Source: an uncultured virus (IMG/VR IMGVR_UViG_3300031278_000001) (lineage: Duplodnaviria; Heunggongvirae; Uroviricota; Caudoviricetes). From it: a stretch of DNA of 64,000 bases. Positions 1 to 64,000 of this stretch are shown piece by piece. The position numbers and the translations under genes were made by a program. Numbering within the stretch: the first letter of the stretch is position 1; the number at the start of each line of letters is the position of its first letter. Below the pieces are notes generated by a model. The model worked only from the letters and a program-made list of their open reading frames with translations. It did not search any database and had not been told where the DNA came from. The stretch lies in the IMG/VR virus record IMGVR_UViG_3300031278_000001; one strand, written 5' to 3'.

Positions 1-44
1 TTTGATAATTATATTGCTGAGATGCCATATGATCCTTTTAAGTA

Positions 45-791
45 TTACATACCAAATTCTTTAAATCGTTCTTCAGCGTGAAGAGGAACTTCATCCAGAT
101 TAATGTTCTGCCTTTTCATTTTATTCTTCCGAACAATTTTGTTTTCCTCTTTCCATAATCTGGCAAAGAAAGGATTATTATTCCTATTCACTTTTAAAGG
201 TATTTTAGTTCCATCTTCTGTAATTTCATATTGTTTTTCCAATTTATCTAAATCAGATTTTCTTGGTGCAATATCTTCTTGTTTAATTTCAGAAAGTTTC
301 ACCGCTTTCAAATCACCAGAACGTAAAGATTCTCTAATAGATTCTGAGTGTAAAACTTCTTTGGATGTAAACAATTTGGTTAAATTCACTAATTGTCTAG
401 CCTTGAGAGCAAAACCATTTTTACCAAGATCTGGTAAAACTAAAAGACCATTAGTAAGATTTAAAACATAATCAATTTTTTCAGTATCGATAGGTTTAAC
501 ATCACCGCTAAGCAATCCTCTAGTTTCAAGTTCCTTGATTTGATCAGCTGATAAATTAAAATTTTTACTAGGCGTTTCATAAACTTCATCATATCCATCT
601 TTTTCATTAAATTCTGAGTGTAAAACTTGTTCAGAAGAACCTACATTGTCATCATTGGCAGAAAATTTATTCTCATCTACCACCTTATCAGTTAAATCAT
701 CACCCGACTCTTCCGGGTTTACCTTAGGTTCTTGTCCTTCGATGTTATTATCATTTCTTTTTTTATCATCATCTGTCTTTGTTAAAGCCAT
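45..791 (-). CDS. Hypothetical protein downstream of the major capsid gene
   Basis: ORF track 45..827; GGAGG RBS precedes the ATG at 791 (MALTKTDD). Confidence 0.6.
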   Translation of the reverse strand: MALTKTDDDKKRNDNNIEGQEPKVNPEESGDDLTDKVVDENKFSANDDNVGSSEQVLHSEFNEKDGYDEVYETPSKNFNLSADQIKELETRGLLSGDVKPIDTEKIDYVLNLTNGLLVLPDLGKNGFALKARQLVNLTKLFTSKEVLHSESIRESLRSGDLKAVKLSEIKQEDIAPRKSDLDKLEKQYEITEDGTKIPLKVNRNNNPFFARLWKEENKIVRKNKMKRQNINLDEVPLHAEERFKEFGM

Positions 792-894
792 TATAGCCCT
801 CCATCTTTTTTTACAAAAAAAAGCCAAATCTACCCCTGGGCAGACTTGACCTTTTTTAATTTTACCATTCTTGTCTTAATTAATCAACAATATA

Positions 895-1827
895 TTAGGT
901 AGTCAGTTTGAATTTGCCACGTCCAACTGCACGACTATTATGCACAATCATACCAAGAAGCTCATAACCAACAAAACCCAATAATAGATTGTCAGGTTGA
1001 TCTGCTGGTATAATTTCGGCGTCTGCTCTCATAGGCATCCATGCAACAAACTCAGGAGCAGCTGTTACATAGAAATAACTCTGATTAGAATCATTTGGCT
1101 CTATAAGATTAGTTACGTAGAAATTAGCACCCCAGAGATTACCTAAATAACCAGTCTGACGAATTTCAATTCTAGCTACTTCATCAATATTAGTTCGATC
1201 CCAACGTCTGATACAGGAAATTCCATCGGGGTTGGTTATAATGGAAGTTCCTAACAAACGCCATTTTTCAACTTCTCTCATAACAAGTGCAACAGTATCA
1301 TCATTCAAAGGTCCTGCAACAGTGTGCTCTGAATTAGTTTGTGTTGCAGCGGTAAAAAGAAGCGAGAAAATATAAAGATCTTCTTTTATTGCTAAAGATT
1401 GTTTTAGTCTTTGTTTTACACGATCAAACACCTTATATTTACGAACCCTTAATTCCCTATAAGGAATCTTAGGATGACTTACTATCTGAAAATCCGGGAC
1501 TATTGTACGAATTGCATTGACAACAGTATAATGAGAAGCACCATCTTTACCAATTAAGGCACCACTCCATTCCTCAATATCGTTATCATAATACATCATA
1601 GCACCATCTGGAATAGTCTCGGTGACAGCTATCCGTCTTCCTATAGGAGCATAATCAAGATGCTTCCTTACCGGATTAGCAAGAGCAGCAGCTATCTTAG
1701 CTAAACCCGTTCTAGTCTGAAGAGCAAGGTTTAAAGCTGCTTCTTTTTTAAGAGAATCTCTTTGAGCCTCTTCAGGACTTTTTCTTACACTAAGTTTATT
1801 AGCAGTTACTTTAATTTCTTTACCCAT
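895..1827 (-). CDS. Major capsid protein (probable HK97 fold)
   Basis: 310 aa; last gene in portal-protease-scaffold-decoration order; LANPVRKHLDY..IGRR..V..IPDGA...YD and GYLGNLWGA motifs resemble large-phage MCPs; GGAGG RBS. Confidence 0.85.
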   Translation of the reverse strand: MGKEIKVTANKLSVRKSPEEAQRDSLKKEAALNLALQTRTGLAKIAAALANPVRKHLDYAPIGRRIAVTETIPDGAMMYYDNDIEEWSGALIGKDGASHYTVVNAIRTIVPDFQIVSHPKIPYRELRVRKYKVFDRVKQRLKQSLAIKEDLYIFSLLFTAATQTNSEHTVAGPLNDDTVALVMREVEKWRLLGTSIITNPDGISCIRRWDRTNIDEVARIEIRQTGYLGNLWGANFYVTNLIEPNDSNQSYFYVTAAPEFVAWMPMRADAEIIPADQPDNLLLGFVGYELLGMIVHNSRAVGRGKFKLTT

Positions 1828-1845
1828 GTTTATCCTCCACTTTCA

Positions 1846-2334
1846 TTAAGGCGCTATATAAGTAATGCCTAATTCAATTTTCATTGCAGTAATCCTAGTC
1901 CCATCAGGTCCACCAACCACCGAGAGAACCTTCGCATAACAAACATCATCAGCCGAAAGATTATTAGTCCAAACCAAATAGTCTACACCACCAACAGTCT
2001 GAGTGGTTGGTTTTAAAATATCACCCGAACCATAACTCTGAGCGGTATCCCAAGGAGCAGTCCCATCAGTATAGATAGCAAAATCACTTCCCTCATTGGA
2101 TCCTTCTTCCAATATAACTTCAGCAGGGCCTTTGATTAAATCGCCGGCACCACCTAACTTATCCATTTCCCAGTTATTCATAGCAATTCCTGAAAAATTA
2201 CCTCCACCTGTTATAGTATCAGATAATTCATCATCTATTATATTGAGAGGAGAACCCCCCATATAAAAAATATCAGTAGAAGGATAAGATTTTGAAATTT
2301 TGTATAGATACTTAATATCTCTTTTAAGTGCCAT
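1846..2334 (-). CDS. Probable head decoration/cement protein
   Basis: 162 aa, Gly-rich and beta-like, between scaffold and MCP. Confidence 0.6.
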   Translation of the reverse strand: MALKRDIKYLYKISKSYPSTDIFYMGGSPLNIIDDELSDTITGGGNFSGIAMNNWEMDKLGGAGDLIKGPAEVILEEGSNEGSDFAIYTDGTAPWDTAQSYGSGDILKPTTQTVGGVDYLVWTNNLSADDVCYAKVLSVVGGPDGTRITAMKIELGITYIAP

Positions 2335-2352
2335 ACTTTACCTCCAATTAAA

Positions 2353-3513
2353 TTATAAAATAGATTTAAGATTGATAAATTGTCCGTCCCTGACCAAACT
2401 AGCATTTCCGTCAGTGTCTTTAAATTCATCAACTTCTTTCTTTAACATATTCAGTTGTCTAGTATTCATAGATGTCAATGTCTTTTTCTCTTTAAGAGAT
2501 TCCTCAGATCCAATAAGACCTTTCGCTTCCATATTTTCTATCAGTTCAGCTACAATTTCTTTAGTTCCTTTCTTCGCACCGGCTGGGGTTTGTTCCGTTA
2601 AAGCCATCTCAGGTTTCTTTGAAACAGAAGGATCTTTAACATTCTCTTGTGCGTTGACAAGAGCTTCTTGCTTATTATCCCCCCCTTCTTGGGCCTTAAC
2701 AACCTCACCCTTGTAAGGAGGTTTAGCCTTCACATCCGTATCAATTACAGGATTATACTCAGCTTTCTTCTCAATTTTTACTGCTATGTTCTCATTATCG
2801 TTAGCCTCTGTCTTCTCCACCCCGGTGTCTTCACCCTCATCAGTCAATTGAATTTGTTTAGCAAATCCTTTGGAAACTACTCCCCTCTTATTATCTGAAG
2901 CTACATGAGAAATTAAAGCTTTAACTCGTGCTCCCCTCAAGACGTTAATAGCCTCTTCAGGGTCAAGATCATCAATAACATTAAACACAGCAGTAAGTCT
3001 TCTAACCATGCCCTTTGCCCTCTTACAAGCCATTCTCAATCTAGCAGCTTTAGGTTCGGAAATTTTCTTAACCCTAGATACAATATCAGATATCATATCT
3101 AAAGCTTCCTGAGGATTAAGTTTCTTATCGATGTCTTTTTTAATTCTAGATTTCTCTAAATCAACTTTCTCTTCAGGTTTTTTAGTCTTCCTCTTGGTGT
3201 CAATAGTTTCCGGAGTCGGAATTGTGGGTGTTGCTACCTCCCCAGGTTCGGCAAAATTAACATCAACTTTGTCCTTTGAAATTTTTTTCATGTCAAAAGT
3301 AAATTTGTTGACATTTTGATCAAACCAAAAACCAACCGGTTCAAGTTTATATTTTCCACCCAGTCTTTTAGCTAAATTATATAAATATTCTTTAGCTTTT
3401 TTATAGGCTTCCTTTTTTCCACCTTCTTTCTGGAAAAAATTCAAAACTTTTGAACCTGTCTTTTTGTCAAGATCAATTATAATTTTACCTTTTCGTCTCA
3501 TAGGTTTATTCAT
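2353..3513 (-). CDS. Probable scaffolding protein
   Basis: Highly charged, low complexity, between protease and MCP. Confidence 0.55.
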   Translation of the reverse strand: MNKPMRRKGKIIIDLDKKTGSKVLNFFQKEGGKKEAYKKAKEYLYNLAKRLGGKYKLEPVGFWFDQNVNKFTFDMKKISKDKVDVNFAEPGEVATPTIPTPETIDTKRKTKKPEEKVDLEKSRIKKDIDKKLNPQEALDMISDIVSRVKKISEPKAARLRMACKRAKGMVRRLTAVFNVIDDLDPEEAINVLRGARVKALISHVASDNKRGVVSKGFAKQIQLTDEGEDTGVEKTEANDNENIAVKIEKKAEYNPVIDTDVKAKPPYKGEVVKAQEGGDNKQEALVNAQENVKDPSVSKKPEMALTEQTPAGAKKGTKEIVAELIENMEAKGLIGSEESLKEKKTLTSMNTRQLNMLKKEVDEFKDTDGNASLVRDGQFINLKSIL

Positions 3514-3704
3514 ACTTTACCTCCAAAACCAAAAATTAGTGGGACTACTTCTCAACAATTTATTTCCATATTCCATAGATAACCATAAAAAAAAAAAGAT
3601 AAAGCAAATATGAAAAAGCATTAATCCCTTTCATAAAACACACTTTATCTTTTATCTAAACTTAACTTATAAATTACTTCAACACCTTTATATAAAAGGA
3701 AACC

Positions 3705-3728
3705 CCTTCCCGAAAAAGTATACAAAAT
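3705..3728 (-). promoter_or_regulatory. 24-bp element (copy 1) upstream of the scaffold/capsid operon
   Basis: ccttcccgaaaaagtatacaaaat, identical to 52355..52378; both copies intergenic. Confidence 0.6.
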
Positions 3729-3856
3729 TTTACCCCTAAAAATTAAGTACTTGATAGACAATGAGAAAAGAAGAAAAAAAAATTACCTTGCGTTCACCTT
3801 CTTGAGAATGAACCAACTTTTAATGTCTTCAAATCTCAAAAAAAGACAACCAACCT

Positions 3857-4987
3857 CTATATTAAATCTTCTTCATCGAAAAGATGAGTTTTTCCCTCAA
3901 TCTTCACCTCATAAAGGCAAGCACTTACTTTTTTATATACTTTTCCAACAGTATCAAGAGAAGTAATATAAACAAGACTGCCTCTCTTAAACCTCTCTTC
4001 TATTTCACTTCTCATCTTCTCTTCCGTCTGGACAATTTCATTATCAAGATCAAAAGCTTCACAAGCAGAACTAAAAGCTTCCGGAAAAGCCATATCTTCT
4101 TGTTTCATCTTAGTAATAAGAAAATCTAAAGCTGACTTATAAACATCAGTATCTTCTTTTACCTCAGATTCATCAAGAGACTGAGAAATTCTTTCAATCT
4201 GTTTTTTCCTATCCACAATATATCTATTTAAAGGAAAAGATGCTAATCTTTCAATCATTTTAGCGTCAGGATCCGCACCTTCTCCACCAGCAAGCCCACC
4301 TAAATTTTGAGGTACAATAATAGAATCTTCAAAAAAAGTAATATCAAAACAACTCTCATAACACAATTTCTCTTCACCAGAAGAAGTTTTGATCATAGTA
4401 CCTTTAAAACCATTTCCCGGTAGTATATGGTCACAATATTCCTCATCATTAGTTGCAATATTGCCACATATAGAACATTGAGTCTCTCCGGCAAAACAAC
4501 CCATACTAGTATCAGTAATCTTTCCATCTTCGATCCAATCAACCAACAATGGAAATCTAGATGAAGCAACCGCCTTTTTATCTATAGCTAGAACATTCTC
4601 AACATACCCACCATCCACAAACACATCTTTATCCCCTTCTCGCCTAAATTGAGGGGGTATATATAAAGAGTCCAAAACCATACCAATTATAATATCGTCT
4701 TGATGATCTACTGACAACCTACAACCAACAAAAGTCATATTTCTTGTCTTCAATTCCTCATTAGGAAACCCATCACCGTTTTCATTAGGTCCATACCATT
4801 CTTCCGCTGAAATAGACCTATTACGGATATAAATATATCTCTCTGGATCAAGCTTAATCGGTTCAATAGCCGCAATTCTTTTACCAAAATTAGAAAAACC
4901 TTTAGTATTTAATGAATCTACTAAATTATTTATATTGTGATGGACTTCTACTATTTTCGTTTTGGTTCCAAATTTCCAAAAACCCAT
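3857..4987 (-). CDS. Probable prohead maturation protease with Cys-rich insert and C-terminal SH3-like module
   Basis: NENGDGFP..EL, VDH, DTSMGC (putative catalytic Ser), CSICGN..YCDH, GADPDA; position in head module. Confidence 0.75.
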   Translation of the reverse strand: MGFWKFGTKTKIVEVHHNINNLVDSLNTKGFSNFGKRIAAIEPIKLDPERYIYIRNRSISAEEWYGPNENGDGFPNEELKTRNMTFVGCRLSVDHQDDIIIGMVLDSLYIPPQFRREGDKDVFVDGGYVENVLAIDKKAVASSRFPLLVDWIEDGKITDTSMGCFAGETQCSICGNIATNDEEYCDHILPGNGFKGTMIKTSSGEEKLCYESCFDITFFEDSIIVPQNLGGLAGGEGADPDAKMIERLASFPLNRYIVDRKKQIERISQSLDESEVKEDTDVYKSALDFLITKMKQEDMAFPEAFSSACEAFDLDNEIVQTEEKMRSEIEERFKRGSLVYITSLDTVGKVYKKVSACLYEVKIEGKTHLFDEEDLI

Positions 4988-5000
4988 GTTTCCTCCTACC

Positions 5001-5525
5001 TTAAATTGCTAATATATTGCCCTTTTGGGCTAATTCTTTTTCCAATTGTTTTTTAATAGCTTCGGTATTAGTGTTCATAACATTTGCCAACTGTCTAACT
5101 ATATCATAAGTTAATAATACTTCAACTCCACCTTTTTGAACAACTTCATCTCCCAAACGAGCTAGAGCTTCATTAAAAATACCCATCTCAGCAGAACCTA
5201 TTTTGAGTTTCTCCCGAATAAACAGCCAAGAATAATTCTTACCCTTTAAAGTGGGAATAAATTTTACAGAAATCTGCTGAAGTACTGTAAGAAATTTACC
5301 ACCTCTAAGAAGAGGAATATTCTCTAAATGTTCAATATTTACATAAACTTTGATAACATTATTTTCCTCATCAATAACATACCGGTTCACAAAGTCTTCA
5401 TAATGAAAACCCATATGTTCAAAGAATTTTTGCACTTCAATTTTAGCCAAATCCTCAACAGTTAAATCTTCTGATGGTTCCTCATAATCTAAATGTTTAC
5501 GCACTGGATTGTTTAATCCCATCAT
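5001..5525 (-). CDS. KH-like protein with an N-terminal MCP-identical peptide
   Basis: GGAGG RBS before ATG 5525; LLRGGKFLTVLQQI resembles the type-II KH GxxG loop; NPVRKHLDY shared with the MCP. Confidence 0.55.
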   Translation of the reverse strand: MMGLNNPVRKHLDYEEPSEDLTVEDLAKIEVQKFFEHMGFHYEDFVNRYVIDEENNVIKVYVNIEHLENIPLLRGGKFLTVLQQISVKFIPTLKGKNYSWLFIREKLKIGSAEMGIFNEALARLGDEVVQKGGVEVLLTYDIVRQLANVMNTNTEAIKKQLEKELAQKGNILAI

Positions 5526-5655
5526 CAGGTTTATCCTCCTTCTTTGGTTCCTCATCATCATATATTTTCTTTAATTCAAAATCATTGGAATTAACTTTCT
5601 TAATAAATCTAAAAACTTGTTTAATCTTTCCTTTTCCTATTTTAACAAATCCCAT
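5497..5655 (-). CDS. 52-aa small protein (MGFVKIGKGKIKQV...)
   Basis: Translated by hand; GGAGG RBS; N-terminus resembles that of the protease (MGFWKFGTKTKIVEV). Confidence 0.5.
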   Translation of the reverse strand: MGFVKIGKGKIKQVFRFIKKVNSNDFELKKIYDDEEPKKEDKPDDGIKQSSA

Positions 5656-5664
5656 CTTATCCTC

Positions 5665-6873
5665 CTATAATTTAATTGGATCCTTTTGATCAAGAAGTTT
5701 ATGAAGATAAATATCTCCACTCTGTTTATCCACTTTCCATCTCTCATCTGAATTAACACTATTCAATGCTTGATCATAAACTTTAGTCTCTTCTATTTCT
5801 GATCCCTTTTCATTGAGAATAATATCAGCAATAAATTCAACATTCTCAGGAATAATTTTCCTTCCATCATAAGTGCAATCTTTATTCTCTTTCATTAAAT
5901 AATTGAGAACTTTAACAATAGCTGCTTTTTTAGAACTCGCCTCTACTTTATAAACATCTTCACCCATTGGAACACTATAACCTTTAATCTTATAATATCC
6001 CTTAATTAGGTCAAAAAGACCATCAACTTGAATATCGCTTTCCTTAATAGAAGCAGTATATCTCATATTAACAGAAAAATCTTTATCCACTATACGAACA
6101 CTTCCAGTAACATTACCCTCATTTTTATTATCTTCTTCCGGAACCACACTATCTATATGAATTTCATCCAATTCCAAGTTCTCATCAATATCAGTCAGAA
6201 TATTAGTTATCTTATCAGATGTCATATCAATGAGCTTTTGATACTGTCTATCCTCTTTAACCGAGTCTGAAAATTCACTGTCTACCGAAATTAAAGGTGA
6301 TATATGAGATACCGGTTCTTTCTCAGTAGTTTTTTCCACAACAATATCAGGGATCTGATCCTTATACTCCTCTTCATCGATCTTTTCTTTATTAAAAGAT
6401 TCAACAATCCTTTTTTCAATAGAGGTGGATAAAAATTTCTCACTTTTCTTATCATATCTCTTATTATCAAGGCTCACTACCGGATATTCATCGAGAATAA
6501 GTTTCGCCAATTTCTCAGAAGCATGTTTAGGATTGAAAGCTTTTGTCTCAAAGAGACTACCACTAACATTAACATTAAATTTACGAAGACCTAATTTCCT
6601 CTCAAAAGAATCCGATTCCAAAATAATTTCACCTTCTTCAACACGATAAGGGACCTGTACATCATTGCCAATAGCAGCTATAGCTATGGTCACAACACCT
6701 TTATTAGAGTCACTTTTATCACTGGTAACAATACGAGTGACTTCTGCTTCGAGATTATATTCACTGTTAAAATAAGAAGCTATATTCTTACTTATAAATC
6801 TTTCTTTTTCCTGCCTTTGATCTCTCTCAAGAACTCGACCAACATCAGATTTAAAATCATCACGAAATATCAT
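5665..6873 (-). CDS. Hypothetical head-module protein
   Basis: 402-aa acidic ORF directly downstream of the portal; RBS present. Confidence 0.6.
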   Translation of the reverse strand: MIFRDDFKSDVGRVLERDQRQEKERFISKNIASYFNSEYNLEAEVTRIVTSDKSDSNKGVVTIAIAAIGNDVQVPYRVEEGEIILESDSFERKLGLRKFNVNVSGSLFETKAFNPKHASEKLAKLILDEYPVVSLDNKRYDKKSEKFLSTSIEKRIVESFNKEKIDEEEYKDQIPDIVVEKTTEKEPVSHISPLISVDSEFSDSVKEDRQYQKLIDMTSDKITNILTDIDENLELDEIHIDSVVPEEDNKNEGNVTGSVRIVDKDFSVNMRYTASIKESDIQVDGLFDLIKGYYKIKGYSVPMGEDVYKVEASSKKAAIVKVLNYLMKENKDCTYDGRKIIPENVEFIADIILNEKGSEIEETKVYDQALNSVNSDERWKVDKQSGDIYLHKLLDQKDPIKL

Positions 6874-6887
6874 GAAACTCCTCCCTT

Positions 6888-9800
6888 TTAATTAATATTT
6901 TTTTCCTTTCTTTTAGATTTTTGTTTTTTTACTCTCTCAATTTCTTTTTCCCCTAATTGATGTACTATTTTCTCAATACTCGCCTTTGTTTTTCTACCCA
7001 ATTGTCCATTTGTTATCGAATCCAAAGCCTTACCAGGAATAGTATAATCAACTGTTCCTGATTTTTTAAACTCAGGGGGTATCAACATATTTGTCTCATT
7101 AATATCTGATAATTTCAGATCTATATTAAGACCTTTTTTCTTAACAGCAGTTTTAACCTCCTCAAATACTTTCTTACGCATTTCTTGATATAGCTTATCA
7201 TGAACACTTCCCTGCTCTGCCAATAATTGTTCAACCTCATAATCAAAATCCATATCAAACACATTACACAAAGTCTTACTCGAAATGAGATTTTTATCCC
7301 ATAAATTTATAGCCATATTCTTATAATTAGTATCATCTAAAAGATTCGCCTTATATTGCCAATCAAAATCAGGAATAACAGGAGTCCTATCTTTGTAAGG
7401 TCTCCTAATACCATGATCAAGATCACACTTTTTAATCTCATAAAAATCATGCTCAACAGCTACCGGCAAAAACACATTTTTCTTCCAACTATTTTCCAAC
7501 ATTTGTCTTACTGGAATATATCTGGACAATAAAACTCTAGCGCCAATAGAAGCATTGTTATAAGTAGGACCAACACCAGATGTCAATGCTTTATTCGTAA
7601 ATAATGCCGTGAGAACTCGCTCTTCTATTTGCTGAAGATCCGCAAAAATATTAGGAAACTTACCAGCAGAGCCAACCACTTCATAACTAACTACATTCGG
7701 AACAACAAGTTTAAAATCTGGTTGCTGAGTGGAATCCAAAATTAAATTAGATAAAGATTGTAAATATTCTTGCGTTGGGAAAAAACTATCAGATCCTACC
7801 TTCCAAATTTCTTTAGGCGCAATATGTCTTTCAGCTACCGCCATCTGGGCCTCCCTCAAACGAGTTTCATGAATCAAATCTATCAAAGCACGTAAGACAA
7901 TCGAAGAACCCCTAATTGCATAAGGACTCTTCCTTTGCATAATCATCAGATTGAAAGTATCCAATTCGATAGCCTCAGTTGTTTCAATAGCTTCTACAAT
8001 ATCATGAGGCAATTTACCTTTCATGGATTCGCCTTCTTCACCACTGGTAAATAATTCTTTTATACTCTCTCCAAATCTCAATTTATAAATATAATCACTT
8101 TCATTACCAAGAATAGGAGTACCTATTATATCAACATATTCCGGTTGTAATAAAGCCGAATCACTCCACCAACCTTCTTTATCATCCCAATATAAATAGG
8201 TGAAAACCTCACCTATCAACCACCATTCTCTAAGTTGATCATACATCAACATCAAGGCATTCATTTGATCCAACATATCTTCATAAAATTGATGTATCTT
8301 GGGATCAGTAATACCTTTTATTCCAAAACGAGAAAGAGGTAGTTCAGTATGTAAGCTGATGCAATTAAAACACCCCACACCTTGCACCATATAAGTATGT
8401 TCTTTCTCTACCTCAATATTATAAACTACTCCATCAAAAGTCTCTTTTTCTATAGAAGAAATTTGCCTATATATTCTTTTATGTTCAGTATCAACAAAAA
8501 TATTTCTGCGAATTAAACTCTGAGTTAAACTCTTCTTACAATCACCACCATACACTTTTTCAAATGCCCAACGAGGCATAACCCCCCTCCATCTATTATG
8601 CTTTCCTACGATATTCCAACCATCTTTTCTGTTTCCTTCTGTAGGCACTATTTCTTTTAATGACACAGGAATATGCAACCTCTCTGCTATAAATTTAATT
8701 TGCCAAGCCAAATCTTTAGACACCGTAACATAAACAACTTCTTTTTTTCCAAAATGTCCGTCTCCTTTGAGATAGGATAACAAAAACACCTTTTGAAACT
8801 CAAGAGAAGCATATACAATATCATCACTCAATTTTTTAGTGGATGCCCCTTTCCCCACATGCTTAAGACAAAGACTGGCTAATTCTGTAGAACTGACAGC
8901 CACTTGATTATAATTTTTAGTGTATGATAAACCAAGATTATCCAAGCAAGAATAAATCTCCTCAATATATTCCTCTTCCGAACGATAAAAACACCATTGA
9001 ACTTTATCATTACCTACAACACCACCATTTAAGTCTTTTAAATGTTTATGTAATTTATCTGAATATTCTTTTTCGCTCCATTTTTTCTCAGCTCTTTCAT
9101 GTATTCTCTTACTTTCTTGATCACTGACCAATTTAGAACCAGGAAATCTTTTCAGATATTCTTCTCCCTTAACTCCATGTTTAAAGCAAATATGAGAACC
9201 TAACTGTAAAAACTCTTTACCGCATATTTTGCACTTAACTTTTTCATCTTTCCCATATTTCTTAATAGGACGAGAATATTTTCTATATTTATTAACAAAC
9301 CCTTCAGCGGCATAATATCCCAACAATATTGCATGCTCTATTTTTAAATCGTTCTCTTTAACAAAATCATTCATGGTTGTTATCAGATAATCTTTGGGTT
9401 TAATTTTTTCCACTGTTATCTGTTCAATTTTTAAATCATTAGAAGAACATTCATGATATTTACAACACCCACTTTCACCAAAATAACATCTCTTCGGGCT
9501 TTTTCTAACTTTACCATTCTTATCTTTATAATTTTTAAATTTACATTTAAATTCTTCTTCTCTTATGACAGGAAACTTATGTTCCCCTGTAACTTTAATT
9601 TCCTCCCTTACTCCCATAATTTTAAGTTTGAAAATTTCACCCTCATATTTAGGATTAAAAGTCTTAGTAACTTTCCTAGGTTGAGATAAATGATTTAACA
9701 CTTCTTCCCCAACTTTAATTTCCTCAATATTTTTAACAGTACCGTCAGCCATATTCACAGGTGTTCCTTCCACAAAACAATTCCCCACCAATGGGTGAAA

Positions 9801-10076
9801 AGTATCAAAATAGCGGCAATATTGGTTCAAAGTCGCCATGTCCCACGGGATATAGTAATTAATAAAACTAAGCAAAGGAGAATACCATTGTGGAGCTTCT
9901 GTCTTTAAATCACCGGTACGCCTCATATTAGATCCTGCAGTAACTGCCCTGGAAGTATAACCATTGCCATAACCACCATACCCACCCGCACCTTTGAAAA
10001 CAGGAGCACCTATTCCAGCGGATACTTTTCGTGTACCCACTTCTTCAATAAAATCCCTAGGTCTCTTATCAATCAT
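6888..10076 (-). CDS. Portal protein precursor containing an intein
   Basis: Extein motifs HPLVGN|CISLHTELPLS, REWWLIGEVF, RGSSIV.RAL, GPTYNNAS; about 590 aa after splicing. Confidence 0.85.
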   Translation of the reverse strand: MIDKRPRDFIEEVGTRKVSAGIGAPVFKGAGGYGGYGNGYTSRAVTAGSNMRRTGDLKTEAPQWYSPLLSFINYYIPWDMATLNQYCRYFDTFHPLVGNCFVEGTPVNMADGTVKNIEEIKVGEEVLNHLSQPRKVTKTFNPKYEGEIFKLKIMGVREEIKVTGEHKFPVIREEEFKCKFKNYKDKNGKVRKSPKRCYFGESGCCKYHECSSNDLKIEQITVEKIKPKDYLITTMNDFVKENDLKIEHAILLGYYAAEGFVNKYRKYSRPIKKYGKDEKVKCKICGKEFLQLGSHICFKHGVKGEEYLKRFPGSKLVSDQESKRIHERAEKKWSEKEYSDKLHKHLKDLNGGVVGNDKVQWCFYRSEEEYIEEIYSCLDNLGLSYTKNYNQVAVSSTELASLCLKHVGKGASTKKLSDDIVYASLEFQKVFLLSYLKGDGHFGKKEVVYVTVSKDLAWQIKFIAERLHIPVSLKEIVPTEGNRKDGWNIVGKHNRWRGVMPRWAFEKVYGGDCKKSLTQSLIRRNIFVDTEHKRIYRQISSIEKETFDGVVYNIEVEKEHTYMVQGVGCFNCISLHTELPLSRFGIKGITDPKIHQFYEDMLDQMNALMLMYDQLREWWLIGEVFTYLYWDDKEGWWSDSALLQPEYVDIIGTPILGNESDYIYKLRFGESIKELFTSGEEGESMKGKLPHDIVEAIETTEAIELDTFNLMIMQRKSPYAIRGSSIVLRALIDLIHETRLREAQMAVAERHIAPKEIWKVGSDSFFPTQEYLQSLSNLILDSTQQPDFKLVVPNVVSYEVVGSAGKFPNIFADLQQIEERVLTALFTNKALTSGVGPTYNNASIGARVLLSRYIPVRQMLENSWKKNVFLPVAVEHDFYEIKKCDLDHGIRRPYKDRTPVIPDFDWQYKANLLDDTNYKNMAINLWDKNLISSKTLCNVFDMDFDYEVEQLLAEQGSVHDKLYQEMRKKVFEEVKTAVKKKGLNIDLKLSDINETNMLIPPEFKKSGTVDYTIPGKALDSITNGQLGRKTKASIEKIVHQLGEKEIERVKKQKSKRKEKNIN
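8364..9779 (-). mobile_element. 472-aa intein with LAGLIDADG endonuclease and inserted C2H2 zinc finger
   Basis: Block A CFVEGTPV, block B VTGEHKF, LLGYYAAEG and FLLSYLKGDG, block F VYNIEVEKEHTY, terminal FN followed by Cys+1. Confidence 0.92.
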
Positions 10077-10088
10077 TTATTACTCCTT

Positions 10089-10727
10089 TTATTTCTCTAA
10101 TATATCATCACATTCAGGGCCTTGCAATCTTACTATTTCATCCGGAACTCCAACAATTTTACCCCTAGTATTAAGAAACATCTTCTTATATCCACCCTTT
10201 CCCCTATCAAAGGCTATAAGAAATTTACCATAATTATTAAGATTATCATAAGCAAATTGTTTCTGAAATACCATAGATCTCAATAAACTAATATGAATAT
10301 ATTCCCAAGTTTCTTGTGCAGAACTCCAATATACAATACTTTGTCCCAAAGGTAAATTTCTCTTCAAAGCTTCGTCCATAATCCATCTTTGAACTTCAAG
10401 AATAGAAGCTTCTTTAGGTATAAAGTCAGCAGCACCAACACCAAATTGATAAACCTCTGGATCTAAAAAAGAATGATCTGTAGCAGAACAAGGATCATAT
10501 TCATCGTCCTTAATCATAAAATCATTAATTTCTTTATTCCGGACACCTGAAATTATAACACATTTACCAAATTTATTAGCTATAGGTTGCATTATATCAT
10601 TTGCATGTTTTTTTATCAACCAAATTTGCACATCATTTATACTGACATAACCCTGCAATAAAAAACTCCATAAATAATCCTTCAACCAAAAATCCTTAGA
10701 GATTTTTATATTAACATCTTTCTCCAT
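10089..10727 (-). CDS. Peptidase M15-like (D-Ala-D-Ala/endolysin-type) metallopeptidase
   Basis: IISGVRN, S.TDH, GAADF and YIHIS motifs. Confidence 0.75.
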   Translation of the reverse strand: MEKDVNIKISKDFWLKDYLWSFLLQGYVSINDVQIWLIKKHANDIMQPIANKFGKCVIISGVRNKEINDFMIKDDEYDPCSATDHSFLDPEVYQFGVGAADFIPKEASILEVQRWIMDEALKRNLPLGQSIVYWSSAQETWEYIHISLLRSMVFQKQFAYDNLNNYGKFLIAFDRGKGGYKKMFLNTRGKIVGVPDEIVRLQGPECDDILEK

Positions 10728-10740
10728 ATTTCTTATACCT

Positions 10741-12194
10741 GGTTTACAAAACCTACCAAAATTAATAAGTTTTGAAGGACGCCTTTCTTCGCCCAGTTAA
10801 ATTGTTAAACATTTAAACTCCCAGAGACCAGTTCTTTCTGGAAGATTTTACTTGTGGGATTCCCGCTCACATAACAGAGATTATCACAATCTTCTTTTAG
10901 AGATTGCATTCTACTCTGAAGTCCTGTAAGGACAGCTTTCCGATTATCTCTCAATGTTCTCCATAAATACCAGGAATGAATTCGTTTTGTCTCTCTTCCT
11001 ACAAGGTTCAAGACTAATTCCTTCACCAATTTTGATGGGTACTTATAAAGAGATAACTTCTCATTAAACCCTAATCCTCTTCTTGCAATAACATAAGCAG
11101 CAGACTCATGAATAGATAAATTATACATTTGTTGATATTTAAGTTTTCCAATTACAGATGTAAATGCTGGATTGACTTTTTTATACATAATTCCGTTTTC
11201 AATACATTTTCGTTCAAGCAGTGTTAATAATTTCTTCCATACAAAATTGCTTTTAATGCGATTGAATCGTTTTCCCTGATTTTCAAACTCTTTTTTAAAT
11301 TTCAAATTTTCAAATATAATTCCTTTATTATTTTCAAGTGCGAATTTGATTATCTGTTTCACAAGGCATCCTATCTCATAATCTCTTTTATTTGTTGAAG
11401 CAAAAAACATTCTATTATTAACTACAGTAAAAGATTTGACCAAATTCCCATCATTGTTTATATTAGAAATTGCAATCTTGTCGGGATTTATATCTGCACC
11501 AATAACTCCATTTGAAAAATCAATCACCATTTCTGGATTTTCTACTTCATAATCAATAATCACTCTATAATGTTGTTCATCTTTTTTAAGTAATCGAATA
11601 TTATAAGAAATGCCTAAACCAAATAAAGAGAAAAGTCGTTTTTTAAACTTAACAGGGATAAACAAGTTGTATTCTTCAAATTTTCTGTTACCAATTGTTA
11701 CTCTTAAATAAAAATTACCATTCTTATTTAATAATCTAATATTCGGATTGCCTTTTTTGGTTACATCTCCTCTTGCATATATTTGATTATCTCTTTTAGA
11801 TTTCCACTCAGCATTGGATATTTTACCTTTTATAAGAGAATCCCAATTCTTTTTCCCGCCGAAAATTACTTTTTTGCCTTTGACCCTTATATACAACCCT
11901 TGAGCTTGTTTAACTGCATCTGAAATTTGACGAGTATTTAAAGATTTATATTTTATTTTTATTTGGTTTCTAACTTCATTAAAATTTAATTTATCTTTCT
12001 GAAATCTACAAAAAGCAAATCGATAAGCAGAGGACCAATCTGAAACTAATCGATTGAAGCTGCCAAAATTAGAACTATATATTTCACCATGTATTACTTG
12101 TCTCATATATCTAATTCTTTGTTTTCATCTTTGAAGTATTTTTTGGTTATTTTTGATGTGCATTGGTAATTATTTGGCAACTGTTCTTATACCT
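10741..12194 (-). mobile_element. Non-autonomous IS200/IS605/IS607-type element carrying only tnpB
   Basis: tnpB ORF with no tnpA; ttcttatacct at both flanks (10730..10740 and 12184..12194). Confidence 0.7.
10805..12106 (-). CDS. tnpB: TnpB-related RNA-guided nuclease
   Basis: RuvC-I GADINP, RuvC-II IFENL, VNPAFTS, RuvC-III region HESAAYVIARR; very basic protein. Confidence 0.85.
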   Translation of the reverse strand: MRQVIHGEIYSSNFGSFNRLVSDWSSAYRFAFCRFQKDKLNFNEVRNQIKIKYKSLNTRQISDAVKQAQGLYIRVKGKKVIFGGKKNWDSLIKGKISNAEWKSKRDNQIYARGDVTKKGNPNIRLLNKNGNFYLRVTIGNRKFEEYNLFIPVKFKKRLFSLFGLGISYNIRLLKKDEQHYRVIIDYEVENPEMVIDFSNGVIGADINPDKIAISNINNDGNLVKSFTVVNNRMFFASTNKRDYEIGCLVKQIIKFALENNKGIIFENLKFKKEFENQGKRFNRIKSNFVWKKLLTLLERKCIENGIMYKKVNPAFTSVIGKLKYQQMYNLSIHESAAYVIARRGLGFNEKLSLYKYPSKLVKELVLNLVGRETKRIHSWYLWRTLRDNRKAVLTGLQSRMQSLKEDCDNLCYVSGNPTSKIFQKELVSGSLNV

Positions 12195-13140
12195 CCTTTC
12201 TTTTTAGCATAAGATTAAACTGTTCTAATAACTTCCTAGTCTCTTCAGACTGTTCTTCTAAAGGCAAATCCTTTGTCTCAATATATCTTAAATTGGCCAA
12301 TAATGCTGCCAATCCATACCTCTCTAAAAATTTCCATTGAACATTTCCCGGACTCCAAGAAAGGCTTTGCCTCCATTCTTCACCATACCTCTGCAAATCT
12401 AACGACTCCTCTGAATAAGATTCTTTTCTCTGTTCGTGAACATCTGTAAACTTCTCTGAAATAACATCTAGATCTTCTTCAATTTCTTTCAATTTATTTT
12501 CCAACTTTATTCGAATTGATTCCATCTCCTCAGTTCCTAAAGTCTCTACATATTCATTTAAAATATCTACATCTGTTATATCTCGTTGCAATTCTCCGAT
12601 CTCCATCATGAAATTATTTAAAATATCTTCAGTTCCAGCCCAAACATCAGAATATTGTTCATGAGGATCATACCCCTCCGGAGGAGATTCTGGTTTAATA
12701 ATCCAATCATCACTCCTCAGTAAATATAAAACATCCCCCCTTAATTCTTGCATTCTCTCAGATTGTAAATAATAATTAATAATATGTTCCGAATTACCAG
12801 CCTTTCTCCCCGAAATCCCTTTTAAAAGAGATTGAACATCATCAAAAACTTCTTCCGATATATTGGCAGAGGGTATAATATGAACATCCAAATCAGTTCC
12901 CGGTAAATATTGAGTTGTACCAATAGAACCCGTCAAATGTTCCGATGAGACAATATCATAATAATGATAACCGTTTTCCAGCAAAACCTCATTCAATAAA
13001 AATATAATCTGTTTCTTAATCTCATCACGCAATATAGGAGGATCTTTAGATACATCCCATATTTTACTATCTAAATTTTTCCTCGGATAATCTAAAATAC
13101 TTCCAAAAAATAATTCTTTCATGTTTAAAACACTCTCCAC
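12187..13140 (-). CDS. Pol-beta superfamily nucleotidyltransferase
   Basis: LTGSIG...TDLDVHI motif; helical C-terminus (PGNVQWKFLERYG). Confidence 0.75.
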   Translation of the reverse strand: MESVLNMKELFFGSILDYPRKNLDSKIWDVSKDPPILRDEIKKQIIFLLNEVLLENGYHYYDIVSSEHLTGSIGTTQYLPGTDLDVHIIPSANISEEVFDDVQSLLKGISGRKAGNSEHIINYYLQSERMQELRGDVLYLLRSDDWIIKPESPPEGYDPHEQYSDVWAGTEDILNNFMMEIGELQRDITDVDILNEYVETLGTEEMESIRIKLENKLKEIEEDLDVISEKFTDVHEQRKESYSEESLDLQRYGEEWRQSLSWSPGNVQWKFLERYGLAALLANLRYIETKDLPLEEQSEETRKLLEQFNLMLKRKEV

Positions 13141-13772
13141 ATTAATTTCGCTTCTATTTTACCGCCAAATTTTTCCCCACTAAATATATTAATTTTATTA
13201 TAACTTGCTGTCAGAGATCCCTCTAAATTGAATGGCAAAAAACGTAATCGTGTTTCAGCCACAACACCAGGTCCATTAGATACACCAAACCACAATTTCT
13301 CCCAATCCCAATAATCTATATACCTATTTAACTTTACAGGCTCTTTATCATTGCCAGTGGTAACCAGTTCAAACCTCTCATGATATCCAAATACAATCCT
13401 CTTACCCATAGGAGTACCACATAATTGAGTTAATACCGTAATATGTTTCCCGTCAGAATCAATTGCCATTATCAAATGATTTACAGGTTCTTTCGATATA
13501 TATCTGACAGTATCATATACTTTGGTCGGAGGAACTTCTTTCTTCTTTAACTTTTCAAAAAATCCAATGTTTCCATCAGGAGCATGAATATCTATTGGTT
13601 CATAAATATATTCTGTTTTTATAACAAGTTCCGGATTAATAAAATCAGATATAACATTAAACATTCTTAAAATAAGCACTCCAACCACCATTATAAAAGC
13701 ACATACAATAACAAACCTAACTATAGAAGCACTGGTTTTAATTTTATCCCACACCTCTTTCATTCTATACAT
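13125..13772 (-). CDS. Membrane-anchored protein
   Basis: Single N-terminal hydrophobic helix. Confidence 0.55.
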   Translation of the reverse strand: MYRMKEVWDKIKTSASIVRFVIVCAFIMVVGVLILRMFNVISDFINPELVIKTEYIYEPIDIHAPDGNIGFFEKLKKKEVPPTKVYDTVRYISKEPVNHLIMAIDSDGKHITVLTQLCGTPMGKRIVFGYHERFELVTTGNDKEPVKLNRYIDYWDWEKLWFGVSNGPGVVAETRLRFLPFNLEGSLTASYNKINIFSGEKFGGKIEAKLMWRVF

Positions 13773-13846
13773 CCTAAATCCTCCAAATCCAATTTAATTT
13801 TATTATCTATATTTCTATCTTCATCTTATCTCCTTTGCTGGTTAAA

Positions 13847-14203
13847 TTATGAACTTATATCCCATGCCCTTTTCAAGACTTTTATTATTCCCAGAGTCTC
13901 TTTAGGAAAAATTTTTTCTTCTCCATTACTCCTATTCCATTTAAACTCATAAAAATATAAACCCAAAGCTATATTAGTTTCCGCCGATGATAAATGAAAA
14001 TAACCGGTGCCACTAGCACCTTGAGAAATCACATCAGCCTGCACCGTTAAAATAGCAATATCATCAGAATCATCAGGATCTACTTTCATTATAAACAATA
14101 ATTGGTCTTCATCTATAGGAACAGTATTATTATCTTTATCATATATTGTAGCTGAAAAAGTTACATCTGTAGCCACTTTAAAATCACTTACTTTATAATT
14201 CAT
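13847..14203 (-). CDS. Ig-like (BppU N-terminal-like) virion protein
   Basis: G...F.LSSAETNI..G.YFYE pattern. Confidence 0.55.
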   Translation of the reverse strand: MNYKVSDFKVATDVTFSATIYDKDNNTVPIDEDQLLFIMKVDPDDSDDIAILTVQADVISQGASGTGYFHLSSAETNIALGLYFYEFKWNRSNGEEKIFPKETLGIIKVLKRAWDISS

Positions 14204-14298
14204 TTTTCCTCTATTTTAGCTTGTGTTTTTCTTTGGTATTGTAATTCTTCTAATATTCTATCAGTCTTTCCCATTATATACCTTTAAGGATGAGCTAA

Positions 14299-14472
14299 TC
14301 ATTCTTTTTCTTCTATATTATGATAATTTCTATCTTTGAATTCTTCTCTTTTGCCTTCGTTCCAATCTTGAACTGGTCTATAATAACCGACCACACGAGA
14401 ATAAACTTCAGCCTTTACGGCTAAAACTTTCTCTTTCTTTTCTTCTGCTTTTTCCTTATTTATTTCTTCCAT
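14299..14472 (-). CDS. Stand-alone NrdD C-terminal glycyl-radical peptide (57 aa)
   Basis: Translated by hand: ...EVYSRVVGYYRPVQDWNEGKREEFKDR...; AGGAG RBS. Confidence 0.85.
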   Translation of the reverse strand: MEEINKEKAEEKKEKVLAVKAEVYSRVVGYYRPVQDWNEGKREEFKDRNYHNIEEKE

Positions 14473-14534
14473 AATCTTTCTCCTTTACATCAACGCAACT
14501 ATCATCAAAACTATTAGTAACGGCATATTGCCTC

Positions 14535-14870
14535 CTAAAAGATTGAATCCTTATCGAACACTTGTATTAAAGCCTTTAAAGAATCGTAAGCGTCTCTCAA
14601 TTCTACCCATCTTAAAATTCCTATATCGAATAGGTCTTTCTTTTGTTGAGTTGATAATTCTATTATTAATCCATTAGCTTGATATAAGGTATCTGGCACT
14701 GTTAAAACATTGCGAAGTCCATAGCTTTTTTGTTCTATTATCGTAAGCTGTTCTTGCATTAATGGCATAATAGAATAATCTTCACTAAATGGAATCACTT
14801 GTATAGGTATCATAAACATTATTAAAACTAACAATCCTGCTAAAATTTTCTTTTTCATTTCACCTCCCAT
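14535..14870 (-). CDS. Hypothetical protein with signal-peptide-like N-terminus
   Basis: MKKKILAGLLVLIMFMIP. Confidence 0.6.
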   Translation of the reverse strand: MGGEMKKKILAGLLVLIMFMIPIQVIPFSEDYSIMPLMQEQLTIIEQKSYGLRNVLTVPDTLYQANGLIIELSTQQKKDLFDIGILRWVELRDAYDSLKALIQVFDKDSIF

Positions 14871-15982
14871 ACGCTATTTAAAAAACATTTCATTGTATCT
14901 CCTCCACTTGTATCTATAAAAGTCCAACCCGTATTAGGAGTTGGCAACGTATCTGTTACTATAACAATAGAATCTCCTCCAAGATGATAACCTTCATGTA
15001 AATCTAATATTTGCGGTTTCAATAATCCATTTACAACAAGGGAGTCTTCAATTATGCAATCTCCGTTTACATCTAATCTTGCATTAGGGGTTACGTCATT
15101 AATACCTATCTTATTGGCACTTATTGTTATACCTGGGATTTGATTTGATGCTGTTCCGAATAATAGTTTTCCTGCTCTATTCCTATATACAATATCCCCT
15201 TCTACAGAACCATATACCCATTGATCGGCAGCTTTTACGTATGCAATCCAAGCCTCTTGTCCCACTCCACCACTTCCAATACCCGAAGGTCCAGTTGTTG
15301 GCAAGTTTATCCAACTTGCTGTATTAGATGCCCAAGATGATATGGCAAGTTGCCCAGTACCTACACCGATTTTAGCTTTAGGAGTTGTGATGGAATCGGT
15401 TGCCTCTTGGTATGCGTGGACGCTGTCTCTTATAACTGTATTAGTGTCGAGATATGCCCCAAGAGTATCCCAAATAATTGAATCATTATCGAACCAATTG
15501 TAATTATCATCCAATAAATTAGTAAGTTCTGCTTCTTTATTAAAAAAATTCCAACCATCCACATCTATACTATCAGTATAATCTAAAGCAAAAGTTAAAA
15601 CATAATCCGAAAGAGTATCCCAATCGGTTGTTCCAGAACTATCCGCATAATAAGCATCTACTGATATACCACTACTATCACTATATCCTACTCTGGGTAT
15701 TTCCAATTTAAAAGTTTCTCCCGAAAATATATAAATTGTATCATTATCATATTTTAGACTATCAATAATATTTTTATATTTTGTTGCATTTATTGAATCG
15801 GCTTCAAGATAATGTGCTAACCATTTGCTGTTACTCACATAAACAGTATCATACATGATAGTATTAATCAACATAATAGGGGGGTCCCACATCTCTAATG
15901 AGTCTTCATAAAACCAATTACTTTTTATAACACCAAAACAAAATAATGGTATTAATAACAACAATAAAAATATTTTCTTCAT
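14855..15982 (-). CDS. Fibre-like protein with signal-peptide-like N-terminus
   Basis: MKKIFLLLLLIPLFCFG; KIGINDVTPNARLDVNG fibre motif. Confidence 0.65.
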   Translation of the reverse strand: MKKIFLLLLLIPLFCFGVIKSNWFYEDSLEMWDPPIMLINTIMYDTVYVSNSKWLAHYLEADSINATKYKNIIDSLKYDNDTIYIFSGETFKLEIPRVGYSDSSGISVDAYYADSSGTTDWDTLSDYVLTFALDYTDSIDVDGWNFFNKEAELTNLLDDNYNWFDNDSIIWDTLGAYLDTNTVIRDSVHAYQEATDSITTPKAKIGVGTGQLAISSWASNTASWINLPTTGPSGIGSGGVGQEAWIAYVKAADQWVYGSVEGDIVYRNRAGKLLFGTASNQIPGITISANKIGINDVTPNARLDVNGDCIIEDSLVVNGLLKPQILDLHEGYHLGGDSIVIVTDTLPTPNTGWTFIDTSGGDTMKCFLNSVWEVK

Positions 15983-15999
15983 AATTATATTTCCTCCAT

Positions 16000-16536
16000 T
16001 TAAACTTCCCGGGGAATATTAGCCAATCCCCCTAAAATTTTAACCACAACAGGAAAGGGAAACACTGCCATACCACCGGGAGATGCTTGTAAGGTAATAG
16101 ACAACTCATCTATATTATTCTCCCCCGCTAAATACACTGATCTAGGTTCATAAGAATCACATCCAAGATAAAAAGCATTAGGTATTTGGCTGGGTAATAA
16201 ATGATCTTCTTCCAAATCCAACACATTATTATATACAACGGTTATAATATCTGCAGTCATAGATACAATGAAAGCAAATCCCCATTCATCTACTAATTGC
16301 ATATTACTATGCTTTAACACCGTATCCACATAAATATCATAGGCCTCACATATCACATGATAATTAGTAATAACATTAAAAGTGAAAGTATAACTACCAT
16401 TCTTATTATCAACAGCAGTTGTTCCATTGGAAACAGTGCCAGTTGGATATGCAATTACAGTAGATCCTATTTGAGCATTTCCAAACATATCAAGTACCGG
16501 AACAGTCCGAATTTTTTTATTCATCAAATATTCCAT
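16000..16536 (-). CDS. Probable virion structural protein
   Basis: Beta-rich; DNKNGSYTF motif. Confidence 0.45.
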   Translation of the reverse strand: MEYLMNKKIRTVPVLDMFGNAQIGSTVIAYPTGTVSNGTTAVDNKNGSYTFTFNVITNYHVICEAYDIYVDTVLKHSNMQLVDEWGFAFIVSMTADIITVVYNNVLDLEEDHLLPSQIPNAFYLGCDSYEPRSVYLAGENNIDELSITLQASPGGMAVFPFPVVVKILGGLANIPREV

Positions 16537-16688
16537 TTATTCTCCCATCATGACTATCCTGTTATTAAAATTAAACACTAGATATTCTCTAATCATTTCA
16601 CTTAAAGGTATCTGTTCAACTTTAATAGTGTACCCATCCTCAACAACATGAAGAGAATATTTATCTTCAATCACATTTATACGAAACA

Positions 16689-18425
16689 TTAACCCTCTTC
16701 TTTGAAATTATCCAACACTCTCTTACTAGTATCTACATAATTAAATAAAGATTTAATACCTACATCATCAAAATCATATTTCCTTCCCAATGAATCCCAA
16801 AAATAAGGTAAAACAGAAATCTTCTGTCCTTTTTTTATCATACGAATAAGAATATTTCTACTAGCCGTTTTTGTTCCCGCAATGTTCAAACTAATATCAA
16901 CTCTCTGCTCATCCCCCAGATCCTCCATCCCATACCAAGAAGCTGATAATACTGTCAATTTCAAAAATCTTTTAAGTTCAAATAACTTCTCATCAAGACT
17001 GGAAATCAATTTCTGATAATCATCCCGATTAAACATTGTATGAGTCTTTAACTTCCGGGTCAGAGGCAAATAACCAAGATCAAGACTTTCGCTCTTCACA
17101 AAAGTGGCCATATCGGTTTCTTTATTAATATCATCAGGAGCATGTTGATATTTATGGATCAAATTAGTTATCTCCGCATTTATATGGTCTAACTCAACAG
17201 TGTTCCCTGATTTTTCAGCCTCTTCCCTCTTGCTCACCCATTTATAATATTCCTCTCGGTCCAAGAAAGTAAATTGACTTATAATATCCGGTTCCACTTT
17301 CAGTTGTTCCCCGGACTTACCCTTATTAGGACCTACTGAGGGCAAACCACTCTTATCATTATCAACTTCCTCATCAAAGAAGCTTTCATCTATAATCGGC
17401 AAATCTTCCTCTTTCGGATTATTAGAAGTATCTTCCGAAACAGGATCCTCATTTTTAGGCGCTCCCTTATCAGTATCCGAAAAGTCTTGAGCTGTTTTCT
17501 TTGAAGCTATTTGATCAGAAGATTTATTTTCTTTCCAATTTTCAAAGTTCCGATCATAAGATAATTTAGAATCGTATGAATTCGTAAAAGATTGCCATAA
17601 TTCAACAGTTTCTGCCCCCGATTCCATACTCATATCTTCTTTGAATTTAGTAAAGTCAAGTGAAATTGAAGCATTTACATTCGATTTACCTTTACTCATC
17701 AATTCCACTATCTCTTCATGAGTGGGTTTATATTTGTCATGCAACCAAGATGGAAACATACCAAATTGACAACCAAATTTTTCATCATCATTCATTTTGT
17801 TCCACATTTCATCTATACGAGATCCTAATACTCTTGGGGATAACATTTTTGCTTTAGCTTCTTGTTCCGTCATTTTTACGAATTCTGTTAAAGGAACTGC
17901 AAAATCATAATCTCTATCATCAGAATCTATAAAATGAAATTTCCATGTTTTGTTACCATAAGCAATTCGCACATCTGGTTCCCCACCAGAACTTACTTCA
18001 ATATATCGCTTTGCCATTTTTTGTGCCATTTCAAAATCCTGTCCATCACTTACAAAAGCTGTTTTTTTATCAGCAACCATTACTTCCTCCTCAACTTCCT
18101 TACCAACTTCTTTTTCCTCCACATCACTCTTTCTTATTTGTAAATTCTCTAAACCAGTTCCTTCATACATTGGATCACGAGTACAATCAGCTGCCGGATC
18201 TAAACTTATACCAGTAGCTCCTATATCCGTATACATAAAGGGACCACTCTCAAGAGGATCGTGTATTCGCCTAATAAGTTTCTGAAAAAATATTTCCTCA
18301 GAGTGAGTATCCCTTATAGGGGCCAACAACACATCAAGAATTATTTCTTCTCCCGGCACGTAGGAGGGTACTGTAGGCAGCACCCTCTCATACCTACCGT
18401 GATGTTTTATCCTGCGGTCTTTCAT
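16689..18425 (-). CDS. Acidic modular protein (putative internal head cargo)
   Basis: Modules separated by DKKTA, SKKTA and TKTAS. Confidence 0.6.
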   Translation of the reverse strand: MKDRRIKHHGRYERVLPTVPSYVPGEEIILDVLLAPIRDTHSEEIFFQKLIRRIHDPLESGPFMYTDIGATGISLDPAADCTRDPMYEGTGLENLQIRKSDVEEKEVGKEVEEEVMVADKKTAFVSDGQDFEMAQKMAKRYIEVSSGGEPDVRIAYGNKTWKFHFIDSDDRDYDFAVPLTEFVKMTEQEAKAKMLSPRVLGSRIDEMWNKMNDDEKFGCQFGMFPSWLHDKYKPTHEEIVELMSKGKSNVNASISLDFTKFKEDMSMESGAETVELWQSFTNSYDSKLSYDRNFENWKENKSSDQIASKKTAQDFSDTDKGAPKNEDPVSEDTSNNPKEEDLPIIDESFFDEEVDNDKSGLPSVGPNKGKSGEQLKVEPDIISQFTFLDREEYYKWVSKREEAEKSGNTVELDHINAEITNLIHKYQHAPDDINKETDMATFVKSESLDLGYLPLTRKLKTHTMFNRDDYQKLISSLDEKLFELKRFLKLTVLSASWYGMEDLGDEQRVDISLNIAGTKTASRNILIRMIKKGQKISVLPYFWDSLGRKYDFDDVGIKSLFNYVDTSKRVLDNFKEEG

Positions 18426-18438
18426 ATTGTCCTACAAA

Positions 18439-18648
18439 TTAAAGATCTGATATTTGTACTTCTGAATCATGTCCAATAACTGTGTTGATTAAACCAACAG
18501 AAATTGCATTTGTCTGAACACCACCAGATTTCAATTCTAAAGAAGCTATACTGCCTGAGTATATAACACCATCATAGTAAGTACCCTCTTCATGAGTGTA
18601 AGCCTCATTAGGTGTTTGACTTGAGTTTGCGCTATCTGTATACTGCAT
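18439..18648 (-). CDS. Small hypothetical protein
   Basis: ORF with GGAGG RBS. Confidence 0.55.
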   Translation of the reverse strand: MQYTDSANSSQTPNEAYTHEEGTYYDGVIYSGSIASLELKSGGVQTNAISVGLINTVIGHDSEVQISDL

Positions 18649-18669
18649 AATTAATTCCCTCCATTTTTT

Positions 18670-19002
18670 TCAAATTAGTTTTTCTTTTTGTAAATACTTC
18701 ACAACCCCGGTATAAAAACCGGCATCAAATTTACCCTCTAACCAGGTCATTTCATCTATTAATTCCGATGTCGATGCATCATAATCTATATTATTACCAA
18801 CATCATTTCTCAATCTAAATGATAAATCATCTTTCCAAAAATCGTTCTCCTTATAAACAACCAAAAACTCTTTCATTAGATTTCTGTACTGTTCATGTGA
18901 ACTCTCTATACTGTGTATAAATTCATGTACATGTTCTCTGGCCAACTGACTACCAACATTTATTCCCTCTTTAAACCATTTCTTCTCAATTGCAGAATCC
19001 AT
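18670..19002 (-). CDS. Hypothetical protein
   Basis: ORF in operon. Confidence 0.55.
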   Translation of the reverse strand: MDSAIEKKWFKEGINVGSQLAREHVHEFIHSIESSHEQYRNLMKEFLVVYKENDFWKDDLSFRLRNDVGNNIDYDASTSELIDEMTWLEGKFDAGFYTGVVKYLQKEKLI

Positions 19003-19016
19003 TTTATACCCACTCG

Positions 19017-20813
19017 CTAAAGATTGTTATATAATTCTTCAGCCTCTTCTTGAGTTAATTTCTTGTTCTTTCTTTTTTCATATTCTTCAATTTCTCCTAC
19101 TTTCTTATAATGATCTGTAACAGAAGATCCTTTCTTCCTTTTTATTGTCCAAGACATATTTTTACCAGACTCTTCTTTTAATCCACTACCTCTGTCTGGT
19201 AACTCTTCAACTGTCTCCACCTTATCATCTGGATGTAACCTTTTATGACGTTCCAATCTATCTTTATCCGTAAATGGACGTCCCCTTCCTCGTTCCACAT
19301 TACGAGATGGCAATCCACTACCCCTGTCTGGTAACTCTTCCACTTTTTCTGCCTCATCTTTAGGATGAACTCTCTTATGTCTTTCCAATCTCTCAGCATC
19401 GGTCAATGGTTTTCCCCTTCCTCGATCCACCCTCGAAGATTCAGAAATATATCTACCACCTAAATCTTTATATATCTGATTCACTAGCACCCAATACCTT
19501 TCGCTAGATATTCTGGTATTAGCTTCATTGTATATTTCATCAGCTTTCTCTTTCGCCCTTGCTCGGATATCCTTATCCATCACCTTCTCCTCCTGATCAT
19601 CCAGAGAAGATATTATTTCTTCACCTTCCTGCTCTTTATATAACGCATCAAGAAAATCCATTTCTGTATAAGGAATATCAGGATAATTCACAGCTTTCTT
19701 TTTACTGCCTTCTAGTTCATCCCAGTTACCTTCCTGCTCTTTATCCTCTTTTCTCACTAAATTCCACACTTCTGAATCTATTATTTGATAAGCATAAGCA
19801 CAAGCTATCGCATCATAACCTGTTGCACCTAAAGTATCAAAATGAGAAGTATCACCCTCCCAATCCGTTACTATTAAATGACAATCATTATAATCTCCTA
19901 CATAAGGATCAATAAATTCAGATAATAAATCTAAAGCATCTTCCATATTATCATATATTCCATCTACTACATCACTTTTCAATTCATTATATATTTCTTG
20001 TGCTATATCATAAGGATCAGTCGATCTTTTAGTATAAAGACCTGATTCTTTAACCTTTTTCTCTACTACTCTTTTAGAAGATTCTATTCCAGGACCTTCT
20101 TCACCTCTTTCCGCTTTATCTATCTCATCCACTATCCTATCTTGTTCCTCTTCCCATTCATCTTTAACAGATTCTAAAGCAGAATAAGTTTCTTGTTCTA
20201 TAATCTGATAAGCATATGACTGAGCTATTTCATCATAACCTGTTGCACCCAAATCTTCCAAATTAGAAGTACTCCCCCCCCACCTTCTTATAATCTCATG
20301 ACAGTCAGAATAATAAGTAACATAAGGTTCAATCCACTCACTTAATCGATCTAATTTTTCTTCTAACAGAGATATTCTTTCATTATATATATCCATTGGA
20401 TCTACTTCTTCATCATGCTTAAAATATTCTGCCACATCTGGTTCCACTTCTTCTCTTAATTCATCGGCTATATATTTTGCTATTAAATAAGGATCAGTAT
20501 CATTATCTGCTTCTTTTTTCATCTCAGATACAAAAAGTTTACTTCTATCAGCTTCTTTCTCAAAACTATCATATTTCTTTAATATAGTAGCACCACCTTT
20601 ACGTTTCTTAATAGCACCACATATTTTTTCAGCTCTTTCTTGAGAATAATTTCCAACATTCATTTGATAATTCACACAACCACAAAATTTATTTGGGCCA
20701 CCACCATCCGGACACTTCTGAGATTTAAAAGTATCATCTTCATTTTGATACCTTTTATCTACATTCGCAATTTTTTTATTTAATTTCACTCTATTCCTAA
20801 TTTTTCTAGACAT
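19017..20813 (-). CDS. Modular protein with two Ocr-like acidic domains and two RGRG..TD..RLERH..ELPDRGSGL repeats
   Basis: Internal duplications visible in the translation; K-rich linkers. Confidence 0.7.
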   Translation of the reverse strand: MSRKIRNRVKLNKKIANVDKRYQNEDDTFKSQKCPDGGGPNKFCGCVNYQMNVGNYSQERAEKICGAIKKRKGGATILKKYDSFEKEADRSKLFVSEMKKEADNDTDPYLIAKYIADELREEVEPDVAEYFKHDEEVDPMDIYNERISLLEEKLDRLSEWIEPYVTYYSDCHEIIRRWGGSTSNLEDLGATGYDEIAQSYAYQIIEQETYSALESVKDEWEEEQDRIVDEIDKAERGEEGPGIESSKRVVEKKVKESGLYTKRSTDPYDIAQEIYNELKSDVVDGIYDNMEDALDLLSEFIDPYVGDYNDCHLIVTDWEGDTSHFDTLGATGYDAIACAYAYQIIDSEVWNLVRKEDKEQEGNWDELEGSKKKAVNYPDIPYTEMDFLDALYKEQEGEEIISSLDDQEEKVMDKDIRARAKEKADEIYNEANTRISSERYWVLVNQIYKDLGGRYISESSRVDRGRGKPLTDAERLERHKRVHPKDEAEKVEELPDRGSGLPSRNVERGRGRPFTDKDRLERHKRLHPDDKVETVEELPDRGSGLKEESGKNMSWTIKRKKGSSVTDHYKKVGEIEEYEKRKNKKLTQEEAEELYNNL

Positions 20814-20825
20814 TATACCTCCAAT

Positions 20826-21323
20826 TTAATCCCATATAATTTTTAGAATATTATTATCAACGACGTCCATCTCCATAGCACCCAACTGACTTAAAATATC
20901 ATAACTTCCTTCTATTTCATGTAAATCTCTTTCTACCCCCTCAAAATCAACATAAACACAAACACCCCCGCATCTACCAGTCTGAACTTTGACTGTCATA
21001 CATCCAAGAGCATCTCCTATAGGATCTAATTGATCCAACACTGAAGGTGTAAAAGTATTATATCCTCTCCAAAAACCTAAAGCAGATTCAAAATCCACCT
21101 CAGCTTCTTCAATAAGCAGCCATTTATCAGCTCTCCAATTAAGATCTCTCAATGTCATTGCAACTTCCATAATAGCTTTATCAAAAGGAGGTACATATAA
21201 TTCTCTAATTCTTTCCCTACTATCAACAAAATTAGTTATATACATCTCAAAATAAGCTCTTTCTATAGGAGAAGCTTTCCCATATATATCTTGTACTTGA
21301 TATGCCAATTCATTTAATTTCAT
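20826..21323 (-). CDS. Acidic hypothetical protein
   Basis: ORF with RBS. Confidence 0.55.
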   Translation of the reverse strand: MKLNELAYQVQDIYGKASPIERAYFEMYITNFVDSRERIRELYVPPFDKAIMEVAMTLRDLNWRADKWLLIEEAEVDFESALGFWRGYNTFTPSVLDQLDPIGDALGCMTVKVQTGRCGGVCVYVDFEGVERDLHEIEGSYDILSQLGAMEMDVVDNNILKIIWD

Positions 21324-21340
21324 TATACCCCCAAATTACA

Positions 21341-21480
21341 TGGAGTGGTTGGGAATCGAACCCAAGTTCTTGAGATAAAGAGCAGGAAGACCTACACTCC
21401 CTGACCGTTTTGTTAAAGCGGTTCCGTGAACACCGCTATAGGCTTTAGTTGTTCCATCCCAGTCAAAACCTTTCCACCCC
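21341..21480 (-). ncRNA. ssrA: Miniature tmRNA (140 nt)
   Basis: 5' GGGGTGGAAAGGTTTTGAC; acceptor GGGGTGG/CCACTCC-A with G3:U70; T-arm TTGGG-TTCGATT-CCCAA; P2 TGGGATGGA/TTTATCTCA. Confidence 0.8.
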
Positions 21481-21652
21481 AATTATTTTTTTCTATCCTT
21501 TATATTTACCATTAAAATAACTATAATAACAAAAATTCCAACAACACATGCAATAAAATCTGATAATGAATCAATCATATATTATATTCCTCACACCATT
21601 TACTGAATTATATTTTTATAAGAAAAGTAACTATCGACAGTAAAAAAGTACT

Positions 21653-22447
21653 TCAAATATGATGTCTCTTCCCACTAAAAAATTTAAACATATCCCGTCT
21701 GAGCTTGCATAACTTACTAATATCACCATCCCAATCTTTAGGATAAAAAACTATACCCTCTGCTGCCATTCCCTCAAAACCGATAGTCTTATTAACTCCC
21801 TGTGCTGTTCCACCAAAATCTACTTTCTTGGATCTCTTACGTTTACACAAACTCCATAACCCTTCAAACGCTTCTTTGACTATCGTATATTTCTCTGCCG
21901 ATGTCTTATCTTTACACAGTGGAACAATATCTTTATTCCAAAACTTATATTCATAATGCTTTTTCAAATATATAAATGGCATCCACAGATATCTATCCAA
22001 TTTATAGGGATTGCCATTCACCTTTGGGCCAATAAGCTCACCAAAATATTGTCCATTTTCCAAATCATTTAATTTTAGGTACTCTCTTTCAATAGATTTC
22101 TGTATTCCTTCAACAAACCGAAAACCACCTTTGCTCCAAAAAGGAATAGCATTTGTCCGGTTAAACATTCGGACAATATCATGATCTTCAATTACTATCG
22201 ATACACAGCTTCCATCCAATTTCTCCACTGCCACAACATTGTCTGTAAAGATCCACTCAAACCCGGGAGTTATTTCCGATGTCACCACATAATGATCTTC
22301 TTCATCTAATTGTCTTACAAACGGACTGCTTAATTTTGGCATGTCATGTATTTTTATTGGTTCCTTTTCTTCTTCTAACGGTTCAGTATGACATATATCA
22401 TCTATACAGGTTTCTACCGTATCCATTGCTTTATCTTCCTCACACAT
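21653..22447 (-). CDS. ATP-dependent RNA ligase-like protein
   Basis: Motif I EKLDGS, GELIGPKVNGNP, EGIVF, CKLRRDMF. Confidence 0.8.
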   Translation of the reverse strand: MCEEDKAMDTVETCIDDICHTEPLEEEKEPIKIHDMPKLSSPFVRQLDEEDHYVVTSEITPGFEWIFTDNVVAVEKLDGSCVSIVIEDHDIVRMFNRTNAIPFWSKGGFRFVEGIQKSIEREYLKLNDLENGQYFGELIGPKVNGNPYKLDRYLWMPFIYLKKHYEYKFWNKDIVPLCKDKTSAEKYTIVKEAFEGLWSLCKRKRSKKVDFGGTAQGVNKTIGFEGMAAEGIVFYPKDWDGDISKLCKLRRDMFKFFSGKRHHI

Positions 22448-22488
22448 TTTTATCTTCCTCCTTTTTCTTTATAATAATCTTTCATCTC

Positions 22489-23103
22489 TTATCCAACACC
22501 TTCCGCAAAATCTATAGCCATTTGTTTCGCATCATCCAATGTCTTAGCCTCCCACTCACCTTTACCCCATTTAGAAGGGAAATCCAAAAATGCCTCACCA
22601 ATATTTCCTCTTATTTTTTCATTAGGAGTGTTTTCACCAAACACCCATGAAACTCTTACTCCATCATCAACAAACTCACCTTTAATTTCTCTATGGTCTT
22701 TATCTTTCCAAAAGAGAAGACAAGAATCCAGAAAATCATCTTCATTTTTAGAACCATACCCAGCATCACCTTTTTTAACTTTTGAGCCTATTCCAAAACC
22801 ATAGAGTGCTCGATGTGACCAACCATACCATTTCTCTTGCTGAGGATTATAACCTATGTTGACAGTATGACCACTAATATTTTGTGAATTCTGCAATTGT
22901 TCTGTAATACCCAATCGAAGCAAAAATTTAAACCCATCCTTTTCCATTCCCTCCCGGGTGAAATACGATCCATCAATCTTAGAATAATAACACATCTCCT
23001 TATCATTTGGAATATCACTTGGTTTCTTCTCTGCAACCTCATCAATAAAACTCATTAACATTTTTTGTGTAATTCTTCTTTGTCTAACTTTTTCATCTTT
23101 CAT
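22489..23103 (-). CDS. Phage hypothetical protein
   Basis: KWYGWSHRA.YGFGIG and AKTLDDAKQMAIDFA motifs; GGAGG RBS before ATG 23103. Confidence 0.6.
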   Translation of the reverse strand: MKDEKVRQRRITQKMLMSFIDEVAEKKPSDIPNDKEMCYYSKIDGSYFTREGMEKDGFKFLLRLGITEQLQNSQNISGHTVNIGYNPQQEKWYGWSHRALYGFGIGSKVKKGDAGYGSKNEDDFLDSCLLFWKDKDHREIKGEFVDDGVRVSWVFGENTPNEKIRGNIGEAFLDFPSKWGKGEWEAKTLDDAKQMAIDFAEGVG

Positions 23104-23124
23104 AACTTTACCTCCAATCTTACG

Positions 23125-23181
23125 TATACAATTTGTATGCAATCATATACAATTTGTATGCAATCATATACAATTTGTATA
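23125..23181. repeat. 21-bp tandem repeat, about 2.7 copies, with palindromic core
   Basis: tatacaatttgtatgcaatca at 23125 and 23146, partial copy at 23167. Confidence 0.95.
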
Positions 23182-23183
23182 CA

Positions 23184-24068
23184 TTATTTATCAAACAACG
23201 ACTTTCCCTTAAGATCCTGTTCTAGAATATATTCCTCAGCTTTCTTTTTATTCTCCTTTGATTTATCCAAATCAGAAAAATCATCAACAACAGCATGCGC
23301 CCATTTAATAGTGACAGGTATATACCTTCCATCTTTCTCCATTCTCTCCAGCACCGAATAATGAACATTTTCTTCTATTTCATTGTCCAAAACTTTACCT
23401 GAATTTTCTAACATAATAGAGGCATTAACAGTTTCTTTTTTAGATTCGGTTTTTACCCCTTCTTGTTTGGACATTTCATACTCCTTATTCTCTTTATAAT
23501 CAGACACCCAGGATTCAGCCAACTCAGTATAATCAATCTCATCCATTCCCGCCCTGAGCAATCCTGTAAGTATAGCCGGTAATTCATATTCAGCTGCTAT
23601 ATCTTCAAGCCATTCTTTTATTTCCTCAGCTAATTTATAAACAGGAGCTTTATCTGCTGGCAATATATTATCTTTAACCATATCCATTCCAGAAACTTGC
23701 CCTATCAACTCTTCTATTCTTTCATTCCAATATTCTATATCTCCCGGACTATTATCAACCATAAGAGCAATGTGCCAAGTCTCATAATTCGTCCATCCCT
23801 GATAATCAGATTTCTTTTCTACACTACCCTTCTTCTCGTTGGAAGACTCTTCTATGATATTTATTTTACCTTTATCCTTATAATATTTCTCAGATTCTTC
23901 ATTTCTTTGAAGCCTATCATACGCTTTTAATTCTTCAATAAGATCCTCTCTAGATACATCTTCTTGAAATACATCACCTATCATGTCTTTCGCCATATCT
24001 AAAAGTTCTTCTAAAGACATACCTTCATAATTAACTGCTTCTACTTCAACACTCATATATTCCTCCAT
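23184..24068 (-). CDS. Acidic modular protein with a GWTNYETW domain
   Basis: EKKS|DYQGWTNYETW module; SKKE linker. Confidence 0.65.
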   Translation of the reverse strand: MEEYMSVEVEAVNYEGMSLEELLDMAKDMIGDVFQEDVSREDLIEELKAYDRLQRNEESEKYYKDKGKINIIEESSNEKKGSVEKKSDYQGWTNYETWHIALMVDNSPGDIEYWNERIEELIGQVSGMDMVKDNILPADKAPVYKLAEEIKEWLEDIAAEYELPAILTGLLRAGMDEIDYTELAESWVSDYKENKEYEMSKQEGVKTESKKETVNASIMLENSGKVLDNEIEENVHYSVLERMEKDGRYIPVTIKWAHAVVDDFSDLDKSKENKKKAEEYILEQDLKGKSLFDK

Positions 24069-24080
24069 AAATAATTTTAA

Positions 24081-24248
24081 GAATGTGGGGTGGGTTTCGT
24101 CAAATCAGAAGCTTATCCCTGATTATTACCCACAACCAACTACCCCATGTTTACGTCTTTATAAGTTGGAACCATTCTCTACTATCTGCTTCATAATAAA
24201 CAATGTGCATTAGGCCACGGGATCAGCCTTATTCTGCCACCCACATTC
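24081..24248 (-). ncRNA. tRNA-like RNA with hairpin insertions in the D, anticodon and T loops
   Basis: Terminal stem GAATGTGGG/CCCACATTC; TG-GCAG..TGC D-stem; T-stem GTGGG/CCCAC stacked on the acceptor. Confidence 0.6.
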
Positions 24249-24253
24249 AAATT

Positions 24254-24592
24254 TCATACTTTATTAGTTTCTCCCATTTTAAATTTACGTACATCCCCGG
24301 CCTTAGGAATAGTCAAATTACTCGTCTGTTGTATATACATATTTTTCATTTCTTCATTCAATAACACTGGAATCATTATCATCGCATGTTTATACAAAAA
24401 TATATCTTTATCGGGGAAAGGAATCCACCTGATAGCCATTCTACCTTGTTCATCGGGTGGAAATTTAATAACTTTATATGCTCTTCTTACTTGAATAGTA
24501 TCATCTTTTTCCTTAACAAATTTACCTACGATTGCCAGCCCATTAACTAACTCTACTTGTATTATTTCATCTTTTAACTGATCTAAACTCAT
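24254..24592 (-). CDS. Sm/LSm-like fold protein
   Basis: VELVNG..IVG, RWIPF, YIQQTSNL pattern seen in large phages. Confidence 0.45.
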   Translation of the reverse strand: MSLDQLKDEIIQVELVNGLAIVGKFVKEKDDTIQVRRAYKVIKFPPDEQGRMAIRWIPFPDKDIFLYKHAMIMIPVLLNEEMKNMYIQQTSNLTIPKAGDVRKFKMGETNKV

Positions 24593-24617
24593 TTATACCT
24601 CCAATCTTTATTGTTAT

Positions 24618-24645
24618 AATATAATGCATTTTCTTGTTTTGTCAA
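24618..24645 (-). promoter_or_regulatory. sigma70-type promoter
   Basis: TTGACA-N16-TATATT. Confidence 0.7.
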
Positions 24646-24651
24646 CTATTT

Positions 24652-24912
24652 CTACTTAATACCTTTACAAACAGCATTGTAATACTTTTCACCCTCCTGA
24701 GAATCAACAAGAGGTAAAAGTATTTCCTCTTTATCATCGATTATCAAACGCAAAATACGTTTATCACCAGAAGCCCATAATTCCGCCCTGCCATTCTTTC
24801 CAACATTGCGACCGGTCTTTTGACCCACCTCTTGGATCACACCCTCTTTAGAGTCTAATAAACGGGATTGACCATTATCTAGATCATCAAATGCGGAGTA
24901 TATCTTTCCCAC
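24652..24912 (-). CDS. Hypothetical protein
   Basis: ORF with GGGAG RBS. Confidence 0.5.
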   Translation of the reverse strand: MGKIYSAFDDLDNGQSRLLDSKEGVIQEVGQKTGRNVGKNGRAELWASGDKRILRLIIDDKEEILLPLVDSQEGEKYYNAVCKGIK

Positions 24913-24923
24913 AATATTCTCCC

Positions 24924-25976
24924 TTAAAAATAACTATCATGAATTATATTCTGAAGATTCTCAGCGGCATCCACAGATATACGTAACTTATTTGCAAGAT
25001 CCTCTTCATCCATTTCCACCAATCTTATTATTTCCTCATCAGTAGTATTAAAGTTAGAAACTTCTACCGGATCTTCATCCATATCAGTATATAAATCTTG
25101 TGCTTGTTTTTTAGAAGATTTTCTCACCCATTCTCCATCTTTATAAACAAAAATTCTAGTATGAGTTCCATCTCGGAATGTAACTTCATTGCCTTCTTCA
25201 GCCCTATTTTTTTCAGCAGGTGTAATTTCACTTATTAATTCCTCATCAGTAAATTCAGATACATCCCAAGTTACAGTATGTTCTTCCCCAGCTTCTTTTT
25301 TTGTTCCGGAAACTTTTTTATCTTCTATTGTATCAAGATATTCACTGATAGTCATATAATTAGAACCGGGTTCTATAACTATATCAATAGAATTTTGAAC
25401 TGTGTCATGTGCCAATCCACCACCATCAAATACACCTATATACACCAATTTATTTATAGCCTTAATCATCTCATCTTTATCTAAATTTTCAACCTCCCAT
25501 GTCATTCCATAAACTTCACCATCTAAACCAGCCAATCCCTCAAAAGAAGCAACAGAAGGTTTAAGCTCTGTCATTAAAGATTCTAATTCATTTAATATAG
25601 TATCATAATCCTCTCCATATGATTCCTCTTCTACTGCAATCCCAATACAATAAAGTTCATCATCCGGAAGTTTTGATATAATCTCTTCTTGAGAAGTATA
25701 TGCTAATTTCTTAGAAGATTTTTTATTTACTTTAATCAAATCATTTTTATAAACTCCCTCAGTCACACCAGAATCCCAGTGAACCCAAACCATTTTTTTA
25801 GCAGGATCTGTATAAATTCCATAACCAAGTGCCCCCCCTTCCTGAGCAACAATTATTCCTTCATCTCCTGGTCTCGCATGATAATCAAAAAGAAGAGAGG
25901 CATAAGTCATCTCAACTCTATCCCCTTCTCTAAATGATACAGCTCCTATTAATTCCTTTTTCTTAATTTCACTCAT
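24924..25976 (-). CDS. Acidic modular protein (SH3-like domain plus three modules)
   Basis: Linkers SSKKLA, TKKEA, SSKKQA. Confidence 0.65.
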   Translation of the reverse strand: MSEIKKKELIGAVSFREGDRVEMTYASLLFDYHARPGDEGIIVAQEGGALGYGIYTDPAKKMVWVHWDSGVTEGVYKNDLIKVNKKSSKKLAYTSQEEIISKLPDDELYCIGIAVEEESYGEDYDTILNELESLMTELKPSVASFEGLAGLDGEVYGMTWEVENLDKDEMIKAINKLVYIGVFDGGGLAHDTVQNSIDIVIEPGSNYMTISEYLDTIEDKKVSGTKKEAGEEHTVTWDVSEFTDEELISEITPAEKNRAEEGNEVTFRDGTHTRIFVYKDGEWVRKSSKKQAQDLYTDMDEDPVEVSNFNTTDEEIIRLVEMDEEDLANKLRISVDAAENLQNIIHDSYF

Positions 25977-25991
25977 AATAATTTCACTCCT

Positions 25992-26669
25992 TTACTCACA
26001 ATAATATTTAAAATTTCTAGCCTTTTTGTTGACAATAGATATAGCTTCCTCATCACCATTAACAGCCTTCGCTATTTCATCGGGGGTGCCTATCCAATCC
26101 TGCCAACCTAAATAAATATTAGGATAAACACCACAAGCAGTAATATCGTCAGCTCGTTTTTCTCCCTCTATTTGAGCTTGAACCATTGGTCCAATATCTT
26201 CATCCCCAGGTTCTACACCGATATATTTCAATTTACCTTTGGTTGCCACTTCTATACCCCTCACTATTCCCACCAAATCCTGGGCCGCCTCATAATATTC
26301 TCCACCTTCTTCTATATCCTCCTCAGATAAAGCAGCTCTCACTTTATGACCATAGATGCCCGGAACATATTTCACATCTATCTTAACCGGATAAGGGAGA
26401 TCAATTGGATTTACCTCATTTGAGTCCATAATTTTTTCTTCAAATAATTTATTTACATCATAAGATGTATAATTAGGATTGTTTGAAAATACATCCATTG
26501 CCTCATAGAGTTCCATACCCACCTCAGATACTTTTGCTTCTTCTTCTCCATCATAAGGACGCTCTTCTGGGGCAATAATAAACATAACATCATAATCTAG
26601 ATTACTAGAATTATATAACTGATCAGAATCCACTGTCACAGTTTTAGACATAATACTTACATCTGACAC
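25992..26669 (-). CDS. Acidic two-module protein
   Basis: HKVRA linker; GGAGG RBS. Confidence 0.6.
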   Translation of the reverse strand: MSDVSIMSKTVTVDSDQLYNSSNLDYDVMFIIAPEERPYDGEEEAKVSEVGMELYEAMDVFSNNPNYTSYDVNKLFEEKIMDSNEVNPIDLPYPVKIDVKYVPGIYGHKVRAALSEEDIEEGGEYYEAAQDLVGIVRGIEVATKGKLKYIGVEPGDEDIGPMVQAQIEGEKRADDITACGVYPNIYLGWQDWIGTPDEIAKAVNGDEEAISIVNKKARNFKYYCE

Positions 26670-26788
26670 AAATACCTCCCTTTATTGAATTTTTTAATAT
26701 AAAGATAAAAGGTAGCACTACATTTTATAGTCCACCAGGTTCATTTAATTAATTAATAGGTAGTAAGTAAAAAGTTTAGTTCATTAAT

Positions 26789-27100
26789 TTACAAACGTTC
26801 TATTGTCTTTCCCTCGTTGTTTAACAAATATACTTCTCTTCCACTCTCAATATAAAAATCATGGCGTTCCCCATTATCAAAATCAGCCTCAATTATAATA
26901 TATCTCGTGCCTTTATAATCTTCTGGAAGAGGATCTGGTAATTTACCAGGATCTTTACCCATAATATGTGAATATCTAATATCACCTCGACTTTGACCTT
27001 CTTCTCGGGGATCTATTTTCTTCTCACAATGATTTAACTTCCTAATACCATCCCACCATGTATAACCATTTGAATGATTCTCTTCTACTTTTAATATCAT
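26789..27100 (-). CDS. Hypothetical protein, paralog of 30250..30678
   Basis: MIL.(V/I)E.N and VY(L/I)LN.EGK..L shared. Confidence 0.65.
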   Translation of the reverse strand: MILKVEENHSNGYTWWDGIRKLNHCEKKIDPREEGQSRGDIRYSHIMGKDPGKLPDPLPEDYKGTRYIIIEADFDNGERHDFYIESGREVYLLNNEGKTIERL

Positions 27101-27559
27101 ACTCTACCTCTCTTTCTGTCTTTACTTACTACCTATCTCAATCAAAAAGATCTGATCCTTTGCTCAACTTTTCTACAATAAGAAAATCAAGATCCTTATA
27201 TTTATTAGATTTCTTATCCACCGACACTATTTTTCTACCCAACTTTATTTCTCCAACCATATATTCTAATAATTTAAGAGATTTATTTAAAAGATCTCGG
27301 GTACTATCCACCCCCATTTCTTTTTTTAATCTCTTTATTCTCTCGGGTTATTTATTTTTAAATTTACATCCATAAAATTCCTATATAAATCCTTCACCAA
27401 AAATTAATTCAAAGTCTTCTTGTACTAAAATAATAAGATCATCCGGTTGCGATAATAGATTATATCTGGTCATTATATCAGGATCGTATCCAGTGACTTC
27501 ACAAAAAGCTTGCCAATTACCATAATCATAAACTGTCCGGAGATCAGTTTTTATCACCA

Positions 27560-27994
27560 TTATTCCACATCCAATTTCTCAAACTTTCCATATCCCATAA
27601 CTTTAATTTTATCTATTAAAAGGCAATTGAAAAACATCTCTTGCCATTCTTCTTCTATCTCATCGATTATTTTAATTTTATAAGCCTGATAATCATCATC
27701 CCAATAAACATATCCTCTCTTAGTACCAGTAAGTCCAAGATACTTTATTGTGACCTCAACATCATCTCCCTCATAAATTGGAGTCCCTACACAATCATTC
27801 GTCCACACCAATTCTCCTACTGAATCCTGAGCTACCTCAACAGGTTCAGCATTTTTCATATGATATTCATTCTCTTCTTCCTTCTGTATAATAAAAGGAA
27901 TAATCCCATTGCCGGATGTAATCAGATCTCCATAAATCCATTTTCTTTTAGGATAACTGTGATACTTTATACCTCTAAACTTTCTTTCTCTCAT
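27560..27994 (-). CDS. YopX-family protein
   Basis: MRERKFRG, WIYGDL, G..IYEGD. Confidence 0.75.
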   Translation of the reverse strand: MRERKFRGIKYHSYPKRKWIYGDLITSGNGIIPFIIQKEEENEYHMKNAEPVEVAQDSVGELVWTNDCVGTPIYEGDDVEVTIKYLGLTGTKRGYVYWDDDYQAYKIKIIDEIEEEWQEMFFNCLLIDKIKVMGYGKFEKLDVE

Positions 27995-28669
27995 CTATTA
28001 TATCCTTTGAGTTTTCAATTCTTTCCTGATACAAATTAATATGTTCTGCAATCGGTTCAAAACATAACCACCTTATCCAACTAATCTTTTTCATCTTATC
28101 TCCTTTTTATTTATCTCTCTCTTCATCTTTATAACCCCAACTTCACTTCATATCAACGCCGCCCTGATACTTAAAATATATTATAACATTTTGTATAAAT
28201 GCAACTATAGCAACCAATCCAAAGAAGCATACAAAAATACCACCCAAAACATTTTCTGCAAATAAACTCTTAACTTGGAGACATACAAAAATAAAAAATA
28301 CCAAAAGCATAACATTGCTAAATATGACATCAAATTTATTAACACCCATTTATTCTCCTTTTATTTTTCAAACAATTCAACATCTTTCCAATCCCATATA
28401 GGAACCCAACACCTATCTTTACATGAAATACAAGAGTTAGTTGCCTTAGTTGCCTGGACAGTAACACTAATCCCCACATGTATATCACTAACCCAATAAA
28501 TCTCTCCGGTCTTTATATTCTTTGCCATCATATTCCAATTATCTTTATCTATCTTTTTCATCTCTTACTTTTACTAAGATAACACCCTTAAATACTTCTT
28601 ATAAATCTTATCCTCTCTTCTTCTTTTATTAACTTCTTCAGCATACTTAGGTTTTAATTCCAATACAAC

Positions 28670-29107
28670 TCAATTTTCAACTTCTTTATTCTTTTTTCGC
28701 ACTACAATCTTCTCTTTCAATATATCTGGATTCTCAAAAAAATTACCTATCTTTATCATCATATCATCAACCGAACATAAATCATAACGATTATAATACA
28801 TACTATCAGAAGGTTCTCCATCTATATAAAAAACAAGTTTAAATCCAGCTCCTTGATCATCCCATTCAATTAAGTATATTGCATTCGTGAAAATTGATTT
28901 CAAAATATCCTTATCATATAAATCATTTTCCTCTCTATCTTCTCTTCCAGTGAAATCCATCAGAATATAATCTCCGGGACCAATCATCCAATCATTGTTG
29001 TCTGCCACTATCATTATAATACCATTGTTGTTAATAGAACTGATCTCTTTATAACTATACATTCTTTTTTTCTTTATATCCCACACTCTACATTTTCTAT
29101 CTTTCAT
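28670..29107 (-). CDS. YopX-family protein
   Basis: RVWD.KKKRM, LMDFTG..D, IGNFFENPDIL. Confidence 0.8.
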   Translation of the reverse strand: MKDRKCRVWDIKKKRMYSYKEISSINNNGIIMIVADNNDWMIGPGDYILMDFTGREDREENDLYDKDILKSIFTNAIYLIEWDDQGAGFKLVFYIDGEPSDSMYYNRYDLCSVDDMMIKIGNFFENPDILKEKIVVRKKNKEVEN

Positions 29108-29130
29108 CTTATATCTCCTTTTGTATATAT

Positions 29131-29170
29131 AATATAATCAAAAAATGAAATTTGTCAAGGAGGCAATTTA
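29131..29170 (-). promoter_or_regulatory. Conserved early sigma70 promoter
   Basis: TAAATTGCCTCC-TTGACA-N16-TATATT. Confidence 0.8.
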
Positions 29171-29446
29171 CTTTTCTTAAATTTGGGTGTAACCACCTGC
29201 AATATCTTTAATCTCTTTTATCAGATGACCAAGAAGTTCATTGGCGGATGCCGGGGCCATTGCTTTGATCCTCTCATATCTTTCGGCAAAGAAATTACAA
29301 CTATCCACGTCCACATCATATTGATACCTAGTTCCACTGGGATATGTTATTATAATCTTCTCCTCTTCCGGAACTATTTCTAGAGTAAAAATATGACGCT
29401 TATAATGATCCTGACTGTGAGTTTTTCCTACTTTATCCATTAAGAT

Positions 29447-29794
29447 TTATCCTTTTTTCAAAACTTTATCCAAAAATGTACCCTCAACTAAAAGAGTTTT
29501 TTCATCCCCATATTTTGCTATAATATTACAAGATTCTATTAACATACCTCCAGGACTTCCCAACTCTTTATATCTATTAAAAACCACTTCTGAAATTCTA
29601 AAGAGAACATCATCATCCACCCGTACTCTTGATGACACATTTTCTCCTATATTCTTTACAATGCCTTTCATTAAATTATCATAGCCACATACAAAAACTT
29701 TCGATTCCATATCCATTTCCACTTCTTCTTTTGTATAACATTCGCATTCACTGACTTTTTCTATTAACACTTTACTACCTAAAGCTTCTAGCAT
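29447..29794 (-). CDS. GroES-like co-chaperonin (divergent)
   Basis: MLEALGSKVLIE..KGIVKNIG..VRVDDDVLF..NIIA. Confidence 0.55.
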   Translation of the reverse strand: MLEALGSKVLIEKVSECECYTKEEVEMDMESKVFVCGYDNLMKGIVKNIGENVSSRVRVDDDVLFRISEVVFNRYKELGSPGGMLIESCNIIAKYGDEKTLLVEGTFLDKVLKKG

Positions 29795-30249
29795 CTTATA
29801 CCTCCAATTTTTTAGAAAATAACAAAACCTCATTATTTTCTTTCTCTAACTTCCAACCTTTCTCTTTATATTTTTCCAACAATTTTTTCTTCACCCGATT
29901 ATCTTTCATAACTTTCAATAAACTAATCAAAGTATCAAGTTCCTCATCGGATATCTCTCCTTTTAGCCAAATAGGATAACCATTATCTTGTATACCTATC
30001 TTAATTTCTTTTTTCATATTTTAATTTCCTTTCTTTATCTGCTTACCTTTTCAATCTTTTTTTTTGGTACTTTTGGTACAAAAACACCTAATTTATATTT
30101 ATAAAGTTGATATCCTTGTTTTTCCAATTTTGCTACTTGTTTATAATGAAATAATATAATAAAAAATAATGGGATCAATACAAACACCCCACCACATATA
30201 AAACCAACTATAAATTCAGCCATTTTTCACCCCTTTTTACTTTTTAACT

Positions 30250-30678
30250 TCATTGTTTTCCATCAAATTTTTTTCTACCCTCAATTAACTCACGCAACAA
30301 CTTACCTTCATCATTTAGAATATAAACTCCTATACCTTGTTTAGCAACATAAAAAGTCCATTTATTATCCCAACAATAATAATTCTGAACAGCAATACCT
30401 CTTCTATCAGAAAAACATGCTTTAATTATTAAAAAATAATAACCCATTACTTCTTTGCCATCTTTATTAACTACTAATGTACAGGATCCCTTTTCTTTTT
30501 CTTCATCTCTTACCCAGGGGCTCGCCCCAAAACTTAAAACATTATCCAATAATATATCAGTAGGATTCCCCTCATTGGGAATTATTACTTCAGTATAATA
30601 ATTCAAATGAAGTATATTATCATACATATAAAACCCACCATATTCACCATTATAATTATCTTCTATCTGCAATATCAT
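30250..30678 (-). CDS. Hypothetical protein, paralog of 26789..27100
   Basis: Shared termini. Confidence 0.6.
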   Translation of the reverse strand: MILQIEDNYNGEYGGFYMYDNILHLNYYTEVIIPNEGNPTDILLDNVLSFGASPWVRDEEKEKGSCTLVVNKDGKEVMGYYFLIIKACFSDRRGIAVQNYYCWDNKWTFYVAKQGIGVYILNDEGKLLRELIEGRKKFDGKQ

Positions 30679-30885
30679 TCACCCCTCCTCTCTGGATGGT
30701 AAAATCAATTCCCTTATAATCTCTTCATCTTTTATTATAGCAAGTCCTTCACCCTCCCGTCTTCTTTTGAGAGAATAGTGTAATAATGCCAAAGCTATTC
30801 TTAAAGTTTCAGGAAAAGAACTTCCTGTCCACTCTTTAATCTCTTCTAAAACTTCATAGGCTCGTTTGTTAAATATCACCTTCAT
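30679..30885 (-). CDS. Ribbon-helix-helix-like DNA-binding protein
   Basis: V.F...AY..LEEI...TG.S..ETLR.ALAL. Confidence 0.55.
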   Translation of the reverse strand: MKVIFNKRAYEVLEEIKEWTGSSFPETLRIALALLHYSLKRRREGEGLAIIKDEEIIRELILPSREEG

Positions 30886-30995
30886 CTCTTTTGAACCATC
30901 TCATCTTATACCTCCAACTTTATCTTCCCATACATATTGTAAATACAATCAAAAAACATATACACAACAACAAAAAAATTAATAATTTTTTCATA

Positions 30996-31490
30996 TCAAT
31001 CACATAAGTTCAAAAAGTTCTTTTTAAACAATTCCAAACTTCTCTCCAATTTCTTATTGTTCCTTATCTCTTTCGCATATTTTACCTCCAATAATTCTCT
31101 TGGTTTTCCTTCTAATCCCTCAATACTTATAAAATCATTATCCTGATCCGCAACAAGTTGAAAACCTGAAATCATTTGATCCACTAAATAATCCCATATG
31201 TATTCAGTTAAATGAGTTGGATAATCATGTTGTATTCTCTTCATCTCAATCAACATCTCAGAAATAACTTTGCCAAGATAAGCATACATATCCCATATAT
31301 CACAATCAGCCCAACCCCTCTTTGCCCGCTGTCTTCTCCATTTTATATTCTTAATACAAAGTTCAAAGTCATAGACAAAATCACCACCAAATAAATATCT
31401 TAATGTCTCTTCTAAGACTTCAAACTTAGAAAATCTCTTATAATTATTACCTCTAAACCACCGAATTAAATCCGTTATTGAAACATACAT
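30996..31490 (-). CDS. Phage hypothetical protein
   Basis: QRAKRGWADCDIWDM..YL..VI..ML motif. Confidence 0.6.
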   Translation of the reverse strand: MYVSITDLIRWFRGNNYKRFSKFEVLEETLRYLFGGDFVYDFELCIKNIKWRRQRAKRGWADCDIWDMYAYLGKVISEMLIEMKRIQHDYPTHLTEYIWDYLVDQMISGFQLVADQDNDFISIEGLEGKPRELLEVKYAKEIRNNKKLERSLELFKKNFLNLCD

Positions 31491-31504
31491 CTTATATCTC
31501 CTTT

Positions 31505-31690
31505 TTAATCTTCACCAAAAACATCATCTTGACAATTCTAGCACAAACCTGATATCTTAAATTCTTTTAATGAAAGTTCATCTCTAAAATCTACTGCTTC
31601 TACTTTATCATTACAAAAAGGACAAACACTGTCCTCTACTTTTTTTATTATCTCTTCTCCAAAAATTGTTCTAATTATTTCCTTATTCAT
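31505..31690 (-). pseudogene. Small Zn-finger gene interrupted by an in-frame TAG
   Basis: CPFC..FRDELSLKEFKISGLC*NCQDDVFGED; TAG 31538..31540 falls inside the second CxxC. Confidence 0.6.
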
Positions 31691-32559
31691 TTTCTTTGAA
31701 ATCTTTACGCCTTTTATCATATAATAACTTGATGTCATTACGTTTTCCCTCTACCTCTAACTTAGAAAATTCATCTTCATCAGTATCGCTATAAAAATCC
31801 CATCCGCCTCTTAAACAATTATCAATATCATAAAGCATATCTCTTAAGCTCTTATGCACTTTCTTACCATGTAAAGTAATCTTTCCCCCACCATCTATAT
31901 TATAATATACAGAATCTATTTTAGTCTCAATTTTGTACGCATCTTCTAATAATATTAAACCCGGACAGGGAGAAAACGGAATCTCCACCTGACGTCTGAT
32001 CAACTCCACATTTCGGTGTGTCCAACAAACTCTTCTTACAACATCCACCTCATATCTGATCATATATTCATCTCTCCTAAACTTCTCCAAATTTTTATCT
32101 CAACCAATCTTGCATGTTGCTTACAATTATTGCTTAATTCATTTAAGTTTCTCATCTATACTATATCTTTTCTTTTCATTTCTACCTTCTTTAAATCTTT
32201 CTTCAATTGCAGGCAATATTCTATACTTAGAATAATTACGAACCCCTTCGTATATAGCATTAAAAACCCTCTGGTAAGACTCAAATCCATCTTGTAAAAT
32301 ATCATTCACTTTTTCAACCGTCAATTTTGTCTCAATTTTTATTTCCTCTTTCATCTTTATCTCCTATTTTCAAGCAATAAATCATCTACAATCTCTTTCC
32401 CCCACCCTCGATCTTTATTTTTCTCATCAAAATCTTTCAAACATTTTTCATTGAACTGAAGAATAAAGTTTAATAAATACTTACTATCTTTTCTCTCTAT
32501 CTTTCCCGATTCATCTTTCATATTCAATCTCCTTTATCTAAAAATTAATTTATATTCTG

Positions 32560-32917
32560 TGGTTCCAGCCGGGATTTGAACCCGGAATCCAGCTTTCGGC
32601 GGTAAAGCAAGTTTTCTTTATATTGTTTTTGTCACCCACCAGGGAGTCGCTGTTCCCATGTCATATATTATCGGGTAGATAACCATCTAACACCCACAAA
32701 GCTACCTTACACGCCCGGACTTGCCAGTATACCGAAATATCAGACATTTAATTTTATCATCCTATTAACCATCTCATCCTCAGGAATCTTTTGAATCCCT
32801 TACAAAGATTTATAATACAATGATAAACACTTCAAGTGGCTCCCCTATTAAGGTCAAATGTTAAATACTGCAGAACATTATCAGCCCTAGCCTCTACCAT
32901 TTTGGCTTACTGGAACC
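32560..32917 (-). ncRNA. 358-nt tRNA-like RNA with a structured insert of about 290 nt replacing the anticodon arm
   Basis: GGTTCCAG/CTGGAACC; D-arm AGCC-AAAATGGTAGA-GGCT; T-arm CCGGG-TTCAAAT-CCCGG; nested internal stems. Confidence 0.7.
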
Positions 32918-33013
32918 ATATTAGGCGGGCGAACCCCTTATACAATAATAAAAAAAATAAGGAGGTTATTTGCACTAAAAATAATATAAGAGATCCACTC
33001 ACATATCTTTATA

Positions 33014-33088
33014 TCGGGAAGCTTGGATTCGAACCAAGGATCCCGTGCTCCCAGGGCACGTGTGTTGACCTGGCTACACTACTTCCCG
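33014..33088 (-). tRNA. tRNA-Pro(TGG)
   Basis: CGGGAAG/CTTCCCG-A; anticodon arm CGTGC-CCTGGGA-GCACG; T-arm CTTGG-TTCGAAT-CCAAG; no encoded CCA. Confidence 0.92.
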
Positions 33089-33095
33089 AAATATT

Positions 33096-33181
33096 TGGTG
33101 CGGGAAAATAGGATTTCCCTATTCTGCACTTGTTCCCCATAGAGAGCGTTGCTTACTCAATCCATGAAGAAAATTTCCCGC
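33096..33181 (-). ncRNA. Degenerate tRNA-like RNA with encoded CCA
   Basis: GCGGGAA/TTCCCGC-A-CCA; T-like arm AATAG-GGAAATC-CTATT. Confidence 0.55.
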
Positions 33182-33223
33182 ATATATTATATTTTCAAAG
33201 AACAATACAACTTACTCTTATAT

Positions 33224-33263
33224 AGTATAATCAAACATTCTTATTTGTCAAGGGGGCAATTTA
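33224..33263 (-). promoter_or_regulatory. Conserved early sigma70 promoter upstream of the tRNA cluster
   Basis: TAAATTGCCCCC-TTGACA-N16-TATACT. Confidence 0.8.
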
Positions 33264-33484
33264 CTTTTTATTATATTACATGTGGGATAAAACTTTCCAT
33301 ACTTTTTCGCCTCTCTCAATCTGTTCTCTCAAAGTCAACTTTGATATCTTCGTATCCTTTTCAAATCTCTTCCTATCGAATATCCACACACATCCAACAC
33401 TTCGTAAAAGTCCTTTTTCTGAAACATATATCACTATACTCTCGGTATATAAAGTCACATACCCTCTCTTTATAAATCATTGTA

Positions 33485-33967
33485 TCACTTCGCCATAAAT
33501 TTTAGCATTCTTCGGGATTCCTCTTTAAGCATTTCAGATTGTTCCTTTTTTTCTTTCTCCTCTATATCCATCGCCACAGCCATCATCATCCTAAAAAAAG
33601 CATGAGCTAGATGATCCTCTTGTTCATCGCCGGCCAAGTATCCATAAATATGTGCAAGGGAATAATTCAAATGACTCTCCGCATCTATCAGTCTTCAATT
33701 ATCACGCTTATACCCTCTCTGGATCCCATAGTGTAAGACATCCGCCAGTTTAAATAACGCCTTCGAATCCATAAGATGAAAAGCATAAGGGAGATCTGAC
33801 TGCTCTCCGCCATTCTCATTTGTTACAACCGGTGTATCAGGTCCAACACCTTTTATAGAAGACCCTGCTTTGGGATGTCCCGGTCTGTCAGCAAAATATC
33901 TGTCTCTCACTCTCAACCCACCTTTACGTACATCTCCTGGTATAACTTTACTTAATCCATCTTTCAT
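33485..33967 (-). pseudogene. dATP/dGTP diphosphohydrolase-like (DUF5664-type) gene split by an in-frame TGA
   Basis: ADVLHYG...YKRDN*RLI..ESHLNYSLAHI..YLAGD..EDHLAHA; stop at 33695..33697 where Trp is expected. Confidence 0.7.
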
Positions 33968-34529
33968 CTTTCCTCCTTCTTTATCTTTTCTAAAACTTCT
34001 TTTGCCAAAAACCTTCCCAATTCTTTGGGATCTTTTTGAAGTTCAAGCAATTTCTTTTCCTGCGTTGCTTTCGGAAAATATATCTCATTAAATTCTTTTA
34101 TCGTTCTAATCATTTTCCCTTTTATATCTTTCATTTCAACTCAATAACATCTTCTCTATCAGATTTTTTCCAATAAGGTTTATCTTTTTTATCAAATACT
34201 TTTATATATATTTCATCTTTCATTTTTTCTTTACCTCCCAATTTATCTTTCATCTTTTACCTCCTACGCCATATTTCTTTTTTTACTTATCTCTTTTCTC
34301 CATTTCTCTAAACATTCTTTACAAAATATACTATTCATATCTTCTCTATACAACCATCCAATATACTTCAAATATTTTAAAAGATAATCTCCATATCTTT
34401 CATCACTATAATCAATATCAGATAAAACTTCTATTTCATTACCGCAACCATCACAAGACATTTTAAAATTCCACCAAATATGATAATTCAAATTGCCATC
34501 ATCACTGGCTTCCACCGCAATTTTCTCTA

Positions 34530-34910
34530 TCATCCAATCTTCTCCTTAATATATTTTGAATGGCTATCAACAAAATCATTGTACAACCATTCAGGAGTTT
34601 TTATCCTAATCTTTTCAACTTTCTCATGTTGCAATAACACTGTATATGCACCAAGATATATTTTTTTTCTATCACAATCTCTAAAACATAATTCTTCAAC
34701 CATCTCCCTAATATATCTCTTCACCAAAAAAGGTTCATAACCTTTCCAATTCTTAACCGCACTTTTCTTTGCCTTATGTTCATCAAACACACCCAATAAA
34801 ACTCTAGCGATATCCATGCACTCTATCATATGTTTCTCAAGAGTCCTATCTCTCAGAGAAGGAACAGCATTTACTATATCCGGATAAAAACCTTGCTTCT
34901 TCTTTTTCAT
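34530..34910 (-). CDS. Divergent pyrimidine-dimer DNA glycosylase-like protein
   Basis: L..RTLEKH.IE..DI, AVKNWKGYE..L..Y..EM..E, PEWL....DSH. Confidence 0.5.
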   Translation of the reverse strand: MKKKKQGFYPDIVNAVPSLRDRTLEKHMIECMDIARVLLGVFDEHKAKKSAVKNWKGYEPFLVKRYIREMVEELCFRDCDRKKIYLGAYTVLLQHEKVEKIRIKTPEWLYNDFVDSHSKYIKEKIG

Positions 34911-35210
34911 CTAATTTCTCTCAAGAAATCTTCCTATAAATTGATATAATTTACTGACTTCCACTTTATCCAACATGATCAGATCATCTCCCAAACATTC
35001 TATCCTGCCCCGGAAGATCTCCCACATTAGTTTAAGCTGATCTAACCACGTAAAATGATTACGTAATATAGGATATTTAACACTCCAAATAGAAACCGCT
35101 AGAAAAGGATGTTCATCATCTGGCAACTCCTCAACTTTCAAAGCACAATAATTACAACTACATAAAAAATATTCACCTTCTTTCTTATCTTTCTTCAATT
35201 TTACCTCCAA

Positions 35211-35747
35211 TTACTTTTTTAACAAAATAGCAATCTTTTCCTCAAGATCCTTTATAGAATCTTTAAACAAAGGAGTATCCAAAACATTACCCACCATATC
35301 TGGAAAAGGTATCACACTTAATAATAATCCATTTGACAAAAAAAGCAAGGCATCATAACACAATATAATACATTTCTGAACCTCTATTGGAATATTGCCA
35401 TTCACTTTTGCTTTCTCTTTGCCCGCTTTATGAAATAATATAAGAGATCTCTTTATCATATTATCCACAGAATATTGTATAAAATTATCATCTTTCTCCT
35501 CAATCAGTTCAAGAACTATATCCTCTTTACTGAATAGCTTCATATCCTCTTTAATAGAGGCTACAAACAAACAAATCTCTGCCGATAAATCTTTCCAACA
35601 AACACCCGGTTCACATGGTTGATGATATAAAAATAATCTATTTAAAATAGATATAATACTTCCAACTATTTTCTTAACTGCAAACTCATAACTACTAGCA
35701 CAACCCTCAAAAATATCTTCCGGAACTATTTCACATGTATCTATCAT
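35211..35747 (-). CDS. Hypothetical protein
   Basis: 178-aa ORF in operon. Confidence 0.55.
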   Translation of the reverse strand: MIDTCEIVPEDIFEGCASSYEFAVKKIVGSIISILNRLFLYHQPCEPGVCWKDLSAEICLFVASIKEDMKLFSKEDIVLELIEEKDDNFIQYSVDNMIKRSLILFHKAGKEKAKVNGNIPIEVQKCIILCYDALLFLSNGLLLSVIPFPDMVGNVLDTPLFKDSIKDLEEKIAILLKK

Positions 35748-37303
35748 CTATCTTATTCTCTTAACATCTTTTCATGCTCTTCACGCAACTCATTCATAGC
35801 CTCTTTTAAACTCTCTTCCGGTTCAAAACCATAACAAGCTCGATTCTCCTCCTCCCAAGTTAATTCTGTTAAATTAGGATCTACCATATCATCTCAACGA
35901 TGTAAATTCATTAACGCCAATTCAATTTCACCTTCCACCCAAGATACAAAAGCGGTTTCAAAAGTAAAATGTTCATCAATACTTATATCATTTTCCATAA
36001 AAGATATTTTCAACGCCTCAATAGATTCTTCATCCAAAGTTATTGGCACATTAATAGTTCGATCAGCCATTATCATTCCCCCTTATTACTGAGAAGAATT
36101 ACAATACAAGAATGCTGTGGTACACACAGCTTATGTTCAGTAGAGCAATTCTTATATGATTTACGTCTCTTCTCATTTATTTACAGTTTCTAATTTCCAT
36201 GACAAAAATTTAAACAACCTAGGTTTTTTCTCATCCTTCGCCAACCAACAAGTATTACAAATTTCTCTATCACTATCAGTGGGATCTAAAAATAATTTAT
36301 CAACTTCCTTATGACACTTATCACAACACCTTTTCATTTTCTATTCTCCCGGATTTTTTGTTTGCCTTAAATAATATCCGCAACTTCCCAGCCAACTTCT
36401 GTCGTAGCGTCATCTAATTTATGACCAGTTCTAATTAGTCCTAAATTGAAGGCTTCCATTTTCATGTTACTTAACCTGACGATAAAAGGTGCGAATCTTT
36501 CTTTTTGCTTTTGTTCTTTTGTTTTACAGATTCTCATATCAAACTAATTGATACAATATTTTCCAAGTCTAATTCAAATGCAGCCTGTTCCAATGCCTTA
36601 AGAATATTATCTGCCTTATAAGTATAGGTATGTTCAACTATATCATCCACATCATATACCACACTACAAATTACTTCATATTCATTCATTGGGATCCTCC
36701 TTATATCTTATCTCCACCTCTTTAACATTATGTTTATTTTTTATCATTTCTCTAATAGGCAATATAATCTGTTCTTCAACATTGTTATAACGTTCAAAAC
36801 CATCTTTTCCAACTATTTCTATATTATAAACATCTTCTTTATTTTTCATCTTTAGATCTCCTTCTTCCTCTTCATCTTATCATTTATTTTTTTCTTCTTG
36901 TCCCTTATCATTAATTTAATTCGTCTAACTTCTTCCTTCATATCTTCTTTGAAATTATAGTTATAATCAAACTCTAAATCCTCAACAGGTTCCTACATTA
37001 TTTACTTATCAAACTTTTCCATCCAAGCATATATACCAATAGTAAACAAAGCTCCCACAACAAAACTTACTATACAACAAAGAAAAAAAATTCTGTGGTA
37101 ATATTATTCACTTTGACTCCTTATCTTTCTTTTCTTTCTCCATTATCAAAACATTCAAGAGATCTTCAACCAACATCATTTTACCCATCAAAGCCTTCAT
37201 CCCTCTTCCAATATTATGAATCTCATCTTCGATGTTCATCAAAGGATCCACCTCAATAGACCTCAACGCCTCAATATGTGTTTTAGCTCTCTTCAATCTC
37301 TTC

Positions 37304-37981
37304 TTATACATTTAATTTCTTATTACATTCCGGACATAACTCCTGCTCATCATCTATCTTCCAGCTAGCAGTTATAGCCTCTTTATCCGCCTCATATTTG
37401 GTCCTTCCATAGAAAAGAGATTCTCCCTCACATTCAACACATTCATATTCAAATGGAAGAGATGTTGCCTGCACCAACCCATATTCAGATTTATTATCTT
37501 TCCAATCATTATACAGATCTTGGACTGTAACATTACATAATTCAACACTTGTTATCTCAAAATCATCTTCATTGCCAACCACCTTAAAATAATCAAAACC
37601 CCCATCTACCGCAACATGTCCACATGAACAACTTCTATAATCATGTTTTGTCCGGGAATAAACAACATCCCCACATATATTGCACTGTACCGCAGGGACA
37701 ATAATCCTATCATCCTCAATCTTGAGAACCATACCCGCATCTTCCTCAATAAATTTCAATAACTTCCGGAGACCACTATTTCTTAACTGTCGTACTCTCT
37801 CCCGAGTTATTCCAAAAATATCACCTATTTCCTGTAAAGTACGCATCCTTGAAGATAAAATACCATAATAATCCTTTTTCACCTTCTCCTCTAATTGTAG
37901 TATAGTACATCCTCCAACAACTTTATAATCCACAGTAATCCTCAGAATCTTTATACCCATATATATTTTTCCATCTATCAA
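37304..37981 (-). CDS. sigma70 region-4 HTH fused to Zn-binding domains
   Basis: RTLQEIGDIFGITRERVRQL; QCNICGD..S...HDYRSCSCG.VAVDGG; start uncertain. Confidence 0.7.
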   Translation of the reverse strand: MIDGKIYMGIKILRITVDYKVVGGCTILQLEEKVKKDYYGILSSRMRTLQEIGDIFGITRERVRQLRNSGLRKLLKFIEEDAGMVLKIEDDRIIVPAVQCNICGDVVYSRTKHDYRSCSCGHVAVDGGFDYFKVVGNEDDFEITSVELCNVTVQDLYNDWKDNKSEYGLVQATSLPFEYECVECEGESLFYGRTKYEADKEAITASWKIDDEQELCPECNKKLNV

Positions 37982-38163
37982 TCCACAACCGGTTAAATCT
38001 CTTCACTACATATTGATCAAACCACCACCACTTATAATAAGATAACATTACACTCTCTCCATATATCTGAGAGTGTGGCCTTCTTTTCATCTCACAATCA
38101 ACACCAAATAAAGAATTGATATCTTGCTTTATACCCATCGTACAGCCTCACTTTTATAATCAT

Positions 38164-38481
38164 CTATCTCTCCTTTAATCTTCTTAAAGCATTATCTTTG
38201 AGTTGACGAACTCTTTCTCGGGAAACACCTATCATATCTCCAATCTCTTTTAGACTATAAAACCGAATTGCATTCTCCTCTTCTGGAAAGTAATCTTTTA
38301 AAATATCCAACCCAAAATAAAGACCGAGAACAAACTTATCTCTCTCATTAAGTTGTTGATTATAACAATAATAAGCTTGACGATTCCAACCTCTTGTTAA
38401 ACTTTTAACTCCACTTTTTGAATTTAATATCTTTCTCATATCTTCTCTCGCCTTCAAATGTCTCTTATGAATTGTTCCCAT
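38164..38481 (-). CDS. Stand-alone sigma70 region-4 protein
   Basis: LNERDKFVL.LYFGL..YSLKEIG.MIGVSRERVRQLKDNALRRL. Confidence 0.85.
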   Translation of the reverse strand: MGTIHKRHLKAREDMRKILNSKSGVKSLTRGWNRQAYYCYNQQLNERDKFVLGLYFGLDILKDYFPEEENAIRFYSLKEIGDMIGVSRERVRQLKDNALRRLKER

Positions 38482-38487
38482 AATTTC

Positions 38488-38527
38488 ATTATAATCATTT
38501 TTTGCTGTTTGTCAAAGGGGTAATTTA
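38488..38527 (-). promoter_or_regulatory. Conserved early sigma70 promoter (probably leaderless transcript)
   Basis: TAAATTACCCCT-TTGACA-N16-TATAAT, ending 6 nt before ATG 38481. Confidence 0.75.
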
Positions 38528-38608
38528 ATACCCCACAAAAATAAGGAGTAATATTCACTAATTATAACCATACATATTTATTTTTAATAATATATAGTCA
38601 TAGACCTA

Positions 38609-38917
38609 TTAACTAATTTTCTCTTTAGATATCTTTTCAGCAAAATTCTGCCATATCTTTGTAGCACCGAAAGATATAAATGGGGCGATCCACACTGTTT
38701 TAATGGCAGCAAACATTTCTGTGTTCCTCCACAATCCTGCAAGTGATATAATAATTAATACATCAACAAAAGTTTCAAGTTGTTTTGCTTTGAAATAAAC
38801 AAGAATACCAGGTATACTACAAGGTATATTTGGATGTGCCTCACTAAGAAGTACCATCCCAACTTTTACAAGATAACCTATTAATAACATTATACTGAGC
38901 GCAAAAATATTCATCAC
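38609..38917 (-). CDS. Small multi-TM protein (holin candidate)
   Basis: Two to three hydrophobic helices and a basic C-terminus. Confidence 0.4.
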   Translation of the reverse strand: MMNIFALSIMLLIGYLVKVGMVLLSEAHPNIPCSIPGILVYFKAKQLETFVDVLIIISLAGLWRNTEMFAAIKTVWIAPFISFGATKIWQNFAEKISKEKIS

Positions 38918-38923
38918 TCCTCC

Positions 38924-39688
38924 TTACACAGTTAATTCTACTTCTTCTTCTTCCTCAAGACGAGAAATAATTTTTTTAACATCATATCCAGCAACTTCCA
39001 AGAAGTCCTGCAAATCCTCTTCATCAAGATAAAATTTATCTCCCCACTTTAAATAGTATCCAAATCCCTCACTACCCACAACTATTTTCTCATCAAACTT
39101 TTCATTGAAAAATTCGGAAGGCCGGCACTCATCTCCATTAACATAAAAAGATGAATCATAAGGATTGCCTTTACTTGCCCTTATTTTCCGATCACCTTTT
39201 AGAAAATAATAATCTCCATCGTCATCATACCTGACAATACTATCAAGTATATATTTTTCCATATCGTCCTGCTTTGCCCCCGTCTTCTCAGACAATGGGA
39301 TTACAAACGTAGTCAAATCAGTTATATCCGGAACAGTCATGTTCAACTGATCAAGATCTTTGGGTTCTCGGTCCTGATGTGCCGGACTATCTTCATTCCA
39401 TAAAGGTATTTTATCCTCATCACCTTTACCAATAAAATTCACATCAAACATGTTTATAACCGGATCGCCAACAACCCAATCGGATAACACTACTTCAACA
39501 GATCCGTCTTCCCACTCAACCCCTAGTATCATTTTTCTGGTATGGACATCTGTCCAAACCATCAAGATCTCTCCCTCGATACTGGCTCCTCTGCGTTTGT
39601 CATAGACTTTTCCACCAACTTCAAATATTTCTATCGGTCGTGGAGAATAATCCTGCACAGGTGTATCATAATTCAATTTTCCGCTCAT
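38924..39688 (-). CDS. Acidic modular protein with SH3-like N-terminal domain
   Basis: FEVGGKV..GEI..GVEWEDG; EKTG linker. Confidence 0.55.
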   Translation of the reverse strand: MSGKLNYDTPVQDYSPRPIEIFEVGGKVYDKRRGASIEGEILMVWTDVHTRKMILGVEWEDGSVEVVLSDWVVGDPVINMFDVNFIGKGDEDKIPLWNEDSPAHQDREPKDLDQLNMTVPDITDLTTFVIPLSEKTGAKQDDMEKYILDSIVRYDDDGDYYFLKGDRKIRASKGNPYDSSFYVNGDECRPSEFFNEKFDEKIVVGSEGFGYYLKWGDKFYLDEEDLQDFLEVAGYDVKKIISRLEEEEEVELTV

Positions 39689-39702
39689 GATATTACTCCT
39701 TA

Positions 39703-40770
39703 TTACGTTAATAAATTCCTATATGTTTCTTCCCATGAAACTATTTTCTCATCAAGATTATACTCACTTCTAATCTTTGATTCCATACTCTCCTGCATAA
39801 ATTTTCTTTTATCTGCATCTTCAATCATTTCCACCATTGCCTCTATCCATTTAGTATTTTTATTCTCCACCAATAATCCGTTTGTCCCACTACTAACCAT
39901 TTCATGGAATGTCACAATATCACTGGCTATTGAAACCATACCGGATACCGCACTCTCAGCGACTTTAATATCTGACTTCCCATGATTGAACTGAATATCT
40001 AAAAGAGGACACAATGCTATATCCCCATTTATCATCCACAGCGTTTTATAAAACCAATCATAAAGCACTTCGCCTAAAAAATAAGTTTGATCCATCGGCA
40101 GACTTGCCAAAAATTCTCCCGGTGGTGATCCTAATAATACTATCTCCGCATTCTTATACTTACCCAAAATATAAACTAGGGGCTCTAATATAATCTGTAG
40201 GTCCCCCTGATGATGTCTGGATCCGTGCCACACAAACCTAACCTTATCCCCTTTCTCCCACCGGTTCTTACCCTGCTTTTGATAGTAATCTATCATAGAC
40301 ATATGCTGACAATTTGGGAGTATAACCACATTCTCATTATAAGGTTGTGCATTAGGATGATGTCTGCCAAGAATCCAATCTTTTAATATCTCATTGGTGG
40401 TGGTTACCAAATCACAATGTCTCATCAACTCTCGGATCCTCATAAGTCGGTCAGATGATTTGTGCAACCACTTATAAGCAGGATTCCATTCCGGAACCTT
40501 ATCCACATAATCATCTATCTCGTATACAACCTTTCCACCCTGCTGATGAACCAAGTTAACCAGATCCATAGCCCAAGGATCTCCCAATCTCTGTAATACA
40601 AGAATATCACACCATTCAACATCTCTATGATCTATCTGACTCTTAAAGAATCTGACTTCCATCCCATTATCCCTCTGATCTATTAAATTGCCCGGGTTGA
40701 TTATCCGGTATCTACCTACTGCACCATCATTGGCATACAAGAAACCTATATGTATATTCCTATCTTTCAA
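39703..40770 (-). CDS. GT-B (GT4-like) glycosyltransferase
   Basis: YEIDD, DIALCPL...FN.GKSDIK..E, IASD. Confidence 0.85.
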   Translation of the reverse strand: MKDRNIHIGFLYANDGAVGRYRIINPGNLIDQRDNGMEVRFFKSQIDHRDVEWCDILVLQRLGDPWAMDLVNLVHQQGGKVVYEIDDYVDKVPEWNPAYKWLHKSSDRLMRIRELMRHCDLVTTTNEILKDWILGRHHPNAQPYNENVVILPNCQHMSMIDYYQKQGKNRWEKGDKVRFVWHGSRHHQGDLQIILEPLVYILGKYKNAEIVLLGSPPGEFLASLPMDQTYFLGEVLYDWFYKTLWMINGDIALCPLLDIQFNHGKSDIKVAESAVSGMVSIASDIVTFHEMVSSGTNGLLVENKNTKWIEAMVEMIEDADKRKFMQESMESKIRSEYNLDEKIVSWEETYRNLLT

Positions 40771-41546
40771 ATTACCTCCAAAAATCTAAATCCTCTTTTA
40801 TTTTTTCTCCTATCCATTCACTTACTTTTTTCTTAAATTCTTCCTCGTTCTTCGATTTGATCTGTTTAAAACATTCTAAAATTATCCTTATCAGCTCTAG
40901 TTCAATCTCATCCAGTTCAACTTCAATTATCATCCTTTTCATTTGAACAAAATTCCTTTCTCAATAACACACCGTCAAAATCCATCTTCCACACACTTTC
41001 TATATCACCAGTCTTATACTTACTATTTTCAATAGACTCTAAAACCTCTTTAAGATTTTCTCCCTCTACAAGTACACTTATCGTATCTTTACTAGGAACT
41101 CCTTCAAAACTCCAATACATTTCTACCTCATAATACCTCATTTTATACCCTCCCTTTAATCGGCAAAAGCTTCATCCAACTGTTTCTGTAAATTATTAAC
41201 TTCCATCAATTCCATAAAATTCTTTTGTGTAGATATTTTAGGAATATGTTTTACTTTATTATAATCTTTACTCTTGATACGTTTAAGCTCTTTCTTCATT
41301 GAGGCAACCACTTTCTTTGACATCGGACTGAGACCTTCCATCTTACTATCCTGCTTACTAGCCTCACGTTTCATATCTAAATAGCCGAGATAGGCAACCA
41401 CCTCTTTAGTATCACGATCTTTTTTCATTAGTTCATCATACTGTTCTTGCTTCAATATTTTACTGTCTAACATTCCTTTTAAAACCTTATTTAAATCTAA
41501 GTCTATTATTTTGCCCAGTTCATCGTCTATATTCATCTACCCTCCT

Positions 41547-42185
41547 TTAGAATAACTCCCTATAAAAATCAGTAAAACCATTAATGTACTTTTTATCTAT
41601 GTATTGTTTTTCATCTATCAAACCTCTGAAAAAACCCCTATTTCTTAAATGTTGATGTACGTCTTCTCTCAACACCCGTAAGTTTACAAACCCAGGACAT
41701 ATCTTTCTCAACTTAAACTTTTTATTCTGAAGAAACCATCCAGTTCCTTTTAACTCCCTATGACCTCTAATAAATCCCGGATTAATATTAAATTGAATAC
41801 AAAGATCTGCCAACCTTCCTACCAACCTTTTATATTGATCTACCGTAAGTTCTTCATAATCCATTTGATTGATTGAAATCCCATAACTATTCTTATTCCA
41901 ATTCCCAGCATGATATGTAATATCCTGAGAGTAAGATATTTCAAAAAACTCCACTTTTCCTTCAACTACTTCCATGATCTCATGATATGCAGGTGCCGGT
42001 AGTGGTTTACCCGGAGTGATGTGATTATCCTTGGAAGCAAAATATTTCAACAATCTATACACATCAGCCTTAATCGGTTCATCGTCCATCACCGTATGAT
42101 GAACCACAATATAATGTATATCCTTAAGATCTCTTTTCTTAATCTTTTCCTCTATTCTTGGGTACTCATCTATTATATTCGACAT
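41547..42185 (-). CDS. N-acetylmuramoyl-L-alanine amidase (Amidase_2 endolysin)
   Basis: YIVVHHT, AYH, YHAGNWN, GHREL, KICPG. Confidence 0.85.
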   Translation of the reverse strand: MSNIIDEYPRIEEKIKKRDLKDIHYIVVHHTVMDDEPIKADVYRLLKYFASKDNHITPGKPLPAPAYHEIMEVVEGKVEFFEISYSQDITYHAGNWNKNSYGISINQMDYEELTVDQYKRLVGRLADLCIQFNINPGFIRGHRELKGTGWFLQNKKFKLRKICPGFVNLRVLREDVHQHLRNRGFFRGLIDEKQYIDKKYINGFTDFYRELF

Positions 42186-42428
42186 CTTTAATTTTCCTTC
42201 ATATCGGGATACCAATCAGTAGCAGTTTCTCCATACACAGTTAAAGTATAATGACCAGTTCTTGTCCAACTATAACCACAGTCCTCACAAATATAATTCT
42301 CAACAATTGTATTTGGATGTAAAATAATATCTGTTTTTTGATTCCAACCCACATTTATACTATGACATAATGGACATTTAGGCATTGTCTGCAAATAGTT
42401 ATTCATATTTAACATAACCTACTTTCCT

Positions 42429-44282
42429 CTATCTCTCCTCAATACCAAATTCAGTCCCATCCGTTGTCCTGATAATTAATGAGTCAGGTGTGGTTCCAGT
42501 ATAGTATAGGGAATCTATTGTTATGGTAGTACTGATCCCGGGTAAACAAATTTGTCCATATATTTTTGTTTCTTTAAGATTCGTAGCACCTATCATAACC
42601 TGAGAAGTATCATCAGGTTCAGCATTATATCCAAGTGCAGTGGAGCGATTATATTTATAATTTGGCGATAAAGTATGGGTGCCACTTCCGAGAGTAGTAA
42701 AATTATCGGTATACAAAACCAATGAGTCAGCATGGATAATTTTCCATAAATACACCATTGAAGTATCAAAATTAGCAGGTGGAGTACCTGTTGTAGAAAA
42801 TTTAAGGTTCGCAAAATTTCCTACACTACCAAAGTCATGAGCTATAACATATGCTTTATCCTTAGGAGATACATTAATTAAAGCATCTATATTTTTAGCA
42901 TTTCCAGCATCTAAATTAAAATCATTAAAAGATTCATTTCCAATTGCAGTCACATCTTCTGCGGTATTATATGCAAGAGATTTAAACCCTATTGCAGTTG
43001 CACCATCAACTGTGTTTTGCAAAAGAGCAGAATCTCCTAACGCAATTGCTTTATTCCCCGAATTGTACCAAAGACTGTAATTCCCGAAAGCACTTACATT
43101 ATCACCAGTATTATATTGAAGACTATAATCACCGATACTAGAAGCATAATCTCCTGTATTGGTCTGAAGAGCATAGCTTCCGATACTAGTTACATGAGTA
43201 CCGGTATTAGTCTCAAGGGCATAGCTTCCGATACCAGTTACATAACTATTTGCATTATTAAAAAGAGCATAATATCCAAACGCATTGACATATGCTCCTG
43301 TGTTTTTCCATCCAGCATAACTTCCAAAAGCATTTGCTTTCGCTCCTTCATTATCATTTAACGCATAATATCCAAAAGCATTGACATCACTAGCTATATT
43401 GTCATGAGCAGCACTTCCGCCAAAAGCATTAACATAATTCCCACTATTAGAATATCCAGCTTGATAACCAAATCCATTAACATCATTTCCACTAATTTGA
43501 CGAAGCGCTTGATAACCAAATCCATTGTTATTATTACCAGTACTATTCCAGACTGCAAAAAATCCAAAAGCATTAGAATTATTAGAAGTGGAACTATATA
43601 AAGCTTCACAACCAAAAGCACTACATCCCGTTCCCGTATGACTGTCTAATGCCAAAAAACCAACACCACTACAATAATCGCCAGTATGCGCTCTCGCCGC
43701 CTTATATCCAACACCAGTTAAACGTATTCCAGAAGCATCCTTTCCCGCTTGGTATCCGAAGAAAGCACCATACTTTAGATTCTCTCCTGCATTTGTACCC
43801 ATCATCATTGCATAATTGGTATCAATAACTCTCAAAAAAGTATCTCCACCAACCATCATTATATGTCCATCTGCCTCAATATTAATAGGATCCAGAAAAG
43901 AAAATGCTGTCGAATCTTTAGTATCAGCAATATCAAATTCAATTTTCTTCCACGAACTATCAGAAGAACCCCCTCCAACACTATCATTCTTAGGCTCCCA
44001 TGTAGATGTTGCAGTACTCCATTTTGGAACCTGTCCATCTGTTGCACCGATAGAAACATCTGATATATCTGTAAGAATAGTATTGGTATCTAAATAAGCG
44101 CCAAGAGTATCCCAACTAATACTATCTCCGGATCCAACTGGTGCTTTCAATACATAAGGTAATTCCTGATAATGATAATACAAATATAGAGAATCACTTA
44201 CTACATTCATACTATCTATCTTAACCTCTCCCTTAGAGAACCCCAATAAAGACAGTGTTAAAAAAAACAATAATCTTTTCAT
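42429..44282 (-). CDS. Fibre/adhesin-like protein with 14-aa (N)AFGY.A repeats and a signal-peptide-like N-terminus
   Basis: Periodic repeats; DGQVPKW fibre motif; MKRLLFFLTLSLLGFS. Confidence 0.75.
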   Translation of the reverse strand: MKRLLFFLTLSLLGFSKGEVKIDSMNVVSDSLYLYYHYQELPYVLKAPVGSGDSISWDTLGAYLDTNTILTDISDVSIGATDGQVPKWSTATSTWEPKNDSVGGGSSDSSWKKIEFDIADTKDSTAFSFLDPINIEADGHIMMVGGDTFLRVIDTNYAMMMGTNAGENLKYGAFFGYQAGKDASGIRLTGVGYKAARAHTGDYCSGVGFLALDSHTGTGCSAFGCEALYSSTSNNSNAFGFFAVWNSTGNNNNGFGYQALRQISGNDVNGFGYQAGYSNSGNYVNAFGGSAAHDNIASDVNAFGYYALNDNEGAKANAFGSYAGWKNTGAYVNAFGYYALFNNANSYVTGIGSYALETNTGTHVTSIGSYALQTNTGDYASSIGDYSLQYNTGDNVSAFGNYSLWYNSGNKAIALGDSALLQNTVDGATAIGFKSLAYNTAEDVTAIGNESFNDFNLDAGNAKNIDALINVSPKDKAYVIAHDFGSVGNFANLKFSTTGTPPANFDTSMVYLWKIIHADSLVLYTDNFTTLGSGTHTLSPNYKYNRSTALGYNAEPDDTSQVMIGATNLKETKIYGQICLPGISTTITIDSLYYTGTTPDSLIIRTTDGTEFGIEER

Positions 44283-44292
44283 TTACACTCCT

Positions 44293-44742
44293 TTACATTC
44301 CTTCAAGTATATCATCTACTACTACAAAGAACAGTCTACAACCTGTTCTATTTTTAACCTTCTTAGAAATAATATAAAACTTTATTTTAACATCTGCCGC
44401 TAAATCCAGGGCGGTAAACAACTGAGGTTGTACACTTACATTGGCAATATTAGCAAGAAATATAAGATCCGGCCAATAGTTCTGAGTGAATTGTACTTCA
44501 TCACAAACAGTCATATAATAAACATCTACATCATCAAACGCACCACCAAGCTTTAAACTATAATAATCAAAATCACATATCGTGACCGCCGATGTTTCCA
44601 GTGTATCACCGTTCCCAGCATTCCAAGTCAAACTATCTACATAGTAATATCTAAAATTATTTCCCTTTACTTCTGTGAGTGTCACATCCTGTGTGGTTCC
44701 CCACAATATAAAAGGCATTAACAATAACAATAAAAATTTCAT
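44293..44742 (-). CDS. Beta-rich protein with signal-peptide-like N-terminus
   Basis: MKFLLLLLMPFILWG after a GGAGG RBS. Confidence 0.6.
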   Translation of the reverse strand: MKFLLLLLMPFILWGTTQDVTLTEVKGNNFRYYYVDSLTWNAGNGDTLETSAVTICDFDYYSLKLGGAFDDVDVYYMTVCDEVQFTQNYWPDLIFLANIANVSVQPQLFTALDLAADVKIKFYIISKKVKNRTGCRLFFVVVDDILEGM

Positions 44743-45206
44743 GAATCCTCCTCTCAACTTCTAATAATTTTTAGTACAATAACTGCACCAATCAAGATTA
44801 TAACATAACTAACACAAAAAATATTTAACGCTAACTCTATCATATTAACCACTTTGATGTTTATCATATATTAAAAGGCAAATAGATAAAACTAATAATA
44901 TCTTTCCCACCAATATACTATTAGAAAGAATAGATTCACAGCCTAGATGACTACCAGTTGGTGTCATATAACCTGCTACCCCACTAAATATTGCCAGTAC
45001 AAAACAACATATACTAACAAACAACATAAAAAATCCAACTAATTTTATCATCTATATCTCCATTTGAACTAAATTCTCCTCATATAACCCGAATTGCTCT
45101 ATCTCTATATCCACCGGCAGCCAACAAAAAGGACAATACGGATCTTCTTCAAGATGTTCTTCCACTAAAAATAATGTATTCTGACAATGAGGACAAACAT
45201 AGTTAA

Positions 45207-45527
45207 TCATCTTATTAACTTCTCGATAAGCATATCAACTTTATTATCGGTTTCTTCTACTGTCCCTTTAATACTTTCTACATCCTTTTGCATTCCGATC
45301 ATTTCTTTTTCACTCTCTTCTCTGCAATCATCTAAATGTTCCACCTTCTGGTTCGTTAATTTAATCTCCTCTTTGTTAACCGATATGCCATTATAGGCCA
45401 ACACTATTCGATTAAATATTCCAAATCCAATGCTGAAAATCGTCAGCCAGATTAAAATCTTTTTCGCCATCCCATTCACATTAACTTTCTTGAATAATGT
45501 TTTCTTTATATCCATATATTCCCCCAA
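45207..45527 (-). CDS. TM plus coiled-coil protein (lysis-associated candidate)
   Basis: Single TM followed by heptads. Confidence 0.45.
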   Translation of the reverse strand: MGEYMDIKKTLFKKVNVNGMAKKILIWLTIFSIGFGIFNRIVLAYNGISVNKEEIKLTNQKVEHLDDCREESEKEMIGMQKDVESIKGTVEETDNKVDMLIEKLIR

Positions 45528-45839
45528 TTCTTTCTACTTATTTACCAGAACAAATGAGCCAACAACATTAATACAAACGCTTGAACTTTGTTAATACAAC
45601 TGGTACCAAATACTGATCCTAAATAAAACCAGATCGCAATCCACAACAAGGGGAATGCATGATACGAATCTCTCAAATGAAAGGTAACAGGTTTCTTAAT
45701 CCTATGAATACATAACCAATAATATACTCTGACTAATAAAATAGCATCCGGGTTAATACCCACCACATCTTGTCCGGACTTGACCCATGGTTTGTATTCA
45801 CTTATAATCTGTAATCGTAGTCTAACCCATGTCTTAAAT

Positions 45840-46499
45840 TTATTCACGACCTTCCTCCTTTTTTAATTCATTCTCAATCCTATTTGCCACTTCCTTTAAC
45901 TCCCCTTCTCCAGAAATAGGTAGGAGAGCACCCGTGCTCTCATAATATTCTTTTAATGATCCAACTTCTTTTTCAAAAATATCTATCCTCTTTTTTATGA
46001 CATCAATCTGATCATCTTCTCTCTGAATCAACTTCTCACCACATACATCACATACACCTTCTCTTTCCGGAGGACTATTGATTAGATTATAAATAGCTTT
46101 ACAATGAGGACATACTCTTCTGTTCGTTAAACGATTTACAAGAACCTCCGGGTCAGCATATAAATAAACAGCATAATCTAATTTCTCCCCTCTATCTCTT
46201 AAAAAATCATCTAACAACTCAGCTTGATTCTTGTTCCGGGGATACCCATCTAATACCCAACCCCTCTCATTTACTTCTCTTGAAAGTATTTCTCTGACAA
46301 TTTCAAAAACTATTTCATCGGGAACAAGATCTCCCACATTAACATACTCTTCAAGTTCTTCACTTAAAGAAGATTTCTCTTTTAAAATATCTCTAAAAAT
46401 ATCTCCCGTAGAATAATAAGACACCCCCATTTCATCAGCAATGATAGTAGCATGTGTACCCTTACCAACACCGGGGGGACCGAGAAAAACTAATCTCAT
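45840..46499 (-). CDS. adk: Adenylate kinase (Zn-lid type)
   Basis: GPPGVGKGT, STGDIFR, GDLVPD, LDGYPR, CPHC..CDVC, QREDD. Confidence 0.95.
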   Translation of the reverse strand: MRLVFLGPPGVGKGTHATIIADEMGVSYYSTGDIFRDILKEKSSLSEELEEYVNVGDLVPDEIVFEIVREILSREVNERGWVLDGYPRNKNQAELLDDFLRDRGEKLDYAVYLYADPEVLVNRLTNRRVCPHCKAIYNLINSPPEREGVCDVCGEKLIQREDDQIDVIKKRIDIFEKEVGSLKEYYESTGALLPISGEGELKEVANRIENELKKEEGRE

Positions 46500-47801
46500 T
46501 TATAACACTCTCCTAAAATTAATACCATCAATTTCTTTCGCTGTTTCAATGTCTTTCTCCACTTGACTTATAGCCTCCTCTTTACTGACATTACCTAAAC
46601 TATTAAAACCGTTGGCAGTGGTATACATATAACCATCCTTTATCTCATATAAATCATAATAATATCTACCACCTCGGGTTTCCCATGAAGCAATTAAATG
46701 AGAAGTTCCGGGTAAAAAATAATCTCTTGGTGTATGTTTCATACCCTTGATTTTATTTTTCTTCCCCTCTTTCCTTTCATTATCACCCTCATAAAAATTC
46801 TTTCCTATTACCCATTGATATTCATCTAATCCTTTTTCATTGTCACCCTTATTCTGAATATATACAACTCCTACCTTAAAAAGCATTTCATCATATAACT
46901 GTGGATATTGCGTAACTTCTTTCACCACATCCTGTTCCACTAACTCCATAAACTTCTCTTCATTTTCCGGAGTGAAGTTATTAAGCCATTCTACTGTCTG
47001 GTCCGCTAAAGATACTCCGCCAACATCACTTTGCTTTTCCATCGTACTTTTTATCTCCCATTTCCAATTGAAAAGACCTTTTTCATTTTGATATGGATCG
47101 GGTTCAACTGCTCCAATTACTTGTCCACCAACTTCATATTCACTATATTCTCTATCTCCCTCCCCTATAGGTTTAACCACACCTTCTCCCTCCATCTGCA
47201 TGAAAAGATTCATCCCATAATAATCCCAGTTGTTCAAACAATATAAAGCCAACTCCGAGGATGACATTTTAGATTGAATCATTTTATCTCCTTTTACCTT
47301 TGAAACAATCCAATCTCCTAAAAAATGCGTAACAATTCCTCTGTCTAATTCATTCATAATCCACCATCTAAACTGGTCAAGAGTTTCATTGGGAGTGCTC
47401 TCAAAAGTAAAATTCTCTTCCCCACTTCTTCTGGCTCTATAATGTTTCACCCCATCAACAATATAAGGTTGTATATCAATATGAACAGCTTTAATATTAC
47501 TTTCTTTCTCCAAAGCCTTCTTACCCTCGGTCTCCATCTTATCCAGTCTATCATAATAGTCGGGGAACTCATTCAAGTGGGCTAATGCAATCTTAGCCAC
47601 TGACAGCGGATCATCACCTGTGACATCCGTGTTAGCGTCTACCGTCCCGTGTTCCAACTCCACATCCATTCCCCTACGGAACTGATCCACATCATAATCA
47701 TCCCAAGTTATTCCCAGCTGCTCACCTATTTCCTTAGCCTCTTCGGATGTGAAACTCTTTTTATTCTCAGCAATTTTCTCAAATTCAACATATGTTTTCA
47801 T
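46500..47801 (-). CDS. CTS-like leader, DUF5661-like domain and further modules
   Basis: MKTYVEFEKIA; QFRRGMDVELEHG..AKIALAHLNEFPDYYDRL. Confidence 0.75.
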   Translation of the reverse strand: MKTYVEFEKIAENKKSFTSEEAKEIGEQLGITWDDYDVDQFRRGMDVELEHGTVDANTDVTGDDPLSVAKIALAHLNEFPDYYDRLDKMETEGKKALEKESNIKAVHIDIQPYIVDGVKHYRARRSGEENFTFESTPNETLDQFRWWIMNELDRGIVTHFLGDWIVSKVKGDKMIQSKMSSSELALYCLNNWDYYGMNLFMQMEGEGVVKPIGEGDREYSEYEVGGQVIGAVEPDPYQNEKGLFNWKWEIKSTMEKQSDVGGVSLADQTVEWLNNFTPENEEKFMELVEQDVVKEVTQYPQLYDEMLFKVGVVYIQNKGDNEKGLDEYQWVIGKNFYEGDNERKEGKKNKIKGMKHTPRDYFLPGTSHLIASWETRGGRYYYDLYEIKDGYMYTTANGFNSLGNVSKEEAISQVEKDIETAKEIDGINFRRVL

Positions 47802-47804
47802 AGT

Positions 47805-48278
47805 TTATCCCTCATCCCCCAAAGGAGTGTGACCTTCTATCCCTTCATCATATTCATCTGGATCTTTTAATTGTTGTCCTGACGCATCATACCAATTTAA
47901 ACCATCATAATAAGCAAAAGAAAGTTCATTGTACTCCCCTGTGTTGCTATATTCTTTAAATTCCATTTTATCCAACTCTTCTCTACTTACATTATTCCCT
48001 TTCTTTACTTTCGCTGTTTTATCTCCCCTCTTTCTTTGTTCCATATATTCTTTAAAACGAGGGTCTGTTATTCTGGTTGTATGTTCTGCATCAATGCCAT
48101 CTAAAAAAGTAGTCTCAACTTTCTCATCGCCTTTTATAGTATCATAAGATACCAATTTCCAACCCATATAATCCTCTAAAAAATGCGTCTCATATCCTGT
48201 TAAATAAGGAAGATGTAAAGTGTCTGTCCAGTGAATAACTTCTTTACCATGTTTCTCAAATTTTGCATATACTTTCAT
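47805..48278 (-). CDS. CTS-like leader protein with two modules
   Basis: MKVYAKFEKHG; DKTA linker. Confidence 0.7.
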   Translation of the reverse strand: MKVYAKFEKHGKEVIHWTDTLHLPYLTGYETHFLEDYMGWKLVSYDTIKGDEKVETTFLDGIDAEHTTRITDPRFKEYMEQRKRGDKTAKVKKGNNVSREELDKMEFKEYSNTGEYNELSFAYYDGLNWYDASGQQLKDPDEYDEGIEGHTPLGDEG

Positions 48279-48291
48279 GTTATTTTCTTCC

Positions 48292-48492
48292 CTATGGAAT
48301 GAAGGCATGGGTGGAAAGTAAAACAATATCATCCACCACCAAATCTTGAGCCTTACAAACTCCTTCTAAACTATTTATCAAAACACCATCCCTTGTTATT
48401 TCTTCTTCACTTTTAGAAGTCAAGACCGATATTCGTATATCATAACCCCTTTCATATTGAGATTTCTTTTTAAATTTACTGTATACTTTCAT
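48292..48492 (-). CDS. Small CTS-like leader protein
   Basis: MKVYSKFKKKS. Confidence 0.7.
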   Translation of the reverse strand: MKVYSKFKKKSQYERGYDIRISVLTSKSEEEITRDGVLINSLEGVCKAQDLVVDDIVLLSTHAFIP

Positions 48493-48503
48493 TGATACCC
48501 CCA

Positions 48504-48707
48504 TCAGTGTACTCGTTTTATTTCTTCAACTAATACTAGATCCCCATTCCACTCAAAATCTTCATATTCCCCTTCTTTATTATAAATATCATTGAAAATA
48601 GATTCTGCTTCTTCTAAAAATGTTGCATCACTTATCACTCCTCCATCATCATACACAATATACCTAATTCCAGCACCTTTCTTTTTAAATTTACTATATA
48701 CTTTCAT
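48504..48707 (-). CDS. Small CTS-like leader protein
   Basis: MKVYSKFKKKG after a GGAGG RBS. Confidence 0.7.
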   Translation of the reverse strand: MKVYSKFKKKGAGIRYIVYDDGGVISDATFLEEAESIFNDIYNKEGEYEDFEWNGDLVLVEEIKRVH

Positions 48708-48788
48708 ATTTCCTCCCATATAAATAGATTAAACCCCATGATCGTAACCATAGGGAGTCCGGGAGATATATTACTCTCGGGGATGAAT

Positions 48789-49136
48789 TTATTTTATCAC
48801 AAACGGTAATTTCATATTCTGTTGGTTCAACAACAGATAGAAAACACAGAGAGTACTCCACACTATAATATCAAATAAACAACCAGTTACTAAACACACT
48901 CCAAGTCCTATACCAATCACATCACATATCAGGTCCTTGACACTAAAACCGTCATTCACCTTAGCATCATAACACTCTTTAATAACACCCGCTATTAATA
49001 GACTTATAACTATCTTAGGGATAGCTATATAATACAAGAGATAAGTTAACGCCATTGCAAAAAAGAAAAAGATAAGGTGCATAAACTTATCACTTATTTT
49101 CATATTCGTATTCCATGTATCATTTGATATTCTCAC
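48789..49136 (-). CDS. VanZ-like membrane protein
   Basis: DKFMH...F, KE..D, FS.KDL..D.IG. Confidence 0.6.
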   Translation of the reverse strand: MRISNDTWNTNMKISDKFMHLIFFFFAMALTYLLYYIAIPKIVISLLIAGVIKECYDAKVNDGFSVKDLICDVIGIGLGVCLVTGCLFDIIVWSTLCVFYLLLNQQNMKLPFVIK

Positions 49137-49144
49137 ACTTCCTC

Positions 49145-49759
49145 CTATTCATCAGTAGATGAAATTTTCAAAGCATCTTCCGGAACCAACAGGGTCAACC
49201 CAGAATCCAATTTCACATAATATACCCAAAAAATAGGTGCAGCTCCCCCTCCAATATTTTCATATTTAATAACTGTTCCGGGTTCATCTTTATCCAAATC
49301 AACATCAAGATATGTATCACCTTCTTCATCCTCTCTATTATATCCACCTTTCTCTACAATAACACTATCCCCTTCAGAGAACAATCCTTTATCACTGCTC
49401 GTTTTCTTGGAAGCGGTTCCAATCATAGAAAGACCAAAATCTTCTAATATTTTATCTCTAACTTTAGTAGTAAATTGAAGCATAACAAGTTCCACCAATT
49501 GATCAGGATCTTTTAATTCATAGTTTTCCGCATATCTATAATGTTTAGTCTCAGACATACCACATTCGTCAACCAAATAATCAAAATCATATAATTTCAA
49601 TAATCCTTTATCATCTAACCCATAAAAATCAATTAATGATTCTTTTAATTCCATAGCCATATCATAATAAGGCAATTCATCATATATCTTCTCCTCTATC
49701 TTCTCCTCAGCTTTCTTTTTAAATGTATCATAATGTTCCAATGTATCATAATGTTTCAT
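49145..49759 (-). CDS. CTS-like leader protein with acidic and SH3-like modules
   Basis: MKHYDTLEHYDTFKKKA; ASKKTS linker. Confidence 0.7.
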   Translation of the reverse strand: MKHYDTLEHYDTFKKKAEEKIEEKIYDELPYYDMAMELKESLIDFYGLDDKGLLKLYDFDYLVDECGMSETKHYRYAENYELKDPDQLVELVMLQFTTKVRDKILEDFGLSMIGTASKKTSSDKGLFSEGDSVIVEKGGYNREDEEGDTYLDVDLDKDEPGTVIKYENIGGGAAPIFWVYYVKLDSGLTLLVPEDALKISSTDE

Positions 49760-49769
49760 CACTTCTCCT

Positions 49770-50147
49770 TTAAATATCAAACCATTCTTGTTCTAAATTT
49801 TCATCATCATTCCATCCTGCCATATCAGTTAATTCACCTAATGTATATCTACTGGTCAATGGCTTAATATAATTCTCCCAAGCTTCTTTAGAAGGTCTCA
49901 CCCATACAGTCACATTCTCCGACTTCATGTCAGTAACTAATAAACCTTCTTCTAATAGATGAGATATATCCTCCCACTCAAACAATCCCCACAATCTAAT
50001 CTCATCCCAGTTCTCTGACCTATGAAATTGAAGTTTTCTTCTGGCCATCTCATCCCAAATTTCATCATCAGTGAAATCTTGTCCTTCTTTTTTAATTGCA
50101 CTATATCTCATAACAGCTTTCTTTTTAAATGTATCATAATGCTTCAT
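49770..50147 (-). CDS. CTS-like leader protein
   Basis: MKHYDTFKKKA..IKKEG. Confidence 0.7.
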   Translation of the reverse strand: MKHYDTFKKKAVMRYSAIKKEGQDFTDDEIWDEMARRKLQFHRSENWDEIRLWGLFEWEDISHLLEEGLLVTDMKSENVTVWVRPSKEAWENYIKPLTSRYTLGELTDMAGWNDDENLEQEWFDI

Positions 50148-51610
50148 TTCAACAATCCTCTCTTATGTAATACATCATTAAGCTGATCCATTATCTGTTC
50201 ACCAAAATATTCAAGGGCCTCTTTTATAGAATTATACTGATAGGTTTCAACCAACTCTTCAACACTCTCATAAAAATTATTTTCATCATCTTCTTTCCAC
50301 TCTGATTCAATCATATTAGCATAATCATCGGCAACCGCTTTGAAGAAAGAAAGTGCTATATCATTATCTATGGCAGATTTCTTTCTCATTCTCTTCTTAG
50401 ATGCGGTGCTAACCCAACGGTTTATTATACTATCCAACACATTTTCTATATTCACCCAGGTAGTATCATCCTCTAAGTCATATCCCTCTTTCTCTAACAT
50501 ACTATTGATCTGATCATCGGATAAGGTTATACTCAATTCTGCTTTTCGGGGCACAACAGATTTCTTCTTCATATCTCCGAACACATTCTTCACCTGCTTG
50601 GAAGTCATCTCACTGACCACTGATATAACCGCCCGGGTTATACCCCCACTGTTTTTGGTCCAATATTCGGGGGTCTCCATCTGACCACCGGGAATAGCAC
50701 TCTCTATCCTGGCCAATAACTCCTCGTTGTTCTCCAACTCCCTGAGTATTTTCTCCAAGATTACAGGAGCCAATTCCGGATCCGTCAGCGTATTGATAAT
50801 GAAATCCTCATACAGTCCTCCGCCTACCGATACCTCAGCATCCACATCCTCTGGTACCCCCCCACTATCGCCGGGTCCCATTTCTTTCTCTACCACAACA
50901 TCGGCATCCCCCTCCCCTTCCTCCTCATCTTCTTTAGGTGATGGAACTTTTATATGAGCATCATTGTTAGACTCGCCCTGAGCCGTCTTCCGACTCTCTT
51001 CTATCAAAAAAGCTTCATCGAATTCCTTCTCCTCTCCCGTATCCCTGTTCCGGACCCTGACCGTACCAGTATCACCCTTCTCTGTCACCGTCCACTGACT
51101 ACCATCTTCCTCCGTTACTATCTCTCCCATCTTCAACCCGACTCGCTGGATAGTAGCCCTAGGCTTCTTATTAAACTTCGTTCGGTATTCACTCTTAGGC
51201 TTATGATCAGTGCGGTACTCACTATCCACCGCAGATGGACTTATGCTCATGCCACCCGCATCAGATTTTATACTCACTCCCGGGCCATCAGCTTCCTCAC
51301 TGTCAAATTCTCTTGTCGCCTGGTCGCTTATAACCAGCTCATTATCGTCCTCTGGCTCGCCGAAGTTATCTGTGGTTCTAATACGACTTGATTTAACAGA
51401 TTGTCCTGGTTTATACACCGGGTTTTTACTATCACCAAATATAATATCATCCTCAAATTTTGTGTCATCTGCCAGTATAGTATCATCATCCTCATCAAAG
51501 AAACTGGAATCTAATTCACTTATACTAGATTGTCTCGCCATTTTCTTCATCTCATTTGCTACTTCCGGGTCTATACTGCCCTCTTTTTGCAGCCATTCTT
51601 GAAAGCCCAT
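50144..51610 (-). CDS. Acidic modular protein
   Basis: QKEG, SRKTA, KKKS, RKA and RKKSA linkers. Confidence 0.65.
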   Translation of the reverse strand: MGFQEWLQKEGSIDPEVANEMKKMARQSSISELDSSFFDEDDDTILADDTKFEDDIIFGDSKNPVYKPGQSVKSSRIRTTDNFGEPEDDNELVISDQATREFDSEEADGPGVSIKSDAGGMSISPSAVDSEYRTDHKPKSEYRTKFNKKPRATIQRVGLKMGEIVTEEDGSQWTVTEKGDTGTVRVRNRDTGEEKEFDEAFLIEESRKTAQGESNNDAHIKVPSPKEDEEEGEGDADVVVEKEMGPGDSGGVPEDVDAEVSVGGGLYEDFIINTLTDPELAPVILEKILRELENNEELLARIESAIPGGQMETPEYWTKNSGGITRAVISVVSEMTSKQVKNVFGDMKKKSVVPRKAELSITLSDDQINSMLEKEGYDLEDDTTWVNIENVLDSIINRWVSTASKKRMRKKSAIDNDIALSFFKAVADDYANMIESEWKEDDENNFYESVEELVETYQYNSIKEALEYFGEQIMDQLNDVLHKRGLLK

Positions 51611-51870
51611 AGTTCACCCCCTATTACTTTCCTATCAATTATTTATTTCTATTTTAAAACAGCACCCCAAAAATTCCACAAAAGTATTACAAAAGTATTA
51701 CAAATGAAGCAACAAAACCAAGAACCACTACTGCTGCTATTATACCACTAACAATATTTACTATCTTATCTATTTTTGGGTGTTCCTTTTTCCATTTTTC
51801 TATTTCTTCCCGTTCTTCAAATGTCATCTGAATCCTTCCCATCCATCTTTTTACTTCTCATATCAACTCC

Positions 51871-52242
51871 CTATATATTGCTATCCCTCAATATTATATC
51901 CAGCGCCTCTTCTTTAGAATGTCCTCTGTTTAATTCCTTTATGACATCCTCAAAATCACATCCTCTTTCATGTACAAACAACACATCTTCTGGTGTAAAC
52001 CCCACATCTCTCCAGTCACCTGCCATCACCGGATTCATCTCAACCCTCTTCCAAGTCTGTGCCTCATGTACCACAAACCCATATACTTTATTCCACTGAT
52101 ATGCTTGTTCAGGTTCAAATCCTTGATCTCTCCACTCTATTGCGCTCTCTATTTCAAAACCCATTGCACTCCATACTCGTGCATCTGCCTCATCAAATCC
52201 CACATCTTCCCACTCTTTAAAACTAAAATCAAACATCTGCAC
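51871..52242 (-). CDS. 13-aa W...GF..E.A repeat protein
   Basis: Five to six repeats visible. Confidence 0.65.
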   Translation of the reverse strand: MQMFDFSFKEWEDVGFDEADARVWSAMGFEIESAIEWRDQGFEPEQAYQWNKVYGFVVHEAQTWKRVEMNPVMAGDWRDVGFTPEDVLFVHERGCDFEDVIKELNRGHSKEEALDIILRDSNI

Positions 52243-52263
52243 CCCCTACTATTTCTATGTTAT

Positions 52264-52295
52264 AAAAACCTCACCCCCCGGGATATCCCGGGGAG
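52264..52295 (-). terminator. Probable intrinsic terminator
   Basis: Perfect palindrome CCCCGGGATATCCCGGGG (52276..52293) with a T-run shortly downstream. Confidence 0.55.
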
Positions 52296-52354
52296 CAAGA
52301 TTACAAAAGGAGATTAAAAAATGAAAAATAAATACTTCTCATTATAATGAAAAT

Positions 52355-52378
52355 CCTTCCCGAAAAAGTATACAAAAT
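52355..52378 (-). promoter_or_regulatory. 24-bp element (copy 2), upstream of TATAAT
   Basis: Identical to 3705..3728; TATAAT at 52346..52341. Confidence 0.6.
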
Positions 52379-52742
52379 CATTTACCTCTTCTTATTTATT
52401 TCTTTTATCTTATTCAGTCTAATAATCTTTTAACCTCTACCAACAGGTGAAATGCTTTGTCAACTTTATCTTTACACTCAACTCTATACCTCTCTAGTGA
52501 AAGTGGACTTGATATCTGGTGGAGAGGAATAACAACAGATGTAATTTTTCCCCATTTATCATGAATCTCAGAAAACTCACCAATAAAAATACCGTTCTTA
52601 ACTACCACACAACCTTCATTTCCAAAATAAACACCATCATTCAAAGTAACCCTATCCCCAACTTTAAAAGATTTTAGAGTACAATCTGCCTCAACCTTTA
52701 ACTGTACTTTTCCATAAGTATTATATATTCCCATTTAACCTC

Positions 52743-52934
52743 CTATTTACTGTTTTTATAAAAACCATCTCCCTTTAATATGATACCAAAATAATAATCA
52801 TATGATCTACGTAACCATCCACTACACTCCGGACACCCTTCTGGAAATTCTTCTAGGTGTTCCATTTCTTTTACACTTATCATTTTATCAATAGTATAAT
52901 TACACTTCTCACATTTATACGGATATTTTGGCAT
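52743..52934 (-). CDS. FmdB-family zinc ribbon protein
   Basis: MPKYPYKCEKC..CPECSG..ILKGDGFY. Confidence 0.8.
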   Translation of the reverse strand: MPKYPYKCEKCNYTIDKMISVKEMEHLEEFPEGCPECSGWLRRSYDYYFGIILKGDGFYKNSK

Positions 52935-54244
52935 ATTTTACCTCATTTTTGCTTAAAATTTGATCACTTTGCTTAAAAATTCATCCCCGTTCATCTGCTC
53001 TGTTCATCTCATCTGCTCTGTTCATCCTCTTTTTCTACCTCTTAAACAAATATCGCCATAAATATAATATTAGTTTCCACCCCCAATAAAAACTCGCACC
53101 AACAACAAACCAAAACCATTTTGTATTACTTATCTGCTTCCACATGACTGACATCCCCCTTCTTTTCCCCCAACTCTTTCTCTTTAGTCTGATCTTTAAA
53201 AAATCTTCCAAGTGGACTCATTTTTAATAACACATACTCCACAACATCTTTCAAAAGTTGGATCAAAACTTCATCCATCTCTCCACGAGCTTTGTCCATT
53301 ATCTCATCAAGACCCTCCTTCTCCGGTTTCTTAAAATCTTCGGGACTAACTTTACTAACTTTATCCATCTTCAACTCCTTTAAGATACTACTAAAAATTT
53401 ATTAAGCTCTTTAGCATTTCGTATCATTTGTTTTGTAATTTTTTCTTGCAAAAAATCATATAATACCTTAGCCTCATTGTCTATCCATATAATTCCTTGT
53501 TTCACTATCTCACCAATTTCCTTATCCAAAATCAGTTGAGGAACAGTATATCTTAAATATAAATATGTCATCTGCTCTATAATCATTTTTCTCTTTCTAT
53601 TAAATTCTTTCTAATATTATTAATATTAACCTTCTCCACTTTTGGTGCCCCTCTAATTACATGCTTCATCTTTTCTTCTGCGCCCCACCAACATTCACAA
53701 CCATAAACAACATTCCCATCATCGAGAACTATCTTAGGATTTTTAACTCTTTCTTTTTTTAAACAATCAGCAATCCAACCAACAGCTTCCACCGGAATTT
53801 CTTCTCCAACAAGTTCACCATAACCAAGAAATAATATTGTATCATAATTCTTCAATAAAAAAGCACCAACACGTTTCACTTCTTTCTTCCCTATCGTTTC
53901 CATAACATCACCTTATAGTTGGAATTATTCTCAAAATTAATTTAATATAATTCTTTTTTCGCTTCTCACCACTCACTCTGAATTTATAACCTTTCAACTT
54001 TAAATCTTCACCAATGTTAAATACATAATCACCCTTTCTTTTTTTCATGGATTCCCTTGTTATTTTCACAGTCAACTTGATATCGGTTAGTTTACAAATC
54101 TCACATTTATAACCATTTAATTCCACAACATCACCAACTCTAAATTTATAAGGTTCTTTCTTCTTAACTAATCTCTTTTTACCGAGACTAACAAGTTTAC
54201 CTTTACCTCTCAATGATTCTCTATCCACTTCCATTTTTTATCTT

Positions 54245-54895
54245 TCACTCCCTTTTACCTTTAGATAAACATTCTTCAATAGTTCTTCTCTTCATGTTTT
54301 TCACCATATAAATTAAATTACATACTTGATGAGAATCCTTTAAATGACGTTTCTCATATCCATAAAAAGAACTATCTATAGCAAAACTATCCGCATCTGT
54401 AGCAGAACTATCCGCATAATAAGGACCAGTGCTTTGTTTTATATCTTCCAATACCTTTATTAAAGTATCAACTAAATACGGATTATCAGTAATCAATTCA
54501 TCCATGTTATATACTATTCCTTTACTTAACTCTCGTATAGCATAAATAAAAGCAAGATCATCCCTCACATTCAACACAATATTATTAACTTTACAAGCAA
54601 GATCTAAACTCGCTTCCAAACTCTCTATATGATTAGATTTGTTTACCAAATTTGTATGAAAAGAAAAATAACACCATGATAACAAAAGAGTTATAGCAAT
54701 CATACATACACCTAATGCTATTCTAAAAAACTTAATGGTCCAACTATTATAATTCTCTCTGTAAAATTCAATAGCGTGTGGTATAAATGCATACCAATCA
54801 TCCGCCTTATCACTTACTTCTTCATAATGCTTCAAAGCATGATCACATAAATTATTAATAGAAACTTCACCTACTATTTCTCTTTTAAATTTCAT
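54245..54895 (-). CDS. Membrane-anchored hypothetical protein
   Basis: One TM segment. Confidence 0.5.
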   Translation of the reverse strand: MKFKREIVGEVSINNLCDHALKHYEEVSDKADDWYAFIPHAIEFYRENYNSWTIKFFRIALGVCMIAITLLLSWCYFSFHTNLVNKSNHIESLEASLDLACKVNNIVLNVRDDLAFIYAIRELSKGIVYNMDELITDNPYLVDTLIKVLEDIKQSTGPYYADSSATDADSFAIDSSFYGYEKRHLKDSHQVCNLIYMVKNMKRRTIEECLSKGKRE

Positions 54896-55164
54896 CCCTC
54901 AATTTCCTTGATTTTATTGAGTATTATTTGAAACACACTTTTGGGTTTATACTTCCCTTCCCATTCGTTAAGTTCTTGCATTACATTCACCCACCTCTTC
55001 AACTCCTCAACATCGAATTTGCGTTTGGTGTAGCCAGCAAGTATGATTTTTCTGGCTCCCTCTTGTGCTATCAGTTCTTCTGGATTGTCCCTGTATATTC
55101 CTATTTTAATAGAATATAAAATTCTTTCCAATTCCCTTAATTCCTTCTCCTTCTCAGTCATCAT
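54892..55164 (-). CDS. Small protein, tandem paralog of 55234..55449
   Basis: EKEKEL.EL.RI and GYTKRKFDVE.L shared. Confidence 0.7.
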   Translation of the reverse strand: MMTEKEKELRELERILYSIKIGIYRDNPEELIAQEGARKIILAGYTKRKFDVEELKRWVNVMQELNEWEGKYKPKSVFQIILNKIKEIEG

Positions 55165-55233
55165 TCCTCCTTTATTCTATCTATTATGCCCACTCTTTTG
55201 GGTAGTAAATCCCATAAGAACTTTCTCCATTTT

Positions 55234-55449
55234 TTAGGGGTGTTTATGAAATTTAGATAGTCTTGCCTTGTATCTAAAAAGTAATGCTTCCTCCAACTTC
55301 TCAACATCGAATTTGCGTTTGGTGTAGCCTAATTCTTGGATTTTCTCTGCAAGTTCTCTTGCTAATTCCATTGGAACCATAGTGTTTCTATTCCAAGTTA
55401 AAATTATTCTTTTTAATTCGCCTAATTCTTTTTCCTTCTCATCCATCAT
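55234..55449 (-). CDS. Small protein, tandem paralog of 54892..55164
   Basis: Shared motifs and a 29-bp identical stretch. Confidence 0.7.
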   Translation of the reverse strand: MMDEKEKELGELKRIILTWNRNTMVPMELARELAEKIQELGYTKRKFDVEKLEEALLFRYKARLSKFHKHP

Positions 55450-55467
55450 CCCTCCTTTTGTATATAC

Positions 55468-55507
55468 AATATAATCAAATATTATAATTTGTCAAGGGGT
55501 AAATTTA
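55468..55507 (-). promoter_or_regulatory. Conserved early sigma70 promoter
   Basis: TAAATTTACCCC-TTGACA-N16-TATATT. Confidence 0.8.
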
Positions 55508-55722
55508 ATTCTTCTCTAATAGCAGTAGTTTGATTTTTGTCAACTGAGCATACACCCAATCTTTCAAATTCTCCAACCAACCTTAAAGGCTCTTTCCACA
55601 TCTCCGGAATAATGCTTGGGTAATAAACCTTTTTCTATTTCTTCATCAAAAGTCATTAAGATTTGTCAGAAAGCATTTTCTCTATTTCCATATCAGAACT
55701 AAGTTATTTCCCAACCCAAATT

Positions 55723-56172
55723 TTATGCCCCTTCAAATATTATACCTTTTTCCCAATTAAACTTACATTCGGGACATTCTTCTGCGAGCATTTCCAATAA
55801 TTCTTTCTTATGTTTGTTTAAGGTTTTGTGATAAACATCCACTGCCTTACCGTAAACATCCACTGCCTTGCGGAAAACATCCCTCTCCTTATCGTAAACA
55901 CCCCCTGCCTTGCGGAAAACATCCCTCTCCTTATCGTAAACACCCTCTGCCTTGCGGAAAACAGCCCACGCCTTGCGGTAAACACCCTCTGCCTTAACTA
56001 TTTCTTTTGGCAATTCTCCTTTAACTTTTTTAAGACATTTTAATCTCATCTTTTGTTGATATTCTGGTTTATTTTCTTTGATAAAATTTATCCTATTTTT
56101 TATTGGTTCGATAGCACTCTCAACTATTATTTGATGATGAATACAAAAATACCATTTAAGTTTTTTATTCAT
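55723..56172 (-). CDS. Phage protein with a heptad (21/42-bp) repeat tract
   Basis: HH..E...EPI.NRI..IK.NKP; KA.GVY/KERDVFR repeats; ECPEC. Confidence 0.75.
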   Translation of the reverse strand: MNKKLKWYFCIHHQIIVESAIEPIKNRINFIKENKPEYQQKMRLKCLKKVKGELPKEIVKAEGVYRKAWAVFRKAEGVYDKERDVFRKAGGVYDKERDVFRKAVDVYGKAVDVYHKTLNKHKKELLEMLAEECPECKFNWEKGIIFEGA

Positions 56173-57328
56173 TTAAAAACTTCCTCTTTTCCATTTTTTC
56201 TTTTTATCATCCCAAACTCTTTTCCATTTTTTATGAGAAATAAAGGCCAATATTAATTCAATCCTAGAAAATTGTTTCCAATATTCTTTATATCCATCTC
56301 CAGTAGAAATATAGTTTTCTATTTCATTTATTAGATAATAACCTTTACGTTCATCTCCTAGTATATCAAACAACCTATCTATTGTAGGCACAAACACACA
56401 AATCTCTTTAAAAAATTTCTCATCATACTTAAAGGTCCTTACATTTCCTTTTATATCAGAAGCATGAAAATATCCTTCAATGTCTGACTCAAAAGTTAAA
56501 ACAATAAGATCTTCTCTCTGAACTTTGTCAGGCCAAATCTTTTTATCTATTTCTTTCCCGAACATAGTATACTTCCGATACACCCAATCACCTACCTGAG
56601 GAACCCAACTTTTTTGTAATGGGTTTAACATCTCACATTTCTTTATATATTCTTCTGTAAACATCTATAACCTCCAATCTTTATTTATCTTCTCTTTCCT
56701 CAAAGAAAACACATCCAAAATCTTTATGAGTAAATATATCAATATCCCCCTGAGACACAAAGGCATTAGCACAATGATAAACCAATCCAACAAAATCAGA
56801 ACTACTTTTAATATCCAACTCCGAAAGGTTTTTGACCGCAACTAAACAAGTAGATTTAAATGGAACGGCACTATCATCATCAGAACGGTCCCAATGAGCA
56901 CAATCTCTACATCTTCCTATTAATATTTTGTTATTCTTATCCAATCATTTACCTCCCACAATCATCAGCACCGAACAAACAAGAACTCCAACTACAAAAC
57001 CTATTAAAAATACTGAAGGTATTTTCATCAACTTAGATCTTGCATCAACATATTTAGTTGCTAAATCTGACATAAAACTCCTTGTCTTCTTCATTTCTTT
57101 TTCTAGTTCATCTAATGCACCAAGAAATTTCTCAACATCTTTTCTATTCACATTTCCCTCCATTAAATTTAAAACCATCTTCTCTTTTTTAATTACTTTA
57201 TCAAATAAAATTTTGATCTTGTTAATATCTTTTATATTGTCCTGAAACAATATGCAATGCCAAAAACAACTCCAACTCTTCATCTATTCTTTTCTTATCT
57301 ATCATAATCTCTCCTTTTATATATCTTT

Positions 57329-57367
57329 ATTATACTAAAAAATCTTAATTTGTCAAGGGGGCAATTT
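57329..57367 (-). promoter_or_regulatory. Conserved early sigma70 promoter
   Basis: TAAATTGCCCCC-TTGACA-N16-TATAAT. Confidence 0.8.
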
Positions 57368-57992
57368 AATAAATGCACTCAACATAATCACCATAGATAT
57401 AAAATCTCCAGTTCTTTCCAGCATAGTATCTTGCAATAGCTTCTCTATCATCCCCAGAAAATCTTTTTAGTTCTGAAATATATATACAGGCTAACAACAA
57501 ATTGTCTTCTAATCTAAACATATCCAGATCCCGATCCAATATCTTCTTTTTCTCCTCTTTTGTAAGAAAAAACTTAGTCATATCAAATTCTATTAAAGAC
57601 ATTAAGTATTCAGATGTCTCAGGCATTATCTGGAGGATTCCCTCAGCACCTTTACAACTAATAGCATCCGGAAAAAAATTAGACTCCACATTAACCCAAC
57701 GCAATAGCTGTTCATAATCTAAATTAAATCTCACAGAATAGTCATAAATTGTTTTAATGATATCCGAATCCGCTCTATAGCCAAGGGTCCTGGCCAAAAA
57801 CAAAGCACTTTTCCTCTCAGCATTATATTCTTCTACCACATAAAAAAAACAATCCCCCGATTTCTTGGCGGGGGATGTTATCAAAAAGAATAGAATACAA
57901 AATAAAATACCTATTCTCATATATATTTTATGTAAAAATACATCTCGTTTTCTAACTTCATCAAGATAATCGCATATCAATAATTGACCCAT
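57366..57992 (-). CDS. Lytic transglycosylase (SLT) with N-terminal anchor
   Basis: VESNF.P.AIS.KGA.GI.QIMPET; AIARYYAG. Confidence 0.85.
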   Translation of the reverse strand: MGQLLICDYLDEVRKRDVFLHKIYMRIGILFCILFFLITSPAKKSGDCFFYVVEEYNAERKSALFLARTLGYRADSDIIKTIYDYSVRFNLDYEQLLRWVNVESNFFPDAISCKGAEGILQIMPETSEYLMSLIEFDMTKFFLTKEEKKKILDRDLDMFRLEDNLLLACIYISELKRFSGDDREAIARYYAGKNWRFYIYGDYVECIY

Positions 57993-58029
57993 TACTATCC
58001 TCCTAATGAATTTTATATATAAAGCGTTT

Positions 58030-58860
58030 CTATAACATACTATCAGAGTTGTATTTATTATAAAATCTTTTCAAAGAACTATAAGTGTTTGTAGGTGAAT
58101 ACCTAAACACCTCACTATATTTCACCCATGCAGTTGAACCAGAAATATAATCTATAAACTTACGGATAGATGTCAACCTCAAAACAAGCTCCTTTCTCTG
58201 ATTGCGCCCAATCTTAATCATCAGATCCTGATTCGTGTTAAGCAAAACATATAGATCACTGAAAAATTTATCAACTTCTTTTTCATTGAATCTACCCATA
58301 GTAAAAGTTATTCTCGGTTGATTTTTTTCAAAGTCAAATTTACCTTTTTTCATATAAAAGTGTAAAACCACATTTGGATTTAAATTCATAGCAGGAATAT
58401 GTTTCTCCTTATCCACATACCAACGTTCCCAATAATTAAAGAACTCCGCATAGGAGAAAGTAGTCAATTGGAACCTATCAGCAGATTCCCTGATACCCTT
58501 ACTTTGTATTCCAAAAGATTTTAACTGATTATATAAACATTCAAGATAAAGTCGGTCCTGTGATGCCACCTCATAAACCGCACTACTATTTGAAATGGGA
58601 CGCATTGATGCACCACCTAGAATAGTACCATCCAATAAATCAACACAATCATTCCAATCTGCTCTCTTATCATCAAGATGATTACTAACATCTTTATCAT
58701 GAACACAATGCTTATAACCCTGGGGTTTAATGCCTAACTTATCACACCATTTAGAAATTGTAGCAATTGAACAACCACATTCTTCTGATATATCTTTTTG
58801 AGTGAGATGTCTAACTTCAATTGCATCCTTCATATATTCTATATCTTTATATTTTTTCAT
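58030..58860 (-). CDS. HTH plus LAGLIDADG-fold protein with degenerate active sites
   Basis: LTQKDISEECGCSIATISKW; GTILGGA; WY..KEK.IP; FYMKKG. Confidence 0.7.
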   Translation of the reverse strand: MKKYKDIEYMKDAIEVRHLTQKDISEECGCSIATISKWCDKLGIKPQGYKHCVHDKDVSNHLDDKRADWNDCVDLLDGTILGGASMRPISNSSAVYEVASQDRLYLECLYNQLKSFGIQSKGIRESADRFQLTTFSYAEFFNYWERWYVDKEKHIPAMNLNPNVVLHFYMKKGKFDFEKNQPRITFTMGRFNEKEVDKFFSDLYVLLNTNQDLMIKIGRNQRKELVLRLTSIRKFIDYISGSTAWVKYSEVFRYSPTNTYSSLKRFYNKYNSDSML

Positions 58861-58884
58861 AATTTCACCTTTCCCATATTATAT

Positions 58885-58912
58885 ATTATAACATTTTTCC
58901 CCGTTTTGTCAA
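58885..58912 (-). promoter_or_regulatory. sigma70 promoter with extended -10
   Basis: TTGACA-N16 (ending TGT)-TATAAT. Confidence 0.75.
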
Positions 58913-58990
58913 GGAGTTTCAAAAATATCTTCATATAACAAAACTATTAACTTTAACCGCATAATATAAATTATCTATTCTATTTTCATT

Positions 58991-59599
58991 CTATAGTTTT
59001 TGATATTCTTGCCATGATCTAAAATCATTTTTATTAAAATAAACTTTCCCTACATGAGCTTTACTGTGTAAAAAATGAAAGATTTTAATTTTATTCCAAT
59101 ATTTTTTTTCATCTTCAGGAGTAATATCATGAAAAGTCGCATTATAATAAAATGGCAATTCTTCTAATGGTAATTCCGAAGCAAATTCATTAAAAATCGA
59201 TTGATCTGCTTCCCCTTTTAAGATTTTATTTTGCTTCAGTCTTTCTTCATAAATTTGATTCCATTTTTTTGAAAAAAACAACATAATATCTTTAGCAAAA
59301 ACAATAAGCCCAGCATTCAATCTCCCATCTTTATGTCTAACGATCCCCACTTTATTGTTTTCAGCAACTTTAAATAAATAATCTAATTTGCCATTAATAT
59401 ACATATCTGTATCTATAACAACTGTATAATTAAAAGGAGTAAGAATAGCTGCTTTAGTTTTAATTCTAAAAACATCATCAACATTTTTTGCAATCCAAAT
59501 AGAAATGGGGTACTCCTTATGAAATTTAGATAAAGATAACAAAAACTTTCTTAATTCCTCAAATCTATCTAAGGTAATAACTATAAAAAATCCTTTCAT
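58991..59599 (-). CDS. GT-A (GT8-like) glycosyltransferase
   Basis: IDTD, LNAGL, DQSIFN, YN, IFHF. Confidence 0.75.
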   Translation of the reverse strand: MKGFFIVITLDRFEELRKFLLSLSKFHKEYPISIWIAKNVDDVFRIKTKAAILTPFNYTVVIDTDMYINGKLDYLFKVAENNKVGIVRHKDGRLNAGLIVFAKDIMLFFSKKWNQIYEERLKQNKILKGEADQSIFNEFASELPLEELPFYYNATFHDITPEDEKKYWNKIKIFHFLHSKAHVGKVYFNKNDFRSWQEYQKL

Positions 59600-60213
59600 A
59601 ACAATTTTACACCAACCATATAATTATTAAACTTTGGAAAAATATCTTTTGGCTCTAAAATATTTACTTTAAATGTTTTTCTATCCAATGAATCGATTAA
59701 CCTTTTACATCCTCTATTATTATTTTTATCCCAATAATCATCAAAAACAACTACAGTTGAATTATACATTAGTTTTTTACAATTTTTCCAATCACTAGCA
59801 ATCGTTTCAATACTATGCCCCCCATCTATAAAAATTAAATCCATTTTAGGGATCTTACTAACTACTTCCGGCATAACTTTTTTTGTGTTTCCTTTAAATA
59901 ATTCGATATTTATTCCCGTTACTTTTAATAAATTATATACCTGTTCTATTGATAAAGGAATAACTTTATCTGATCCTTCTCCCTTTATAATTTGAAAGTT
60001 AAAAGTTTCAAATAAATCAAAACCATAAAATTCCATCTCTTTATTTAAATGAAATTGTTTAGCTATGTTGATAAGTTTCAAAGAAGTCTTCGCTTTCCAA
60101 ATCCCAATTTCCATAATTCGTTTCGGTTTTACTTCCCTACAAATCCTAAATAACGCCTCATACCTTTTGCACCTATCAGGTATTCCATTAATCCAAAAAG
60201 TTTTATTTTCCAT
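59596..60213 (-). CDS. Class I SAM methyltransferase (Methyltransf_24-like)
   Basis: MEIG, GFDLF, DLIFIDGGH, VFDDY. Confidence 0.85.
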   Translation of the reverse strand: MENKTFWINGIPDRCKRYEALFRICREVKPKRIMEIGIWKAKTSLKLINIAKQFHLNKEMEFYGFDLFETFNFQIIKGEGSDKVIPLSIEQVYNLLKVTGINIELFKGNTKKVMPEVVSKIPKMDLIFIDGGHSIETIASDWKNCKKLMYNSTVVVFDDYWDKNNNRGCKRLIDSLDRKTFKVNILEPKDIFPKFNNYMVGVKLL

Positions 60214-60826
60214 TTTTATTTAATTGTTCTTTAAAAATTAATAACCGTTTATCTAATTTTACTTTTGGTGGGTGCCATACAGGAACATTACCTGTCCAAT
60301 TTTCACTTACCTCAAATAAAGGATAATCTATTATTTTTATTTTAGCTTTTTTTATAGCAAGTGCAAATATAAAATCAAACTCGTTTTTGTTAAAATAAGA
60401 AGATTCTTTTATATTAATATCTTTGACAGCCTTTTGGTCGACAGCATTGCATCCACCACGAATATAATTACCATATACAGAACTATGCACCACCCCCATT
60501 GCTTCCCTCTCTAAATTTTTTACAGCATTAAACAATCTTCCCTTATCTAATATCAAAGCATCCACATCTACTTTAATTAAAACATCAAATTTTTCCTTTT
60601 TGATTCTATTATAAAATAATTCACCTTTTAGTTGTATATTATTTTCAGATTCAATTATTTGTGGATCACAATAATATTTTTTAATTATTTCTCCAATATT
60701 TCCCGAACAAATAAAATAGCATTTATAATCCTTAGAAATTTCCTGTAGAAACTTATTGGCAATAGCAAACTCTATATTAGAAATATCAACAAATGTCCAA
60801 AAAATTATAGTGGATGAATCCGCCAC
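60203..60826 (-). CDS. GT-A fold glycosyltransferase-like protein
   Basis: LIKVDVD DxD motif; VWHP. Confidence 0.55.
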   Translation of the reverse strand: MADSSTIIFWTFVDISNIEFAIANKFLQEISKDYKCYFICSGNIGEIIKKYYCDPQIIESENNIQLKGELFYNRIKKEKFDVLIKVDVDALILDKGRLFNAVKNLEREAMGVVHSSVYGNYIRGGCNAVDQKAVKDINIKESSYFNKNEFDFIFALAIKKAKIKIIDYPLFEVSENWTGNVPVWHPPKVKLDKRLLIFKEQLNKNGK

Positions 60827-61527
60827 AATTCCTCCCTCTTCCAGTATGGAAGTTTAAATTTTTCTCTAAAACTTTTTCCGGAATCTTTCCAGGTATAATG
60901 TTGAATAATAGCATTTGAATTTAAAGAACTCCATTTAAAAAAATCATATGGCAAGGTTCCAACAGATAAATTTTCCTTTCTTACAGCACAGGCTAAACAT
61001 TGCATGTCTCTTCCACAACCAAATTCTTTCCAATATTTATTCCATCTTTCAAAAAATTTTTGGAGTTTTGAAGTGTTCCTAAAACACATCAAAGCACCAT
61101 GCCAAGCATCCAAGGGTAATTTCACGTTAAATGTCTCAATCGCTTTTTTATAAATATTGGGTAAATTCTTCATAGTTAAATGACTCCACAATGGAAAAAG
61201 TAAATCATATCCTTTCAGATATTCAAAAATCTTTTCTACTCCTCTTCTCTGTATTACAGCGTCACAATCAATATATAATGTTTCCTCAAATGGAGTATAT
61301 TTTATTATTTGTGTCTTAATATCACGATTAAGTTTTGTCGGTATATCAAATTTTTGGAAAGAAATACCAGAAATTTCTTTCCATTGTCCATCTCTTTGTC
61401 CCTCTGACAAATTAGTGAGTATACAGATAGGCAAATTAGTGTTCTGACGAGAAATTTTTACAGTAGATACAGCCAATCTATCATATTCCTTTCCAAAAAC
61501 TATTTGAATAATACCCTGTTTCATCAT
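60805..61527 (-). CDS. GT-A glycosyltransferase/nucleotide-diphospho-sugar transferase
   Basis: TPFEETLYIDCD, RDM..L, IQH. Confidence 0.75.
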   Translation of the reverse strand: MMKQGIIQIVFGKEYDRLAVSTVKISRQNTNLPICILTNLSEGQRDGQWKEISGISFQKFDIPTKLNRDIKTQIIKYTPFEETLYIDCDAVIQRRGVEKIFEYLKGYDLLFPLWSHLTMKNLPNIYKKAIETFNVKLPLDAWHGALMCFRNTSKLQKFFERWNKYWKEFGCGRDMQCLACAVRKENLSVGTLPYDFFKWSSLNSNAIIQHYTWKDSGKSFREKFKLPYWKREELWRIHPL

Positions 61528-62035
61528 TTCAAGCACCCCCAATCCCAGACTTTCACTTGAACCTTTAATTTATTTTTCAATGCCCACTCATCAACTGCTT
61601 GCTTTACACCAAATTTCCCTTCTACAGCAGGTCTATTGTAATCATGTCCTGCTATAACTCCACCCTTTTTGATTTTAAACAATAATTTTCTAAATCTTGT
61701 TTTACATATTTATAGCTATGGTTCCCATTTATATAAACAAAATCCAAATTATTAGGAATATCATTTGATTCAGACGATTTTCTTTTTACCCAAACTATTT
61801 TATTTTCAAACTTACTAAGCACCCGCTTTGCCGTTTCAAAATTTCCTTCAAAATTAAAGTTTAAGTTACACTTATATTCTTCATAATGAATATAAGGATC
61901 AATCAAATAAATTTTCTTTATAGGGAGATTTTGTAATATATCTTCTGCATTACCCCCTTGATACACCCCTATTTCAACACCAATTAAATCTTTCCCTAAA
62001 TTATTATTTTTAATAAATTGAATTGATGGTCTCAT
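61524..62035 (-). pseudogene. Methyltransf_24-like gene needing a -1 frameshift
   Basis: GVEIGV..G in frame 0; KIKKGGVIAGHDY..FGVKQAVDEW in the -1 frame; shift at T TTA AAA (61679..61673). Confidence 0.75.
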
Positions 62036-62916
62036 AAGAATCTCTTCTCTACTTTATTTTGCATCGTTCCATAAAACCCTTGTATGGGACAAGCACATCT
62101 TTTAAAAGAGCATATCCCACTCTTAAAATCAGGTAAAATAAAATTGGGATACAACTCCCCTATTTTTTCTTTACTACTAGTACAAGAATAAACATTACCC
62201 TGTTTTACTGTAAAAATACTTTCCCCAGCCAAACACCGTTGTCCCTTCCATGTATAATTTTTATCTTTATATACAGTGTACCATTTCCTATGTTGTGCTG
62301 TTGGCCATATTTTAGGCCAATCCTTTAATGAGTTTGAACCATTAACTAATGGTTTAATATGAACAGGACAATTTGATTTTTTTGCAAATATCAGGGCTTC
62401 ATTAAATTCTTCTCCTAAACCAACCGGATAAGCAACAAGAGTAATCATAACTGAATCTTTAATATTCTTTACAACCGCCTGAACATTTTTTAACCACCTA
62501 TCTAATACCTTTTTTTCCTTCATTTCAGCATAATGACAACTAATATTTACTATTGAATTTGGATTTAATCGCTTTAACCATTTATCATCACTTATCAACA
62601 AACCATTTGTATCAATCACACAAATAAAATCTTTGGGAATGAAATTTAATACCTCTTTAATTGCCTTAATAGAAAAGGGCTCACCTCCCCCAGTAAGTTT
62701 TAAACAAACTTCTTTATTTCTTGCAAGTTGCTTCATTCGTTCCCATATATCAATAGGAATATTTTTTTCAATTTCAGTTACCTGTTGTGAATGAGAATAA
62801 CAATAAGGACATTCCAAAAAACAACAATTAGTAGGACTCCATACTATATATACTACTTCCTTTTTACAAATCCTTTTGCACATTTCTTCTTCAATCTGAT
62901 AAAAATCTTCTTTCAT
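62032..62916 (-). CDS. Radical SAM protein with Cys-rich C-terminus
   Basis: CFLECPYC, GGGEP, DTNG. Confidence 0.85.
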   Translation of the reverse strand: MKEDFYQIEEEMCKRICKKEVVYIVWSPTNCCFLECPYCYSHSQQVTEIEKNIPIDIWERMKQLARNKEVCLKLTGGGEPFSIKAIKEVLNFIPKDFICVIDTNGLLISDDKWLKRLNPNSIVNISCHYAEMKEKKVLDRWLKNVQAVVKNIKDSVMITLVAYPVGLGEEFNEALIFAKKSNCPVHIKPLVNGSNSLKDWPKIWPTAQHRKWYTVYKDKNYTWKGQRCLAGESIFTVKQGNVYSCTSSKEKIGELYPNFILPDFKSGICSFKRCACPIQGFYGTMQNKVEKRFL

Positions 62917-63683
62917 TATAACCTCCCATATAAATTAGATAAAAAAGAAAGATACTGTTTTTTTAAATTAATAAAATCAATTTCAAATAACGAGTTTCTA
63001 CCATCAAATTTATCATATATATACGTTACATCTTTACCCCAAGATTTACCTAAAATAGCTCCATGCAATCTCCCGGTAATTATTTTTTTTGCCGAACCAT
63101 ATGCTTGTTTCATGTCTTCTATTATATCAATATTGAATTTTTTAAATATTTTAGTTTCAGATTGCTCATGACATACTCCTTTTATTAATTCTCCTTTATA
63201 CTCACTAACTATAGTTTTTAAAAGGTCTTCTGGATTGGATCGAGGGAGAGATACCAATAAATAATCTTCAGTGAGCACCCCTGGTTGAATAAATACCACA
63301 GGGCAGCCAATTAACTTTACAATATATCCTTCATTTCTTAAGAAACAATATGTAAAGGGGTCTCTAACTCCTATTGGTTCTACGCATTTTTTAGCTATTA
63401 TAGTAGAACAATTATTCCACAAACTACCCCCAACCATAATTATTTTACAATCTAAATTATATAAAAATCCAGCATTTCCTGTATTTGCACATAGAGATGT
63501 TGCCCCAACTGATATAATACGTTTATATTTAATAATTTCATTTGAGAATATGCTTTTTTCTTGGAGTTTAGGAAGCCCCGCAATTTGCCAAGCTATTCTA
63601 AATCCCCCATCAATTAATAAATTACCTTTGTTGATAGCATAATCACCAACTGTTCCTATTACCCACTCATTGACGTCCAACAC
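62916..63683 (-). CDS. Polysaccharide pyruvyl transferase-like protein
   Basis: NKGN, IGVRD..T, ITGRLHGAI. Confidence 0.75.
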   Translation of the reverse strand: MLDVNEWVIGTVGDYAINKGNLLIDGGFRIAWQIAGLPKLQEKSIFSNEIIKYKRIISVGATSLCANTGNAGFLYNLDCKIIMVGGSLWNNCSTIIAKKCVEPIGVRDPFTYCFLRNEGYIVKLIGCPVVFIQPGVLTEDYLLVSLPRSNPEDLLKTIVSEYKGELIKGVCHEQSETKIFKKFNIDIIEDMKQAYGSAKKIITGRLHGAILGKSWGKDVTYIYDKFDGRNSLFEIDFINLKKQYLSFLSNLYGRL

Positions 63684-64000
63684 CTTCTCCCCATTGATTG
63701 TTATCCCAAAGATTATCCCTTGCTATTTTAATATTTTTAACACTCCTTTTTTCCCAAAAAGACCCTTCTCCAGTTGTAATTCTACTTTCATGTTTTAAAT
63801 GATATAACGGATACTTACTAGTTTTTATTATTGTTATAAGATGAGATGCTCTTTCAAATAAATCTGTATCTTCTCCACCTAAACCAATTAAATTTTCGTT
63901 ATATCCTTTTAACCTGAACCAATCCACTTTCGTCATAGCAAAACAGGCTCCATATCCACCTTTTCTTTTTTTCATACTCTCCCAAGAAACATTATCAATT
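63667..64000 (-). CDS. Glycosyltransferase with GT7-C-like domain (5' end outside window)
   Basis: GYNENLIGLGGEDTDL..R, YHL.H; frame stays open to the window edge. Confidence 0.75.
   Translation of the reverse strand, partial: IDNVSWESMKKRKGGYGACFAMTKVDWFRLKGYNENLIGLGGEDTDLFERASHLITIIKTSKYPLYHLKHESRITTGEGSFWEKRSVKNIKIARDNLWDNNQWGEGVGRQ

What the first reader, a model, noticed from the sequence alone, without database searches (positions are those of the whole stretch)
5484..5510. Nine-residue MCP peptide reproduced at the N-terminus of a KH-like protein, with only synonymous differences
Seen: NPVRKHLDY is encoded at 1651..1677 (MCP; AAT CCG GTA AGG AAG CAT CTT GAT TAT) and at 5484..5510 (AAT CCA GTG CGT AAA CAT TTA GAT TAT). 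There are seven nucleotide differences across five codons, all silent, and Leu is also shared two residues upstream. The rest of the protein is unrelated and has a type-II-KH-like segment. Inference: protein-level mimicry of the capsid N-arm, either docking an RNA-binding protein in the procapsid or coupling assembly to translational control.
Basis: partly seen in the sequence, partly recalled or inferred. Interest (0 to 1): 0.7.

Follow-up and report, generated by a model that had tools for sequence, protein, structure and literature searches.

The report
Capsid-arm peptide reused as protein tag
An uncultured phage puts an exact copy of a conserved nine-residue piece of its capsid protein's inner arm at the very start of an unrelated head-module protein, and related phages do the same, so the peptide is probably an address label for head assembly.

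Summary
NPVRKHLDY is encoded at 1651-1677 (capsid protein, residues 51-59) and at 5484-5510 (residues 6-14 of a 174-aa protein), both on the minus strand. All 7 nucleotide differences are silent.

It is not chance. The capsid copy is the best-conserved stretch of a phage-G-type capsid family. The second copy recurs at the N-terminus of diverged orthologues: 7-9 of 11 tag residues are identical where the rest of the protein is 27-45% identical. A motif scan found three more N-terminal copies on other proteins in other phages of this capsid family. The copies resemble their own phage's capsid motif more than others.

Against this, the closest relative has let the tag decay, and most relatives, including phage G, have none.

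Best reading, at about 45%: a portable docking tag that copies the capsid protein's scaffold-facing helix and brings the protein into the prohead. No binding was shown, because complex prediction never ran.

The KH-like fold is only a weak topological match. It lacks GXXG and the proteins are mostly acidic, so RNA binding is unsupported.

This scan's earlier notes describe capsid-arm copies on other DNA and read them as protease signals.

The parts
5484..5510 (-). N-terminal tag NPVRKHLDY, residues 6-14 of the 174-aa protein. A hydrophobic residue sits two positions before it (Leu4, 5514-5516).
   Evidence: recurs in orthologues
5001..5525 (-). Gene of the 174-aa tagged protein. Residues 1-22 are a disordered tag plus acidic linker. 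Residues 23-105 form an alpha-beta-beta-alpha-alpha-beta (type-II-KH-like) domain. The C-terminal helices hold the family's conserved LNEALxRxG...LLxY block.
5534..5540 (-). AGGAGGA ribosome-binding site, 8 nt before the ATG at 5523-5525
   Evidence: read
1651..1677 (-). MCP copy of the motif, residues 51-59, at the C-terminal end of the predicted N-arm helix H39-59
895..1827 (-). Major capsid protein, 310 aa, HK97 fold, phage-G gp27 family
   Evidence: phrog_2522 E 2e-42; PDB 6wkk E 2e-80; phage G gp27 37.5% identity; model pLDDT 79; VIA Z 14-17 to encapsulins and HK97 proheads
5497..5655 (-). 52-aa ORF with its own AGGAGGA site. It overlaps the first codons of the tagged gene by 29 nt and is conserved in L021.
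3857..4987 (-). Head-maturation-protease-like protein, 376 aa, immediately downstream of the tagged gene
   Evidence: phrog_18299 E 1.4e-10, phrog_2774 E 1.7e-25
2353..3513 (-). Scaffold-like charged protein, 386 aa. Its C-terminal tail type is conserved across the MCP family, which makes it the candidate partner of the motif (inferred).
   Evidence: no family hit
1846..2334 (-). 162-aa ORF in the position of phage G's capsid decoration gene gp26. The assignment is by position only.
6888..10076 (-). Portal protein interrupted by an intein (Hint plus LAGLIDADG)
5665..6873 (-). 402-aa ORF of unknown function between the portal gene and the tagged gene

Best explanation
The nine residues are a short linear docking tag. 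The full motif is [LIM]-x-[NSE]-P-V-[RK]-x-x-[LM]-D-[YIR]. It copies the C-terminal turns of the capsid protein's prohead-state N-arm helix and sits, disordered, at the extreme N-terminus of a small head-module protein encoded between the portal and the prohead protease. By presenting the same face (P, V, L, D and a basic residue), the tagged protein is recognised by whatever recognises the capsid protein's N-arm during head assembly. It would therefore be drawn into, or positioned in, the prohead. The partner is most likely the scaffold, whose C-terminal tail is conserved across this capsid family. Shown: the identity, its conservation, its N-terminal position, its recurrence on other proteins, and a tendency to follow the phage's own capsid variant. 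Inferred: that it binds anything, which partner it binds, and that the protein ends up in proheads.
For: 1. The MCP motif is the most conserved stretch of the family. P52 is invariant, and L49, V53, L57 and D58 are 90% or more conserved in 37 sequences.
2. The motif lies in the N-arm helix H39-59 of the model. That helix superposes on the N-terminal helix of encapsulins and on the N-arm of HK97 proheads (VIA Z 14.7-16.6, model range starting at 33-44).
3. In 80alpha the scaffold's C-terminal helix-and-hook binds that helix (PMC5644958, passages). The prohead-state N-arm is stated to bind scaffold in several phages (PMC11922011, introduction passage).
4. The tag recurs in 4 of the 11 representative family proteins examined: P0001, P0078, P0081 and P0083. 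It is also in P0092 and P0093.
5. Tag identity to P0001 is 8/11, 9/11 and 7/11, while the rest of the protein is 45%, 34% and 27% identical.
6. A PSSM of the MCP motif was run over all ORFs of 91 loci plus the window. Outside 103 MCP ORFs it gave five hits scoring 15-31, against a maximum of 12.0 in five shuffles. The hits were the window gene (twice, since L020 is the same contig), L045, L046 and L015.
7. All of these hits lie at or next to protein N-termini. L015 starts MNNPVKMKNDY after a GGAGGG site and sits just upstream of its protease-scaffold gene. L045 and L046 carry the motif at the head of a roughly 1,500-aa DUF5661 protein, and synonymous differences between the two show it is translated.
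8. Tags match their own MCP motif better than random MCP variants. Only 7 of 20,000 random draws reach the observed sum for six pairs. Without the discovery pair and its relative, 272 of 20,000 do.
9. Residues 1-22 of the model are coil with pLDDT 51-56, as expected of a motif that folds on binding.
10. Scaffold and protease-scaffold proteins across the family end in a conserved acidic-Gly-hydrophobic-aromatic tail, complementary in charge to the basic motif.
Against: 1. The closest relative (L021, MCP 92% identical and still NPVRKHLDY) has SPMGEQMDF in the tag position. That is 3/11 identity where the rest of the protein is 72% identical, so the tag decays faster than the protein there.
2. 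Ten of 19 family proteins seen have no N-terminal extension at all, including those of L025, L002 and L033.
3. Phage G has no second copy in gp14-gp28.
4. Five IMG/VR records of 86-159 kb carry the strict DNA pattern once each, in the MCP only. L093 has none.
5. Only one carrier per genome was found, unlike T4, where several cargo proteins share one targeting sequence.
6. The pairing of P0078 with MCP P0004 rests only on an equal contig length of 44,378.
7. In L045 and L046 a strong RBS plus ATG lies downstream of the motif, so an untagged form may be the main product.
8. The co-variation sample is six pairs, one of which is the discovery pair.
9. No binding, cleavage or virion data exist.
Confidence: 0.45

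Rival explanations
1. The motif is a recognition or cleavage signal of the prohead protease, shared by its substrates. The protease, encoded next door, trims the capsid protein's N-terminus and the tagged protein at or beside the motif.
For: The tagged gene is immediately upstream of the protease-like gene, both in the window and in L015. Shared substrate motifs are usual for prohead proteases (T4, phiKZ and SPN3US; papers seen only as listings). Earlier notes of this scan read capsid-arm copies in other phages this way (leads only).
Against: The motif sits inside the conserved N-arm helix, which aligns with structural elements of encapsulins and HK97 proheads. It does not sit at the boundary of a variable propeptide. 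In P0092 a single Met precedes the motif, so a cut before it would remove nothing. The residues after the motif are not conserved among carriers. The PDB chain of phage G gp27 has 280 of the gene's 282 residues, which gives no hint of a removed propeptide, although SEQRES does not show what was modelled.
Confidence: 0.17
2. N-arm exchange. The tag occupies the groove on the capsid protein's own body where its N-arm helix normally lies, for example at positions where arms are displaced such as around the portal. This would tether the protein to the inner capsid wall rather than to the scaffold.
For: The N-arm helix is predicted with pLDDT about 82-85, in the encapsulin-like position along the P-domain. 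The conserved face of the motif is hydrophobic (V, L, Y), as for a helix packed in a groove. The gene lies near the portal gene.
Against: It requires displacing the capsid protein's own arm. Co-variation at the variable, probably exposed positions (KH with KH, QK with QK) fits a third, co-evolving partner better. It was not tested.
Confidence: 0.15
3. No function. The match is chance or a relic, and the N-terminal region is a neutral disordered tail.
For: Across a very large scan some exact 9-mer matches are expected by chance (my estimate is about 0.002 per window). The closest relative has lost the match, and most family members lack any extension.
Against: The tag is much better conserved than the rest of the protein in three diverged orthologues. 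Independent N-terminal copies occur in L015, L045 and L046 with scores above all shuffles. At DNA level the two window copies differ as much as codon bias allows, so this is not a recent duplication.
Confidence: 0.08
4. One reading: a KH-type RNA-binding protein that couples capsid assembly to translational control, docked through the capsid-like peptide.
For: The domain topology is alpha-beta-beta-alpha-alpha-beta. The best structural neighbours are RbfA, KhpB/Jag, RimP and S3.
Against: Z 7-8 is in the range the tool calls common. No Pfam KH family is hit. G-x-x-G is absent in 13 of 13 members, and the GG[KR] turn is present in only 6 of 13. pI is 4.9-5.8 in 8 of 10 members, and the core domain has net charge 0. 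The same fold serves protein-protein contacts in DnaA domain I and the Pol III tau domain, both of which appear among the Foldseek rows.
Confidence: 0.05
5. A decoy for a host defence that senses the capsid protein. The free copy of the conserved capsid peptide would titrate a sensor.
For: Only that the copied stretch is the most conserved and therefore most 'sensable' part of the MCP. This is my own speculation from recalled examples of capsid-sensing defences.
Against: The gene sits in the middle of the head-assembly operon. Other carriers are large structural-module proteins. No defence context was seen.
Confidence: 0.03

Closest known systems
T4 capsid targeting sequence (CTS) of internal proteins
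   Same: A short N-terminal peptide on otherwise unrelated proteins that directs them into the prohead through the scaffolding core (PMC3012670, passages). The gene position between portal and protease resembles that of the T4 prohead-core genes 67 and 68 (gene order recalled, not from a call).
   Different: The CTS is not known to copy the capsid protein's own sequence. It is shared by many cargo proteins of one phage, whereas only one carrier per genome was seen here. The CTS is removed by gp21, and cleavage here is untested.
80alpha scaffold / SaPI1 CpmB competition for the capsid protein N-arm
   Same: The N-arm helix lying inside the P-domain is the docking site for a C-terminal helix-and-hook. 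A second protein exploits the same interface by sequence likeness (PMC5644958, passages).
   Different: There the mimic copies the scaffold's tail. Here the copy is of the capsid side of the presumed interface.
Encapsulin cargo-loading peptides
   Same: A short terminal peptide loads cargo into an HK97-fold shell at a site built with the shell protein's N-terminal helix. The window's MCP model superposes best on encapsulins, including the EncA-targeting-peptide complex 7s2t (Z 15.9, rmsd 3.8 over 241 residues).
   Different: Cargo peptides are usually C-terminal and do not resemble the shell protein (recalled). Here the tag equals the shell protein's own helix.
Capsid-arm copies noted earlier in this scan (e1-5874138, e1-5668276)
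   Same: A copy of the capsid protein's N-arm peptide on a scaffold-like protein or behind the protease domain in other uncultured phages.
   Different: The DNA, capsid families and carriers differ, and those notes read the copy as the protease's cut signal. They are unchecked AI notes, and sequence look-ups with this window's proteins found no overlap.
Type II KH fold proteins (RbfA, KhpB/Jag, ribosomal protein S3)
   Same: The alpha-beta-beta-alpha-alpha-beta topology of residues 23-105.
   Different: No G-x-x-G, no sequence-family hit, and mostly acidic. Function cannot be transferred.

Membership tests
HK97-fold major capsid protein, phage G gp27 type (the 310-aa protein) | Sequence match to a solved or curated MCP of that type | tested here: met
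   PDB 6wkk gp27 E 2e-80 over 280 positions; phrog_2522 major head protein E 2e-42; phage G gp27 37.5% identity over 91% of the query
HK97-fold major capsid protein, phage G gp27 type (the 310-aa protein) | HK97 fold with an N-arm | tested here: met
   Model pLDDT 79, pTM 0.73; VIA Z 14.4-16.6 to encapsulins and to HK97, HRP29, SPO1 and other capsids
Type II KH domain (the 174-aa protein) | alpha-beta-beta-alpha-alpha-beta topology | tested here: met
   Model elements H23-37, E46-52, E57-62, H65-69, H71-88 and E99-104, with pLDDT 81-91 in that part. Neighbours 3gku Z 7.9, RbfA Z 7.1-7.4 and KhpB Z 6.6 are middling scores.
Type II KH domain (the 174-aa protein) | G-x-x-G loop between the two central helices | tested here: not met
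   Absent in 13 of 13 aligned members. A GG[KR] turn is present in 6 of 13.
Type II KH domain (the 174-aa protein) | Match to a curated KH sequence family | tested here: not met
   No Pfam KH family at E up to 0.01; the only hit is RelB-like at 16.6 bits, below its cut-off of 27. No PHROG hit, and no PDB sequence hit of note.
Type II KH domain (the 174-aa protein) | Nucleic-acid binding | not testable with these tools
   The only indirect evidence is pI 4.9-5.8 in 8 of 10 members.
Capsid/prohead targeting peptide (T4 CTS-like) | Short peptide at the extreme N-terminus of the carrier | tested here: met
   The motif starts at residue 2-14 in P0001, P0078, P0092, P0093, P0081, P0083 and the L015 protein. 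In L045 and L046 it lies within about 25 residues of the candidate starts.
Capsid/prohead targeting peptide (T4 CTS-like) | Shared by unrelated carrier proteins | tested here: inconclusive
   Three carrier types were found across phages: the KH-like family, the L015 helical protein (which has only a weak C-terminal likeness, hhalign probability 16%) and a roughly 1,500-aa DUF5661 protein. Never more than one carrier was found in one genome.
Capsid/prohead targeting peptide (T4 CTS-like) | Binds the scaffold core or capsid interior and is found in proheads | not testable with these tools
   Complex prediction never ran. No proteomics exist for this uncultured phage.
Prohead protease substrate site | Cleavage at the motif, and position at a propeptide boundary | not testable with these tools
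   The only positional argument is that the motif lies inside the conserved N-arm helix.

The most novel reading that the evidence does not exclude
A clade of uncultured phage-G-like phages uses a copy of the capsid protein's own scaffold-binding helix as a portable N-terminal address label. A cargo protein poses as a capsid subunit to the scaffold and is built into the prohead. The label has been moved onto at least three kinds of protein: a KH-fold protein, a helical 159-aa protein and a roughly 1,500-aa DUF5661 protein. It is kept in step with each phage's own capsid variant.
Probability: 0.3. Interest if true: 0.75.

Novelty: new variant of a known kind. Interest (0 to 1): 0.6.

Why it matters
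Targeting peptides that load proteins into phage heads are known from few systems, chiefly T4. How jumbo-type and uncultured phages choose what goes into the prohead is largely open. A tag that is simply the capsid protein's own docking helix would be a very economical rule: anything that looks like a capsid arm gets built in. It would identify the scaffold-binding element of a large, uncharacterised capsid family from sequence alone. It would also offer a nine-residue handle for loading foreign proteins into such capsids. The idea is directly testable with tag-reporter fusions. If instead the peptide is the protease's signal, it would define the substrate motif of an uncharacterised prohead protease family.

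Tried and rejected
1. Complex prediction. I planned a job pairing the scaffold C-terminal domain (A6, residues 45-120) with the tagged protein (A4, residues 1-110). Nothing was folded, so no verdict exists.

2. Close relatives in IMG/VR. Searches with the 174-aa protein, the MCP, alignment A5, P0078 and P0081 found none.

3. GTDB genomes. The scan gave one locus, L093 from a Pacebacteria MAG contig, with no tag and no family member.

4. IMG/VR scan for the DNA pattern of PVRKHLDY. It gave 3 loci. One is an MCP (L101, on the same contig as L002). Two are related contigs where the match is out of frame inside a long ORF, so they are chance hits.

5. L005-L007 large protein. An EPVRRGLSY stretch precedes the likely GTG start, so it was not counted as a tag.

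6. Family, structure and atlas searches for the 174-aa protein. Pfam, PHROGs, PDB sequence search, BFVD Foldseek and the ESM Atlas gave nothing nameable.

7. Phage collection. tblastn with the 174-aa protein gave only one hit, at E 0.4.

8. jackhmmer from the L015 protein reached L025's family member only in later rounds. hhalign gave probability 16%, so homology of the L015 carrier to the 174-aa family is left open.

9. The phage G capsid paper (PMC7316594) is not held. What it says about N-terminal processing of gp27 could bear on the protease rival.

10. Literature searches for a described capsid-arm mimic tag and for DUF5661 (0 papers) listed no paper that describes one. Only listings and the passages named above were read.

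Full report
**Observation.** All genes in the window read on the minus strand.
- The 310-aa ORF 895..1827(-) contains ...GLAKIAAALANPVRKHLDYAPIGRR..., with the peptide at 1651..1677.
- The ORF 5001..5525(-) begins MMGLNNPVRKHLDYEEPSEDL, with the peptide at 5484..5510.
- The seven nucleotide differences are all synonymous. The four identical codons are NAT codons, which a 33% G+C genome prefers, so the two copies are as different at DNA level as the shared peptide allows. This rules out a recent duplication or conversion.
- An AGGAGGA site lies 8 nt before the ATG. The gene call in the public protein collection starts at the same Met (P0001).
- In the window the 9-mer is one of 11 shared between different ORFs.

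**Context.** In transcription order the module is:
- a portal gene interrupted by an intein, 6888..10076;
- a 402-aa ORF;
- a 52-aa ORF with its own strong ribosome-binding site;
- the 174-aa gene;
- a head-maturation-protease-like gene, 3857..4987 (phrog_18299);
- a charged 386-aa scaffold-like gene;
- a 162-aa ORF;
- the MCP (phrog_2522);
- a 260-aa ORF.

The MCP belongs to the family of phage G gp27 (PDB 6wkk E 2e-80; 37.5% identity). Phage G has the same order: portal, several small genes, protease gp19..., decoration gp26, MCP gp27 (functions from passages of the preprint 10.1101/2024.12.16.628780).

**The capsid copy.**
- In an alignment of 37 family members the consensus is ANPVRKxLDY. 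P52 is invariant, and L49, V53, L57 and D58 are 90% or more conserved. This is the best-conserved short stretch of the protein.
- The AlphaFold model (pLDDT 79) puts the motif at the end of the second N-arm helix, H39-59.
- The model superposes best on encapsulin shell proteins and phage proheads, from about residue 33-44 onward (Z 14.7-16.6). The helix therefore corresponds to the N-terminal helix that lies on the inner side of the P-domain.
- In 80alpha proheads the scaffold's C-terminal helix-and-hook binds just there (PMC5644958, passages).
- A phi29 paper states that the prohead-state N-arm binds scaffold in several phages (PMC11922011, passage).

**The second protein.**
- The family is rare. 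An exhaustive profile search of 1.84 billion representatives gave 12 hits at E up to 0.001. One of them, P0086 (1,929 aa, 15 stretches), I did not examine.
- The model (13 sequences, pLDDT 67) has three parts: a disordered N-terminus (1-22), a confident alpha-beta-beta-alpha-alpha-beta domain (23-105), and poorly modelled C-terminal helices.
- The nearest solved folds are type-II-KH-like: 3gku, RbfA, KhpB, RimP and S3. Z is only 7-8 and Foldseek E is 0.02 or worse.
- There is no G-x-x-G in any of 13 members, no KH sequence family, and a mostly acidic composition.
- The fold label is fair as topology. RNA binding is not supported.

**Is the peptide conserved?** Yes, but patchily.
- Among the 11 representatives examined, four carry it near residue 1: P0001; P0078 (MMSPVRKHLDYGE); P0083 (..DDLKNPVRKHLDINE); P0081 (MKKNQKLNNPVKIQLDRDE). 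Cluster members P0092 and P0093 carry it too.
- Tag identity to P0001 is 8/11, 9/11 and 7/11. The rest of these proteins is 45%, 34% and 27% identical.
- Against this, the closest relative (L021/P0002, whose MCP is 92% identical and keeps NPVRKHLDY) has LKSPMGEQMDFDD aligned to LNNPVRKHLDYEE. That is 3/11 identity where the rest is 72% identical.
- Ten of the 19 family proteins seen have no N-terminal extension, including those of L025, L002 and L033.

**Other carriers.** I built a position matrix from 38 distinct MCP motif windows, taken from 70 of 103 MCP ORFs. I scanned every stop-to-stop ORF of 40 aa or more in 91 fetched loci plus the window.
- Outside the MCPs, five hits scored 15 or more, against a maximum of 12.0 in five shuffles. 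They were the window gene and its duplicate L020 (31.0), L045 (25.2), L015 (16.9) and L046 (15.1).
- The L015 protein starts MNNPVKMKNDY right after a GGAGGG site. It lies immediately upstream of that phage's protease-scaffold fusion gene, the same position as in the window. It is helical and shares at most a weak C-terminal likeness with the 174-aa family.
- L045 and L046 carry VSPVKQKMDYSG and VSPVKVNLDYIG at the head of a homologous large protein (1,513 aa in L046, with a DUF5661 domain).
- That stretch differs between the two phages mostly by synonymous changes, so it is translated. It lies upstream of a strong RBS plus ATG, with weaker candidate starts before it. A tagged and an untagged form are both possible.
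- DUF5661 also occurs as an insert in family member P0085.

**Negative results of the survey.**
- Five IMG/VR records of 86-159 kb have the strict DNA pattern only in the MCP.
- Phage G has no second copy in gp14-gp28.
- L093 has none.
- An IMG/VR-wide scan for PVRKHLDY found one MCP and one out-of-frame chance match on two related contigs.

**Co-variation.** Tag and own-MCP motifs compare as follows.

| Pair | Tag | Own MCP motif | Identical |
|---|---|---|---|
| window | NPVRKHLDY | NPVRKHLDY | 9/9 |
| P0078 with P0004 | SPVRKHLDY | NPVRKHLDY | 8/9 |
| L045 | SPVKQKMDY | SPVRQKLDY | 7/9 |
| L046 | SPVKVNLDY | SPVRIRLDY | 6/9 |
| L015 | NPVKMKNDY | NPVRFKLDY | 6/9 |
| L021 | SPMGEQMDF | NPVRKHLDY | 2/9 |

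- The P0078-P0004 pairing is inferred only from the equal contig length of 44,378.
- The L045 match is the best of 37 MCP variants.
- Random draws from the 37 distinct MCP variants reach the observed sum in 7 of 20,000 trials, and in 3 of 20,000 at the variable positions.
- Leaving out the discovery pair and its relative, 272 of 20,000 reach it.
- Leaving out L021 as well, which is the unfavourable case, 81 of 20,000 reach it.
- The sample is small and the phages are related, so this is suggestive and no more.

**Mechanism.**
- Shown: a conserved, N-terminal, disordered copy of the capsid N-arm's last two helical turns. It has the same invariant positions (hydrophobic at -2, P, V, basic, L/M, D) as the capsid motif. 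It occurs on proteins of the head module, in several lineages.
- Inferred: the tag is recognised by the partner of the capsid N-arm in the prohead, and this brings or fixes the carrier there.
- I favour the scaffold as partner for three reasons. N-arm helices are the scaffold site in other HK97-fold proheads. Scaffolds and protease-scaffold fusions of this family end in a conserved acidic-Gly-hydrophobic-aromatic tail, complementary to the basic motif. Agreement at exposed variable positions suggests a co-evolving third party.
- The decayed L021 tag has lost all three basic residues. Under this reading its carrier no longer uses the route.
- Rivals are a protease signal, exchange with the capsid protein's own arm, no function, an RNA-binding regulator and a defence decoy. 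They are weighed in their own sections.
- The one job that could have shifted these odds, complex prediction, was never available.

**Comparison and novelty.**
- The closest known systems are the T4 capsid targeting sequence (PMC3012670), the 80alpha/SaPI1 competition at the N-arm and encapsulin cargo peptides (for the structural parallel).
- None of these, as far as my searches listed, uses a copy of the shell protein's own helix.
- This scan's earlier notes report capsid-arm copies on scaffold-like and protease proteins in other phages and read them as cut signals. The theme has thus been met before on other DNA. Sequence look-ups found no overlap with this window.
- I class the finding as a new variant of a known kind, with a real observation and an unproven mechanism.

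Noticed in passing
window 6888-10076 (-): The portal gene is interrupted by an intein (Hint/intein splicing plus LAGLIDADG domains at residues about 100-500). The portal PHROG matches only residues 560-945.
   Followed up: partly
window 10805-12106 (-): A 433-aa TnpB/Cas12f-like transposase-type ORF sits next to the head module (weak Pfam Cas12f1-like TNB hit and a PHROG transposase hit).
   Followed up: no
window 14855-15982 (-) and 42429-44282 (-): A second shared peptide: the block DSI-WDTLGAYLDTNT (12 identical residues in a row) joins two proteins of 375 and 617 aa that are otherwise barely alike (BLASTP E 4e-4). It may be another shared docking motif, perhaps of tail or fibre proteins.
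   Followed up: partly
window 48295-48728, 49148-50162, 54895-55491 (-): Adjacent small ORFs share N-terminal or internal 9-10-mers (MKVYSKFKKK, HYDTFKKKA, GYTKRKFDVE), which suggests tandem small paralogues.
   Followed up: no
window 2353-3513 (-); L001-L088 scaffold or protease-scaffold ORFs: Across the MCP family, the protein encoded before the decoration and MCP genes ends in a conserved tail of the type acidic-Gly-x-hydrophobic-aromatic/aliphatic-acidic (for example ...DGQFINLKSIL, ...LDSGTMFDE, ...LEDGTFFG). This is a candidate capsid-binding tail.
   Followed up: partly
P0085 residues 96-149; L046 15208-19746 (+), residues 1066-1126: DUF5661 occurs both as an insert in one member of the 174-aa family and inside the roughly 1,500-aa tagged protein of L046. 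No paper in the library mentions this domain.
   Followed up: partly
window 5497-5655 (-): A 52-aa ORF with a perfect AGGAGGA site overlaps the start of the tagged gene by 29 nt. It is conserved in L021. Its function is unknown (weak phrog_5727 hit, E 0.008).
   Followed up: partly
L093 (MAG contig labelled Candidatus Pacebacteria): The only GTDB-genome hit for this MCP family is a 15-kb, 29% G+C contig binned with a CPR bacterium. This is a possible host hint for part of the family.
   Followed up: no
window 58030-58860 (-): A free-standing homing endonuclease ORF with HNH and LAGLIDADG PHROG matches. It adds to the intein as a sign of many selfish elements in this phage.
   Followed up: no

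Follow-up and report, generated by a model that had tools for sequence, protein, structure and literature searches.

Candidate head-protease sites at the joints of module-chain polyproteins in a large uncultured phage related to Bacillus phage G

Several proteins of a large uncultured phage are punctuated by a short peptide, [S/A/G]-S-K-K-x-A, which is found at module boundaries and in inter-domain linkers and recurs in the head-assembly proteins of the lineage. The favored explanation, held with a probability of roughly 0.6 on comparative sequence evidence, is that the head-maturation protease cleaves packaged polyproteins at these joints. The window, i.e. the whole 64 kb stretch analyzed, is the only visible part of a larger genome; it carries Bacillus phage G-type capsid genes, and by its sequence the phage is related to phage G, the only cultured relative. 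In the proposed mechanism, the motif, set in a short exposed linker, would be recognized by the phage's own protease (3857-4987), a predicted serine protease of the prohead-protease class, which would cut after Ala; the core rule would require Lys or Arg at P3 and Ala at P1 but accept any residue at P2. Beyond the polyproteins, this protease would process its own flanks on either side of the catalytic domain, cleave off the N-terminal leader of the capsid protein and break down the scaffold. Since proteases of this class work within the procapsid, the polyproteins would enter it by co-assembly, to be diced there into pieces of ~60-270 residues; these would stay in the head and could exit with the DNA on injection, with whatever function they may have. 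The proteins concerned are encoded as follows:

16689..18425, minus strand: polyprotein A, 578 aa, pI 4.9
19017..20813, minus strand: polyprotein B, 598 aa, pI 4.8
23184..24068, minus strand: protein C, 294 aa, pI 4.4
24924..25976, minus strand: polyprotein D, 350 aa, pI 4.4, with four modules (12-85, 93-223, 230-286, 293-350)
46500..51610, minus strand: second cluster, comprising the next four entries
46500..47801, minus strand: DUF5661 protein, with DUF5661 from residue 22, after NKKS (E=1.2e-20)
48292..50147, minus strand: small paralogues with M-K-x-Y-x-x-F-K-K-K-[ASG] starts
49145..49780, minus strand: second-cluster protein with ASKKTS↓S (aa 123-128; arrows mark predicted cuts)
50144..51610, minus strand: second-cluster protein with EMKKMA↓R, ESRKTA↓Q, DMKKKS↓V and MRKKSA↓I

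By their sequences, the four proteins encoded at 16689-25976, together with two or more at 49145-51610, appear to be chains of small, independently folding modules that are exchangeable in evolution. Polyprotein A has a swappable middle cassette between conserved N-terminal (1-~115) and C-terminal (~305-578) parts, with sites at ADKKTA↓F (aa 118-123, nt 18057-18074) and ASKKTA↓Q (aa 307-312, nt 17490-17507). In an ortholog with 53% identity (P0096), the middle cassette is unrelated, i.e. replaced, and is bounded by SKKTG↓Q in place of SKKTA↓Q; however, the first site (DKKTA↓F) is lost in this ortholog, which counts against cleavage. Polyprotein B consists of a basic, Cys-containing N-terminal part followed by an acidic module of ~110-130 aa, present in two copies according to internal repeat alignments. 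The copies begin just past EMKKEA↓D (aa 97-102, nt 20508-20525) and TKRS↓T (aa 261-264), and the second ends at GSKKKA↓V (aa 369-374, nt 19692-19709), after which comes a duplicated peptide, RGRGKPLTD..ERHKR..EELPDRGSG. Homologues of polyprotein B (P0002-P0004) contain different modules connected by the same kind of joints (SSKKKA, GSIKKKS twice, GSSKKLA, ESSKKLA and TSSKKVA). The AF2 model of polyprotein B (pLDDT 45) is too poor to use.

Polyprotein D has three joints: SSKKLA↓Y (aa 87-92, nt 25701-25718), GTKKEA↓G (aa 224-229, nt 25290-25307) and SSKKQA↓Q (aa 287-292, nt 25101-25118). Its 14 HMMER matches cover residues 12-91, 89-244, 97-216, 226-291 and 285-350, i.e. single modules. The modules are reordered in one homologue (P0006), other homologues exist as separate genes of 72-121 aa, one of which begins 2 residues past a predicted cut, and homologue joints read SSKKMA, ASKKEA, GGSKKLA, GSKKKG, SSQRKKA, SQKKKA and ASKKSS. 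Protein C is the weakest member of the set. It comprises an acidic leader, NEKKGS↓V / EKKS↓D (aa 77-87, nt 23808-23840), a DUF7249-like start (GWTNYETW) and, near its C-terminus, ENKKKA↓E (aa 272-277), with no match at threshold 9 to the position matrix described below. The ORF at 25992..26669, included in the span of the original claim, yielded no site. In the two larger second-cluster proteins, KK.[AS] occurs five times against 0.6 expected, and EKQS↓D is present in 46500..47801.

Alignment endpoints indicate that the sites mark module boundaries: among 111 BLAST endpoints internal to the proteins, 47.7% are no more than 8 aa from a site, compared with 14.7% +/- 3.2 of random positions (maximum 28.8% in 1000 trials). 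In the AF2 model of polyprotein D (mean pLDDT 64), all three strict sites fall within segments of pLDDT <50 (86-99, 222-228 and 288-309) between better-predicted domains, with the three joints lying in low-confidence inter-domain linkers. Module 12-85 is modeled as an SH3-like barrel and a ferredoxin-like domain is also modeled, both at noise-level scores.

These features of the sequence-only reading have fared unequally. The peptides that it quoted are all present in the minus-strand ORFs to which it assigned them, DUF5661 does follow the leader of its protein closely, and the proposed placement of the motif at domain boundaries is non-random. A recognizable module was said to start right after a linker in protein C; the DUF7249 match indeed begins at residue 87, five residues past KKGS (82), but at E=2.2e-4 and 22.6 bits it falls below the Pfam cutoff of 27. 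The proposed Ocr-like module was not confirmed: no Ocr or other anti-defence family matched the six proteins of the set at E<=5. The suggested role of the modules as anti-defence proteins or DNA mimics is likewise unsupported, none of them having a family match, and the predicted pieces (58-272 aa) depart from the 50-120 aa originally given. The proteins are acidic as described (pI 4.4-4.9), although this is not distinctive in a window where 42% of the 101 ORFs have a pI <5.5.

Joints of this kind might also remain uncut, with S-K-K-x-A serving as a conserved flexible linker or as a short binding motif, for instance one that binds DNA or scaffold or is a repeated capsid-targeting tag, and with the proteins acting as intact multi-domain chains. 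Comparable polyvalent proteins are in many cases delivered uncleaved, according to the available part of one survey (PMC5512222). The motif is also basic between acidic modules, Lys-rich linkers are common, and the control patterns S-K-K and K-x-K-A are likewise somewhat enriched. This explanation nevertheless appears unlikely. A single ordered peptide is found across unrelated modules and distant phages, unlike ordinary linkers, and stand-alone versions of the modules start or stop at the joints. Furthermore, Ala is the most enriched residue at the last position (12/35 vs 4.8% background). Across the six proteins, x-[A/S] comes next in 18 of these 35 KK dipeptides.

Comparative evidence from the head-assembly genes links this motif, indirectly, with a particular enzyme:

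895..1827, minus strand: major capsid protein (MCP), 310 aa, HK97 fold, phage-G type, with candidate leader site SLKKEA↓A
2353..3513, minus strand: scaffold-position protein, 386 aa, basic, between the protease and decoration/MCP genes
3857..4987, minus strand: head-maturation (prohead) protease, 376 aa (phrog_18299 'head maturation protease', 1.4e-10; phrog_2774, 1.7e-25)
5665..6873, minus strand: acidic 402-aa protein adjoining the portal gene, with ASSKKAA↓I (aa 312-318, nt 5920-5937)
6888..10076, minus strand: portal protein (phrog_16240, 1.9e-42), which anchors the head module

The protease gene lies between those for the portal and the MCP, as does gp19 of phage G, and the portal gene is split by an intein that carries an endonuclease of the LAGLIDADG type (Pfam Intein_splicing, LAGLIDADG_3 and Hom_end_hint). 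The catalytic domain of the protease (~aa 40-250) has H95 and S161, invariant in the alignment, and a Cys cluster (C171/C174/C185). The proteases of T4, HK97 and herpesviruses release themselves at sites flanking the protease domain. Here too the motif stands on both flanks, which further argues against uncut linkers; self-cleavage could take place at FGKRIA↓A (aa 34-39, nt 4871-4888) ahead of the domain and at ERLA↓S (aa ~246-250, nt 4241-4255) behind it. Among 20 distinct proteases of the lineage, 14, including phage G gp19, have [KR]-x-A in the 14 residues preceding the catalytic domain (with A/S/G next in 13 of the 14), and 12 have it within 12 residues past the domain; for windows of either kind, the background is 20%.

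The MCP (37.5% identity to phage G gp27; PDB 6wkk, E=2.2e-56) has its candidate site at aa 25-30 (nt 1738-1755), which is also a matrix match. [KR]-x-A occupies this leader column in 61 of 75 MCPs, preceded by a variable part of 9-58 aa. However, the site lies within a conserved helix in which P2 is always Glu, and may therefore be kept for structural reasons, while phage G gp27 has neither the leader nor the Ala. The protein adjoining the portal gene scores 14.2 with the matrix, among the four best in the window. The scaffold-position protein contains GGKKEA↓Y, DMKKIS↓K, RVKKIS↓E and EKKA↓E, but no matrix match at threshold 9, which weakens the case; profile searches found no family match for it, and the name 'scaffold' therefore derives from position alone. 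The motifs first reported in head proteins, i.e. KKEA in the MCP, EKKA in the scaffold-position protein and KRIA in the protease, are all in place.

Relatives, represented by 24 IMG/VR loci found through the MCP alone, extend this association. Their scaffold-position proteins and protease-scaffold fusions contain 8-12 sites each. A polyprotein in the head module of L012 (1602-4352) has 12 copies of [A/G]SKRTA↓S separating ~60-aa modules, while other polyproteins are located directly upstream of the portal (L018 40-1236) or just past the MCP (L005 3599-5329 and L004 12359-14344). Given local composition, the enrichment in head-internal proteins of the relatives is modest, at 2.4x for [KR][KR].A vs 1.4-2.0x for control spacings and 1.8x for all other proteins, and this counts against the cleavage reading. 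Among 52 proteins around the head genes of phage G, the signal is likewise weak, with three matrix matches vs 0.9 expected at the same threshold.

Another protease, either from the host or encoded by the phage outside the window, might instead cut the K-K-x-A joints in the cytoplasm, making many small proteins from one gene, with the pieces never packaged. In keeping with this, and against packaging, the polyprotein genes here are found beyond the head module, at a distance of 6.6-16 kb upstream from the portal gene, and are interspersed with non-structural genes, including one for Tad6 anti-Thoeris with its own operator array and one for an RNA ligase; in addition, the four proteins show no evident shared capsid-targeting leader, and only 64 kb of the larger genome can be surveyed. 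This is still a quite improbable account. A Pfam scan of 73 window proteins found no second protease, the motif occurs lineage-wide beside the head protease domain and in the MCP leader, and it fills scaffold regions that are expected to meet the head protease only. It is also retained across phages of 27-57% G+C, which argues against dependence on the enzyme of a single host.

Statistical analysis refines the joint signal, and the earlier equation of K-x-[A/S/G] linkers with prohead protease sites survives in part: comparative evidence ties a motif to the head protease, but the motif as defined was too loose. In the four proteins, K.[ASG] occurs 39 times vs 30.0 expected (P=0.04, 1.3x), barely above chance, whereas KK.[AS] occurs 13 times vs 1.9 (matched by 0 of 2000 shuffles) and SKK.A four times vs 0.04; the real signal is the narrower [S/A/G]-S-K-K-x-A. 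An unbiased scan of ~48,000 gapped triplets in these proteins ranked K-K-x-A first (9 vs 0.77, p=1.3e-7), with the runner-up three orders of magnitude behind, while in the remaining 95 window ORFs it is outside the top 12. Across the six proteins, the KK-x-[A/S] spacing is enriched 7.2x vs 0.4-3.7x for control spacings; full shuffles take no account of local composition, and some controls reach 3x. Site codons vary (AAA/AAG; GCT/GCA/GCG/GCC; TCT/TCA/AGT), indicating that it is the peptide, rather than a DNA repeat, that is under selection. P1' is variable in the window (F, Q, D, V, Y, G) and mostly S or A in relatives, a discrepancy that counts against the favored explanation.

The position matrix, trained on 24 sites from polyproteins of four other phages and applied at threshold 9 to 101 window ORFs (18,968 aa), gave 10 matches vs 1.4 expected. 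Three are in head proteins (the MCP leader and the portal-adjacent protein) and seven in the claimed proteins (13% of residues), with P1 at 123, 312 and 521 in polyprotein A, 374 in polyprotein B, 229 and 292 in polyprotein D and 128 in 49145..49780; all other window ORFs had none. That the motif is a by-product of composition (Lys/Ser/Ala-rich low complexity in an AT-rich genome) and post hoc choice is highly improbable, despite the marginal excess of its first definition and the composition-blind shuffles, since K-K-x-A leads an unbiased scan, a foreign-trained matrix recovers the same proteins, and the sites match both the boundaries of homology and the predicted linkers.

Cleavage by the head protease would have counterparts in well-studied systems. 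Herpesvirus assemblin (UL26-type) has the consensus (V/L/I)-x-A↓S. The proposed enzyme resembles it in P1 Ala often followed by Ser, in a site right after the catalytic domain and in self-release from a protease-scaffold fusion, such fusions with [KR]-x-A↓S past the domain being present in relatives L011, L012, L018 and L023; it differs in having Lys/Arg, not a hydrophobic residue, at P3. T4 gp21 processes the gp23 leader, scaffold gp22, itself, and internal proteins IPI-III and Alt with capsid-targeting sequences; this cargo is packed in the head and exits with the DNA, each protein losing a single N-terminal leader. The present proposal similarly has one head protease and one short motif in the capsid leader, scaffold, protease and packed proteins, but whole module chains would be diced, and no capsid-targeting leader was identified. 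The T4 motif is I/L-x-E, cut after Glu (PMC12991175, in part), whereas here cutting is proposed after Ala with Lys/Arg at P3.

In the giant phages phiKZ (gp175) and SPN3US (gp245), which have large capsids, the prohead protease processes many internal proteins, the ejection or inner-body proteins, at a readable motif, A-x-E, cut after Glu, and some propeptides have several sites (PMC10052503, in part). Apart from protease self-cleavage, all cuts identified in the available part of that account remove N-terminal propeptides, whereas module chains would be separated here, by a protease that, like the MCP, is of the phage G lineage and not phiKZ-like. No published report of a K/R-x-A joint code was found. 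Polyvalent proteins are described in the accessible sections of Iyer et al. 2017 (PMC5512222) as chains of shuffled domains, often beside virion genes, that are predicted to travel with the DNA; they are defined by conflict domains (methylases, ARTs, ArdC and nucleases), and a metallopeptidase for self-processing is often embedded in them. The main text of that survey does not contain the word 'linker', and its accessible sections describe no conserved joint motif. Family searches of the polyproteins found no module of a known family and no embedded peptidase, in which they differ from polyvalent proteins as characterized there, but they share with them the organization of multi-domain chains with shuffled domains.

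The peptides quoted in the sequence-only reading are all present in the window, and the observation behind it is real after narrowing of the motif. In the broad form first claimed, K-x-[A/S/G], the motif is near chance (39 observed vs 30 expected, P = 0.04), whereas KK.[AS] occurs 13 times vs 1.9 expected, with 0 of 2000 shuffles as high, and SKK.A four times vs 0.04. In the six proteins, 18 of 35 KK dipeptides are followed by x-A/S, 12 of them by x-Ala (Ala background 4.8%); this is 7.2 times expectation vs 0.4-3.7 times for alternative spacings and acidic controls, and EE.[AS]-type controls are depleted. To guard against post-hoc motif choice, about 48,000 gapped three-residue patterns were ranked without bias; K-K-x-A came first in the four proteins named by their lower coordinates 16689, 19017, 23184 and 24924 (9 vs 0.77 expected, p = 1.3e-7), and among the remaining 95 ORFs it did not reach the top 12. 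Flanking residues are also patterned, with Ser at P5 and Ser, Ala or Gly at P6. Codons vary from site to site, and the conservation of the joints therefore lies at the protein level; a DNA-level repeat or recombination signal was ruled out, the site codons being unlike one another. An HeH/YqbF-like joint was likewise rejected, with a single Pfam match (E = 0.17, residues 89-106) and unrelated sequences after the other joints. The proteins were correctly described as acidic, but this is not distinctive, with pI <5.5 in 42% of the 101 window ORFs. One acidic ORF within the originally highlighted span (25992-26669, minus strand, 225 aa) stands outside the motif-bearing set; it lacks a KK.[AS] site and matches no family.

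The sites join modules. When the 24924 protein was searched exhaustively with HMMER, 14 further proteins matched, each over a single module (residues 12-91, 89-244 or 97-216, 226-291 or 285-350). Joints in these homologues read SSKKMA↓Q, ASKKEA↓Q, GGSKKLA↓R, GSKKKG↓D, SSQRKKA↓A, SQKKKA↓L and ASKKSS↓N (arrows mark proposed cuts). Module order is altered in the homologue P0006, and modules also occur as stand-alone genes (72-121 aa), one of which begins 2 residues past the predicted cut A92↓Y93. The ends of the 19017 protein are conserved in its homologues, which carry unlike modules between SSKKKA, GSIKKKS, GSSKKLA, ESSKKLA and TSSKKVA joints. In an ortholog of the 16689 protein (53% identity), the middle cassette is unrelated and ends at a kept SKKT[A/G]↓Q; the first site, DKKTA, is not kept. 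Internal BLAST endpoints (111 in 28 such proteins) cluster at K[KR].[ASG] sites: 47.7% are at most 8 residues away, compared with 14.7% ± 3.2 for random positions (maximum 28.8% over 1000 trials), the endpoints being mutually non-independent. The 24924 protein was modelled with AF2 (11 rows, mean pLDDT 64); its three strict sites fall in segments of low confidence (86-99, 222-228 and 288-309) that separate better-predicted domains. The model of the 19017 protein (4 rows, mean pLDDT 45) was unusable for questions of linker or fold.

The window represents part of a large uncultured phage that belongs to the phage G capsid lineage, with a G+C content of ~33% and all long ORFs on the minus strand.

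Head module at the low-coordinate end of the window
6888-10076, minus strand: portal gene with an intein
3857-4987, minus strand: head-maturation protease (phrog_18299, E = 1.4e-10; phrog_2774, E = 1.7e-25)
2353-3513, minus strand: scaffold-position gene, named by position
1846-2334, minus strand: decoration or decoration-like gene, between the scaffold-position gene and that of the major capsid protein (MCP)
895-1827, minus strand: MCP (phrog_2522, 2.2e-42; 37.5% identity to Bacillus phage G gp27; PDB 6wkk, E = 2.2e-56)

The order portal, protease, scaffold-position, decoration and MCP is matched in the related loci listed, and the protease gene occupies the place between portal and scaffold/capsid genes that prohead proteases do. 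The portal intein is of the LAGLIDADG homing endonuclease type (matches to Intein_splicing, Hom_end_hint and LAGLIDADG_3), and both KK.[AS] matches of the portal protein lie inside it. A TnpB/Cas12f-like gene (10805-12106, minus strand; weak Pfam TNB-domain match) is flanked by the portal and the tail-side genes. The related locus L004 has a copy with 33% identity (8483-9823), placed between the scaffold-position and MCP genes, which points to separate insertions of the element into head modules.

Alignment of 32 MCP sequences led to 24 related IMG/VR loci (G+C 27-57%), which were reached only by this route: single-protein IMG/VR scans with the 19017 protein, the 24924 protein and the MCP gave no close relatives, and tblastn of the 19017 protein gave no match in 50,697 phage records. 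In four of the 24 loci, polyproteins are encoded at most 10 kb from the MCP gene.

Polyproteins in related loci
L012, 1602-4352: twelve [A/G]SKRTA↓S joints, modules of ~60 residues
L018, 40-1236: portal directly downstream
L005, 3599-5329: four [A/S]SKK[I/T]A joints
L004, 12359-14344: just past the MCP

An HMM of module 1 searched against all ORFs of the 24 loci gave no match outside the window; thus joints, not modules, are common to these polyproteins. Scaffold-position proteins and protease-scaffold fusions of the relatives carry 8-12 [KR][KR].[AS] sites each. By protein class, [KR][KR].A is found at 2.4 times expectation in 26 head-internal proteins vs 1.8 times in the other 292, a modest enrichment beside control spacings of 1.4-2.0 times, and the positional evidence is stronger than this test. 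In the MCP, one column of the N-terminal region is [KR]-x-A in 61 of 75 sequences, preceded by a variable segment of 9 to 58 residues, and the site may be kept for structural reasons. The four polyproteins of the related loci supplied 24 sites for a position matrix, which was scanned over all 101 window ORFs and gave 10 matches vs 1.4 expected. These comprise the MCP leader (P1 at residue 30), the portal-adjacent protein (5665-6873, minus strand, 402 aa) at 317/318, the 16689 protein at 123, 312 and 521, the 19017 protein at 374, the 24924 protein at 229 and 292 and, in the second cluster of polyprotein genes (46500-51610), the 49145 protein at 128; no further ORF among the 101 matched. The window's own scaffold-position protein has a weak form of the motif, lacking a strong matrix site. 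Phage G has no MCP leader and gives a weak matrix signal (3 vs 0.9 expected in 52 proteins).

Within the second cluster, four adjacent genes (48292-50147, minus strand) have near-identical starts, M-K-(V/H)-Y-(S/D)-(K/T)-F-K-K-K-[S/G/A], and these paralogues therefore bear a KKK[ASG] site ~10-25 residues from each start. A 123-aa protein with W-x-x-x-G-F repeats (51871-52242, minus strand) adjoins the cluster. Two homologues of it (35-36% identity) are encoded in the related locus L003 (3785-4921) between the portal and protease genes, so that this cluster and the head module are linked.

The protease itself matches no Pfam family at E ≤ 5, but it aligns with phage G gp19, which passages of a 2025 paper name as head maturation protease (PMC12484599). 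H95 and S161 are invariant across 10 aligned proteases and are the likely catalytic pair. Of 20 distinct proteases, 14 have a [KR]-x-A at most 14 residues N-terminal of the catalytic domain, in 13 with A, S or G next (KRIA↓A in the window, VKTA↓A in phage G gp19), and 12 have one at most 12 residues C-terminal of it (ERLA↓S in the window), vs a background of 20% for such flanking windows.

Reading the joints as protease sites is the best-supported explanation, with a probability of roughly 0.6. The head protease would probably recognize [K/R]-x-Ala, here as S-K-K-x-A, and cut after Ala. It would free itself at both sides of its own catalytic domain, remove the MCP leader and break down the scaffold, while the polyproteins would be built into the procapsid and then diced by the same enzyme. 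Complex prediction of protease residues 40-252 (10-row alignment) with the 24924 linker segment 70-110 gave scores of 0.41, 0.02 and 0.02, which weigh on neither side. Against the reading stand the position of the polyprotein genes 6.6-16 kb from the portal, in a region shared with a separately regulated Tad6 gene, the absence of a strong site from the window's scaffold-position protein, a possible structural reason for the conserved MCP site, and phage G with its missing MCP leader and weak signal. That the joints instead stay uncut, as linkers or binding motifs, is unlikely. Cutting of the joints by another protease is likewise improbable, and a pattern arising from composition alone is scarcely credible.

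The modules are small and acidic. The 24924 model gave 0 Foldseek matches to the PDB at E ≤ 0.001, and its best wide VIA-align Z of 7.7 is inside the tool's stated noise range; no function was drawn from the folds concerned, an SH3/KOW-like barrel (residues 10-88) and a ferredoxin-like fold (104-204), both at noise level. The 'Ocr-like' module proposed earlier was not confirmed, with no Ocr/ArdA Pfam match at E ≤ 5; it belongs to the 19017 protein, whose only model is the low-confidence one. An ESM Atlas look-up with the 16689 protein gave no usable match. The N-terminal ~100 aa are the best-conserved part of the 16689 and 19017 proteins and may or may not serve targeting; comparison of the four polyprotein N-termini revealed no evident common leader. 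A 132-bp tandem duplication (79% match) at 19180-19430, inside the gene 19017-20813, encodes two copies of RGRGKPLTD-x-ERLERHKR-x-HP...EELPDRGSG. This peptide also occurs once or twice in the homologues P0002, P0003 and P0004, proteins otherwise unlike, and could be a common docking or targeting element.

Under the protease-site reading, packaging and injection of the modules may be proposed by analogy. Tentatively, the phage G capsid lineage could use a sequence-readable cargo code, in which segments bracketed by [K/R]-x-Ala are loaded into the procapsid within a polyprotein, cut free by an assemblin-type head protease and injected with the DNA to act as immediate-early effectors. The joints would double as evolutionary splice points, such that module swaps between phages spare both folding and processing. 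In that case, sequence could reveal which proteins uncultured phages inject, and the orphan modules of the window (SH3-like barrels, DUF7249, DUF5661 and the acidic repeats) would form a reservoir of first-strike anti-defence proteins.

Fibre-like genes lie downstream of the span 16689-26669, which also holds two genes placed between the polyprotein genes:

22489-23142, minus strand: Tad6 anti-Thoeris homologue (Pfam PF25188, E = 8.7e-38, 130 bits vs gathering cutoff 27)
21653-22447, minus strand: RNA ligase (Pfam, 1.3e-8)

By homology, Tad6 is predicted to inhibit type I Thoeris, and its proximity points no more than weakly to an anti-defence context. Upstream of this gene, the intergenic stretch 23125-23180 contains three 15-bp perfect palindromes (TATACAAATTGTATA, minus strand) spaced at 21 bp, the array ending ~20 bp ahead of the Tad6 ribosome-binding site and ATG. 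The 21-bp unit has 2 full matches vs 0.01 expected, and occurs nowhere else in the window; the array resembles a set of operators bound by a dimeric regulator. As the TTG start listed for Tad6 falls inside the array, the true start is probably the ATG 13 codons downstream. Promoter and terminator counts in 14000-28000 are at chance (71 vs 64.6 and 6 vs 4.5), so no transcription units were drawn there. Elsewhere, the fibre-like proteins 14855-15982 and 42429-44282 (minus strand), the latter with many N-A-F-G-type repeats, have hydrophobic, signal-peptide-like leaders (MKKIFLLLLLIPLFCFG and MKRLLFFLTLSLLGFSKG), which are unusual on phage structural proteins. A single tRNA-Pro (TGG) gene is located at 33013-33089 (minus strand).

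In the portions covered of the literature on phage head proteases and cargo, there is no K/R-x-Ala rule for a phage head protease and no linker-coded cargo polyprotein (sources include PMC12484599, PMC5512222, PMC10052503, PMC12749128, PMC12991175 and PMC7824862). If the protease-site reading is true, a second rule, basic-x-Ala, would be applied to chains of shuffled mini-domains, and capsid cargo could become predictable by sequence in uncultured large phages. It would likewise give many orphan phage modules a first functional context, serve as a natural template for capsids that take up and release foreign proteins, and sharpen the evolutionary tie of phage prohead proteases to herpesvirus assemblin.

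Processing of packaged, ejected proteins by a head protease is known from T4 and the phiKZ-like giants, in each case with a cut after glutamate. Herpesvirus assemblin frees itself at a release site and has a cleavage rule closer to basic-x-Ala; the proposed self-release of the window protease resembles it. Polyvalent proteins share with the window polyproteins a shuffled domain order among relatives (Iyer et al. 2017). They are described, in passages of that study, as multi-domain and often packaged, with embedded metallopeptidases presumed to carry out their self-processing; a conserved joint motif is not mentioned in these passages, and 'linker' is absent from the main text (PMC5512222). Unlike them, the window's six proteins match no Pfam family above cutoff and contain no peptidase domain. 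Other parallels are the IPs and Alt of T4 and the E proteins of phiKZ and SPN3US, where a motif is common to capsid protein, scaffold, protease and cargo; in the window, the polyproteins share theirs with the MCP leader, the protease flanks and the portal-adjacent protein. Passages of two reports give this motif as I/L-x-E for T4 gp21 (PMC12991175) and A-x-E for SPN3US gp245 (PMC10052503). Neither Glu-type rule (I/L-x-E, A/S/G-x-E) is seen here, and the recurring joint instead has Ala last and Lys or Arg at P3. As far as sequence comparison indicates, the system of the window works like those of T4 and SPN3US, under another rule.

Follow-up and report, generated by a model that had tools for sequence, protein, structure and literature searches.

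Among the closest described counterparts of the RNA studied here is that of Mycobacterium phage DS6A, which is classed as a 'TLD only' (CDS-less) tmRNA, TLD denoting the tRNA-like domain, and is listed in the tmRNA Website as tmID 11587 (PMC4131195; 2025 database paper of the Williams laboratory, PMC11915505). Hudson, Lau & Williams 2014 described it as 'little more than the TLD' (PMC4131195), and a molecule similar to the DS6A RNA strongly inhibits tmRNA (Mao et al. 2009, as cited in PMC4131195; PMC11915505). How much of a tmRNA can be spared is described for Escherichia coli in PMC3968760: PK2-4 are dispensable and were replaced by single strands (Nameki et al. 2000), a small stable hairpin can stand in for PK1 (Tanner et al. 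2006), and helix 2 of the full molecule forms a long arm out of the ribosome while the remainder wraps the 30S beak. In nature, tmRNAs with 2-amino acid tags occur in bacteria, e.g., in Fermentibacterota, and CDS-less tmRNAs exist in organelles (PMC11915505). In both groups the coding part is extremely short or missing, as in the RNA reported below. The bacterial tmRNAs with 2-amino acid tags are otherwise full-size, and the organellar CDS-less tmRNAs are TLD-only molecules of ~65 nt.

We analyzed a 64,000-nt stretch of DNA (the window) from an uncultured virus, whose phage origin is evident from genes for a major head protein, a portal, and a protease. On the minus strand, reading from 21480 to 21341, it contains an RNA gene of 140 nt whose tmRNA TLD is intact (Table 1). 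The Rfam tmRNA model RF00023 matched this gene end to end, with an E value of 2.4e-12 in a local search and of 3.4e-10 when the full window was searched on both strands with 4227 Rfam families, and it was this model rather than the tRNA model that gave the top match of the clan. As the score of 34.5 bits lies below the gathering score of 47 bits, the gene is not reported at that threshold, where the Rfam search returned a tRNA-Pro alone. ARAGORN likewise called only the tRNA-Pro in the window. Of the two programs named as a check in the initial annotation, Infernal thus recognized the gene, below the gathering score, but ARAGORN missed it. The G+C content of the RNA was 48.6% compared to a window mean of 33.3%, about 15 points higher, which places it at the 98.9th percentile among 140-nt windows. 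The minimum free energy of the whole molecule did not go beyond chance (z-score -1.55; 16 of 200 shuffles folded equally well), and an Rfam search with the internal region alone gave nothing meaningful (top match OxyS, E = 2.6). These results confirm that the feature is a real, divergent, and heavily shortened tmRNA gene of a large uncultured phage, and support its description as a miniature tmRNA-like gene with a complete alanine-type TLD that lacks PK2-4 and a canonical degron.

Table 1. Features of the truncated tmRNA-like gene and its surroundings. RNA nt 1 is window position 21480 and nt 140 is 21341; nt i lies at window position 21481-i.
Feature	RNA nt	Window position	Strand	Evidence or remark
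Truncated tmRNA-like gene, 140 nt	1-140	21341..21480	-	Spans RF00023 positions 1-374 (34.5 bits)
Acceptor stem, 5' strand GGGGUGG, holds G3	1-7	21474..21480	-	7/7 pairs with nt 133-139
Stemless D-region analogue AAAGGUUUUGAC	8-19	21462..21473	-	Aligned to tmRNA consensus GAucuGGaUUCGAC
Helix 2 (P2), 5' strand UGGGAUGGA	20-28	21453..21461	-	Pairs with nt 102-110
Hairpin A, AGCGGU-GUUCACGGA-ACCGCU, in place of PK1	44-64	21417..21437	-	-8.5 kcal/mol
A-rich single-stranded linker UUAACAAAAC, in-frame UAA at nt 66-68	65-74	21407..21416	-	
Candidate micro-frame GGU CAG GGA GUG UAG, open from CAA at nt 69	75-89	21392..21406	-	
Second hairpin CAGGGAG-UGUAGGU-CUUCCUG, H5-like, UAG in loop	78-98	21383..21403	-	
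Helix 2 (P2), 3' strand UUUAUCUCA	102-110	21371..21379	-	RF00023 alignment and constrained fold
T-arm UUGGG-UUCGAUU-CCCAA	116-132	21349..21365	-	Fits consensus GGGUUCGAuUCCC
Acceptor stem, 3' strand CCACUCC, and discriminator A	133-140	21341..21348	-	Followed by UGU
165-aa orphan ORF		20826..21323	-	ATG 17 nt past RNA 3' end; GGGGG ribosome-binding site abuts RNA
31-aa hydrophobic small ORF		21483..21578	-	Stop ends 2 nt 5' of RNA nt 1; GAGGAA ribosome-binding site upstream
RNA ligase gene		21653..22447	-	PF09414, E = 1.3e-08; phrog_548
Tad6-like anti-Thoeris gene		22489..23142	-	PF25188, E = 8.7e-38

The TLD is complete. The acceptor stem is fully paired (GGGGUGG/CCACUCC) and contains G3:U70 with discriminator A140, the acceptor and T arms retain their full set of 12 stem pairs, the T-loop is identical to the consensus, and the stemless D region reads GGUUUUGAC, with the terminal GAC of a tmRNA TLD. 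The conserved GGAC ahead of the T-arm is represented by AGAAC. CCA is not encoded, and the tRNA-Pro gene of the phage lacks an encoded CCA as well.

Between GAC and the T-arm there are 96 nt, of which the inner 73 are structured. When the TLD was constrained in folding, P2 formed a 9-bp helix (pair probabilities 0.67 to 0.96) closing two hairpins, each of which was more stable than 98% of its shuffles. For hairpin A, shuffles averaged -3.4 ± 2.0 kcal/mol (p = 0.02; pair probabilities 0.83 to 0.93), and for the second hairpin p was 0.022 (pair probabilities 0.83 to 0.85). The second hairpin was also flagged as terminator-like. A convincing second stem of PK1 was not found by inspection; hairpin A is a plain hairpin whose loop could form pairings of just 3 to 4 bp. 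The second hairpin ends just 3 nt before the 3' strand of P2 begins, which leaves no space for PK2-4. The long helix 2 of the tmRNA model (~30 paired positions) is reduced to the 9 bp mentioned; an extended fold with a long helix 2 was 3.3 kcal/mol worse, with a pair probability of 0.0. The initial annotation had listed an intact TLD, P2, a pk1-like hairpin, AACAAAAC preceding GGU CAG GGA GUG UAG, the UAG in the loop of CAGGGAG/CUUCCUG, and the lack of space for PK2-4, and we recovered every one of these elements.

By its published description, the DS6A RNA shares with the window RNA its origin in a phage, a complete alanine-type TLD, and the absence of a canonical tag and of PK2-4; the presumed action on SmpB and trans-translation may be common to both. 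The window RNA differs in its length of 140 nt, its structured inner domain of 73 nt, and a possible frame of 4 to 6 codons. With standard RF00023 tmRNAs, including those of related phages (L100/L103, L101, L106), it shares the TLD, the start of helix 2, a GUAG 26 nt before the T-stem, and an A-rich stretch that follows the structure at the PK1 position and precedes a codon starting with G. Unlike them, it has no PK1 pseudoknot, no PK2-4, no tag ending in ...AA, and no ARAGORN call, and its 140 nt and 34.5 bits compare with 349 to 354 nt and 119 to 179 bits for the full-length tmRNAs of the relatives. The engineered E. coli tmRNAs resemble it in combining a TLD, helix 2, a hairpin, a single-stranded frame, and a stop codon in a hairpin. 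In contrast to the window RNA, however, they keep a full-length helix 2 and have their pseudoknots replaced one class at a time, and the available text of PMC3968760 describes no construct in which all pseudoknots were removed and helix 2 was 9 bp long.

Pattern scans covering viral, metagenome, and genome contigs placed the RNA among a larger group. Two scans yielded 29 non-redundant tmRNA-like genes of 115 to 146 nt from phages and metagenomes (L001, L002, and 27 of L003-L050), all 29 with an intact acceptor containing G3:U70. Like the window RNA, these mid-size forms are viral or metagenomic and combine an intact TLD with a helix 2 that closes a small inner domain devoid of PK2-4. Tag-less short forms appear to be common, and the window RNA is an unusual variant of an already known type of phage RNA. 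Many of the short forms, examined by eye, had a long helix 2 topped by a single stem-loop with a recurring GAAAAGGCCCAU-like loop motif; several lay within tRNA arrays (e.g., L004, L024, L027, L029, L045), and 15 of the 29 loci had no tRNA gene. The window RNA shared no internal sequence with the 29 short forms, and no common frame was found in two of them aligned by eye (L013 and L039). Sixteen of 17 other short forms scored between 56 and 72 bits in Rfam, above the gathering score, whereas the 34.5 bits of the window RNA were the lowest score among the complete (uncut) short-form matches examined. Even shorter forms were also encountered: a 77-nt TLD-only form was present in a MAG (L065), and TLD-only forms were seen in the viral-contig scan.

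Searches for copies of the locus itself returned identical sequences only. Blastn with the locus and the RNA against 50,697 GenBank phages gave nothing or T-arm-sized matches at E values of at least 2, tblastn with the 598-aa and 165-aa proteins of the window found no match in GenBank phages, and the 165-aa ORF matched only itself among 5.8 billion proteins. The RNA ligase and the major head protein had no close relatives in viral contigs. Closer homologues of the major capsid protein (P0003-P0008) are 64 to 92% identical and are encoded on contigs of up to 44 kb. Among 48 metagenome loci, the sole copy (L018) was identical and evidently the window's own contig, and blastn-short of the internal region against all loci gave no match. 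Six DNA runs labelled salt marsh metagenome, and no RNA run, were listed as containing the stretch; run X3 contained an identical copy, X4 and X6 contained a ~81%-identical relative of the RNA ligase gene, and no variant reads over the RNA were found in runs X3 to X6. A divergent homologue was not found in these searches, all further copies (L018, run X3) being identical. The 3'-end pattern occurred at 22 loci in 185,579 species genomes, none of which was a full-length tmRNA with matching ends and one of which was the TLD-only form L065.

Full-length tmRNAs were present in 4 of 20 distantly related phage records, at non-syntenic sites and with ordinary tags (AEEQTPLRAAA, ANEEFRAAA, DNYNYAYTA); they share with the window RNA nothing past the universal tmRNA positions. 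Weak RF00023 matches in three records (G001, G010, G018) turned out to be ordinary tRNAs. PF09414 was found in one of five related records, where an ordinary tRNA-His comes next after it, and no homologues of the ligase or other neighbours were found near the other short forms, the tmRNAs of the relatives, or the G018 ligase. A gene for SmpB was not found among the 76 ORFs of the window or in the five related records, all of them fragments; with no phage SmpB among these ORFs, the RNA would have to use host factors. The window represents 64 kb of a probably much larger genome (related records of 132 kb and 128 kb were rated 68 to 69% complete), so that a full-length tmRNA or SmpB may be encoded elsewhere in it.

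We tentatively favour the explanation, at a probability of about 0.45, that the RNA is a truncated tmRNA which has lost PK2-PK4 and the canonical tag and, in the manner of the DS6A RNA, uses its TLD to act on SmpB and stalled ribosomes. The RNA lies downstream of the RNA ligase gene, as stated in the initial annotation, with the 31-aa ORF in between, and nearly fills an intergenic gap of 159 nt, which together with its high G+C content is a selection-like signal. It would be transcribed within a minus-strand operon, with neither a promoter nor a good terminator of its own, and excised by tRNA-processing enzymes of the host, CCA being added post-transcriptionally as must also happen to the phage tRNA-Pro. 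Charged with alanine through G3:U70, the TLD would bind host SmpB and EF-Tu, and on stalled ribosomes the RNA would compete with the tmRNA of the host. In place of a degradation tag, nascent chains would then acquire no more than alanine or a very short tail that is not a degron. The result would be inhibition or short-circuiting of trans-translation in the host, which has been published for the TLD-only RNA of DS6A. Of the two functions proposed in the initial annotation, a decoy for SmpB/EF-Tu is therefore more likely by analogy, as it agrees with what PMC4131195 reports of the DS6A RNA. A pure TLD decoy leaves unexplained why 73 structured inner nucleotides have been retained.

These inner nucleotides would be accounted for if the RNA were a bona fide minimal tmRNA, which after alanine transfer resumes at GGU or an earlier codon of CAA AAC GGU CAG GGA GUG, stops at UAG, and leaves a non-degron tail; the phage would thereby gain ribosome rescue without proteolysis. 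We regard this as doubtful. The layout fits the needs of E. coli tmRNA as described in PMC3968760, the stop codon sits within the loop of a hairpin, as it does in H5, the phage ends 11 of 71 window ORFs of at least 100 aa with UAG, the lineage employs tmRNAs, and tags of two amino acids have precedents in bacteria (PMC11915505). The resume codon is normally found ~12 nt past PK1, with an A at -4 as key determinant (PMC2481249), and GGU follows hairpin A by 10 nt and has an A at -4. However, it also has an A at -5, and U85A is deleterious in E. coli (PMC2481249). The frame runs from UAA66 through QNGQGV to UAG87 and ends in ...GQGV without an ...AA degron, and all of its features are at chance level: 13 stop-free codons in one frame have a chance probability of ~0.5, two of three open frames are also expected, and a stop codon falls within the 7-nt loop with a probability of ~0.23. 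The other two frames are open through to the 3' end, the initial annotation having noted no stop in them before the T-arm; this too is what chance predicts. Picking GGU as the codon of resumption is a post hoc choice; the frame is already open from nt 69. The UAG, moreover, sits 26 nt 5' of the T-stem, exactly where the full-length tmRNAs of two related phages have the conserved unpaired UAG of helix 2 (27 positions before the T-stem in the RF00023 consensus), so a coding explanation is not needed. Helix 2 has just 9 bp, and 12 nt link the stop codon to P2; placing the frame in the mRNA channel would thus appear to involve steric strain, as far as such a geometry can be inferred. Conservation of the frame is unsupported, as no divergent homologue was found. 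The four-codon 'tag' is thus indistinguishable from coincidence, and the proposal that GGU CAG GGA GUG UAG is a translated tag is compatible with the sequence but not supported beyond chance.

A more specific version, which we consider likewise doubtful, is that the RNA is the smallest natural tmRNA that still serves as a messenger: a plain hairpin would take the role of PK1, the ancestral unpaired UAG in helix 2 would have been recruited to end a 4- to 6-codon frame, and the non-degron tail (A)GQGV or (A)QNGQGV would spare the tagged proteins. If this were true, the phage would turn host quality control into pure ribosome recycling.

The gene might also be what an internal deletion left of a formerly full-length phage tmRNA, a decaying remnant with no function today. 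The full-length tmRNAs with ordinary tags in related phages are in line with such an origin, as are the GUAG of helix 2 at its ancestral 26-nt spacing, the lowest Rfam score among the complete short-form matches examined, and the fact that the copy is a singleton. The replacement of GGAC by AGAAC and the low Rfam score could mean that binding of SmpB is impaired and the gene is decaying. On the other hand, the 12 of 12 acceptor and T-arm pairs, G3:U70, and the T-loop are intact, the G+C content exceeds the genome mean by 15 points, and persistence of idle DNA would be unexpected in a tightly packed operon; the tmRNAs of the relatives are non-syntenic and have only universal tmRNA positions in common with the window RNA. 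We judge a remnant unlikely. The initial annotation had set its reading against full-length homologues that would mark the RNA as a recent deletion: distant relatives do possess full-length tmRNAs, but at other genomic sites, which agrees only in part with a recent deletion.

It appears quite improbable that the element is a tRNA-shaped processing signal (t-element-like), whose TLD would recruit RNase P and 3' tRNA-processing enzymes to cut the mRNA between the 31-aa and 165-aa ORFs and thereby determine how stable the downstream message is or how well it is translated. The two ORFs do flank the RNA closely, at 2 nt on its 5' side and 17 nt on its 3' side, the ribosome-binding site of the downstream gene abuts it, and neither a minus-strand promoter-like site in 21481-21650 nor a good terminator was found, so that the sequence resembles a t-element in probably being a tRNA-shaped element that is embedded in a polycistronic transcript and lacks its own promoter and terminator. 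Such a signal has no need of helix 2, G3:U70, or a stemless D region with GAC, which is specific to tmRNAs, however, the tmRNA model outscored the tRNA model in the clan, and any embedded tRNA-like gene yields processing as a by-product.

Another use of the stretch is very improbable. A 48-aa ORF (21336-21482) spans the RNA in one frame, but it starts with TTG and lacks a well-spaced ribosome-binding site, and the tmRNA match (E = 3.4e-10) accounts for the sequence. As an antisense regulator, the RNA would act on the mRNA of the 598-aa gene, to which nt 92-107 are perfectly complementary at two sites, with exact matches of 16 nt at 19730-19745 and of 15 nt at 19625-19639; among 2000 shuffles, 10 gave a match of 16 nt or more. 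The two sites count as one event because this gene has an internal repeat encoding KEQEG, and of 447 real 143-nt segments taken from the window, 80 have a repeat elsewhere that is 15 nt or longer.

Published phage-encoded truncated tmRNAs amount to a single TLD-only example, that of DS6A, and phage truncated tmRNAs appear to be common but mostly unannotated. Should the window RNA be no more than a decoy or remnant, it would add another divergent member to a known family, one missed by ARAGORN and by the gathering cutoff of Rfam. With its helix 2 and two hairpins it represents an intermediate form, an arrangement that, by analogy, mutagenesis of E. coli tmRNA suggests to be minimal for tagging. 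As such an intermediate, it offers a natural test of the lower size limit of a working tmRNA, and also of whether phages inhibit trans-translation or re-purpose it.

The window RNA, the 140-nt tmRNA-like gene, is a genuine tmRNA gene, divergent and truncated. RF00023, the standard tmRNA family of Rfam, aligned to it from model position 1 to 374 with about 300 internal positions skipped and scored 34.5 bits (E = 2.4e-12 in a local search; E = 3.4e-10 when the entire 64-kb window was compared with all 4227 families). As the curated gathering score is 47 bits, the RNA is invisible at the Rfam threshold, and ARAGORN called only a tRNA-Pro in the window. Of the checks suggested in the initial annotation, Infernal thus gave a significant match below the gathering score, and ARAGORN gave no call. 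The tRNA-like domain (TLD) exceeds chance. The G+C content of the stretch was 48.6%, compared to 33.3% for the window (98.9th percentile), and the two interior hairpins each beat 98% of shuffles; the minimum free energy of the whole molecule was unremarkable (z = -1.55; 16 of 200 shuffles folded equally well).

The elements of the window RNA are listed in the table. When the RNA was folded with the TLD constrained, helix 2, hairpin A, and the second hairpin showed pair probabilities of 0.67-0.96. All anatomical statements of the initial annotation were confirmed on the sequence, including that the other two frames are open to the 3' end.

Elements of the window RNA (nt, RNA numbering) and features of the surrounding DNA (window coordinates)
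Feature	Position	Strand	Description
Window RNA	21480 to 21341 (5' to 3')	minus	140 nt
Acceptor stem			GGGGUGG/CCACUCC; 7/7 pairs, G3:U70, then discriminator A
D region			AAAGGUUUUGAC; stemless
Helix 2	nt 20-28/102-110		UGGGAUGGA/UUUAUCUCA; encloses 73-nt interior
Hairpin A	nt 44-64		AGCGGU/ACCGCU; interior
Linker			UUAACAAAAC; interior, between hairpin A and second hairpin
Second hairpin	nt 78-98		CAGGGAG/CUUCCUG; UAG of loop at nt 87-89
T-arm			UUGGG-UUCGAUU-CCCAA
48-aa ORF	21336-21482	minus	TTG start; covers the RNA gene in one frame
598-aa gene	19017-20813	minus	
Exact recurrences of RNA nt 92-107	19625-19639; 19730-19745	plus	15 nt; 16 nt
Tad6-like gene	22489-23142	minus	PF25188
manA-like match	24080-24263	minus	RF01745; intergenic
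Portal protein gene	6888-10076	minus	split by intein with LAGLIDADG homing endonuclease domain
LAGLIDADG/HNH endonuclease gene	58030-58860		free-standing

The initial annotation had proposed that GGU CAG GGA GUG UAG encodes a four-codon tag without a degron. In a MAFFT alignment of the window RNA with three full-length phage tmRNAs, GUAG was invariant in all four RNAs. In the RF00023 consensus, the 3' strand of helix 2 contains a paired GCAUG and an unpaired UAG located 27 model positions ahead of the T-stem; the corresponding distance was 26 nt in the window RNA and in the tmRNAs of the related phage records G012 and G004. The proposed stop triplet therefore coincides with a conserved structural UAG of tmRNAs, and its position in a hairpin loop is no longer independent evidence of a tag. 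A structural UAG that also serves as a stop remains compatible with the data. The arguments from the reading frame proved weak as well, since a stop falls into a 7-nt loop by chance with a probability of ~0.23, thirteen stop-free codons have a probability of ~0.5, and the resume codon was chosen post hoc in a frame that is open from nt 69.

A true minimal tagging tmRNA is unlikely, although several observations favor it. In E. coli tmRNA, the pseudoknots PK2-4 are dispensable and a small stable hairpin can substitute for PK1 (PMC3968760). The resume codon normally lies ~12 nt past PK1, and an A at position -4 is nearly invariant (PMC2481249); the window RNA has a linker of 10 nt and an A at -4. 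UAG is also in use as a stop in the phage, ending 11 of 71 ORFs. However, the window RNA carries an A at -5, a change whose equivalent in E. coli is deleterious (PMC2481249). Moreover, the normal long helix 2 extends out of the ribosome and the ring wraps the 30S beak (PMC3968760), whereas helix 2 of the window RNA has just 9 bp and the stop is joined to it by only 12 nt, a geometry that appears strained.

Searches for homologues of the window RNA yielded identical copies only, namely locus L018, which is evidently the window's own contig, and one contig of X3, a salt marsh metagenome DNA run. GenBank phages yielded no match, and scanning contigs from viruses, metagenomes, and genomes with sequence patterns revealed nothing similar. 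Its interior matched no locus by blastn-short, and neighbor-protein searches led to no homologue. The major head protein had 75 homologues at E = 1e-10 or better, and an alignment of 35 head proteins, including the window's own, was used to retrieve 20 viral records (head proteins 38-52% identical to the window's). All 20 are fragments with a CheckV completeness of 4-90%. RF00023 detected full-length tmRNAs in four of them (119-179 bits), whose head proteins are 41-50% identical to the window's. These are L100/L103 (the identical tmRNAs of G004 and G007), L101 (G001), and L106 (G012), and the tags encoded among them are AEEQTPLRAAA, ANEEFRAAA, and DNYNYAYTA. The RF00023 search revealed no short form like the window RNA in the 20 records; other weak matches were ordinary tRNAs. 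The four full-length tmRNAs show no synteny with the window RNA, and no homologues of window proteins occurred within 10 kb of them. An SmpB gene was found neither in the three tmRNA records searched (G001, G004, G012) nor among 76 ORFs scanned in the window. That the window RNA is a decaying remnant is rather improbable.

The window contains phage genes for a major head protein, an intein-bearing portal protein, and a protease, and almost all genes lie on the minus strand. The window RNA occupies the gap between two ORFs. The upstream one is hydrophobic, encodes 31 aa, and has its stop 2 nt ahead of RNA nt 1; the downstream one, an orphan of 165 aa, has its ATG 17 nt past the RNA. No minus-strand promoter-like site was found immediately upstream, and the sole terminator-like call was the second hairpin itself, with a poor U-tract. 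From this arrangement, the RNA is probably co-transcribed with its neighbors and excised like a tRNA. CCA is not encoded (A140 is followed by UGU), as in the tRNA-Pro gene of the phage. A function as a tRNA-like processing signal seems very unlikely. An RNA ligase gene (PF09414) is located farther upstream and is adjoined by the Tad6-like gene (strong match to the type I Thoeris inhibitor Tad6, E = 8.7e-38), which suggests an anti-defense gene neighborhood. The manA RNA motif match lies upstream of the window RNA by 2.6 kb and covers the full model length at 37.9 bits (E = 3.2e-06), below the gathering score of 55.2.

RNA nt 92-107, comprising the 3' strand of the second hairpin and the start of the 3' strand of helix 2, recur on the plus strand, so the mRNA of the downstream 598-aa gene is perfectly complementary to the window RNA at two sites. 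Both lie in an internal repeat and encode KEQEG. In shuffled sequences, 10 of 2000 gave a match of 16 nt or more, but repeats of at least 15 nt were present for 80 of 447 real window segments. Antisense pairing to this gene, or a role of the 48-aa ORF, whose overlap with the RNA gene we judged coincidental, is highly improbable.

The scans also showed that short tmRNA-like genes occur commonly in DNA from viruses and metagenomes. A metagenome pattern scan yielded 48 loci, one being the window's own contig. Twenty-seven were distinct forms of 118-146 nt with 7/7 acceptor pairs and G3:U70, seven were duplicates of these or of L002, a further mid-size form, and 13 were set aside as tandem tRNAs or coding sequence; viral contigs added two such short forms. 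The mid-size genes of 115-146 nt with an intact TLD (L001, L002, and 27 of L003-L050; e.g., L013 5001-5122, L019 1985-2092, L045 1887-1997) form a large, apparently undescribed set in phage and metagenome contigs. Several lie inside tRNA arrays, and a tRNA gene was absent at 15 of the 29 loci. When 17 loci (16 mid-size forms and the TLD-only L065) were scored with Rfam, 16 reached 56-72 bits, above the RF00023 gathering score, and for one the match was cut (32.2 bits). By eye, many mid-size forms have a long helix 2 capped by one apical stem-loop with recurring GCGUGGUAGC and GAAAAGGCCCAU-like motifs, which may be a PK1-like pseudoknot. L013 and L039, the only pair aligned (by eye), had no common reading frame. 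At L004 (1883-2201, minus), ARAGORN called a 319-nt tmRNA with the tag EAAQARALG and a stop, which shares its 3' end with a pattern-matched 134-nt short form within a tRNA array; this locus may have two alternative 5' ends or a tandem arrangement. A scan of viral contigs also detected TLD-only forms of ~65-80 nt adjoining tRNAs. One more, L065 (448-527, minus; 77 nt, 64.5 bits), occurs in a Phycisphaerales MAG contig and has the GGGGUGG acceptor and the D region GGUUUUGAC, but nothing else, in common with the window RNA.

Compared to standard tmRNA, the window RNA lacks a score above the Rfam cut-off, the long helix 2, PK1-4, and a degron, and it is larger than "little more than the TLD", as the TLD-only type of mycobacteriophage DS6A is characterized in PMC4131195. 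We therefore classed it as a distinct form of phage-encoded truncated tmRNA, an already known kind; mid-size phage forms of this sort may already be present in the tmRNA database described in PMC11915505. Our tentative reading, with a probability of about 0.45 and modelled on the DS6A-type RNAs described in PMC4131195 and PMC11915505, is that this truncated tmRNA would use its TLD to act on SmpB, EF-Tu, and stalled ribosomes, and would thereby compete with or short-circuit host tagging.
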